A stretch of 47,467 nucleotides of DNA, filler included, from Jimgerdemannia flammicorona (Eukaryota), in assembly GCA_003990765.1 (NCBI GenBank). It is 2 parts of 2 records of this genome, joined end to end, with 100 filler letters (N's around TTAATTAATTAA, not from the genome) between each part and the next. Parts side by side here need not be neighbours in the genome. Positions count along the whole stretch, not along the records: positions 23,786 to 47,467 come from RBNJ01001081.1; 1 more part is not named here. The stretch is one strand, 5' to 3'. Made by a program: the position numbers and the translations under genes. Below are positions 1 through 47,467 of the stretch, piece by piece (the stretch's first letter is position 1; each line of letters starts with the position of its first letter). Below the pieces are notes generated by a model. That model did no database searches. It was not told the origin of the DNA and saw only the letters and a program-made list of their open reading frames with translations.

Positions 1-767
1 CTAAGAAACCTCACTGCCTCCAAGAGACCGGATAAATTCTGAGAACAAGATAACCTAGAGCAACGGATTGCTCGGAAGTTTGAGTTAAAGAATTTTCTCT
101 TGCCATGGAAAAACGTTCAAGACCCGCTGCTAAGGAAAGCCGCACTAGACCGCCATTTCGACCGCCATTCAAGAACCGCCGCCAAGGATTCAAGAATCGC
201 TGCCATTCGAGACTCAAGTTACCCAGCCAAGGATTCAAGACCACGGACCCCCTTATTTCAAGTTTTGCCGCCACGAAAAGGATTCAAGACCAGACCGCCA
301 TTCGGACCGCCATTCGAGATTCGAGACCCGGAAAACCAAGGAACCCAAGGATACCCAGCCAAAGGATACTAGACCGCCAAAGACCGTCCCGCTGCCAAAG
401 AACCGAACAACCGCCAGGAACCTAACAAGTTAAGACGGACGAGCGAGCCGTCAACCTCTGTTTCCGACCTACTGCGCCACGAACCGCATAAAGAGCGTCG
501 CCGCGTAAATCCGAGTTTGCCGCCAAGTTAATCGCTGCCAGGCAACTTAGCCAGCATAATCGCCGCCTTATCCACTAAACAATTGAGCCGCCATCGTCGA
601 ACGACCTGCTATCAAATACCGCACGAAACGAACGAGCCGATCACGTGACCAACGACCCGTAACCGTCGCGAACGTCACCAACGCACTCAGTTATACATCG
701 CGCGCTTCACCAAGTAGCATACATTAAGCCGTGAAGTCGAAGTTCATCATACATAACCAATGCCACA
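1..767. repeat. CpG-rich unclassified repeat built of short imperfect motifs; possibly the 3' part of a young LTR
   Basis: Recurrent GACCGCCATT(C) and (CC)AAGGATTCAAGA motifs at ~147-390. CpG is abundant, unlike the rest of the window. Ends ...TGCCACA at ~767 with an abrupt switch to AT-rich DNA. No convincing ORF. Confidence 0.4.
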
Positions 768-899
768 CTAGGTATTAGGAGGAGATTTCTAAGTAAGTAG
801 AAGGTGGCAGAACATAGTAGCATATTTAAGAAATAATAAGAAAAGACTAACTAAAAGATATAAGACTAAATATGACTGTGAAATTATTACAGACACTAT

Positions 900-3503
900 G
901 ATTGATATTAGTAGTACTTATCAGTTAGCTTCTATTAGTATCTTAGACAGGTATTATATTATTAAATGCATGTTAAAATTTATTTTCTCATTTGTGGCCA
1001 CTAGTATCTCTTTTTGATTTTTATGATAGAGACTCTAATTTCTTATATGTATTCTGATTATAGTTAATTGTGAGTATTTTCTGGATTTTATCTTCTAGTA
1101 GAACTAGAGTGTATCAATCTCCTTTTTCTCTTTAGAGTTTACCATTATCTTTTTGAAATTTCTTTAAATTTCTTTAAATAAACAGCTTATAAGCTGGCTG
1201 AATTTTCTTTTTGAAGCTTCTATAGTATAAGATCCAGGTAAGGGTAAGGTATAGTTCTTAATTTATTCAAGTAAGTGGGAAACAGTCTTCTCTCATGAGA
1301 CTCTTTTCCTTCTTATTGAGTTCATGGGATTCTTAACAGAGTATCAATATTGAAATTCTTAATATCTTTTTTATAGACAATAGTGAACTGGTATTCTTGC
1401 AGAGATATGATCCATCTGATAAAGATTCCTGTAGGCTCTAGTTTATTGAACAACTATTGTAAAGCTAAGTGATCATTGATATGAGAAAATCTCTTTCCCA
1501 AGAAATAGTGTCTGAAGTGATCTATAGCTTATACTACTATAAGATATTTCAGCTTAGTGGCTTCATAGTTTGTTTATATCTCATTAGTAGCCTTACTAAC
1601 ATACTTAATGATATATTCTTTCTTCTGACCATCTAGCTGAGATAGAATTGATATAAGTTCAAGGGCAGAAGTATTAGTTGCTAAGATAAATAGTTTGTCA
1701 AAATCTGGTCATACTAAAATAGGAGCTTTAGTGGATCTTCTTGAGTAGGTCAAATGACTTATGCTATTCTTTCATCTAGTAGAATAGTTGGTCTCTCTTT
1801 GAGATATCATATAGTAGAGCTACCTTATTAGAAAATCTTGGGATGAATTACTGATAGTAAGATACTAAAATGAGAAAAGAAAGAACTTTCTTTGTAGAGA
1901 TAGGAGTTGAATAATTCTTGACTTTCTCTATCTTGTATGGATCAGCATAGATTTCTTAAACTAAAACTACATATCTCAAATATTTAACTTAGTGTTTTCC
2001 AAAGAAGTACTTCTTAGTATTGAGTCTGAGTCCTGAGTCTCAGATAGTATCAAATACTTCATAAAGGTCTTACAGATATTATTCAAATATATTGGAGTAG
2101 ATAATTATATCATTTATATATACTAGTATATTTCTTCCAATAAGATCCTAGTAGATATGGTTCATCATCTGCTAGAATGTGGCTAGTGTATTACAGAGTT
2201 CAAATGATATTCAAAGGTATTTATACTGTTCTCATTTAGTGATGAAGGTTATTTTGCCAATATTATTCTTAGTAATAGATATTACTTAGAATTCTTGAAA
2301 CTAATCAGTAGTGGTTATATACTTGGCTTTTTCAAGAGCATTAAGAAGGTCATCAATTCTTAGTAGTGGATAGATATCTTCTGTAGTAATCTTGTTAAGT
2401 TTTCTGAAGTTTACAACTAGTCTCAATCCTTCTTTCTTTGATACTATAATTACTGATAAAGTCCAGGAGCTTAATGAGGGTCTGATAACTCTATTTTGTA
2501 GTATATTATCTATATATTATTGTTCAAACTCAATCAGATAGTATAGTATTTAATAGGGGTATTTTTAGATTAATCTGGTATCTTCTATATATATTGCATA
2601 TTCTCTATATTGATATAGTAGAAAGTTATTATATATAGTGATAAATATATATTTGTATTCTTTTATCAACTTCTGTATTTGTTTGTGCTGATCCTTGGTT
2701 AGAGTTGTCTTGATGTTAACAGTTTTGATCACTGAGTCTTTCTCTTTAGTATAATCAGTCTCACTAGAGAGAGCTTACTGTTTCTCAAAAATTCTAAACC
2801 TTCTTCCTTATAGGTATCTATCAGTGGTTCAAATATCTCAATATTATTCTTTTAGAGATTGTTACTACTTTAAAAAGTAGGTTTTAAATAGAAATATAGA
2901 TTAGTGATAACTTTTCATAAATTTATTCTATAGCTAGAAGGAGGTGATACTTTTTTTAGAGTTCTATTGATGGTTCAAATATCAGATTATTGGCATCCAC
3001 AGTTAGATATATATCAAGGCTTATTTGTTAATATAATTGAAAAAGAATATCTTCTCTTGCTTAGATAAGACAATAGATATTTGACTTCATTTGGCAGAAC
3101 TGAGCTATTGTTGCCAAGTAGACTTTAATGGGTGATAGTTAAGAAGTTCTATTGGTACTTCAAAATCCTCCTTATTCTCTCTTAGTACTGTCCAGTTGAT
3201 TCATCTCTTGAATAGTAGACTATAATGTCTTGATAAACAGAATTTGACAGATGACTTCAAAGAGATTGAAGGTTTAGTGATTTCTACTATTGTTATGAAT
3301 AATAATCTTCAGAGAACCTCAATAATTCTGATCAATGATTCCTTCTTCTACTGTAATTCCTTTGGCTACCAGAGATGATCTTAATGCTAGTTATTTATAG
3401 TATCCAGATGGTATAGTAAGTGCAATTTGAATGTCAAAGGTTCTAGTAGTTCTAGAAAAGAACATTGACTGATAGGAGAAACAAAGGTCATATCCTACTG
3501 ATC
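900..3503 (-). pseudogene. pol: Heavily decayed Ty3/Gypsy pol remnant (dUTPase-spacer-RT-RNase H-integrase N-terminus)
   Basis: Manual minus-strand translation gives DIYPLLRIDDLL (~2350-2385), a decayed YIDD (VYINDIII, ~2100-2125), an RNase H ending NIDTLLRIP (~1325-1350) and an integrase H2C2-like KIKKRY*WPQMR (~990-1025). Many stops. Confidence 0.85.
3150..3503 (-). pseudogene. dut: dUTPase domain of the decayed Gypsy remnant
   Basis: Motifs SVGYDL, IALTIPSGY, RSSLVAKGITVEEGIIDQ and GGF*ST read on the minus strand. Confidence 0.8.
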
Positions 3504-3670
3504 TATAAGTATACAACCTCCAAGATACTGAAATTACATATTACCCTTAGAACAAATTCAGAAATTATATATAAGATTATAAAGCTAAGTAAGACTAAAG
3601 TTATAGATCATGAAGCTGAGTTAACTTAAAGTTATAGAATATAAGATATATGAAAATCAGACATATAGTA
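3504..3670 (+). repeat. Decayed 5' fragment of a G-family-like LTR abutting and truncating the dUTPase
   Basis: TATAAGTATACAACCTCCAAGATACTGAAATTACATATTACCCT matches the LTR start at 41332 (TGTAAGCGCACAACCTCCAAGCCACCGAAATTACACATCACCCT), mostly through transitions. Also contains AAGCTGAGTTAA. Confidence 0.7.
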
Positions 3671-3674
3671 CTCC

Positions 3675-4581
3675 TTATATAGATTTGGCAGATAACTTAA
3701 TTTGACAGATAACTTGATTTGACAGATAACTTGATTTTGAAACAAATTCTTCTAAATTAGCAGGCTTCTTGAATAATAACTCAGATGGTATAGATAATTC
3801 AAATAACTTGAATAACTTAGATGACATAGATTCTTCCTAAATTGGCTCTTCTGGAGATAGCAGATAATTTAATAACTTAGATAACTTAGATAATATAGAT
3901 TCTTGATAAGTTTCATTAAAGATTGGCTTTATTTGTATAGAGTTATATCAATAGACTGGCTCTATTGCAAAGTTGTATCAGGATAGACTGGCTTATGGTA
4001 AGTTTCCTTAAAATAGGCTCTCTAGAAATAGTGAACTTCTTGAAAATAACAGCTCTTCCTTGAGTAGCAGATTTACTCAAATTCTCTAGGCTTATCTGGC
4101 AAGTAAACCAAAGCTTTATATCAGAAAGAGAACTAGAGTAGAAATGATAAAGTTTACAATCTCCTAGCAGTAGCTATAGAGTTTCTCTCAAAGTAAGGTA
4201 GACAGACTTGTCTTTTACTTTAAATTTAATTTCAGACTCTTCTTTGTATCAGAAAGTAGACCAGAGTAGAAATGGCAAAGCTTATAATCTCTTAGTAGTA
4301 GCTTTAGAATGGGTATTTCTCCAAAGTATTGCAATCTAATTTCTTTTGGATTAAGTAGCTTTTGGCAGACATATCTCTTGAAGTATAGTAGATAGACTTG
4401 TCTTTTGCTTTGAATTTCAGACTGAGGTTTATTCACTCTTATCTCTGGGATATTTTATACAGTTATGGTTATTACTGATTACTATATTACTAATTATAGA
4501 TTGCTATCTATAATAAGTATTTCTGAATAGTACAGTATACTGGACTAGTATGATATACTAGCTCAGTACATTATACTGGAC
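3675..4581. repeat. Decayed AT-rich repeat with internal tandem motifs; target of the Copia insertion (continues 9552-9658)
   Basis: TTTG(A/G)CAGATAACTT three times at ~3684-3735. Duplicated GACTTGTCTTTT block (~4205, ~4395). TGGACTAGTAT appears at ~4541 and is rebuilt across the Copia junction. Confidence 0.45.
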
Positions 4582-4705
4582 TGTTAGGAAAGAGGGCATT
4601 TTATTGAACTTACATAGGATGCATAATTCACGCATTACAGATCGATGATGTCAGACTGATGAAATCATCAACCACGTGCTGATATATCGAGTTGCCATCC
4701 CAACA
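4582..4705 (-). repeat. Copia 3' LTR (124 bp)
   Basis: TGTTAGG...CCCAACA, direct repeat of 9428-9551. Adjacent PPT TTGAGTGGGAG on the minus strand (4706-4716). Confidence 0.97.
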
Positions 4706-4958
4706 CTCCCACTCAACGAGATATGCATATATGTAAGAGAGAAAAAAAAGGGGATACGGAATGTTCCCAAAAAAAAAAAAAAAAACTGCATGTAACCCAA
4801 AATACTGAATTTTCGTGGGTTGAAGAGTGCTTCGAAATATCCGAAATATTTGCAGAAATACAAGTAATGTTATCTACTCGCAGATGAGGGATGTAACCAA
4901 CATATGTAGATGTGGAATGCAGTGTGAGGCTTTTAATAGCCTGAAAAGTGTCCTATGA

Positions 4959-7900
4959 TCAACCAGATGTTAGCATAAGGCTCATAAGACTCATTCCTTT
5001 AGTACATAGCTCAAACTTCGGCCTTGGAAGGGCTTTGGTCAATGAGTCTGCAATCATATACTCCATGGGAATGTATTCCAGGTGTATAGTGCCATTGTCT
5101 ATACATTCACAAACGAAATGGTGCTGTATATCGATATGTTTCATTCTATTGTAGTGTATTGGGTTCTTAGCAAGTGCAATCGTAGACTGGTTGTCCTGGC
5201 ATAGTGTAGTGCATTCCTGAGGGAATCCGAGTTCTTTTAAAAGCTCGCGGAGCCAAATGGCTTCCTTTGTTGCCAATGACAGTGCCTGGTACTCCGCCTG
5301 TGTTGACGATATTGCCACGGAACTCTGCTTGTGTGTTTGCCATGAAATGACAGATCCTTTGCCATCGATGTGAAAGAGATATCCGGCCATAGATCAGCAG
5401 TCATCTAAATCACCTACCCAATCGGCATCACATGTGCCAGATAGCCAGATGTTATTACTCTTGCCATTGCTCCCACTTAATCCACTACCGAGGGTGAGCA
5501 TATAGTGCGCCGTACTCTTAAGATATCTGAAAATTCTCTTAACGGTGCTCCAATGCGAGTTATCATAGCAGGATGAGTACTGCACCACCTTGTTGACGGC
5601 ATAGGATATCAGGTCTCATTCCAAGCATGAGGTACATAAGAGAACTGACTGCTTGTCGATAGGGGATGTTGTCAGTGGGTGTAGTGTTGTTGTTGGGCTT
5701 CCTTAATTTTACAGAAGTCTCCATAGGAGTGCCGACAGGCTTACATTCACTCATATTGAAGTGTTCGAGGACAGTTTGAGCATATGTTGCTTGCGAGAGG
5801 TGTATGGTGCGCGTGTTCCTGTTACGCATGATGGATATTCCCAAAAGGAAGGATGCGTCACCCATGTCGGTCATCTTGAATTCACAGCGTAGAGTTTCTT
5901 TTACTCCATTAAGCCTATTCTTGCTAGTTACGATGATAATATCATCAACCCATATGCCAATAAACACTACGCTGTCATCATAGTATTGGACATATATGCA
6001 ATTGTCTGCCTCGCAATACTTGAATCCATTGTCAAGGAGATGTTTATCAATTCTTTTATTCCATAGGTGCACCGCTTGTTTAATGCCATATAATCTTTTA
6101 CGTAATTGGCATATGAGCTTGCTATTCTGGTTGTCATATAGTTCATATCCTTGTGGTTGGCGAACATATAGTTCAGTGTCCACATCACTGTTCAGGAAGG
6201 CTGTCTTAATATCTATCTGGTGGATTTCTAGGTCGTATAGCACGCCAATTGCAAGGAGTATTCTAAGTGAAGTAAGCATGAATATGGGCGAAAAGGTTTC
6301 GTCATAGTCTACACCGTAGTCCTGCAAATAACCCTTAGTGACGAAGTGAGCTTTATACTGCTCTACATTTCCTTCGGCATTATACTTTAGCTTATACACC
6401 CATCTTGATCTGATTGCTTGATGGTTTGGCAGAAGAGGTACTAGATCCCATGTTTCATTCTGGATGAGCGAATTGTATTTCTCCTCCATGGCTTGTTTCC
6501 ATTGCTTATTGTTAGTGCATTGCACAGCCTCATCGTATATGTTTGGCTTGCCAGAAGATGTCGTGATATATGTATATTCGTATGCTTCCGCGTAGCTCAC
6601 GTGGTCCTTACGTTATCTCCGGCTTTCTGGTATGTCCCAATAACTCTCTAATTCTGAGTGGGTTTCATGCTGAACATTAGAGTGCTTTTTACCCTTCGAA
6701 AAAGATCCCTTGTCATTGGAGAATTCGCCATCATCTTTGTCTTTGATCTCCGTTACTCTTGGCTCAGGCTCAGGTACATATAGCAGTTGAAAATCATTTT
6801 GATTGACTGCTGGAGAGGTAGATGATGGTTGCTGCATTTGCGCCGGCTGGGATGCAGAGATTGATGTAGAGATTTCGACCGGTACTTCTACATGGGTCTC
6901 CAACTCTTTTTCTTTGAACTGTATATCACACAAGATGACTATATGCCGCTTGCTTGGATCTCATAGCCTATACGCTTTGCCGAAATACCCAAGAAACACA
7001 TGCTTCCTCGCCTTGGGTTCGAACTTATCCCAGACAGCATTGCTTTTGTCAAGGACATATGCCTCGGATCCAAATATATATAGATGGGATACATCGGGTT
7101 TGGATCTACTCCATAACTCTTTAGGGGTAAGATCATCATTCCTGGAATGCTTATTGTTGCTGGCTTCTTTGCTTAGCAATCGAGTTACACACTGATTGCA
7201 TATATACACCACGGTGTTTATGGCTTCAGTCCAATAGGAATACAATAGTCCAGTAGCGTTGATCATCGTAAATGCCATTTCTATGGCTATATGGTTAAAT
7301 CGCTTGGCCACGCCATTCTGCTGAGGCGTATATGGAGCCATCATTTGATGGATGATACCATGTTTCATCAAGAATTGCCTGAATACATTGTTGACATATT
7401 CATGTCTATTATCTGATTGTATAGTGCATATTTTATGTCCAGTCTCGTTCTCGGCACTTGTTTTGAATTCCTTGAATTTATCCAAGGCTTTGCTCTTCGC
7501 CAATAGGAGATATATATATACTTTACACGTATAATCATCAATAAATGTGAGAAAATACCTCTTGCTGGAGTGCGATGGTATACACATTGGGCCACATATA
7601 TCTGTATACATGAGGTCGAGGATCCTGGATATACGTCTTAGTCGTTCTTTGAATGGTAGCTGGGAGGCTTTGTTTGCCACGCAATCCTCACAGAAACTGT
7701 TGGTTTGGGGGTGTATATTTGTCAGCAATCCACTCACAGAGCCGTTTTGGATCATCCTTTCAAGGCTAGTTTTACCGATATGTCCCAAGCATTGATGCCA
7801 CATGTTGCATGTGTCAAACTTAGTTATTGTTGTTATGTATGCGGAGGCTTTCGCGCCATTCGGCATGCCATTAATCATATAGAGATTGCCTCGTTTCGAG

Positions 7901-9357
7901 GCTGTCATCAGTTCGTTGTCATTCAGATTGTATACTGTTGCACCCTTTGGATGTATATGTATTTCTTTGTTGCTGCAGGACATCATCTTTCCCATCAAAA
8001 AGAGCTTCATTCCTATGTCCGAGGCATATAGTATGTCTGCAAAAATACTGGCGGGTTCTACGACATTGCCGTGGAGACACATATTGATATTTCCCTTTCC
8101 TTGAGTGTAGATAACATTGTTGTCTCCTAACTTGATAGATACAGGGTGCTCAAAAGGCTATTACATAGAGAACTATTCCCTGTATGGTGTCATATGTTGC
8201 GTGGCTCCAGAATCCATCAGCCAGATATCGTTGTCGTTGGCTACATTGGCAGATTCATTGCTGATGTCATTGCCACTTTTCATCTGCTCAAAAGTGTTTC
8301 GCTGACCAGGGTCTATAGATGACGAGTTGGTGGATTTGGTAGTATAATTACTAGAATTGAAGTTGGCGGCTTGCGCGAAGAATAGGTTGCCCCTTTCGTC
8401 AGTTTCGGCGGTATTTGTATTCCCACGCTTCCCTCGATATCCACCATTGCTCCCACATTGCCAACGCTGGCTTCCATGCTGGCTTCCATGCTTATTTTCA
8501 TTTTTCCAGCGATAGCACTGGTGTTTCCTATGTCCATACTTGCCGCAATATTCACAGTAACCATCATACTTGGTTGATTGGTTGGACTGGCTATTATCGC
8601 ATTGTTGAGCTTGGGTCTGGGTTCGTTGACCTTGTTGATCATGTTTGGCATTGCCATGTCCGCGGAACCCATAGAATGCCCTTTCATCATTGTCATTAGT
8701 ACTGTTTCCTTGATGCATTTCCTCATTCATGAGGCTCATTATTACATGGGCGTAGTCTGTGAGAGTGCCGCTCTCATGCATAGCTGTGATGACAACATTA
8801 TATGCATCCGGGAGTCCTTTTGTGAGTGCTATGACCTTCTCTTCATTGCCAATGCAATCCGCAGATGCACTGAGGGAATTCACTTGATTCACCAGGTTGT
8901 CGACATGATTGGCATATTCTTAGATACTTTCCTTAGGCTTCATTCGAAGATTGAATAGTTGAGATTTCAGGTGGAATCGATTCGATGCGGATGCTTGCAC
9001 ATGATGATTACATAGGGCTTCCCATGCTTCGTTGGCCGTATTGGCATGCATTACGAGCTTCGTTTGCAAGTTCGACAACGTGAATGTGATTTCCCATAAT
9101 GCTTGGCGATCGTTTGTGGGGTTGTAGTCTTGAATCTGCACTTGTGGCTTCATATACTCCGCCAAGCCACATTCGTCAAGGAGATTTGTCATATGGAATG
9201 TCCAGATGGTGTAGTCTTTTCCATTGAAGATCAGGATGGACCTCTTGGCTGTATTTACGCTTAAGACAGGGACTGCTCCTGTCACCAGAACATTGGTGAT
9301 TGGTGTATTGCTGCTATTACTTGCATTGTTAGGTTGTTCTTCTGACATTTCTAGCAT
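4959..9357 (-). pseudogene. gag-pol: Copia gag-pol polyprotein, broken by stops and frameshifts
   Basis: Zinc knuckle CEYCGKYGHRKHQC; protease WLMDSGATQHMT; integrase WHQCLGH..CEDC, TDICGP, FIDDY, TPQQNGVA; RT WDLVP, IDIKTAFLN, LYGIKQA, WVDDII; RNase H DADWVGD, SSTQAEY, KHIDI, ADSLTK. Confidence 0.96.
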
Positions 9358-9410
9358 ATATAGTGTAGCATATATTTATGAGGTGTATATTCTATAGCCA
9401 CTTAATGCTA

Positions 9411-9426
9411 GCGGGGCTCATAATCT
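9411..9426 (-). promoter_or_regulatory. Copia primer-binding site
   Basis: Minus strand AGATTATGAGCCCCGC directly after the 5' LTR. Resembles the GGTTATG(A/G)GCCC PBS of Copia elements primed by a tRNA-iMet half-molecule. Confidence 0.7.
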
Positions 9427-9427
9427 T

Positions 9428-9551
9428 TGTTAGGAAAGAGGGCATTTTATTGAACTTGCGTAGGACACGTATTTCACGTGTTATAGATCGATGATGTCAG
9501 ACTGATGAAATCATCAACCATGTGCTGATATATCGAGTTGCCATTCCAATA
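9428..9551 (-). repeat. Copia 5' LTR (124 bp)
   Basis: Direct repeat of 4582-4705. By hand alignment there are 12 differences, 11 of them transitions. Confidence 0.97.
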
Positions 9552-9658
9552 TGGACTAGTATAGATAAATATACTGTTTCTAGTATATATCTCTGGCTAA
9601 TTATATAGATTGGTATAGTAAAGTAGTCTTAATTACTTAGTATATTAGATATAGTATA

Positions 9659-10480
9659 TGTAAGCTCATTGGTACTCCTATGAATACTTTCAGAAAGTTA
9701 AGAAAACTAGACTCTATATTGAAGAATGATGACAATATACCAGCTAAAAATAGTACCAAAGATATATCTTATTAGCAAGTGATTGGTTCTCATATATATC
9801 TTATACTAGAAATGAGATCTGACATATCATATATCATGAATAAAATATATAATACAGAATATATTTCTCCAACTATGATAATTTATATTGAAGTACTATT
9901 AAAATAGTATTTAGATATCTTAAGAGTATAGTATACTATATACTTATATTGAGTGATAGCAATATTAGATTAAGTGAGAGAAATAATAAGAGAAATAATA
10001 TTCAGCTATCTAGTATATATGATACCAATTGGGCAGATGATCTAGATAACTACTAATCTATGACTGGGTACCTCTTTTATATTAGCAAAAATGACAACTG
10101 AGTCATCTTATAGTAGATGTATAAGTAGAGTTCTATGATAACTTCATCAATATAGACAGAGTATCAGGTATTGTTATTGATAATAAAAGAAACTATATAG
10201 CTCTATAAACTATTAAAAGAGCTTAACTTTACTCAAAAAAACTCTATGCTGATCAAGTAAGATAATCAGTTAATGATACTATTTACCAAGAACTCAGTAT
10301 ATTATAGTAGAATGAAATATATTAATATATAATATCATTTTATATAGGAATATATAGAAAATATCACTATATACTTAAAATATATCTCTATAGAGTACAT
10401 AACTACTAATTCACTTAAAAGCCTTTCTAAGACTAAAGTTTGAGTAATGCATTAATGGAATAGGTCTTCTAATAAGTAGT
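9659..10480 (+). pseudogene. Older, strongly decayed Copia RT C-terminus/RNase H remnant
   Basis: CKLIGTPMNT, DISY*QVIGSHIYLILEMRSDISY, YDTNWADDLD, MKYINI*YHF. Collinear with the 4959-5770 Copia segment in the opposite orientation. Confidence 0.85.
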
Positions 10481-10739
10481 ATACTAGTATTTAGTTAATT
10501 ATGGAGTATTTTTTAGACTCTCAAAAGCCTCTCTTACTATATTACATATATATATATATATATAAGTATTTGGTATATAGTTTATATTGATAGTGGTCCT
10601 TATATTAACATTTTTTATCAGTGTAAATGTTTTTTCTAAATTCACTCCTATATTTGCCTCTATATATAAATAGATTATTACTTCTATAAAGAATAGATCT
10701 CTGCTGCCTCTGCTATTTTTATTATTATTATTAATATCT

Positions 10740-11600
10740 ATAATATTTACTTATCTATATTGTTCACCTTTTTCTTTCTTTTTATGATTACAGTCTTGCT
10801 TGTAGTATCCATACTTATTACAGTAGAAGTATTTACTATTGAATTTGGCTTATTGATCATCATGTTGACTGTTATACTGTTTTTGCTCTTATCTTTTATA
10901 TAGCTTGCCTTTGTCTTGTCCATAGGCTCTATAGAATACTTTCTTATTATCATTATCATTACCATTATCACTCAGTCTTGATTTCTAATTTAGGAGACTT
11001 GTGATAATATACTTGTAGTCCAATAGTTTGCTAAATTCTCTTATAATAGTAACAATTATATTGTATATCTCAGAAAGGCCACACATAAGAACCAAGACTT
11101 TGTCTTCATCCTTGATGAGGTTTACTGATATAGAAAGAGAATTTACTTAATTCACCATATTATTAACATAGTTGATATAGTTCCTTATACTCTCTTTAAA
11201 CTTTATTCAGAAGTTGAATAGTTGTACTTTTAGGTGAAATCTATTTGATATAGATACTTGCTGATAGTGATTATATAAGATCTCTTGGACTTTATTTGCC
11301 ATTATAGTATTAATTATAAGTTTTATTTGTATATTTGAAAGGATGAATATAATCTCTCTCAGTACTCTATGATTACTTATAGTATCTTTTTCTGTTATTT
11401 GCTTCTATGGCTTCCAGTAATTCTCTGGAATATATTCTTCCAAGAGATTCTTTATATGATATATCCATATAGTATAATCCTTACTATCAAAGACAAGAAT
11501 CATTTACTTTATAATTGTTATCATTAATATTACTACAGGAATGATCATAATTATAACTGTTATATTAGGCATACTTATGCTGCTAGTACTTATTATAGAT
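10740..11600 (-). pseudogene. gag: Strongly decayed Copia gag remnant
   Basis: Minus strand ILVFDSKDYTIWIYHIKNLLEE (~11435-11500) parallels ILIFNGKDYTIWTFHMTNLLDE in the 9357 gag. Collinear as far as the zinc-knuckle region. Confidence 0.8.
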
Positions 11601-11995
11601 CTCATTCTACTTATACTATTTAGTTGACTTATATTTAATATATCTGATAAGTGTGATATCTTTCTTCATATAGTATAGTATATATGTTAGAGAGGTATCC
11701 TATCTGCTTTTGCTAATGAGGTTTATAATCTTTTATTATAGAATACTTGAGAGAGTAGAGAGAAGAAGAGCTGCAGTTATTTATTGATAGCTTATAAACT
11801 TTTATACATATTGATAATATTTAAAATAATGATATAGTCAGAATGTATTACTATATATTAAGTTTCTATAACTAAGATATTTTAATAATTTTAATATATA
11901 TAGTATAGTTTTAGCTAGGACTCTTTCTAGTATCTTTTAATTAGTTTATTTTAGCTTATCTTTGCTATAATATAGATAGTTAGTTACTTTAGAAA

Positions 11996-12017
<22 letters not shown>

Positions 12018-12027
<10 letters not shown>

Positions 12028-12390
12028 TAGTTAATTAAACTTTAATATTTATTACTAAATAAGGCTAACCTAAATATAATATGATAATATTACTTCTAAC
12101 CAATCTCTCTGAGATGATAATTTCTTATTTCTTCTTCTTAAATACATATAACTAGTATCTAGTTAGCCCCACTCATAATGCCAAAACTCATCTAATACTA
12201 AGCTACTTATTACTAATAAAATCCACTAATCTCTCCCTCAAATCATCTCATCAATCACTCATATCATCCTCCCTCCTTACTACCTCTAGATATTTTTTAA
12301 CTACTAACTAAGTACCTTATACACATTAAGCCAATGTTCAGATATCTGTATAAAGTTCCTCTTATACTCTATTATAACACTATTCACTAC
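12018..12390 (-). mobile_element. Decayed 3' end of a LINE (poly(A) tail), next to a (TA)n run
   Basis: T9-ATAGTTAATTAAACT...TTTATTACT resembles Tn-ATAGTCACTTGGACTGCCCTTTATTACT at 47318-47376. The plus strand is C-rich, as expected for the G-rich LINE read in reverse. Confidence 0.45.
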
Positions 12391-12415
12391 TTTTTAGTGT
12401 CTGACGACTAACAAC

Positions 12416-14253
12416 ATGGAAGGTAACAATTGAACTGGTGAGCATACTGGCCAGGGGGGTAATGGTGCCTTTGGCTGGCAACAGGTGGGGAGTAGGGGAG
12501 ATGGTTTGGGGATACTGGGGGCCTCAATGGCCAGCTGTGGTCCTGGTGGTGGAGGGAGGGGTGGTCTGAGGCAGAGAGGAGGGAAGAGGTTGACCTTTGC
12601 TGACAAGGTCAGAATGAGGAAGATGGCTTCGGGTCTCGATGGTTGGCTGGGCCTGGGGAAGGCATTGATAGCTGCTGCTGGGGGACTGGGAGGTATACCC
12701 AGGGGAGTCACTGAGGGTGGGGGAGGAGCGAGAGTAGGAGCTGGAGATATGACTGTTGATGGGGCTGTGACTGGGGATCTGGCAAAAAATCCAGATGTAA
12801 CAGCAGTTGGTAATTTGGGATGGGGAGTGGGCATGAGGCCCGGGGACCTGGCAGATGGGGTTATGGGCATGGTGTTGGCCCATTACTCAAGAAGTCAAGG
12901 TCAGAATTCATGGTCATAATGTATTTCCAGGGCTTAACAGTGATGGTGAGGATGATTTTGGGGCTGGTGGCATAGGAGACAAAAGGAGCAGTGTCAGTGA
13001 AGTTTTTGAAGAAGAAGGAAGGGATCGAGGTGGGGTTTGAGGAAGAAGATGTCTTGCTGGTGGCCTTGGAGAAAGGGGTGATAGTTGGCAGAGTTGTTGT
13101 CTCTATGACCAGATGTATGTGCTGGGACTCCCAAGTGGTGCAGTTGATAGTGCTGGATCTCCCTACAGTATCGAAGGAGAGGACCAGAGAGTTGGTTGTG
13201 GAGGCAATCAGGGAGTATGGAGAGATTGTGGATGTTTGGTTCAAGGTCTGGAAGGGTATGGAGCTTCAGACTGGTGATGTCGATGTTAGGGTGAGGCTGG
13301 CTAGGAGGGAGAGTACAGAGAAGTTGAGGGACTGGCCAGCGATGCTGAGGTGGAGACCAGTCGAGTGCAAGGTCATGAGGGTGAAGGGGACCCAGGAGGA
13401 GGAGGAAGACCTGTTGGAGGCTCTGGAGGATCTGGAAGGGGCGGTTGTGAGGAGGAGATTAGCATGGAAGGAGTTTGAAGCCAGGATAGTAGTGGGGGAG
13501 GTGGATGGGAAGAGGGTCCAAATAGAGAAGGGGGCCTGGGTGAAGCTGCAGGGGAGGAAAATCCGGAAGGAGCTGCTGGCGAGGTTGGATGGGGGTAGGG
13601 CCAGTGGAAGCTCAGGGGAGAGGGGTGCGGGATTGTAGGAGAGCATCTGGGCTGAAGAGGGTGAAAGGGCCCAGAGTGGGGCTCAGCTAGGAGTAGAGGT
13701 GGAGAGGGTGGGCAATATGGAGGCAGATGCAGATATGAGTGAAGGTGTACACCCCCAGTATAGTATCCCAGGTGGACCCTGAGGTGGATGGGGGATGAAT
13801 CACTCAAGATGCAGTGGAGGCAGTGGGTGAGGAGAAGTAGATGTGGAAGACCCTGGAAGGGGCAGTAGCTGAAGAGCTGGGGGGTAAGGATTTCAGAGTG
13901 ATGGAAGAAAGGCATTGGGAGGAGATCCTATGGGGGGAGGAGGTGCTAAGGAAGATGAGGAACGAGATCCTGGCTGTTCTCCTGGAGTCGGTTGAATATC
14001 AAGTTGATGATCAGAGAGAGGAGGAACTTAGGAGGATTGCGAGTGACAGGGCACTATTCTTGTGGAACTTGAGGAAGGGACTGGAGAAGTGGTGTGTAGT
14101 CTGCTTGGATTATTAAGCAGATATAGAGATAGTGGATGGGGTGAAATATCAAGAAATCTTGGAGGCACTGGATGCTCAGGCTAATGCAGAGGGTGACTTG
14201 GAAGCTGAATGGTGCTTGGATCTAGCTGGGGATGAGATGAGTATGGAATTCTA
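12416..14253 (+). pseudogene. LINE ORF1 (decayed)
   Basis: Sits upstream of ORF2. Fragments 12485-12919 (LTFADKV), 12991-13638 (RRM-like LIVLDLP...AIREYGEIVDV) and 13841-14116. Confidence 0.65.
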
Positions 14254-14285
14254 GGATGGGGTCTCTATTGCAACATTTTTTCAAT

Positions 14286-17200
14286 ATGAATAGTACAACT
14301 AGGATATTCTCTTTGAATATTAATGGGTTGTGGGGGGTGGCTAGGAGGAAGTATATATTTGGATGGCTTAAGGGACTGGATGCAGACCTCTTCTTATTAC
14401 AGGATGTTCATTATGAAGCAGATGTGGACTTATAGGATTGGACTAAGGAATGGGGGGGTGCAGCAGTATGGAGGGAGAAAGTGTGTAACCTTGTTCAGAA
14501 AGGGATGGGGAACATTGAGGACATTGGACATTGGAGATCTCAGATGATGTGGGGAAGGTGGATGAGGCCTGGATGGGGCTTGTTGATGGTTGGGTCTTGT
14601 TACTGCCCAGCTGAGAGAGGGGAGAGGGTGGACTGGGTTCGCAGATTGAGAGAGGCTGGTGTATTGGGAGAAGTTGGGCTGGACTATATGGGGGGTGACT
14701 TCAACATAGTATGGGATAAGGAGATGGACAGAACAGATAGAGGGAGAGGTGTGTAGGGCAAAAGTGGTGGACTGAGGGACTGACTGGAGACAGAGAGGTT
14801 GTGTTCTCTAGTGGACTCGGGAAGATATTTTTGGGCCGATTGGTAGGTGTACATATACTGGGCAGCAGGGCTGTGCTTCAGGATTGATTGGGTTTTGACA
14901 GCAGAGTATTGGGGAGCAGATGTCTGGTCAGCACTAGAAGTAGTTTGGTGCCTGTGGTCTGATTACTGGGGGCTGCTTGGAGGAGGGAGGTTTGGGGGAA
15001 ATGAGGATGGGCCTGGACATTGGTGGCTAAATTCTTCCTTGTTGGAGGATAAGGAGTTGTGGGAGGGTTGGGAAACAGAGGTGGTTGGAAATATCGGTAG
15101 GTGGCAGGAACAAGGCCTTGAGATTGGGGAACACTGGAGAAGGCTGAAGGCAAATGCTCAGGGGTATTGGAGGGAAGCTGGGAAAGGAAAGTATGCCCAG
15201 TGAAGGCAGAGGGTGCTGTGGGCCTCGCGGTGTCTGGCAGCACTCATGGAGAGATGGGCAGGTGTGCTGGAAGATGGGGAGGTGACTGATTGGCATATTG
15301 TGAGAATCCGGCAGAAGATAGAGGAGCTTAAAGGAGTGCTATGAAGGGAGGAGGAGGTGAAGCTGTAGGGAATAGTGGCCTGACTATGGTGGCAGGGGCT
15401 TGAGGAGGGAGAGAGGCCTACTAGGTTTTTGTCATGGTTGTTACAGGCATGACGAACAAGGCAGTAGTGGGAGGGAGTTCTGGATGTGAATGGTGAGCTA
15501 GTGGTGGGGACTCCAGCTATTCTGGGCTTATTGAGGACCAGATGGGGGAATCTATGGAGTAAGGAGGAAGGAGGAATGGATGCTCTGGATGTTGAAAGGC
15601 AGCTGGAGGATTGGCACCTGGACTCTGCAATGGGTCTTGGGGTGTTGGGGGACCCAGTGAGTGGTGAAGAAATTTACAGAGTTGTGACCTCAATGAGTAA
15701 GGAGATGGCCCCGGAAGAGGATGGACTTCTCTGGGATTTTTGACAGAAGATGGCTGGGGTGAGCGAGGTGCTAGAGGAAATAACTGCTATGTGTGATGGA
15801 GTTCTTCAGTTTGGTGCTTGGATTGGGGGACAGCACTTAGGGCTAGTCTCCTTGCTCTACAAGAATAAGGGGAGGTGAGAGGACTGGAAGAACTAGTGGC
15901 CAATCATGCTTCTCAACATAGACTGTAAACTGGTGATGAAGATCTTGGTGATGAGGCTGCAAGGAATTGCTCAACAGGTGCTTGGTGTGGAGCAGCATGG
16001 GTTTGTCGGTGGCCAATTGATTCCCGATGGGACAGCTTGGGTATATAGAGTGATCGAAGATACCTGGGCAACAGGGGTGGATGGCAGATTGGTGTTTCTG
16101 GACCAAGAAAAGACTTATGATAGAGTGCAGAGGATATGGCTGAAGGGAGTGCTGAGATGGATTGGTATCCCTCCAGGGTTCTGAGGATCATTGATCAGCC
16201 TCTTGGAGGACAGTCAGGCAGCATTGGTCATCAATAGCCACAGGGGGGTGACCTTTCCCCTGGGATGTGGGGTGCCACAAGGGGACCCCTTGTCACCCAT
16301 CTATATGCCCTTTCCCTGGAGCCTCTACTGGACAGAATTCGGCATCAGATTGGAGGTTTGGATATTTTAGAGATTAATTGGAAGGTGGGGGCCTTTGCTG
16401 ATGATATAGTGGTCAGACTGGACTCCTTGGTGGATGTGGGGGAGTTACAGAGGTCTGTAGAATGGTATGAGAGGGGATCTGGTGTGAAACTAAACTGGTA
16501 CAAATGCAAGACTCTGGTGCTGGGTACTGGAATTGTTGGTGGCAATGTCATTGGAATGGTGGTACTGACTGGAGAACCAGTGTGTTATTTGGGGATCTAC
16601 TTCTCAGTGTTCAGATCTCTTCTTCCCCGGGCATAGTGGAACTGAAAACTTCTGGAGTAGGGAAATATTCTGCTGCAATGGAGAGGTCAGCATATGTCAC
16701 TAGCAGGAAAGGTAATGGTGCTGAATGTTTATTGGATGCCAAAGCTGTGGTATGTGGGATATCATTTGGATTTCCCAACCTGGGTGGTCAAGGAGCTGTT
16801 GAAGATGGTGAGGTCATGGATCTGGGGAGGACAGTAGAGCCAGGTGGGTTGGGAGGTGCTCACGCTGTCCTTGGAAAGAGGAGGGCTGGGCTTAGTGGAC
16901 TTTGCAAATGGCTTCAATGTTTGAGAGCTTGGTGGTTGTATAGGGTGAGTGAGCTTAGGGGTCAAGAGTGGGTACCACTTATGTAGAGGTTGTGGGAGGT
17001 TTGGTACTCCCCATGTGGTGGCTTGGGTGACCTGCCCGCGATGGTGGCCATAGATGGGAGCAAGAGGATGCAGTTTACAGGCTTCTGGTGGGGGGTGGTG
17101 GATGGTGCTAAGAGAATTGGACTTCGGTGGTATGGTGATGAGGCTAAGGAGGATTGGAGACCACAGATGTGGCAGTGGGACAGGCTTCTACTGAGTGGAG

Positions 17201-17908
17201 TTCTGGTGGAGAACTTTCAGCTTGGTGAGGGTTTGGAGTATCTGCAAGGCCTAGGTGGAGACCTGTGGCCAGAAGCCTGGCAGAGGGTTGGAATTGGGGA
17301 GGAGTGGGATTGGAATGGGCTCTGGCTTTGGAGCAAAAGGGTGAGGCTGTGGCTGCCCCCCAAGTTCTGGGTAGTGTGGTGGCATATCCTATGGCGGAAT
17401 GTCATGTTGAACTATCGGTCTGGGCACTTGGTGGCTGGTGGAGTATTCAAGTACAAGGATTGTTTCAGTATTGGTCAGGAGGGCAGTATGGTACAAACAC
17501 CTGAACATTGGCTTAGCGAGTGTGACATTTTGAAGGAGTTTTGGAGATGTATTATGACCTGGTTAGGGCTGGGTGCCTTGGAGGGAGAGAAAGGGGGGAG
17601 ATGGGGAGAGCTCCACCAGTAACTAGTGGGTGGGGTTGGAGATGAATGGCTGACCCTTGGTTGGGCTTTGGCCATGTGGGTTGGGTTAGCTGGGCATTGG
17701 GTTCATGTTTTCGAGGAGGGGTGGCAGGTTGGGGTTGGGGATAAGATGGCATGTTGGGAATGATTGCTATTGGATATTTTGAATAGCTGGTGGCAAGGTT
17801 GGGGGCTGGGTGGGGGGTACTGCAGAGGTTTGGTGCAGTGTATCTCCCAGAAGAGTGGTGGGAGGATTTGGGTAGTGGGTAACTAGGTCATGCTTGGCTG
17901 GGGGGATT
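14286..17908 (+). pseudogene. LINE ORF2: AP endonuclease, reverse transcriptase and C-terminal Cys/His domain (decayed; last codons at 23572-23614)
   Basis: APE: IFSLNING, LLQDVH, GGDFN, RIDWVL, SDY. Linker: GPGHWWLNSSLL. RT: APEEDGL, PIMLLNIDCK, QHGFV, LDQEKTYDRV, GVPQGDPLSP, FADDIV. C-terminus: GGLGL, QTPEHWLSEC. Confidence 0.93.
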
Positions 17909-18140
17909 AATGTTTTTGGCATAATGTCGATCTATGCTAGGGAGGCATAACTATACTACATTTCGCATAATGTCAACTATGCTATACTCACGTGATGTCA
18001 TTCTTCGTGATAAAACACCAATAACCCCATATCACTGAAATGACCATGCATCACCCCAAAATCCTAAGAAAGAAACCTCAAATAAATGATCGATTGTTCT
18101 GTATTTGGGTGGAAACACATGGTATAAAAGACTGGCCCAA
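17909..18140 (-). repeat. Ngaro repeat B2 (232 bp)
   Basis: Direct repeat of 18425-18656. Confidence 0.95.
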
Positions 18141-18174
18141 TCACTATGTATATATATGTAGGGTGAGGTGGGTG

Positions 18175-18419
18175 GTAATGAAATATATATGAATGTATGG
18201 AAGCACAAAAGCATAAGTGTAAAGTGCGTATGAAGTAATATTGGGTGAATAGTAGAATTATATATAGAAGTAATGTGCATACCATGCTAGTACCAAAAAA
18301 GGAAAGACTACACCTGATTTAGAAATGCCTTAGACAAACAATGGTGTTAAAACATTTTGGGAGCTATATGCCCAAGACCTTCCTGCATTCATTGACCTGT
18401 GGTCTCAAGTGAGCCCCCT
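18175..18419 (-). repeat. Ngaro repeat A2 (245 bp)
   Basis: Direct repeat of 23327-23571. Confidence 0.95.
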
Positions 18420-18424
18420 TATTC

Positions 18425-18656
18425 AATGTTTTTGCCGTAATGTCGATCTATGCTAGGGAGGTGTAACTATACTACATTTTGCATAATGTCAACTATACTA
18501 TGCTTATGTAATGTCAATCTTCGTGATAAAACACCAATAACCCCATATCACCAAAATGACCATGCATCACTCCAAAATCCTAGAAAAGAAACCTCAAATA
18601 AATGATTGATTGTTCTGTATTTGGGTGGAAACATATGGTATAAAAGACCAGCCCAA
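18425..18656 (-). repeat. Ngaro repeat B1 (232 bp)
   Basis: Direct repeat of 17909-18140. Confidence 0.95.
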
Positions 18657-18837
18657 ATGTTATATATAAAATATATGGGATGATGATGTGTAGTAGTGTG
18701 AGTTAGCAGTACCGAAAGAAAGAACTCAGCTCAAATGAAGTAAAAAGGGGGTTATGGATGTAGAAATGTGAGCAGAGTAGATGATAGAAAGGTGCCAAAG
18801 GCTTAATAGAAAGGCCATATCCAATGTCAATGATATG

Positions 18838-19164
18838 GCTGGTGTCACAAGCTGTATAGTTAAAACTGAGAGCAGGTGTTGCAAATCATGTGAAAGCCAA
18901 GAAGCTGATTTAATGAGCCCAGTGATTGAGGGATAGAACTGGTGTTGCAAGTTGTGTGGGGGTCCAAGTAGGCTGGTGTCATGAGCCATGCAATGTCGGA
19001 AAAAGTTGGTATCACAAACTATGCAGTGGTAAGAGGCTGAGGTAGGTGGATTAAAGGTTGGTATTGTGAGCCGTATGGTAATATAAGGCAGATAAGGAGA
19101 GGTAAAGGCTGGTATCATGCACTTCGCAGGACCTGGAATAAGCTGGTGTCATGGGCTATGCAGT
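18838..19164. repeat. Array of about nine ~23-nt repeats separated by unrelated spacers inside the Ngaro 3' region
   Basis: Copies start at 18838, 18872, 18904, 18938, 18972, 19005, 19057, 19108 and 19142. Consensus approximately GCTGGTGTCRYRAGCYRTGYRGT. Confidence 0.75.
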
Positions 19165-19187
19165 AGAAAAAGAGGAAAGGGAAATTG

Positions 19188-20150
19188 TTAACTGCAAGTA
19201 ATATGAGTAACAGAATAAGTATTATGAGTTAACGAAGCCCGAAGGTGGAGAATGTGAGAAATAGGCATATGAATATAACCTTTAAATATCACACTCTCCC
19301 ACCAACCCAACATCTGAATCTCATAATTAGATAAACCAGCCACAGTGGTATTGGATGTTGCACTAATCCGAAAACTATGCCCAATATAAAGAAGCAGATT
19401 CAGACCAATCTGTGGAAGTAATATATAAAGACGACTAATGAGATAGGCCCAAGAGAACGATTGATTCATGGAATGCCAAAACAGAGGGGTGTCGGGTGGG
19501 GCTGGGTGTGCCAGGTAAAGAAGGCAAAGTAAGAATACAACACATGGTGTGGCAGGATCTGTTTTGGCAATAAAAAGTGATGCACCCTAGTGAAACAGGT
19601 CTGTTTTAGAGGCCGGCAGGGTGAGCATAATATGGGTGGGGTCAGCAATACTAGGTTGAAAGACCACAGAGCCACAGGACAGCTGGGAAATGGGATTGAA
19701 AGACCCATCCCACGTAAATTCACCGGAGTGAAGAAAACTGATATATATAAGCAATATCATGGTCACAAGATGCAGATCGTCATAATCAGATAGCCAAAGC
19801 AAACTGATAAGACTGCAAAAAATACCGAGCGTGATAGGAAGCCAAGATCGAGTTGGGCATATACCTAGCCACCACTTCATACCATGCATCACTCGGGGAA
19901 GTTGGTGAAGACTGATGAATGGATCAGCAAAGCCGGAGTTGATGTGTAGAGAATGAACAGCTGAGAGATAATGTTTGATTGTGGATGGTTGAAGCCGTCA
20001 CAAGGCCAAGCTACAGACCCACCACATTAGCACTAGTTCAGACACGGGCAAAGGCCCACCAGAGGCATGATTACCGCCATAGAGATTGCAGAATTGGAGG
20101 AAGCTGCATTGTCCCAAAGAGTATGAGCGGTGCATTGATTTTACCAGTCC
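19188..20150 (-). pseudogene. Tyrosine recombinase of the Ngaro element (decayed)
   Basis: FLHSGEF (decayed LRxGE), LPASKTD, GHSFRI (HxxR), IQMLGWWES..FKGYI (GRWxS...Y). Confidence 0.9.
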
Positions 20151-21700
20151 AAACTCCAAAAAGAAGGCAATGATGGGTGGAAGTGCAGAATGCAAATGAT
20201 ACCAATTGTAGTTGGGAGCATCTGAGTGTAAGGGGCAAGATGACAGAAACAAGGAAGATCAGTATGGGATAAAGCATCAGCAATACCATTATCAGACATT
20301 GAGATGAATATGGTGCAAAGTTGAAAAGCATGATGTGCCATTTGAAAATAGAGCTGGCAGAGAAGTTTCAGCAGAAGAGGGTTGTGTGAAGAGCCCGAGT
20401 TGATAATAGCAATGACTGTCTGATTATCAGAATGAAGCAATATATGGTGAAAATACCATTGAGCACCCCAGGTAGTAGTAGTAGTGACCATGGCATAAAG
20501 TTCCTTGAACTGAATGTCGCTTGAGACTGTATTAGGAGGCCAGGGAGCAGAAAACCATTCACTATTGAAATGTACACCAAAGCCTTAGATCCCGCTGGCA
20601 TCCATCCATAATTGTGCATTAGGCTTGTGGAACCATGCCACCAGATGTATATTGGAAATATCATTCCAGTGGGGTAGAAATTCAAGCCACCAATGAATGT
20701 CGGCGTAGAATTCCTCATTCAGTGAGATATGGAATGAGGTGTTGCCAGAAAGAAGGTTGATAAACTGCCACAGGAATGGATGGCCTGGCAGAATGATTTT
20801 AGAGGCAAATGCCAAGAAACCAATAAAAGACTACAGTTGAGGGTGTGTATATAACATGCATGATAGCCACTGCTGAAGAGTGGTAAGTAACATGTCAAGC
20901 TTGCCGAGAGGCAGGTGAGCTTCTATAGCCATTGTATCTAATTCGATGCCCAGAAAGACAAGTGACATTGTTGGGCCTTTGACCTTGTGCTCTTGAATCA
21001 ACCAGCCAAGATGACGACAGATAGCAAGAAGTAAATGTAGGTCGGAGAGGGCAAGTGGCTGGAGCAGCGGCGAAATAAGGAGAAAATCGTTGATGTTGTG
21101 GATGAGCATGCATATGTCATGACAATGGGTGATCCATGTGAGAAGTTCCACAAAAAGGTTGAAAAGAAATGGTGATGAGGATGTACCAAAAGGAGTAAAC
21201 CAATCGAAATAATACTACTCCGACCACTCGAAACCCAGCAACTCTCAATCTGTAGGATGTATGAGAATATGATGATATGCATCAGTGAGGTTGACCTTCA
21301 ATAGAAGACATCCCTGGCCAAAATGATGAATCAAGTCCAAAGCCTCGTCAAACTTAATGTAAGAGAGCTGGAAGGCATCGGTATCTATGCCGGCATTCAC
21401 TGAATTGCCGTGATGGGGCCAAGAAAGGTCGTGAATATGATGCCATGCACTATTAGAATTCTTCTTCGTAACAGCACCAAGAGGAGATGAGTGAAAGCAT
21501 TTGAACAGAGGGGATGAGAATGGGCCACAAATTCTACTGGCAGCAACTTCCTACTTGATGTCAGATGTGATTGCTTCCAGGTGGTTGAGAGCAGAGTGAT
21601 GATTATAGGACAGCAGGTGCTGATGAGGCCCATCAAAGCTGAGAAGAGCACCTTGAGTAATAGTGGTGATAGCAGCCTGAGCTACCTGCGGGTCAGGATA
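20141..21700 (-). pseudogene. DIRS-type reverse transcriptase and RNase H (decayed)
   Basis: FGTSSSPFLFN, HNINDFLL (decayed YxDDF), LVFLGIELDT, WWLEFL, WMDASG, HSDNQTV, NGIADALS. Confidence 0.9.
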
Positions 21701-21869
21701 CAACTGGAGCTCATGTGCTCACATGACAGGGCGAAGAGCAGAAGAAGGAAGAGAAAAATGACATAGAATGTCTTGAGCAGCTTTGTTAAGAGGGATGGTA
21801 AATGGGTGATGGAGTAGGGTATTTGGAGTGGCCAGAGATATGTGTAAAGAATAAATGGAGGCAAGTTTC

Positions 21870-23030
21870 TAGGGGCGAGATGATGGATTGTGGGAGCATT
21901 GATACCATGGATGATTACCATTGCAGTGAGAACAGGAATGTGCATAAGGGCATTCTTTTCTGTTATACCCAGGATACTTCATGGGTGATCCATTGAATAG
22001 AATGCCATTGTATGCCCGACAAGTAGACTATTGAGAGGCTTTCTCAGTAGATGGAGCAGAGGAGCCATCAGTAAGACATAGTCCCTATTGTACGTTGCGA
22101 GACTTGAAGGGCTTAAGCAGATTAGATGTAGAGGTCAGAGTTCGTGGATGTTGATGTAGACTAAGGATCATAAAGAGGTCAGGGTCATGCCGGGCCCAGT
22201 GCTCGCACCATACCAAAGAAACACCATTATTCGCAATCTCCACCAGTCGTTTTGTGTGAAAGAAGACATGATAATCAAGAAGTGCAGACCAATATGACGA
22301 CGTTGATAGTAAAATAAAATCCGTGGCATATGAAAATAATGGAGTAGGATTGGTGAGGCCCAGGTACACATCATGAAGAATGCTGAAATACGTAAGCAGA
22401 GCAGTAAGGAAAGCAGGGATGTCTGGAAGATCTTTGATAAGGGATGGCAGCTTTTGAAGAATGATCTGAGCACCCGATTCATCAAATGTTTCGATGAATT
22501 GAGCATCAGAAAGACCACCAATAGAAACAATGTTTCGCTCTAAGAAATGGCCGAGTGACACAGCAGTGAACAAATTGTCAATGACCATGGCCAACAGCTG
22601 TTGATTAACATAGGTGTATTTTAAAGAGAGATTGATGTCTCAGACAATAGTATGGGCAGAGATGACAGAAGGAGGTATAGGGATAGACTCACTCTGGGGA
22701 TTACTAGTAGGGCCATGAATGCTGGTGGACCGAACCAAAGGGATAGTTGGTAAGGGCTGGGATGAGGATGGAGATGTGAGAACCGCTGAAAGAGAGGCAG
22801 TAGCATGATTGATAAAGGCTTGATCAATGATGGGAGATGCATCCTGACCAGAAATGGCAGGAACTATACTAGCTGGTACTGCTGAAGATACAATGTCAGG
22901 GTGAGAGCATAAGAGCTGAAAAATTTCATCAAACCAACAGTCTTGTGTGGATGCATGCTCTTGGAGCTGAGCAATGCTGGCTTCAATAGAAACATCAGAG
23001 GCCAGTGTGCTGTAAAAAGCTGGTCTGGCT
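21870..23030 (-). pseudogene. gag: Ngaro gag-like ORF1 with C-terminal Cys/His finger (decayed)
   Basis: ORF fragment 22085-22594 (WSALLDYHVFFH). Finger ECPYAHSCSHCNGNHPWYQC at ~21895-21955. Confidence 0.75.
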
Positions 23031-23326
23031 GCTATAGTGCTAGTGGGAGCCTTAGATACAGTATGCGCTGATAGATGTGTGATTCAGCAGAGTGTGGAAG
23101 TAGAGTGATCAGGGAGAGTGGCAAGATAATCCACAAGGATAGCAATATCGGGGTTCTCACTATCAGATTCCAGGTCGTCTTGCAGAAAATGGAGCATATG
23201 CTCGATGAAATTAACATCTAAGTGGAAAGAGCAGGTGGCAGAGCCCAGATTGTGTTGACCCTTTGATGTATGGGAAGGGTCATATCGACACAAAAGGCAG
23301 GAATTTGCAGAGAGGACTATGGTAAT

Positions 23327-23571
23327 GTAATGAAATACATACGAATGTATGGAAGTACAAAAGTGTAAGTGTAAAGTATGTATGAAGTAATGTTGGGTGA
23401 ATGGTAGAATTATATATAGAAGTAATGCGCATACTGTGCTAGTACCAAAAAAGGAAAGACTACACCTGATTTAGAAATGCCTTAGACAAACAACAGCATT
23501 AAAATATTTTAGGTACTATATGCCCAAGACCTTTCTGCATTCATTGACCTGTGGTCTCGAGCAAGCCCCCT
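23327..23571 (-). repeat. Ngaro repeat A1 (245 bp, 5' terminus)
   Basis: Direct repeat of 18175-18419. Confidence 0.95.
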
Positions 23572-23685
23572 CATGATCAAGGAGGAAGGGTTGGGTCCAT
23601 GGGGCATTGGGTGAGAGTGAGGTGATATTGTATTGTTAGAATTATAGACATCAGTAATAAAGGGCAGTCCAAGGGACTATAAAAA

Positions 23686-23785
23686 NNNNNNNNNNNNNNN
23701 NNNNNNNNNNNNNNNNNNNNNNNNNNNNNTTAATTAATTAANNNNNNNNNNNNNNNNNNNNNNNNNNNNNNNNNNNNNNNNNNNN
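23686..23785. other. Artificial contig-joining linker
   Basis: 44 N + TTAATTAATTAA (stops in all six frames) + 44 N = exactly 100 bp. Confidence 0.95.
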
Positions 23786-24342
23786 TCAGCAAGGCACTTA
23801 GTGCTACATCCATATCTAGCCTAGTCCAGATAGCCCCTCACTAGTATAAATACCCCCTCCCCCAGACCTCAGAATCTCAGACTCGAACAGACTTGAACAA
23901 TCCGAAACAACTTCTGAGCACTTCCCCATAATACCCCTTCACACAAATATTCCTAGTATAGCAATATCATGAATAGCAAATAAACCTATTCCATAACCCA
24001 CAAACTACTCTTAAGTAAATCTGCTCCCTGTTAGGTCCTACTCCTAACCCCGTCACGAAATTTCCTAATTGGGTGTTGTCTGCAGCAATACGCCAATTCA
24101 ACTAAGCTGGTCTTAGTTTCTTAAACTTCCTGAAATATGGAAAATCCTGAACATCCAGAACTAGTCCGAAAAAGGACTTTGGTTGAGACGTCAACCCGAT
24201 CTTGAAATCAATAAGCGTAGAGGATGTACTCCATACGAAATTGATCTTGACCATAAGAAAATGGTCTTCCAGAATATCCAGAACTTCCAGAAAACCCTTC
24301 CAGAACTACGTAACAGTTATCTTAAAAAATAACCCTCTTATA
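23786..24342 (+). repeat. 3' portion of a G-family LTR (3' LTR or solo LTR), cut by the gap
   Basis: Matches ~42837-43382. Ends CCCTCTTATA (decayed TTACA) and is not followed by a PBS. Confidence 0.93.
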
Positions 24343-25208
24343 TATTTTGTCTGTGAACTTGGCCTGTGAACTTAATGCAACTGTCCTTCTTCTTGAATTG
24401 TTGTCCCAATTGCTGTCAGTCTCCTTGAAGTCAGTTTCTCCCCATCCTTCACAAGGAGGGTTGTCTTGTTTGAGTTCCTCAGTCTGTTGGGTTTGGCATT
24501 TCTCAGATTGAATTTTGAAAACTTTAGAGAGGCATGCATGGCATTCACTAACATGTTCCATGCAGTACATTCGAATGGAATGAGGGCATCATCCACATGA
24601 TGTATAACCATCTGCAATTCTCTTATATCAGTTTTCATCATCTTCCTTTATGGTAGTGACCTTTTGACTGGGAGGTTTGTTGGTTGATCCAAACCCTTTC
24701 TTGCCATAGTCTGTCTGGGAGAGCTCAGGGACTTCTTCAATGGTGAGATCTTGATGGATTTCTTCAATAATTGCTTGGGCAATTCTTTAGTCTATTTTGA
24801 CTTCAAATGATGTATCTCCAAAATTTCGCAAGATAATACAGATTTTGTCAGTAAATCCTTGATCAACTACTCCTCCTCCTAGCCCAATGTTAAACTCTTT
24901 GGCTAGGCTGCTTTGCTTAGCAAGGTGGATGTATATTCCTTTGGGAGCTTGCATTGCAATTCCTGTTCATACTGTAGCATTGGTACTTGGTGGAATAGTG
25001 AGGTCTTGGCTGCTGTAGAGGTCATATCTAGCATCAGTTGGATGGGCCTTAGTGGGAATAGTAGCCTTATACCATATCTTCTGTACTTTGATGACATTCT
25101 CAGGGTTTTTCTTTTCTAGACCTTTTCCAATAACAGTAATGTTCTGGTTACTGGGTTCACCTGACCTGTTTCTCTTCTCAGGGCATCTGACTGAGATGTG
25201 TCCTGCCT
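24343..25208 (-). pseudogene. dut: Fragment of a diverged relative of the G family: zinc-knuckle end, dUTPase and Cys/His linker
   Basis: AGHISVRCP...KATIPTKAHPTDARYDLYS...TGIAMQAP...GGGVVDQGF...RIAQAII...KGFGST, then KRIADGY..G*CPHSIRMYCMEHVSECHAC. Confidence 0.88.
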
Positions 25209-27269
25209 TATAAGAGGGTTGCTTTTTGGGTGACTGTTACATAGTTCTGGAAAGGTTTTCTGGAGGTTCTGGATATTCTGGAAGACTATTTTCTTATGGT
25301 CAAGATCAATTTCGTATAGAGTATGTTCTCTATGCTTATTGATTTCAAGATTGGGTTGATGTCTCAACCAAAGTCCTTTTTCGGACTAGTTCTGGATGTT
25401 CAGAATTTTCCGTATTTCAGGAAGTTCAAGAAACTAAGACCAGCTTAGTTGAATTAGCATATTGCTGCAGACAATACCCAATTAGGAAATTTCGTGATGG
25501 AGTTAGGAGTGGGACCTAACAGGGAGTGGATTTACTTAAGAGTAGTTTGTGGGTTATTAAATAGGTTTATTTGCTATTCATAATATTGCTATACTAGAAA
25601 TAGTTGTATGGAGGGATATTGTAGAGAAGTGTTCAGGAATATTCTTGTGTGTTTGAGTCTGAGATTCTGAGGTCTGGGGGAGTGGGTATTTATACTAGTG
25701 AGGGACTATCTGGACTATGCTGAATATAGATGTAGCACTAAGTGCCTTGCTGAGTCGGAATGCAGTCATATAGTACAAGTGTGATCTGACATGTCAAGAG
25801 ATCGTCTGACTGCTGAGTCAGTTCACAGTCATATCATACAAGGCTAATCTAACTATACTATGACTGCTAGGCTATTTATAGGTTTAGGCACTGTCTGGGT
25901 AGTCTTCAATGATATCACCATCGATTGCATCATCTCTGATGAAGTAGTCATCTAGGAAGAGTGGTTCGCGGATTACTTCTTCTTGTTCACTGAGATAATA
26001 ATACATTGGAACTTCATCACTATCCCACAGAATAGCATCATCTGTCTCATATGCTGGATAAGGTGTTGGTGGGTGAAGGAGGGGTGCATTGTCTTTGCTT
26101 TCATCAGATTTACTGTTTGCATACCTTCTGTAGGTTATAGCACTATGAGTCACGGGGTTGTAGTAAGCTAGTGGCTATAGTTCATGTCACTCATACTCGG
26201 GTGGTGGAGTGGTTGGTTCAATCTCGAGAGTTGTCTGGAGGTACAGATCGTATTCTCCGGTCTCTTCATTGTAGTTGAAGTAATCGGGAGTGAATGTGGG
26301 TTGGTATTCGTATCAGTGGTCATTGTCCCAATAAGTCTTGTATGCTGTTATGAATTATTGTAAGTTCATTGGCAAGATTGGCAGTGTGATCAGGGTTGGC
26401 AGAGATCCTTGGCTAGAGGTCATGTCAGCATCAGAGGGATCATTGTCTTCTGCTTTGTCTTCATCAAAGTAGATTATATCATAGATGTCCTTCATGGCAT
26501 ATCCAACTTGGGGCATTTGTAGGATGTGATCATTGGGGTGTAGGAAGGTTCTGTCTGTGGTTTTGATGTACTCGAGGTACTTGTGGTTGAGTTCTTGTAT
26601 CATGTCATCGATTTGGCCATAGGACAGGGTAGTAACCATTTTGGCTGTAGTAACTTGGAGGTGGGAAATAATGGTGCTATACTCATAGAAGAGTTCTCGA
26701 TGTTTGTGGGCGATAAGCTTCTGATGTTGAGACATCTGGGTAATGTCTGTATCATGGTGGTGTTTGATCATGTCTTCCAGGAGGTGGCCGATCTGATAGT
26801 AGCTTGAGATTTGTCCAATTCGGTGGGCCTTGCTAAGCATGTTCAGAGTATTCCATCAGGCTTCCACAAAATAGAGGGGTGCTAGGCTATGGATATTCAT
26901 GAGGGGTAGAGGGGGTGTGGCTCGGTTGACAATGGCATTCCAAATGTCAGCACGGATACGGGTATAGATCTTGGTGGTCATGTTTGTATATTTGGAAGTT
27001 GTAGTTGTTGTTTGTTTTGGTTCTCTGATTCGATACATCTCGGTGCTCGGTATATATACATTTGATCCTAATTGGTAAGATTCTGTTTATGTAAATCTTG
27101 TATTCTGTGACTTTGTATTGACTCAGCTTTGTGTGCTGTGACTTCGGTTTGACTCAGCTTCGTGATCAGGCAGGTGATTTCCAGATTTGTTCAGAGCTCG
27201 CATGTAATTTCAGTGGCTTGTTTAGAGGGTGATGTGTAATTTTGGTGGCTTGGAGGTTGTGTGCTTACA
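25209..27269 (-). repeat. G1 3' LTR (2061 bp)
   Basis: Direct repeat of 33556-35613 and inverted copy of 41332-43382. Confidence 0.95.
25884..26981 (-). pseudogene. U3-encoded ORF of unknown function (copy in the G1 3' LTR)
   Basis: 1098 bp in one frame, MTTKIY...DYPDSA*. Internal stops are sense codons in other copies. Confidence 0.8.
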
Positions 27270-27481
27270 ACTCTCTCCTTCTTAGCTTTTGACATTCTCA
27301 TCGGGACCTTTTAATTTTGTTCAGTGGTACAGGGAGAATAGGCTTACTTTTGGTTTTGCCATTTTTCCAGAGGGTCAGTATTCTTGTCTTGTTTTGCTGA
27401 GTTCTTGGTTTGGTTTGCAATAATTATAATGTTCAGGAGGATAATATATAGTATGTACAGATAGGTGCAGAGTATTTGGTT

Positions 27482-30400
27482 CTAGTTATTCAAGGAATCA
27501 TATTCCAGAACTAGGTCAGTAGCATTCTGGAGATTGGTCTTGAGTTCCCAGGTTACATTGTGGATTAGATAATCTTTCCATTTGATAAGGTACTCAGGGT
27601 GGCTCTTGTTGCCACATTTTTTGAGGATTTGTTCAACTTCATACTCTTCTTGATCATTAATAATGATAGGTGCAGGTGGTTTGGTGGTCCAGTTTGGAAA
27701 TAACTCATCATCATTCTCATTGTGTCACTTGAGACATTGAACATTAAAGACTGGGTGAATCTTAATAGTATCCAGTAGTGCCAATTTGTAGGAGGTTGGA
27801 GAGACTTATGCAATGACTTCAAATGGTCTAATGAACTTGCTGTTTAGCTTTGTAGATGGTCTGTGCTTGAGGTTGTCAACTCGGTATCCTCTGATGTCTA
27901 GTAGAACATTTTCTCCAATATCAAAGGTTTCTTCTTGGCAGTGTTGGTTAACATACTGTGACTGTTGTTCTTGAGCTTGTGATAAATTCTCGATGGCAAT
28001 CTGGCTTAGATTGTGCATTTGGAGTAAGAATTCTTCAACAGCTTCAACTGTAGAGGGTTCTTCAGTAGTTCAGATAAGTGTCAAAGGGGTGTTTGGATTT
28101 TGTCCAGTGTTGGCAAAGAATGGGGCCATTCTGAGAGAGGCTTGCTTGCTATTATTATAGGCAAACTCGACTGCAGTGAGGTTTTCATGCCAGTTATCTT
28201 GTCTGTAGGAAACATAGTTCCTTAGCATTTGTTTCAGAGTTCGGTTCATTCTTTCAGTTTGGCCATCAGTTTCTGGGTGAAAGGCTGTGGATAGTGCAAG
28301 TTTTGTTCCAAGGTGTGTATAGAGGGCTTTCCAAAAATGGCTGGTAAATTTTGAGTCTCGGTCACACAATGATCTTGAGAAGACCATAATAGTGAAAGAT
28401 ATTGTCAAACAAGAGTGTGGCTATATCTAGTGCTGTTGCAGTAGTGGTAGTAGACACAAAGTGGGCTTGTTTGCTGAGATAGTCCACAAAGACAACAATT
28501 GCATCTTTTCCGTTCTTGGTTCAGAGTAGTTATATAATGAAGTCCATAGATATTTGTTCCCAATTTGTAGATGGTACTAGGATAGAGTGAAGTAAGCTGG
28601 GTGTTGCTAGTATTGAGGACTTGTTTCATTGGTAGGCATCACAGAAAGTGATGTAGGTTTTGAGCTGATCTGCTATGTGAGGCCAATAGAAGTTTTGGGA
28701 GATAACTTCATAACATTTATCAAATCCTAAATGTCCAGCTATAGGGACATCATGACATTCAAATAGGATAGTCCTTTGGAGGTCTCGGTTGTTTGGGACA
28801 TACAGTCTGTCTTTGTAGTAGATAGCATTGTCCTTTAGTTGGTATTGATGATACTGTGTATGCTTGTCAGCATCATCACTATTCAGGATTTCTCGCAGTG
28901 CTTGAGCTTCCTTATCATCAGCACATGCTGTGATAATTTGTTCCATGATGGAGTTTGTAACCAAGGTGAGAGTTTGGATAATCTCTTTGATTGGTGGTCT
29001 GGAGATTGCATTGGCAACAATATTTTTCTTGCTGGAGCAGTACTGGATTTCATAGTCAAAGTTGGTGAAGACTTTCATCCATCTGGCCTGCTTTCAAGAA
29101 AGGGTAGCCTGTGTCTTAATATTGACTAATAATTTGTGGTCAGTCAATATGGTGAAGTGTGCTCCTTCTAGGTAGGGTTGCCATTTGATCAGAGTATTTA
29201 CAATGGCTAGTATTTCCTTCTCATGGGTTACATAGTTAATTTCAGCATCATTGAATTTGCAGGAGTGATAGGCCACAGGGTATCCTTCTTGCATGAGTAC
29301 TGCTCCAAGGGCTAGGTCAGAGGCATTAGTAGTAACTTCATATGACAGTGCAGGGTTTGCCACTTGAAGTACTAGAGTGGTTATCAGGGCATCCTTTAGT
29401 GCTTGAAAGGTGGTATCTTGCTCAGGTCCCCAAGTTACAAGATTGTTGAAGTCTTTCTCTTCTTTTATAGTCCAGGGTTGTTCTTATTTCTTGCTATGCT
29501 TGGTCATTTGGGTGAGGGTGATAGTGATTTTAGCAAAGTTGGCAACAAATCACCTATAATAGTTTGCTAATCCCAGAAATAACTGGAGGTCTTTCAGCTT
29601 CTTGGATCTGGGCCAATCCTTGATTGCAGAGATTTTGCTGGAGTCCACTTTGATTCCATTTGGAGTGATAATGTTTCCAAGGAATTGAATTTCTTTCAGG
29701 AGAAATTCGCACTTGCTGAGTTTTGCAAAGAGTCAGTTTTCTCAGAGTTTCAGTAGTACTAGTTCAAGATGTTCAAGATGTTCCTCCAGGGTTTTGCTGA
29801 AGACTAGGATGTCGTCAATATAAACAACAATGAATTTGTCTAAGTATGGATACAGAATGGTATTCATCAGTGTCTGGAAGGTTACTGGGGTATTAGTTAA
29901 GCCAAAGGGCATAACCAGGAACTCGAAGTGTCCATAGTGAGTTCAGAAAGCTGTCTTGTAGATGTCTTCTTCTTTTATAGCAATTTGCCAATAGCCATTT
30001 CACAGGTCAAAGGAGCTTATGAATTGTGGGTTAGTAAGTCTATTGAATATTTCATCAATCCTCAGTAGTGGGCAATAGTTCTTTATGGTCTGTTCATTGA
30101 GATCATGGTAGTTAATGCACATTTGTAGGTCTCCTCCTTTTTTGACAACAAAGAGGACCGGTGTGCCATAGGGTGATACACTGGGTCTGATGAATCTTTA
30201 TTCTAGGAGTTCGTCAATTTCTTTCTTGAGTGCATCAATTTCTCTTGGAGACATGTGGTAGATTGACTTGAAGGCTGGTTTGGTGTTTGGGATAGTCTTG
30301 ATGGCATGGTCTACTGCTCATTTAGGAGGTAGGCCTTTTGGGAGTTTCTTTAGGAATATGTCTCGAAATTTCTGGAGTAGTGGTCTGACATGGCTGTCAA

Positions 30401-33400
30401 CTTTGGAAAAATCTTCTTCAGAGTTCTTAGATTCTCCTTTGGATGGGCAGATGGAGATGGCGAAGAGAGGGCATTTCTTGGCCAATTTCTTAAGTTGTAG
30501 CTTATTGATGTGGGTGATCTTTGGTCCAGGGTCACCAGAATTAAGTAAGTCCTTTTTGCCTTGCAGTTTGAAGTTGTGGCATCCTTTCTTGATGGTCAGA
30601 GAATGGTTTACCCAATTGATCATAGGGTTCTCTTGTTTTAACCATGGAGTCCCAAGGATGATTTTATTGTCAGGAAGTGGTACAATTTGGAGGGTAACAT
30701 ATACTTGATAGTTGCCAATTTGGAAGAGTAGATTGTAAACTTCTTTGCTAATAACATGTGAGGTTCCATCAGCTGTAGCAACTGCTTGAGTTTGCTATAC
30801 TGGAGAGGTGAAGATCTTGAGTCTGTTGGCTGTCTCTTTATTGATAAAGTTGTCTGAGGCACCACTGTCTATCATAATCTTGACAGGTGCTTGGTTGACA
30901 AAAGCCTTAAGTGTGAGCAGTTTGTCTGATCCAATGGTGGTGATTTCAGTTATAGGAGCTTTCCTTTTATTAGTTCTTCTTTGTGCCAGTTCATTGACAC
31001 AAGAGAAGCAATCATCAATCATTTGGGAAGAGTACATTCCAATGCCATGAGGGCATCGGCCACTTGGTATATATCCATCTTCAATCTTCTTGTAGAATTG
31101 TTCTTCTTTGCTCATGGTAGATTGGGCTGGGGCCTTGTTTGATGAGCCAAATCCTTTGGATCCTTGGATGGTGGGCAGTAGTTCAGGGACTTCCTTGACT
31201 GTCAGGGTTGACTCGATTTTTTTGAATAGGATCTGAGTGATGCAGAAACCATTAGAGATCTTGAAGGGTGTCCAACTGTGGTTTCGGATGAGGACAATAA
31301 TTTCGCCTGTGTAATCCTCATCAATGACTCCTTCTACTGAGAGTCCTTTCAATGCTAGGCTGCTGCGACAGCATATTCTTCCAACATGTCCTTCAGGGAT
31401 TTGGATACTGATTTCTGTGTAGACTTGTTTGACTTCTCGGTTGAAAACTGTAGCTTCTTCGGCTGCATACAGGTCATATCTAGCTGCTTTCTGACTTCCT
31501 TTGGTTGGGGCCTTAGCAGTTTGTCTTAACTTCACAAAGTCTAGTATTCTGGTAGTCAGGTTGTTGAGGTGGTGCAGAGTGGTAACAGTTGTTCTTGTTG
31601 CTGTTCGGGGTTTTTAGTTAGGGCAGGCGCTGGTCATATGTCCTGTCTTTCAGCAATAGAAGCATGCTCCACTTCTTCGAAGTTCATTCCTTTCACCTTC
31701 AGTAAGTTTCTTGAAGGTACTTGGCTGGGTGGGTTCATGATTTCTGGGTGTCCCAGAGGTGGATGTGGATGGAGCTTGGGATGCTTCATGCTTGGGTTCT
31801 TCTTTCTTGGTCCAAGTCCTTTTCTTGTTGTTGAATTGTCTTTGGGGCAGAATTGGTCCAGCTGTTAGGATTCGCTTGACCATAGTCTTGATTCTTACCA
31901 GGCACCATTATTAGTGATCACAACCAACTGGGTGGCCTTATTCTCAGATTTTTCTAATAAGCCATTCAGGTAGGGCATCGAATAAATGGTCTGCTCTTGT
32001 ACCATTTTGTGTTTCATCATTGGTGATATATCCTAGGCCAACAGTATTCAGGAGTGACTCGAGTTTTGTACAGAAGGTTTCGAATTCTTCTTTGTCATGT
32101 ACATCGAATTTGAGGTTGCAGAGTTTTACTTGGGATTCAGCAATCATGGTTTTGCTGTAGTATTGGGCAATCATGAGTTGTTTGAGTTCAGGGGCTGCAG
32201 GATGGGCTCCATATCCTGGGGCATTGTTTGCTACATTCTGAGCAACTACTGCAGGTTGGGTATCCCATGTGAGGGGTTTTTCAGGAAGGGTTCACCACCA
32301 TTCTTCAGCAGGTTCTCAGAAGAATGTAACATCTCAGCGGACATAGGCTGTAGTGGTAGCAAAGAGTTGTTCCAGAGTGTGGTCTTGATTGTTTGTCAGA
32401 ATGTGGTCAGTAACTCGCTCATTTGTCCATTGATTGGCTTTGAAGTTAGTGTCAACTACACTAATGAAGCTTTGGACTTCTTGTGCAGTACCATTGAAGG
32501 TAGGTAGGCTCAGATTTTTGGTAGGTCAGGTCTGTTCAGCTAAGGTAGTAATGATTGCTGCCATTATGGCTACCTAGACTATGAGGTCTAGAATCTGTTG
32601 GTTCACCATGTTGTTTACTGGAGGTGGTTGGACTACTGGTACTACTTGAGGTACTGGTGCAGAGTGTGATGGGGTTCTTTGGGTCTGTATAAGTTGCTGA
32701 AGTAGTAGTTGTGGATCTGGAGTAAGGGCTTGATAGATAGCTGTTTGTTACTGTGTAGGTGTATTTTGTCCTGATGGAGGTACTTCACCTTTGGTAGTAT
32801 ATCTGGGATCGAATTCACTAAGATACTCCTCCTCTTCTTCAGTTTGGTCCCCATGTAATTGGGTTTGCTTGGTGTCAAAGTAGATGGAATCAGTTATATA
32901 TCTGATTTCAGATGGACTTAATTCAAGGTCAAGTTCAGGTTTGGTATTGGTTTCAGATTCAGGTAGGATTGTAGTAGAGCCTGCTTCAGGTTCAGAGTCA
33001 GGTAGTTGATGAAGAGTTTCTCTTGCTTCTTCTTTAAGAATATGGCAGACCTTGCTGTTCTGGAATCGGTAGTATAATGTGGTCTTGGTCCTGGTATGGT
33101 GAAAATCGGTAGAGTTGAGCCACTTGACTACAGAGGCTTGAGCTTTGTAAGGAACTAAGGCTAGAAAGACTGCTGCTGGTTGTCCTAGGTCACTTGGGTT
33201 TATGGAGCTGACAAAACTCTTGTTGAGAAGAGTAAAGAAGGCTTCAATAAGACCTTCTTCATCTTGACTTGCTGGGTGTAGTGCAAGGAGTTCGGTGAAT
33301 AGGGTTTCACCTATTTGCTTGTTTAGTCAGAGTACTTCTTTTTTTGAATGAAGTTTGTCCCACTTGTTGTAGGTGTGGAGGTCAAATTGTCCTTGTACGT

Positions 33401-33540
33401 CAGGTTCAATTCTCTCCAGATTGTCAGATGGTTCGGATAAATTCCAGTTCAGAGGTTGGGCTTTATACCAACTTATAGGAATTCGCAGAGGGGTTTGTAG
33501 TAGGGTTAGGAAGCATCTTGAAGCAGAATTGGATTGTAAA
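27482..33540 (-). pseudogene. gag-pol: G1 gag-pol (Gag-dUTPase-PR-RT-RH-IN-chromodomain), decayed
   Basis: GACFYC; dUTPase ARYDLYA, RSSLALKG, KGFGSS; protease [19 protein letters not shown]; RNase H TTNASDLALGAVL, TDHK; integrase GHLGFDK, DRDSKFTS, FHPETDGQTER; chromodomain YLIKWK. Confidence 0.95.
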
Positions 33541-33555
33541 CCACTGCTACCAAGT

Positions 33556-35613
33556 TGTAAGAGAGTTGCTTTTTTAGGATAACTGTTACATAGTTCTGGA
33601 ATGGTTTTCTGGAGGTTCTAGATGTTCTGGAAGACCATTTTCTTATGGTCAAGATCAATTTTGTATGGAGTACATCCTCTAAACTTATTGATTTCAAGAT
33701 CAGATTGATGTCTCAACCAAAGTCCTTTTTTTGGATGTTTAGGATTTTCCGTATTTCAGAAAGTTCAAGAAACTAAGACCAGCTTAGTTGAATTGGTATA
33801 TCGCTGCAGACAATATCTAATTAGGAAATTTCGGAATGGGGTTAGGAGTGGGACCTAATGGGGAGTGGATTTACTTAAGAGTGGTTTGTGGGTTATTAAA
33901 TAGGTTTATTCGCTATTCATAATATTGCTATATGTACTAGGAGTTGGTTGTGTGAAGAGATATTTGTGGGGAAGTGTTCAGAAATGTTCTTGTGTATTTG
34001 AGTCTGAGATTCTGAGGTCTGGGGAAGGGGTATTTATACTAGTGAGGGGCTATCTGGACTATACTAGATGTGGATGTAGCACTAAGTGCCTTACTGAGTT
34101 GGAATGCAGTCATGTAGTATAAGTGTGATCTGACATGTCAAGAGATCATCTGACTGCTAAGTTAGTTTACAGTCACATTGTACAAGGCTAATCTAACTAT
34201 ACTATGACTGCTAGGCTATTTATAGGTTTAGGCACTGTCTAGGTAGTCTTTGATGACATCACCATCGATTGCATCATCTCTGATAAAGTAGTTATCTAGG
34301 AAGAGTGGTTCGCAGATTACTTCTCCTTGTTCGCTGAGGTAATAATACATTGGAACTTCATCACCATCCCACAGAATAGCATCATCTGTCTCATATACTG
34401 AATAAGGTATTGGTGGGCAAAGGAGGGGTGTATCATCTTCACTTTCATTGAATTTGCTGTCTGTATACCTTCTGTAGGTTACAGCACTATAAGTTGCAGG
34501 GTTGTAATAAGCTGGTGGCTGTGGTTCATATTGCTCATACTCGGGTAGTGGAGTGGTTGGTTCAATCTCAAGGGTTGTCTGGAGGTACAGGTCATGTTCT
34601 CTGGTCTCTTCATTGTAGTTAAAGTAATCAGGAGTGAACGCAGGTTGGTATTCATGCCAGTGGTCATTGTCCCAATAAGTCTCATATGCTGTTATGAATT
34701 ATTGTAAGTTCATTGGTAAGGTTGGTGGTGTGATCAGGGTTGGCAGAGATCCTTGACTAGAGGTCATGTCAGCATCAGAGGGATCATTATCTTCTGCTTT
34801 ATCTTCATCGAAGTGGATTATATCATAGATGTCCTTCATGGTGTATCCAACTTGGGACATTTGCAGAATATGATCATTGGGGTGTGGGAAGGTTCTGTCT
34901 GTAGTTTTGGCATACTCGAGGTACTTGTGGTTGAGTTCTTATATCATGTTGTCGATTTGGCCATAGAATAGGGTAGTAACCATTTTGGCTGTAGTAACTC
35001 GGAGGTAGGGAATAATGGTGCTATACTCATAGAAGAGTTCTCAATGTTTGCAGGCAATGAGCTTCTGGTGTTGAGACATCTGGGTGATGTCTGTATCATG
35101 GTGGTGTTTGATCATGTCTTCCAGGAGGCAGCCGATCTGGTAGTAGCTTGAGATTTGTCTGATTCAGTGGGCCTCACTAAGCATGTTCAGAGCATTCCAT
35201 CGGGCTTCCATAAAGTAGAGGGGTGCTAGACTATGGATATTCATGAGGGGCAGAGGGGGTGTGGCTTGGTTGATAATGGCATTCCCAATGTCAGCACGGA
35301 TACAGGTATAGATCTTGGTGGTTATGTTTGTGTGTTTGGAAGTTGTAGTTATTATTTGTTTTGGTTCTCTGATTCGACGCATTTCAGTACTTGGTATATA
35401 TGTATTTGATCCTGATTGGTAAGATTCCATTTGTATAAATCTTGTATTCTGTGACTTCATATTGACTCAGCTTTGTGTGCTGTGACTTCGGTTTGACTCA
35501 GCTTCATGATCAAACAGGTGATTTCCAGATTTATTCAGAGGTCATGTGTGATTTCAGTGGCTTGTTCAGAGGGTGACATGTAATTTCAGTGGCTTGGAGG
35601 TTGTGCACTTACA
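33556..35613 (-). repeat. G1 5' LTR (2058 bp)
   Basis: TG...CA termini; followed by the PBS on the minus strand. Confidence 0.95.
34228..35325 (-). pseudogene. U3-encoded ORF (copy in the G1 5' LTR)
   Basis: Same 1098-bp frame. The start has decayed to ATA. Reads MEARWNALN through a position that is TGA in two other copies. Confidence 0.78.
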
Positions 35614-38600
35614 CTATGTCCACTGAGTTGTTATATTCTTCCGAAAACCTGCCAAAGAATAGTGGTGAACCCTTTCTGAAAAACCTCTCACATAGGATAT
35701 CTGACCTGCAGTAGTTGCTCAAAATACAGCAAACAATGCCCCAGGATATGGAGCCTATCCTGCAGCCCCTGGACTAAAACAACTCATAATTGCTCAATAC
35801 TGCAGTAAAACCATGATTGCCGAATCTTGAGTAAAACTCTGCAACCTCAAATTTTATATATATGGCAAGGAAGAATTTGAAACCTTCTGTACAAAACTTG
35901 AGTCACTCCTGAACACTGTTAGCCTAGGATACATTGCCAATGATAAAGCACAAAATGGTATAAGAGAAGACTATCTATTTGATGCACTATCTGAATGGCT
36001 TACCAGAAAAATCTGAGAATAAGGATGCCTAGTTAGTTGTGATCACTAACAATGGTGCCTAGTAAGAATCAAGACTATGGTTAAGCAAATCCTAACAGCT
36101 AGACCAATTCTGCCCCAAAGACAATTCAACAATAAGAAAAAGACTTAGACCAAGAAAGAAGAACTCAAGCATGAAGCATCCCAAGCTCTCTCAACATCCA
36201 CCTCATGGACACCCAGAAATCATGAACCCATCTAGCCAAGTACCTTCAAGAAACTCACTGAAGGAACTTCGAAGAAGTGGAGTATGCTTCTATTGCCAAA
36301 AAACAGGACACATGACCAGTGTATGCCTACCCCAACTGAAAACCCCAAACAGCAACATGAGCAACTGTTACTACTCTGCACCATCTCAATAACCTGACTA
36401 CCAGAATACTGGACTTTGTCAAGTTAAGACAAACTACCAAGGCCCTAACCAAAGGAAGTCAAAAGGCAGCTGGATATGACCTGTATGCAGCCAAAGGAGC
36501 TATAGTCTCCAATCAAGAAGTCAAGTAAGTCTACACAGGAATCAGCATCTAAATTCCCAAAGGATATATTAGAAGAATATGCTGTTGCAGCAGCCTAGCA
36601 TTGAAAGAACTCTCAGTAGAAGGAGGAGTCATTGATAAAGATTACACAGGTGAAATTATTGTCCTTATCTGAAACTATAGCTGGATACCCTTCAAGATCT
36701 CTATTGGTTTCTGCATTGCCCAGATCCTATTTGAGAAAATCAAGTCAACTCTGACAGTCAAGGAAGTCCCTGAACTACTACCTACCATCTAAGGATCCAA
36801 AGGATTTGGTTCATCAAACAAGGCCCCAGCCCAACCCACCATGAATAAAGAAGAACAATTCTACAAGAAAATTAAAGACAGATATATACCAAGTGGCTGA
36901 TGCCCACATGGCATTAGAATGTACTCTTTCCAAATGATCAATAATTACTTCTCTTGTGTCAATAAACTGGCTCAAAGAAGAACCAACAGAAGAAAAGCTC
37001 CTACAACTGAAATTACCACCATTGGATCAGACAAACTGCTTATACTCCAAGCTTTTGTCAACTGAGCACCTGTCAAGATTATGATAGACAGCAGTGCCTC
37101 AGACAACTTTATCAATGAAGAAACAGCCAACAGACTCAAGGTCTTCACCTCTCCAGTACAACAAACTCAAGCAGTTGCTATAGCTGATGGAACCTCACAT
37201 GTCATTAGCAAGGAAGTCCGCAATCTACCCTTCTGAATCAGTGACTATCGAGTACATATTACCCTCTATATCATACCACTTCCTGATAATGAAATCATCC
37301 TTGGAACCCCATGGTTGAAATAAGAGAACCCCATGATTGATTGGGTAAACCATTCTCTGACCATTAAGAAAGGATGCCATAACTTCAAACTGTAAGGTAA
37401 AAAAGACCCACTCAGCTCTAGTGACTCTGGACTAAAGATCACCCACATCAACAAGCTGCAGCTCAAGAAATTGGCCAAGAAATGTCCACTCTTTACTATC
37501 TCCATCTGCCCATCCAAAGGAGAACTTGAGAACTCAGAAGAAGACTTTTCCAAAGTTGATAGCCATGTTAGACCACTACTCCAGAAATTTCAAGATATAT
37601 TTCCAAAGAAACTTCTGAAAGGCCTATCTCCCAAATGAGCAGTAGACCATGTCATCAAGACCATTCCAGATGCCAAGCCAGCCTTCAAGTCAATCTACCA
37701 TATGTCTCCAAGAGAAATTGATGCACTCAAGAAAGAAATCAATGAACTCCTAGAACAAGGATTCATCAGACCCAGTATATCACCCTATAGTGCACCAGTC
37801 TTCTTTATTGTCAAGAAAGGAGAAGACTTGTGAATGTGTATTGATTACCATAACCTCAATGAACAGACTATCAAGAACTGTTGTCCACTACTCAGAATTG
37901 ATGAAATATTTGACAGGCTTACCAACCCACAATTTATGAGCTCTTTTGACCTATGAAATAGTTACTAGCAAATTGCCATAAAAGAAGAAGACATCTACAA
38001 GACAGCCTTCCAAACCTGCTATGGATATTTCAAATTCCTAATTATGCCTTTCAGCTTAACTAATGCTCCTGCAACCTTCTAGACCCTGATGAATACCATC
38101 CTGCACCCATATCTGGACAAATTCATTATTGTCTACATTGATGATATCTTAGTCTTCAGCAAAACCCTGGAGGAACATCTTGAACACCTTGAACTAGTAC
38201 TACTGAAACTCTGAGAAAACTGACTCTTTGCAAAACTCAACAAGTGTGAATTCCTCCTGAAGGAAATTCAATTTCTTGGACACATTGTTACACCAAATGG
38301 AATCAAAGTAGACTCTAGCAAAATCTCCACAATCAAGGATTGGCCCAGACCCAAGAAGCTGAAAGACCTCCAGTCATTCCTGGGATTAGCAAACTATTAT
38401 AGGTGATTTGTTGCCAACTTTGCTAAAATTGCTACTTCCCTTACCCAAATGACTAAGTACAATAAGAAAGAAGAACAGCCCTGGACTATGAAATAAGAAA
38501 AAGACTTCAATAATCTTATAAATTAGGGATCTGAGCAAGATACTGCCTTTCAAGCACTAAAGGATGTCTTGATAACCACTCCAGTACTTCAAGTGGCAAA

Positions 38601-41331
38601 CCCTGCCCTACCATATGAAGTTACTACTGATACCTCTGACCTAGCCCTTGGAGCAGTACTTATGCAAGAAGAACACTCTGTGGCCTATTACTCTTGCAAG
38701 TTCAATGATGCCAAAATCAACTACATAACTCATGAGAAGGAAATGTTAGTCATTGTAGACACTCTGATCAAATGGCAACTATACCTAGAAGGAGCACACT
38801 TCACTGTACTGACTGACTACAAGTCATTAGTCAATATCAAGACCCAGGCTACTCTTTCTCGAAAGCAAGCCAGATGAATGAAAGTTCTCACCAACTTTGA
38901 CTATAAAATCCAGTACTGCCCTGGCAAGGAAAATATTGTCACCAATGCAATCTCCAGACTACCAATTGAAGAAGTTATCCAAACTCTCACCTTGGTTACC
39001 AACTCCATCATAGAACAAATTATCACTGCATGTACTGATGATAAAGAAGCTTAAGTACTTCAAGAAATTCTGAAATATGACAATACTGATAAGTATATCC
39101 AGTATAATCAATACCAACTCAAGGATAATGCCATCTACTACAAGGACAGATTATATGTTCCAAACAACCGAGACCTCTGAAGAACTATCCTATTCAAATA
39201 TCATGATGCCCCTACAGCTGGATATTTAGGATTCAACAAATGCTATGAAGTTATCTCCCAAAACTTCTATTGGCCCTATATGGCAGATCGGCTCAAGACC
39301 TATATCACTTCCTGTGATGCCTGCCAACAGAACAAGTCCTCAACACTAACAAAACCTGGTCTACTCCACCATATCCCAGTACTATCTGCTAATTGAGAAT
39401 AAATCTCTATGGACTTCATTATATAACTACCTCAAACCAAGAATGAGAAAGATGCAATTGTTGTCTTCATAGACTATCTCAGCAAACAAGCCCACTTTGT
39501 GCCAACTACTACCACTACAACAGCACCAGACATAGCTACACTCTTGTTTGACAATATCTTCCAATACCATGGTCTTTCTAAGATCATTATTAATGACTGA
39601 GACCCGAAATTTACCAGCCATTTTTGGAAAGCCCTCCATACATACCTTGAAATGAAACTTGCACTATCTATAGCCTTTCACTCTGAAACTGATGGCCAAA
39701 CTGAAAGAATGAACTGAACTCTGGAACAAATGCTAAGGAACTATATTTCCTACAGAAAAGATGATTGGTATAAACACCTCACCATAGTCGAGTTTGTCTA
39801 TATATAATAACAGCAAGCAAGCCTCTCAGGGAATGACCTCATTCTTTGCCAATATAGGACAAAACCCAAACACTCCTCTGACACTTATCCGAACCACTGA
39901 CGAATCCTCCACAGTTGAAGCTGTTGAAGAATTCCTACTCCAAATGTGTAATCTAAGCCAGATTACAATTGAGAACTTATTACAAGCTCAAGAACAACAG
40001 TCACAGTATGTTAACCAATACTACAGAGAAGAAACCTTCGATATTGGAGAAAAAGTTCTACTAGATATCCAAGGATACTGAGTTGACAACCTTAAGTACA
40101 GACCATCTACAAAGCTGAACAGTAAGTTTATTAGACTATTCAAAGTTATTGTACAAGTCTCTCCTACTTTCTACAAATTAGCACTACCAGATACCATTAG
40201 GATTCACTCAGTCTTTAATGTCCAATGTCTCAAGTGATATAATGAGAATGATGATGAGCTATTCCCAAATCAGAGCACCGAACCACCTATACCTATCATC
40301 ATTAATGACTAAGAAGAATACAAAGTCAAACAAATCCTCAACAAACATGGCCACAAGAACTGCCCTGAGTACCTTGTCAAATGGAAAGGTTATCCAATCC
40401 ATGATGCAACCTGGGAACCCAAGACCAATCTCCAGAATGCTACTGACTTAGTTTAGGAATATGATTCCTTAAATAACTGAAACCCAAATTCTCCTGCACC
40501 TATCAGTTCATACTATATATTACACCTCCTGAACATATTAATTATCATGAACCAAATCAAGAACTCAGTAAGACAAGATAAAAGAATATTGACTCTCTAG
40601 AAAAAATAGCAAAACTAAAAGCCAACCTATTCTCTCTATACCATTAGTGGGAAACGAGGCATAGATATTTAAGAAGATTCCTTAGAGGAAATTCTCCAGC
40701 AGTGAATGACATCAGAATCACTTCCAGCATATGGCATTGAATATATGACCCTTTAATGTGTGAATCTAATATATTAGGCAACTATACTATGAGCATGCTA
40801 CTTTCTGAAAAAATAGACTTTATTGGACTTTTGATCTTCCAAATGGTATAACAATACTAGAACAAAATTAGAAGGCCCCAATGAGGATATTGAAAGCTAA
40901 GAAGGGGAGAGTTGTAAGTACATAATCTCTAAGCCACCGAAATCATACATCACCCTCTGAACAAGCTACTGAAATCACATGTAACCTCTGAATAAATCTG
41001 GAAATCACCTGCAAGATCATGAAGCTGAGTCAAACTGAAGTCATAGCATATAAAGCTGAGTCAATATAAAGTCACAGAACACAAGACTTATACAAATGGA
41101 ATTTTACCAATCAGGACCAAATGCATATATACTGAGCACCAAGACATATTCCAAAACAAACAACAACTACAACTTCTGAATATACACAAATATGACCACT
41201 GAGATCTATAACTGCATCTGTACTGACATTTGGAATGCCATTATCAACTGAGCCACACCCCCTCTGCCCCTTATGAATATCCATAGCTTAGCACCTCTCT
41301 ACTTCATGGAAGCCCAATGGAATGCCCTAAA
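35614..41331 (+). mobile_element. G2: 5'-truncated G-family copy (mid-gag to partial 3' LTR)
   Basis: Begins at CTATGTCC, equivalent to ~44607 in G3. Contains dUTPase, PR, RT ([10 protein letters not shown]), RH, IN and chromodomain EEYKVKQIL..EYLVKWKGYPIHDATWEP (~40310-40430). PPT AAGAAGGGGAGAGT at 40899-40912. Confidence 0.94.
40913..41331 (+). repeat. G2 3' LTR, first 419 bp, interrupted by G3
   Basis: Starts TGTAAG after the PPT, matches 41332-~41758, and stops inside the U3 ORF. Confidence 0.93.
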
Positions 41332-41619
41332 TGTAAGCGCACAACCTCCAAGCCACCGAAATTACACATCACCCTCTGAACAAGCCACCGAAATTACATG
41401 CGACCTCTGAACAAATCTGGAAATCACCTGCTTGATCACGAAGCTGAGTCAAACCAAAGTCACAGCACACAAAGCTGAGTCAATATGAAGTCATGGAACA
41501 CAAGATTTATACAAACAGAATCTTACCAATCAGGACCAAATGCATATATACCGAGCACTGAGATGTATCGAATCAGAGAACCAAAACAAACAACAATCAC
41601 AACTTCCAAATACACAAAT

Positions 41620-42706
41620 ATGACCACTGAGATCTACAACCATATCTGCGCTGACATTTGGAATACCATTGTCAACCGAGCCACACCCCCTCTGCCCCTC
41701 ATGAATATCCATAGTCTGGCACCCCTCTACTTTGTGGAAGCCTGATGGAATACCCTGAACATGCTTAGCGAGGCCTACCGAATTGGACAAATCTCAAGCT
41801 ACTACCAGATTGGCCGCCTCCTGGAAGATATGGTTGAACACCACCATGATACAGATATTACCCAGATGTCTCAACACCAGAAGCTCATCGCCTACAAACA
41901 TCGAGAACTCTTCTATGAGTACAACACCTTTATTCCCTACCTCCGAGTCACTACCAGCGAAATGGTTGCTACTCTGTCCTATGGCCAAATCGATGACATG
42001 ATACAAGAACTCAACCACAAGTATCTCAAATACGTCCAGACCACAGACAGAACCTTCCCGCACCCTAATGACCATATCCTGCAAATGCCTCAAGTCGGAT
42101 ATGCCATGAAGGACGTCTATGATATAATCCACTTTGACGAAGATGAAGCAGAAGACAATGATCCCTCTGACGCTAACATGACCTCTAGCCAAGGATCTCT
42201 GCCAACCCTGATCACACCGCCAAACTTGCTGAAGAACTTGCAACAATTCATAACTACATACGAGACTTATTGGGACAATGACCACTGGCACGAATACCAA
42301 CCCATGTTCACCCCCGATTACTTCAATTACAATGAAGAGACCAGAGAATACAACCTATACCTCCAGACAACCCTCAAGATTGAACCAACCACTCCACCAC
42401 CTGAGTACGAGTGACATGAACCACAGCTGCTAGCTTACTACAATCCTGCAACTCATAGTGCTGTAATCTATAGAAGATATACAGACAGTGAATCCAGACA
42501 ATATACCCATCCTTCACCCACCAACACCTTATCCAGCCTACGAGACAGACAATGCTATCCTGTAGGATGGTGACAAAGTTCCAATGTATTATTACCTCAG
42601 CGAACAAGGAGAAGTAATCTGTGAACCACTCTTCCTAGATGACTACTTCATCAGAGATGATGCAATTGATGGTGATATCATCGAAGACTACCCAGACAGC
42701 GCCTAA
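41620..42706 (+). pseudogene. U3-encoded ORF (copy in the G3 5' LTR), consensus ~365 aa
   Basis: Includes track ORF 41761-42414. TGA stops at 41743 and 42412 are probably CGA-derived. An 11-bp deletion lies near 42495 relative to the G1 copies. Confidence 0.8.
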
Positions 42707-42895
42707 ATCCATAAATAGCCTAGCAGTCATAGTATAGTTAGATTAGTATTGTGCGACGTGACTGCGAACTGACTCAGCAGTCAGACGATCTCTTGACATA
42801 TCAGATCACACTTGTACTACATGACTGCATTCCGACTCAGCAAAGCACTTAGTGCTACATCCATATTCAATATAGTCTAGATAGCCCCTCACTAG

Positions 42896-42903
42896 TATAA
42901 ATA
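42896..42903 (+). promoter_or_regulatory. Candidate LTR TATA box (TATAAATA); poly(A) signal AATAAA at 43019-43024
   Basis: Both motifs are conserved in all four LTR copies that cover this region and lie downstream of the U3 ORF. Confidence 0.55.
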
Positions 42904-43385
42904 CCCCCTCCCCCAAACCTCAGAATCTCAGACTCGAATACACAAGAACATTCCTGAATACTTCCCCACAATATCCCTTTACACAACTACTCCTAGTATA
43001 GCAATATCATGAATAACAAATAAACCTATTCCATAATCCATAAACCACTCTTAAGTAAATCTGCTCCCTGTTAGGTCCTACTCCTAACCCCGTCACGAAA
43101 TTTCCTAATTGGGTATTGTCTGCAGTGATACACCAATTCAACTAAGCTGGTCTTAGTGTCTTGAACTTCCTGAAATACGGAAAATCCTGAACATCCAGAA
43201 CTAGTCCAAAAAAGGACTTTGGTTGAGATGTCAACCCAATCTTGAAATCAATAAGCATAGAGGATATACTCCATACGAAATTGATCTTGACCATAAGAAA
43301 ATAGTCTTCCAGAATATCCAGAATATCCAGAAAACCTTTCCAGAACTACATAACGGTTACCCTAAAAAGTAACCCTCTTACAACT

Positions 43386-43397
43386 TGGTAGTAGTGG
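43386..43397 (+). promoter_or_regulatory. Primer-binding site, tRNA-iMet-like
   Basis: TGGTAGTAGTGG (TGGTAGCAGTGG in G1), 3 nt after the LTR. Confidence 0.75.
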
Positions 43398-43399
43398 TT

Positions 43400-46300
43400 T
43401 ACAATCCAATTCCGCTTCAAGACGCTTCCTCACCCCACTACAAACCCTTCTGTGAATTCCTACAAGTTGGTATAAAGCCCAATCTCTAAACTGGAATTAA
43501 TCCGAACCATCTGACAATCTGGAGAGAATTGAACCTGATGTATAAAGACAATTTGACCTCCACACCTGCAACAAGTGGAACAAACTTCATTCCAAGAAAG
43601 AAATACTCCAGTTAAATCAGCAAATAGGCAAAACCCTATTTACTGAACTCCTTACACTACACCCAGCAAGTTAAGATGAAAAAGGTCTTATTGAAGCCTT
43701 CTTTACTCTTCTCAACAAGAGTTTTGTCAGCTCCACAAATCCGAGTGGCCTAGGACAACCAGCAGCAGTCTTTCTAGCCTTAGTTCCTTACGAAGCCCAA
43801 GCCTCTGTAGCCAAGTCGCTCAACTCTACCGACTTTCACCATACCAGGACCAAGACCGCATTATACTACCGATTCCAGAACAGTAAGGCCTGCTATATTC
43901 TTAAGGAAGAAGCAAGAAAAACCCTTCATCAACTACCTGACCCTGAACCTGAAGCAGGCCCTACTATAGCCCTACCTAAATCTGAAACCAATACCGAACC
44001 TGAACTTGACTTTGAATTAAGTCCGTCTGAAATCAGATATACAACTGATTCTGTCTACTTTGATGCCAAGCAAACCCAATTACAGGGGGACCAAACCGAA
44101 GAAGAGGAGGAGTATCTCACCAAATTCGATCCCAGATACACCACTGAAAGAGACACACACCCATCAGGACAGAATACACCTACACAGCAACAAACAGCTA
44201 TCTATCAAGCCCTCACTCCAGACCCACAACTACTACTCCAGCAGCTTACACAGACCCAAAGAACCCCATCACACTCTGCACCAGTACCTCAAGTAGTACC
44301 AGTAACACCACTACCAGCAGTCCAGCCACCTCCAGTAAACAACATGGTAAACCAACAGATTCTTAACCTCACAGCCCAGGTAGCCATAATGGCAGCAACC
44401 ATTACTACCTTAGCTAAACAGACCTGACCTACCAAAAATCTGAGCCTACCTACCTTCAATGGTACCATACAAGAAGTCCAAAGCTTCATTAGTGTAGTTG
44501 ACACCAACTTTGAAGCCAATCAATAGACCAATGAGCAAGTTGCTGACCACATTCTGACAAACAATCAAGACCACACCCTGGAACAACTCTTTGCTATAAC
44601 TACAGCCTATGTCCACCAAGTTGTTACATTCTTCCAAGGACCTGATGAAGAATAGTGGTGAACCCTTCCTGAAAAACCCCTCACATGGAATACCTGACCT
44701 GCAGTAGTTGCTCAGAATGCAGCAAACAATGCCCCAGGATATGGAGCCCATCCTGCAGCCCCTGGACTCAAACAACTCATGATTGCTCAATATCGCAGTG
44801 AAACCATGATTGCTCAATATCGCAGTGAAACCATGATTACCGAATCTCGAGTAAAACTCCGCAACCTCAAATTCAATGTACATGGCAAAGAAGAATTTGA
44901 AACCTTCTGTACAAAACTCGAGTCACTCCTGAACACTGTTGGCCTAAGATACATTGCCAATGATGAAGCACGAAATGGTATAAGAGCAGACCATTTATTT
45001 GATGCCCTGCCTGAATGGCTTACTAGAAAAATCTGAGAACAAGGCCGCCCAGTTAATTGTGATCACCAACAATGGTGCCTAGCAAGAATCAAGACCATGG
45101 TTCAGCGAATCCTAATAGCTGGACCAATTCTGCCCTGAAGACAATTCAACAACAAGGAAAAGACTTGGACCAAGAAAGAAGAACTCAAAGCATGAAGCAT
45201 CTCGAGCTCCCTCCACATCCACCTCTTGGATACCCAGAAATCATGAACCCACCCAGCCAAGTACCTTCAAGAAACTTACTGAAGGCAAAAGAAATGAACT
45301 TCGAAGAAGTGGAGTATGCTTCCACTGCTGAAAGACAGGACATATGGCCAGTGCCTGCCCCAACTGAAAACCCCAAACAGTAACACGAGCAACTGTTACC
45401 ACTCTGCACCACCTCAACAACCTGACCACCAGAACACTGGACTTTGTCAAGTTAAGACAAACTGCTAAGGCCCCAACCAAAGGAAGTCAAAAAGCAGCTA
45501 GATATGACCTGTATGCAGCTGAAGAAGCTACAGTTTCCAACCAAGAAGTCAAACAAGTCTATACAGGAATCAGTATCCAAATCCCTGAAGGACATGTTGG
45601 AAGAATATGCTGTCGCAGCAGCCTAGCACTAAAAGGACTCTCAGTAGAAGGAGGAGTTATTGATGAAGATTACACAGGCGAAATCATTGTCCTCATTCGC
45701 AACCACAGTTGGACACTCTTCAAGATTTCTATTGGCTTCTGCATCACCCAGATCCTATTCGAAAAAATCAAGTCAACCCTGACAGTCAAGGAAGTCTCTG
45801 AACTACTGCCCACTATCCGAGAATCTAAAGGATTTGGCTCATCAAACAAGGCCCCAGCCCAACCTACCATGAGCAAAGAAGAACAATTCTACAAGAAGAT
45901 CGAAGATGGATATGTACCAAGTGGCTGATGCCCTCATAGCATTGGAATGTACTCTTCCCGAATGATTGATGATTGCTTCTCTTGTATCAATGAACTGGCT
46001 CAAAGAAGAACCAACAGAAGGAAAGCTCCTACAACTGAAATTACCAGCATTGGATCAGACAAACTGCTCACCCTTAAGGCTTTTGTCAATGGAGCACCTG
46101 TCAAGATTATGATAGACAGTGGTGCCTCAGGCAACTTCATTAATGAAGAGATAGCCAACAGACTCAAGGTCTTCACCTCTCCAGTACAACAAACTCAAGC
46201 AGTTGCTACAGCTGATGGAACCTCACATGTTATTAGCAAAGAAGTCTGCAATCTACCCTTCCGAATTGGCAACTACCAAGTACATATTACCCTCCAAATC

Positions 46301-47315
46301 GAACCACTTTCTGACAATGAAATCATCCTTGGAACTCTATGGTTAAAACAAGAAAACCCCATGATTGATTGGGTAAATCATTTCCTGACCATCAAGAAAG
46401 GACGCCATAACTTCAAACTACAAGGTGAAAAGGACCCACTCAACTCTAGGGACCCTAGACCAAAGATCACCCACATCAACAAGCTACAACTCAAGAAATT
46501 GGCCAAGAAATACCCTCTCTTCGCTATCTCCATCTGACCATCCAAAGGAGAACCCGAGAACTTTGAAGAAGATTTTTCCAAAGTTGACAACCGTGTCAGA
46601 CCACTGCTCCAGAAATTCCAAGACATATTCCCAAAGAAGCTCCCAAAAGGTCTACCTCCCAAATGAGCAGTAGACTATGCAATCAAGACTATCCCAGATG
46701 CCAAACCAGTCTTCAAGTCAATCTACCACATGTCTCCAAGAGAAATTGATGCACTCAAGAAGGAAATTGACGTACTCCTAGAATAAGGATTCATCAGACC
46801 CAGCATATCACCCTATGGTGCACCAGTCCTCTTTGTTGTCAAAAAAGGAGGAGACCTGCGAATGTGCATTGACTACCATGATCTCAATGAACAGACTATC
46901 AAGAACTGTTGCCCACTACCGAGGATTGATGAAATATTCAATAGGCTCACCAACCCACAATTCATGAGCTCTTTTGACCTGCGAAATCGTTACTGGCAAA
47001 TTGCTATGAAAGAAGAAGACATCTACAAGACAGCCTTCCAAACTTGCTATGGACACTTCGAGTTCCTGGTTATGCCCTTTGGCTTAACTAATGCTCCAGC
47101 AACCTTCCAGATACTGATGAATACCATTCTGCATCCATACCTAGACAAATTCATTGTTGTCTACATTGACGACATCCTAGTCTTCAGCAAAACCCTGGAG
47201 GAACATCTTGAACACCTTGAACTAGTACTACTGAAACTCCAAGAAAACAGACTCTTTGCAAAACTCAGTAAGTGCAAATTTCTTCTGAAAGAAATTCAAT
47301 TCCTTGGACACATTG

Positions 47316-47317
<2 letters not shown>
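43400..47317 (+). pseudogene. gag-pol: G3 gag-pol (Gag-dUTPase-linker-PR-RT), decayed and truncated
   Basis: The zinc knuckle CFHC*KTGHMASACP runs in frame into the dUTPase (~45450-45845), then CPH-x12-CxxC, the protease and RT (track ORFs 45947-46537 and 46862-47377). Confidence 0.94.
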
Positions 47318-47350
<33 letters not shown>

Positions 47351-47467
47351 GTCACTTGGACTGCCCTTTATTACTGATCTATTCTATAATTACAACGATC
47401 CCACCCCCTATCCAATCCCCCTAGGGGGTCCCCCCCCCCCTATCCCTTTTTTGTGTTTTTTTTTTTT
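47318..47467 (-). mobile_element. 3' end and poly(A) tail of a LINE-family retroposon inserted into the G3 RT
   Basis: T30 followed by the reverse complement of ATCAGTAATAAAGGGCAGTCCAAGTGACTAT, nearly identical to the LINE end at 23650-23680. Confidence 0.85.

Follow-up and report, generated by a model that had tools for sequence, protein, structure and literature searches.

The MMTV sag gene, as described in PMC12548423, is a protein gene in the U3 region, so that both LTRs and the 3' end of the genomic RNA contain it, and the U3 that holds it also has transcription-factor sites; the locus described here is similar in both respects. The present ORF likewise lies in U3, with its stop codon before the TATAAATA box, but it differs from the sag type in showing no sequence relation (Pfam, E up to 10), in having no membrane segment or anchor and in being carried by a chromovirus without env. 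A superantigen function would have no meaning outside vertebrates. Foamy virus tas/bet and HIV nef are 3' genes that start in the internal region and run into U3, and in foamy virus an internal promoter serves Tas, an acidic transactivator. These genes and the present one are 3' accessory genes that overlap U3, and our proposal likewise has a second promoter together with an activator of acidic type. In contrast to the present gene, however, they only overlap U3, and no sequence or fold relation to them was found.

Extra ORFs of LTR retrotransposons include the plant aORFs (PMC7264820), Retrosat2 ORF0 (PMC3485330) and Cer1 CERV (PMC10309623), and fungal chromoviruses with an 'add. ORF' have been reported (PMC2864245). 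The points of likeness, as these sources present them, are lineage specificity, a lack of homologues, an unknown or regulatory function and evolution faster than that of pol. The difference is that the gene described here sits wholly inside the LTR, after the polypurine tract (PPT); beginning 289 nt inside the LTR and past the PPT, it falls outside the literature-defined aORF class. The phrases looked for as pointers to an LTR position have 0 occurrences in the plant aORF review (PMC7264820), and the figure legend of PMC2864245 gives no LTR position for the 'add. ORF'.

Gene-like sequences that lie in the LTR and are duplicated with each insertion are also described for Cassandra, Helenus and Ajax (PMC10886601). 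According to that source, these are 5S-like or resemble other small RNAs and their elements are non-autonomous, whereas a 1.1-kb protein gene is found here in an element with gag and pol. The dUTPase-bearing fungal Ty3/gypsy chromoviruses, such as PosPlaTy3-3 of Postia placenta with its dUTPase at the Pol N-terminus (PMC2864245), resemble the present carrier in the dUTPase that precedes the protease and in the chromodomain that ends the integrase; however, a long gene-carrying LTR is not mentioned for them in the accessible portions of that paper.

The gene-in-U3 layout is known from a few retroviruses, and our survey of the open-access literature found no description of it for gypsy-type elements and none of a protein gene wholly inside a Ty3/gypsy or Ty1/copia LTR. 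The window analysed here is a stretch of 47,467 nt, filler included, from Jimgerdemannia flammicorona (GCA_003990765.1). We estimate a probability of roughly 60% that the U3 of a dUTPase-bearing chromovirus LTR in this window holds a true 365-codon protein gene that belongs to the element and whose window copies are all pseudogenes.

Retrotransposon LTRs are regarded as control regions without coding content; they are masked by annotation pipelines, and their evolution is taken to be neutral in age estimates. A conserved U3 protein gene would mean that LTR divergence in such families is not neutral throughout, that solo LTRs could stay expressed genes, and that retrovirus-like 3' accessory genes could occur in chromoviruses that lack env. 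Such a gene would also provide a tractable case of a mobile element gaining a regulatory protein.

The carrier element and the position of the gene

The carrier is a decayed gypsy-type chromovirus with a dUTPase, a primer binding site (PBS) and a PPT (Table 1). The LTRs are paired and of the TG...CA type, with the PBS after the 5' LTR and the PPT before the 3' LTR. The 3' end of the G1 3' LTR reads TA, not CA. Protease families, RVT_1 (E 2e-35) and Integrase_H2C2 (E 1.5e-14) follow one another in this order, the gypsy one, along G1 and G3, and an integrase C-terminal chromodomain (PF00385; E 5e-12 in G1 and 1e-13 in G2) lies directly before the pol stop. The dUTPase is located before the protease, and the dUTPase-protease piece matched only retroviral dUTPase-protease clusters in the ESM Atlas (scores <=0.88). 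Scans of the window for tRNAs and Rfam families returned none. RIP was considered as the cause of the decay and was rejected, as the indices in G1-G3 (TpA/ApT of 0.80-0.84; (CpA+TpG)/(ApC+GpT) of 1.31-1.42) were on the non-RIP side of the usual cut-offs.

Table 1. Features of the LTR copies, the gene and the carrier element, with positions in the window.
Feature	Position	Strand	Remarks
LTR, 5' of element G3	41332-43382	+	2051 nt, TG...CA; insertion site within the 3' LTR of G2, an older copy
LTR, 5' of element G1	33556-35613	-	gene copy 35325-34228, 4 internal stops
LTR, 3' of element G1	25209/25211-27269	-	gene copy 26981-25884, 5 internal stops
LTR fragment, first 419 nt of the G2 3' LTR	40913-41331	+	cut by the G3 insertion
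LTR fragment, last 555 nt of another copy	23786-24340	+	promoter, R, U5; truncated at an assembly gap
LTR gene, G3 copy	41620-42706	+	stops 41743-41745, 42412-42414, 42563-42565; terminal stop 42704-42706
Two tandem 31-nt units, each TGAGTCA then AGTCAYG	41437-41498	+	47-113 nt upstream of TATATA
TATATA, candidate core promoter (inferred)	41545-41550	+	70 nt before ATG 41620; kept in 4/4 copies
Two further copies of the TGAGTCA unit, inverted	42740-42842	-	54-156 nt upstream of the main TATA box
TATAAATA box, main promoter of the element	42896-42903	+	marks the U3 end
AATAAA, putative poly(A) signal in R	43019-43024	+	
Primer binding site (starts TGGTAG)	43386-43397	+	3 nt past the LTR
Polypurine tract	27271-27283	-	one base ahead of the G1 3' LTR
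pol end with chromodomain (PF00385, E 5e-12)	27482-27724	-	pol stop about 500 nt before the LTR gene ATG

The gene lies wholly in U3, ending 190 nt short of the TATAAATA box. This placement had been proposed in an earlier sequence-only reading and agrees with the PPT adjoining the LTR start and with the TATAAATA box and AATAAA lying downstream of the stop. Reverse transcription copies U3 into both LTRs at each insertion. A gene in U3, of which the genomic RNA has a single copy at its 3' end after the PPT, would therefore be copied into both LTRs and would stay in solo LTRs; the duplication on every insertion and the survival in solo LTRs that had been suggested thus follow from the U3 position and the mechanism of reverse transcription.

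The reading frame and its product

A sense-strand frame of 365 codons is common to the three full 2.05-kb LTRs, and part of it, codons 1-46 with one stop and a start at 41192, is present in the 419-nt fragment. The 555-nt fragment begins at the N gap with linker (23686-23785) and ends short of the ORF. The frame measures 1098 nt in both G1 LTRs and 1087 nt in G3, where an 11-nt gap near 42495 is followed by a continuation in another phase. Internal stops number four in the G1 5' LTR, five in the G1 3' LTR and three, in addition to the frameshift, in G3, while the other five frames contain 9-38 stops; all four frame-bearing copies of the window are broken. Stops occupy 10 codon columns across the three full copies, and only the terminal stop is present in every copy (all-copy stop columns in the other frames: 2-21). 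At each of the remaining nine columns some other copy has a sense codon, and three of the nine hold a stop in two copies, with a TAA at codon 209 present in both G1 LTRs. In Markov-1 shuffles (2000 per copy), the best sense frame had a mean of 18-20 stops and a minimum of 7-8, compared with the observed 5, 6 and 8; the fraction of shuffles with no more stops than observed was 0 for both G1 copies and 0.001 for G3.

The sequence-only reading had described this frame as shared by three full LTRs and a partial one, with the same lengths, the same 11-nt deletion and internal stops that are sense codons elsewhere. These points were reproduced; among the partial copies, however, the 555-nt fragment does not reach the ORF. 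The codon at 41485 is ATG, ATG, ACA and ATA in the four copies, as had been read before. An in-frame ATG is also found at 41563 in 3/4 copies. The start favoured in that reading, 41620, coincides with the Met at which the relative P0005 (described below) starts, but on the window alone the ATG at 41563 is a second candidate start.

Codon usage was scored with a table derived from 1749 gag-pol codons of these elements. Scores were positive in the frame of the gene only (0.15-0.20 bits per codon, 3/3 copies) and ranged from -0.08 to -0.62 in the other five frames, with the LTR flanks reaching at most 0.001.

The encoded product is acidic (pI 4.0-4.7) with 13-15% Trp/Tyr/Phe, and its C-terminal two-thirds have a net charge of -2 to -9 per 30 residues and the same 13-15% of aromatic residues. 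No membrane-like stretch was found (best 19-residue hydropathy of 1.23), in keeping with the earlier claim that there is no transmembrane helix. The idea of an env-like or secreted protein was rejected, as there is no hydrophobic stretch. The PPxY motif that had been singled out is present, as PPEY, in two of the four sequences covering the site, but it is lost in P0003 (a G1 copy), absent in the 62%-identical P0004 and not conserved among relatives; the product thus lies outside the PPxY late-domain proteins, defined by a motif kept among relatives.

AlphaFold2 modelling of the full protein from five sequences gave a mean pLDDT of 29.9, and the N-terminal 128 aa gave a helical bundle with a pLDDT of 56.8. 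The ESM Atlas model of P0004 (pLDDT 0.39) yielded no usable feature match, and Foldseek against the PDB returned 0 matches at E up to 0.001, with generic and designed helical bundles only. The N-terminal ~140 residues are predicted to be helical, and the C-terminal two-thirds could not be folded in these predictions. No Pfam family was detected for any of the three proteins (E up to 10), the profile had 0 matches among PDB sequences, no kinship to the gag of the element was seen (best E 5.5), and tblastn elsewhere in the window gave chance-level matches only (E 0.36 or worse). By these comparisons the putative product is an orphan, with no family, solved relative or confident fold.

Putative promoter layout, expression and possible function

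The tandem 31-nt units upstream of TATATA are present in 4/4 LTR 5' parts. Over the whole window, TGAGTCA is not enriched (13 found vs 10.7 expected), and its eight LTR occurrences are copies of one sequence. The gene would have a promoter of its own, located in U3 at the 5' end and formed by the paired TGAGTCA units and TATATA, and its message would probably end at the poly(A) signal of the LTR itself. We regard such a promoter, in preference to a spliced message, as an even bet.

Expression of the same gene from a spliced subgenomic RNA, started at the main LTR promoter and with no promoter inside U3, as with the 3' genes of retroviruses, seems somewhat unlikely. This route would suit a gene that occupies the 3' end of the genomic RNA and begins about 500 nt past the pol stop. 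No ATG lies between an AG at 41575-41576 and position 41620, and Cer1 CERV is reported to be the product of a spliced message (PMC10309623). However, neither a pyrimidine tract nor a clear branch point precedes that AG, the leader (43383-43700) has no obvious donor, and TATATA with its paired upstream units provides a simpler alternative.

The gene product may serve the family as a trans-acting regulatory or adaptor factor. It shares with acidic activators an acidic, aromatic-rich region that is mostly non-helical coil, the latter in a prediction of very low confidence. A transactivator-like function of the acidic protein is the leading guess, albeit one with a small chance of being correct. 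In a tentative extension of the own-promoter reading, every LTR, solo LTRs included, would be a self-contained gene with an enhancer pair, TATA, ORF and poly(A) signal, the factor of which activates or de-represses the LTRs of the family. If true, this would be the first U3 protein gene in a non-retroviral LTR retrotransposon, and solo LTRs could go on serving the family after loss of the coding body.

Relatives, selection and the origin of the frame

Searches among 5.8 and 1.84 billion proteins identified only two relatives, P0004 and P0005, each from another sample, each a single-member cluster, and both fragments on contigs of about 1 kb, with their context out of view. A search at near length gave one match, P0004, among 386 candidates; for shorter proteins (30-199 aa) the P0002 query gave one match, P0005, and the alignment query, applied to 30-69 aa only, gave none. 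In JGI metagenome contigs, 15 pattern matches were obtained and 0 confirmed, and the back-translated pattern had 0 matches; in viral contigs, 12 pattern matches were obtained and 0 confirmed, and a second search had 0 matches.

P0005 (128 aa) is 84% identical to P0002 and 90% to G3, begins at the same Met, and has Arg at codons 42, 54 and 95, which are stop positions in window copies. P0004 (247 aa) is 62-64% identical and 80% similar, and is open to the same C-terminus with only two gaps, both in-frame, and blocky conservation. Neutral change to the divergence of P0004 would be expected to introduce 4-7 stops, and the probability of no stop is 0.001-0.015; the openness of both relatives is subject to ascertainment bias, as protein databases take in open frames only.

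Within the window, the selection signal is weak. Synonymous and other changes stand at 43:34 between G3 and G1 and at 44:62 for post-insertion changes found in only one of the G1 LTRs. This contrast is only borderline (odds ratio 1.78; one-sided p 0.039, two-sided p 0.07). DNA divergence is 10-13% in the ORF and 8-12% in the LTR flanks, and is thus no lower in the ORF, and the nine single G3-vs-G1 transversions are distributed 3/3/3 over the codon positions.

The few stops, the gag-pol-like codon usage and the open relatives P0004 and P0005 lead us to read the frame as a protein-coding gene, and it is quite probable that this is a real gene that was or is under selection. The earlier interpretation is upheld in part, as regards a real U3 gene of the element, but not in its PPxY motif; the functions it suggested (anti-silencing, trans-activator or host modulator) are conjectural, and the selection signal in the window is weak.

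An unlikely alternative is that the frame was coding at one time, having been captured from the host or a foreign source or having arisen de novo, but is useless to the element and is decaying in U3 as a hitchhiking relic. The broken state of each window copy, the ORF divergence equal to that of the flanks, the even transversions and the borderline selection test would fit such a relic, as would relatives limited to two fragments and the absence of a domain or fold. The TAA at codon 209 in both G1 LTRs points the same way, since G1 could have transposed with a broken gene; however, it can also be a parallel event, with C-to-T at CA at about 10% per site and two-copy stop columns seen elsewhere. 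Against a relic stand the codon usage and P0004, with 247 open codons, the same end and in-frame gaps at an identity at which neutral change would seldom leave the frame open.

Contigs from sequencing runs covered the LTR, ORF included, in 4/4 runs. In the X1 and X2 contigs, the summed depth of R/U5 was about twice that of the ORF part; depth does not equal copy number, and LTR variants without the gene could account for the doubling. One X2 contig departs from the LTR after 41362. It is very improbable that the ORF is a nested cassette, that is, a separate mobile or recombined segment that entered an ancestral LTR, with the inverted units at 41443-41510 and 42742-42841 as its borders: imperfect inverted repeats (30-37 nt, 70-77% complementary) on both sides of the ORF, right-hand units that are locally G/T-rich on an otherwise A/C-rich strand, the doubled R/U5 depth and the departing contig would favour it, but the arms show no target-site duplication and are doubled on both sides, with a TATA element within enhancer distance of each pair, the search for a transposase-like or any other family gave no match, the gene is in sense with the codon usage of the element and present in 4/4 LTR 5' parts of the window, and even if it arose in this way, the segment now moves together with the LTR. 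The ends of X2 and X4 contigs carry extra letters at the position of the 11-nt gap of G3.

Reading frame within the U3 region

The sequence-only reading had described one sense-strand frame in three full LTRs and one partial copy of a gypsy-type chromovirus, and both BLAST and the aligned LTRs bore this out. The frame spans 1098 nt in both LTRs of element G1 and 1087 nt in the LTR of G3, with an 11-nt gap near 42495, in agreement with the lengths and the deletion originally given. In G3, codons 42 and 265 are stops, and past the gap the frame goes on in another phase with one further stop. Four internal stops are present in the G1 5' LTR, five in the G1 3' LTR, and one in the 46 codons of the fragment of the older copy G2; the remaining five frames contain 9-38 stops. 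The internal stops are sense codons elsewhere, as had been noticed: of the 10 codon columns that contain a stop in one or more of the full copies, only the terminal one does so in all three, with 2-21 all-copy stop columns in the other frames. The best sense frame of Markov-1 shuffles (2000 per copy) had a mean of 18-20 stops and a minimum of 7, compared with 5, 6 and 8 observed. The frame is real, beyond chance.

The ATG (41620) lies 289 nt inside the LTR, and the stop (42704-42706) is 190 nt upstream of the sole TATAAATA (42896-42903), which places the ORF wholly in U3, as first proposed. The pol stop of G1 (about 27482) lies ~500 nt upstream of the LTR gene's ATG, with the polypurine tract (PPT) between them; on the genomic RNA, the LTR gene is thus the 3'-most frame and follows the PPT. 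Reverse transcription, by its established mechanism, places sequence 3' of the PPT in both LTRs, so that the gene is copied into both.

Features of the LTR copies, their carrier elements and the surrounding window
Feature	Position	Strand	Basis or remark
Full LTR, 5' LTR of G3	41332-43382	+	BLAST of flagged LTR against window; G3 extends beyond window
Full LTR of G1	33556-35613	-	Same BLAST
Full LTR of G1	25211-27269	-	Same BLAST
LTR 5' fragment	40913-41331	+	Same BLAST
LTR 3' fragment	23786-24340	+	Same BLAST
Element G1	25211-35613	-	Both minus-strand full LTRs are its LTR pair
Older copy G2	35614-41331		G3 inserted in its 3' LTR
dUTPase domain	30795-31613	-	PF00692, E 4e-30; directly before protease
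Two tandem 31-nt units	First 290 nt of U3		TGAGTCA then AGTCAYG in each
TATATA	41545-41550		47-113 nt downstream of 31-nt units, 70 nt before ATG
Two further TGAGTCA-type 31-nt units, inverted	42740-42842		54-156 nt before main TATAAATA
AATAAA	43019-43024		Downstream of stop and of TATAAATA
Two N runs around TTAATTAATTAA linker	23686-23785		Joint of two assembly pieces
Ty1/copia element	4959-9375	-	Long frames: RVT_2 (E 1e-72), integrase core, gag_pre-integrase, copia-type gag

The LTR begins with TGTAAG and ends with TTACA; a TGG-initiated primer binding site lies 3 nt past the 5' LTRs, and the PPT 1 base before the G1 3' LTR. The carrier is a chromovirus, as its internal part codes for a dUTPase, protease, reverse transcriptase and integrase with a terminal chromodomain (E 5e-12 and 1e-13) that matches the general Chromo model of Pfam (PF00385). 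Excerpts of PMC2864245 describe both fungal chromoviruses with a dUTPase and the dUTPase-before-protease order in some fungal Ty3/gypsy elements. A fungal host is likely, given the element's dUTPase, the fit of its chromodomain to PF00385, the CpG-type decay and partial matches to the window in sequencing runs that are mainly from soil metagenomes (no more than 0.25 of sampled words). Contigs of four runs (3774, 440, 583 and 25 records) span the whole LTR, and in two runs extra letters were present at contig ends at the site of the G3 gap. Summed contig depth, which does not equal copy number, was ~2-fold higher in R/U5 than in the ORF part.

The insertion point of G3 lies 419 nt inside the 3' LTR of G2, within G2's own LTR gene. 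G1 adjoins the G2 interior at 35614; on its opposite side (below 25209) the sequence is not that of G2, and no target-site duplication was seen, which suggests rearrangement or misassembly. Two assembly pieces meet in the window, so the LTR fragment at 23786 owes its truncation to the gap and not to biology. The interval 24341-25208, between this LTR end and G1, weakly matches the G1 dUTPase-protease region at 24564-24699 (70%) and is probably the remnant of a related element.

Coding evidence and decay

A codon table was trained on gag-pol of these elements (1749 codons); with it, all 3 copies of the frame scored +0.15 to +0.20 bits per codon. The other five frames scored -0.08 to -0.62, non-ORF parts of the LTR ≤0.001, and an untrained G2 pol stretch +0.105 in its best frame. 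A search of 5.8 billion clustered proteins and 1.84 billion representatives yielded exactly two relatives, both single-member clusters from ~1 kb contigs. P0005 (128 aa) shares the initiating Met, has 84% identity to P0002, the G1 copy, and 90% to G3, and has Arg at codons 42, 54 and 95, where window copies carry stops. P0004 (247 aa; 62-64% identical, 80% similar) is stop-free from codon 115 onwards, up to a shared C-terminal motif, and has only two gaps, both in-frame. Neutral drift to this divergence would be expected to yield 4-7 stops, with a probability of none of 0.001-0.015, frameshifts not counted.

Changes private to one G1 LTR (44 synonymous, 62 other) arose after insertion and were hence used as the neutral baseline. 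G3 and G1 differed by 43 synonymous and 34 other changes, an odds ratio of 1.78 (one-sided p 0.039, two-sided p 0.07); the selection signal from window substitutions is weak. The three lines, codon usage, database relatives and window substitutions, all speak for a coding frame. The element-borne accessory gene that had been proposed for U3 is supported by codon usage, the open database relatives and its position before TATAAATA.

Several observations count against coding or selection. The nine single G3-versus-G1 transversions fall 3/3/3 over codon positions, and ORF divergence is not below that of the LTR flanks. Both relatives are fragments seen without genomic context, and protein databases take in open frames only. 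The G1 LTR pair differs by 10%, with 109 transitions and 1 transversion in the ORF part; decay is highest at CG (0.18-0.24), followed by CA/TG (about 0.10), and CpG o/e in the gypsy copies is 0.08-0.33. Methylation-type decay accounts for this pattern better than RIP does. Because such transitions dominate the window copies, any older signal is swamped. The TAA at codon 209 in both G1 LTRs may indicate that G1 moved with a broken gene; it may also be a parallel hit, given that 3/9 stop columns are common to two copies and that CA sites mutate at about 10%.

Predicted protein and putative promoters

No Pfam family, relative among solved structures or relation to the element's gag was found for the LTR-gene protein. 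Acidic overall, with a pI of 4.0-4.7, it has a high share of Trp/Tyr/Phe (13-15%), and Cys is absent from the undecayed relatives. No hydrophobic stretch was found, consistent with the earlier view that it has no signal peptide or transmembrane helix. The PPEY (PPxY-type) motif singled out in the same reading is not conserved; as it occurs in just 2/4 sequences covering the site, a late-domain role was dropped. Residues 1 to ~140 are predicted to be helical. The N-terminal 128 aa were modelled as a bundle (pLDDT 57), the full protein at pLDDT 30 and P0004 in the Atlas at 0.39; no Foldseek matches were found at E up to 0.001. The helical head is near-neutral (P0005: pI 6.3, 9 Arg), and it is followed by a long, acidic, aromatic tail that is mostly coil in low-confidence models. 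In resemblance only, this composition is that of acidic activators, adaptor or decoy proteins.

The tandem 31-nt units and the TATATA are kept in 4/4 copies. The layout is suggestive of two putative promoters in the LTR, both served by one kind of enhancer, and the LTR-gene message would have its 3' end set by the AATAAA of the LTR itself. With its own promoter and this AATAAA, each LTR, solo LTRs included, would be a complete gene. It is equally possible that the LTR gene is read from a spliced message off the main promoter, and another reading takes the inverted units for the borders of an inserted cassette. A direct repeat of 18 nt, perfect and with 32-nt spacing, occurs right at the beginning of U3 (41349-41398), ahead of the TGAGTCA units.

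Known systems and other elements in the window

Foamy virus tas/bet and HIV nef overlap U3. Like the chromovirus LTR gene, MMTV sag is encoded in U3 (excerpts of PMC12548423). In the excerpts consulted, extra ORFs of LTR retrotransposons are located outside the LTRs, whereas the present gene lies inside; Cassandra-type elements have small-RNA genes within their LTRs (PMC10886601, in part). No case of a protein ORF inside a retrotransposon LTR was found in the open-access literature searched.

A ~6-kb block at 12000-18000 has a GC content of 0.49-0.51, a GC skew of +0.4 to +0.5, CpG o/e of 0.14 and long stop-free frames on both strands. No tandem repeats were found in it, and no Pfam family in two pieces scanned from it or in two at 18-23.6 kb. 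The Ty1/copia element has a CpG o/e of 0.65 and is less depleted than the gypsy copies.
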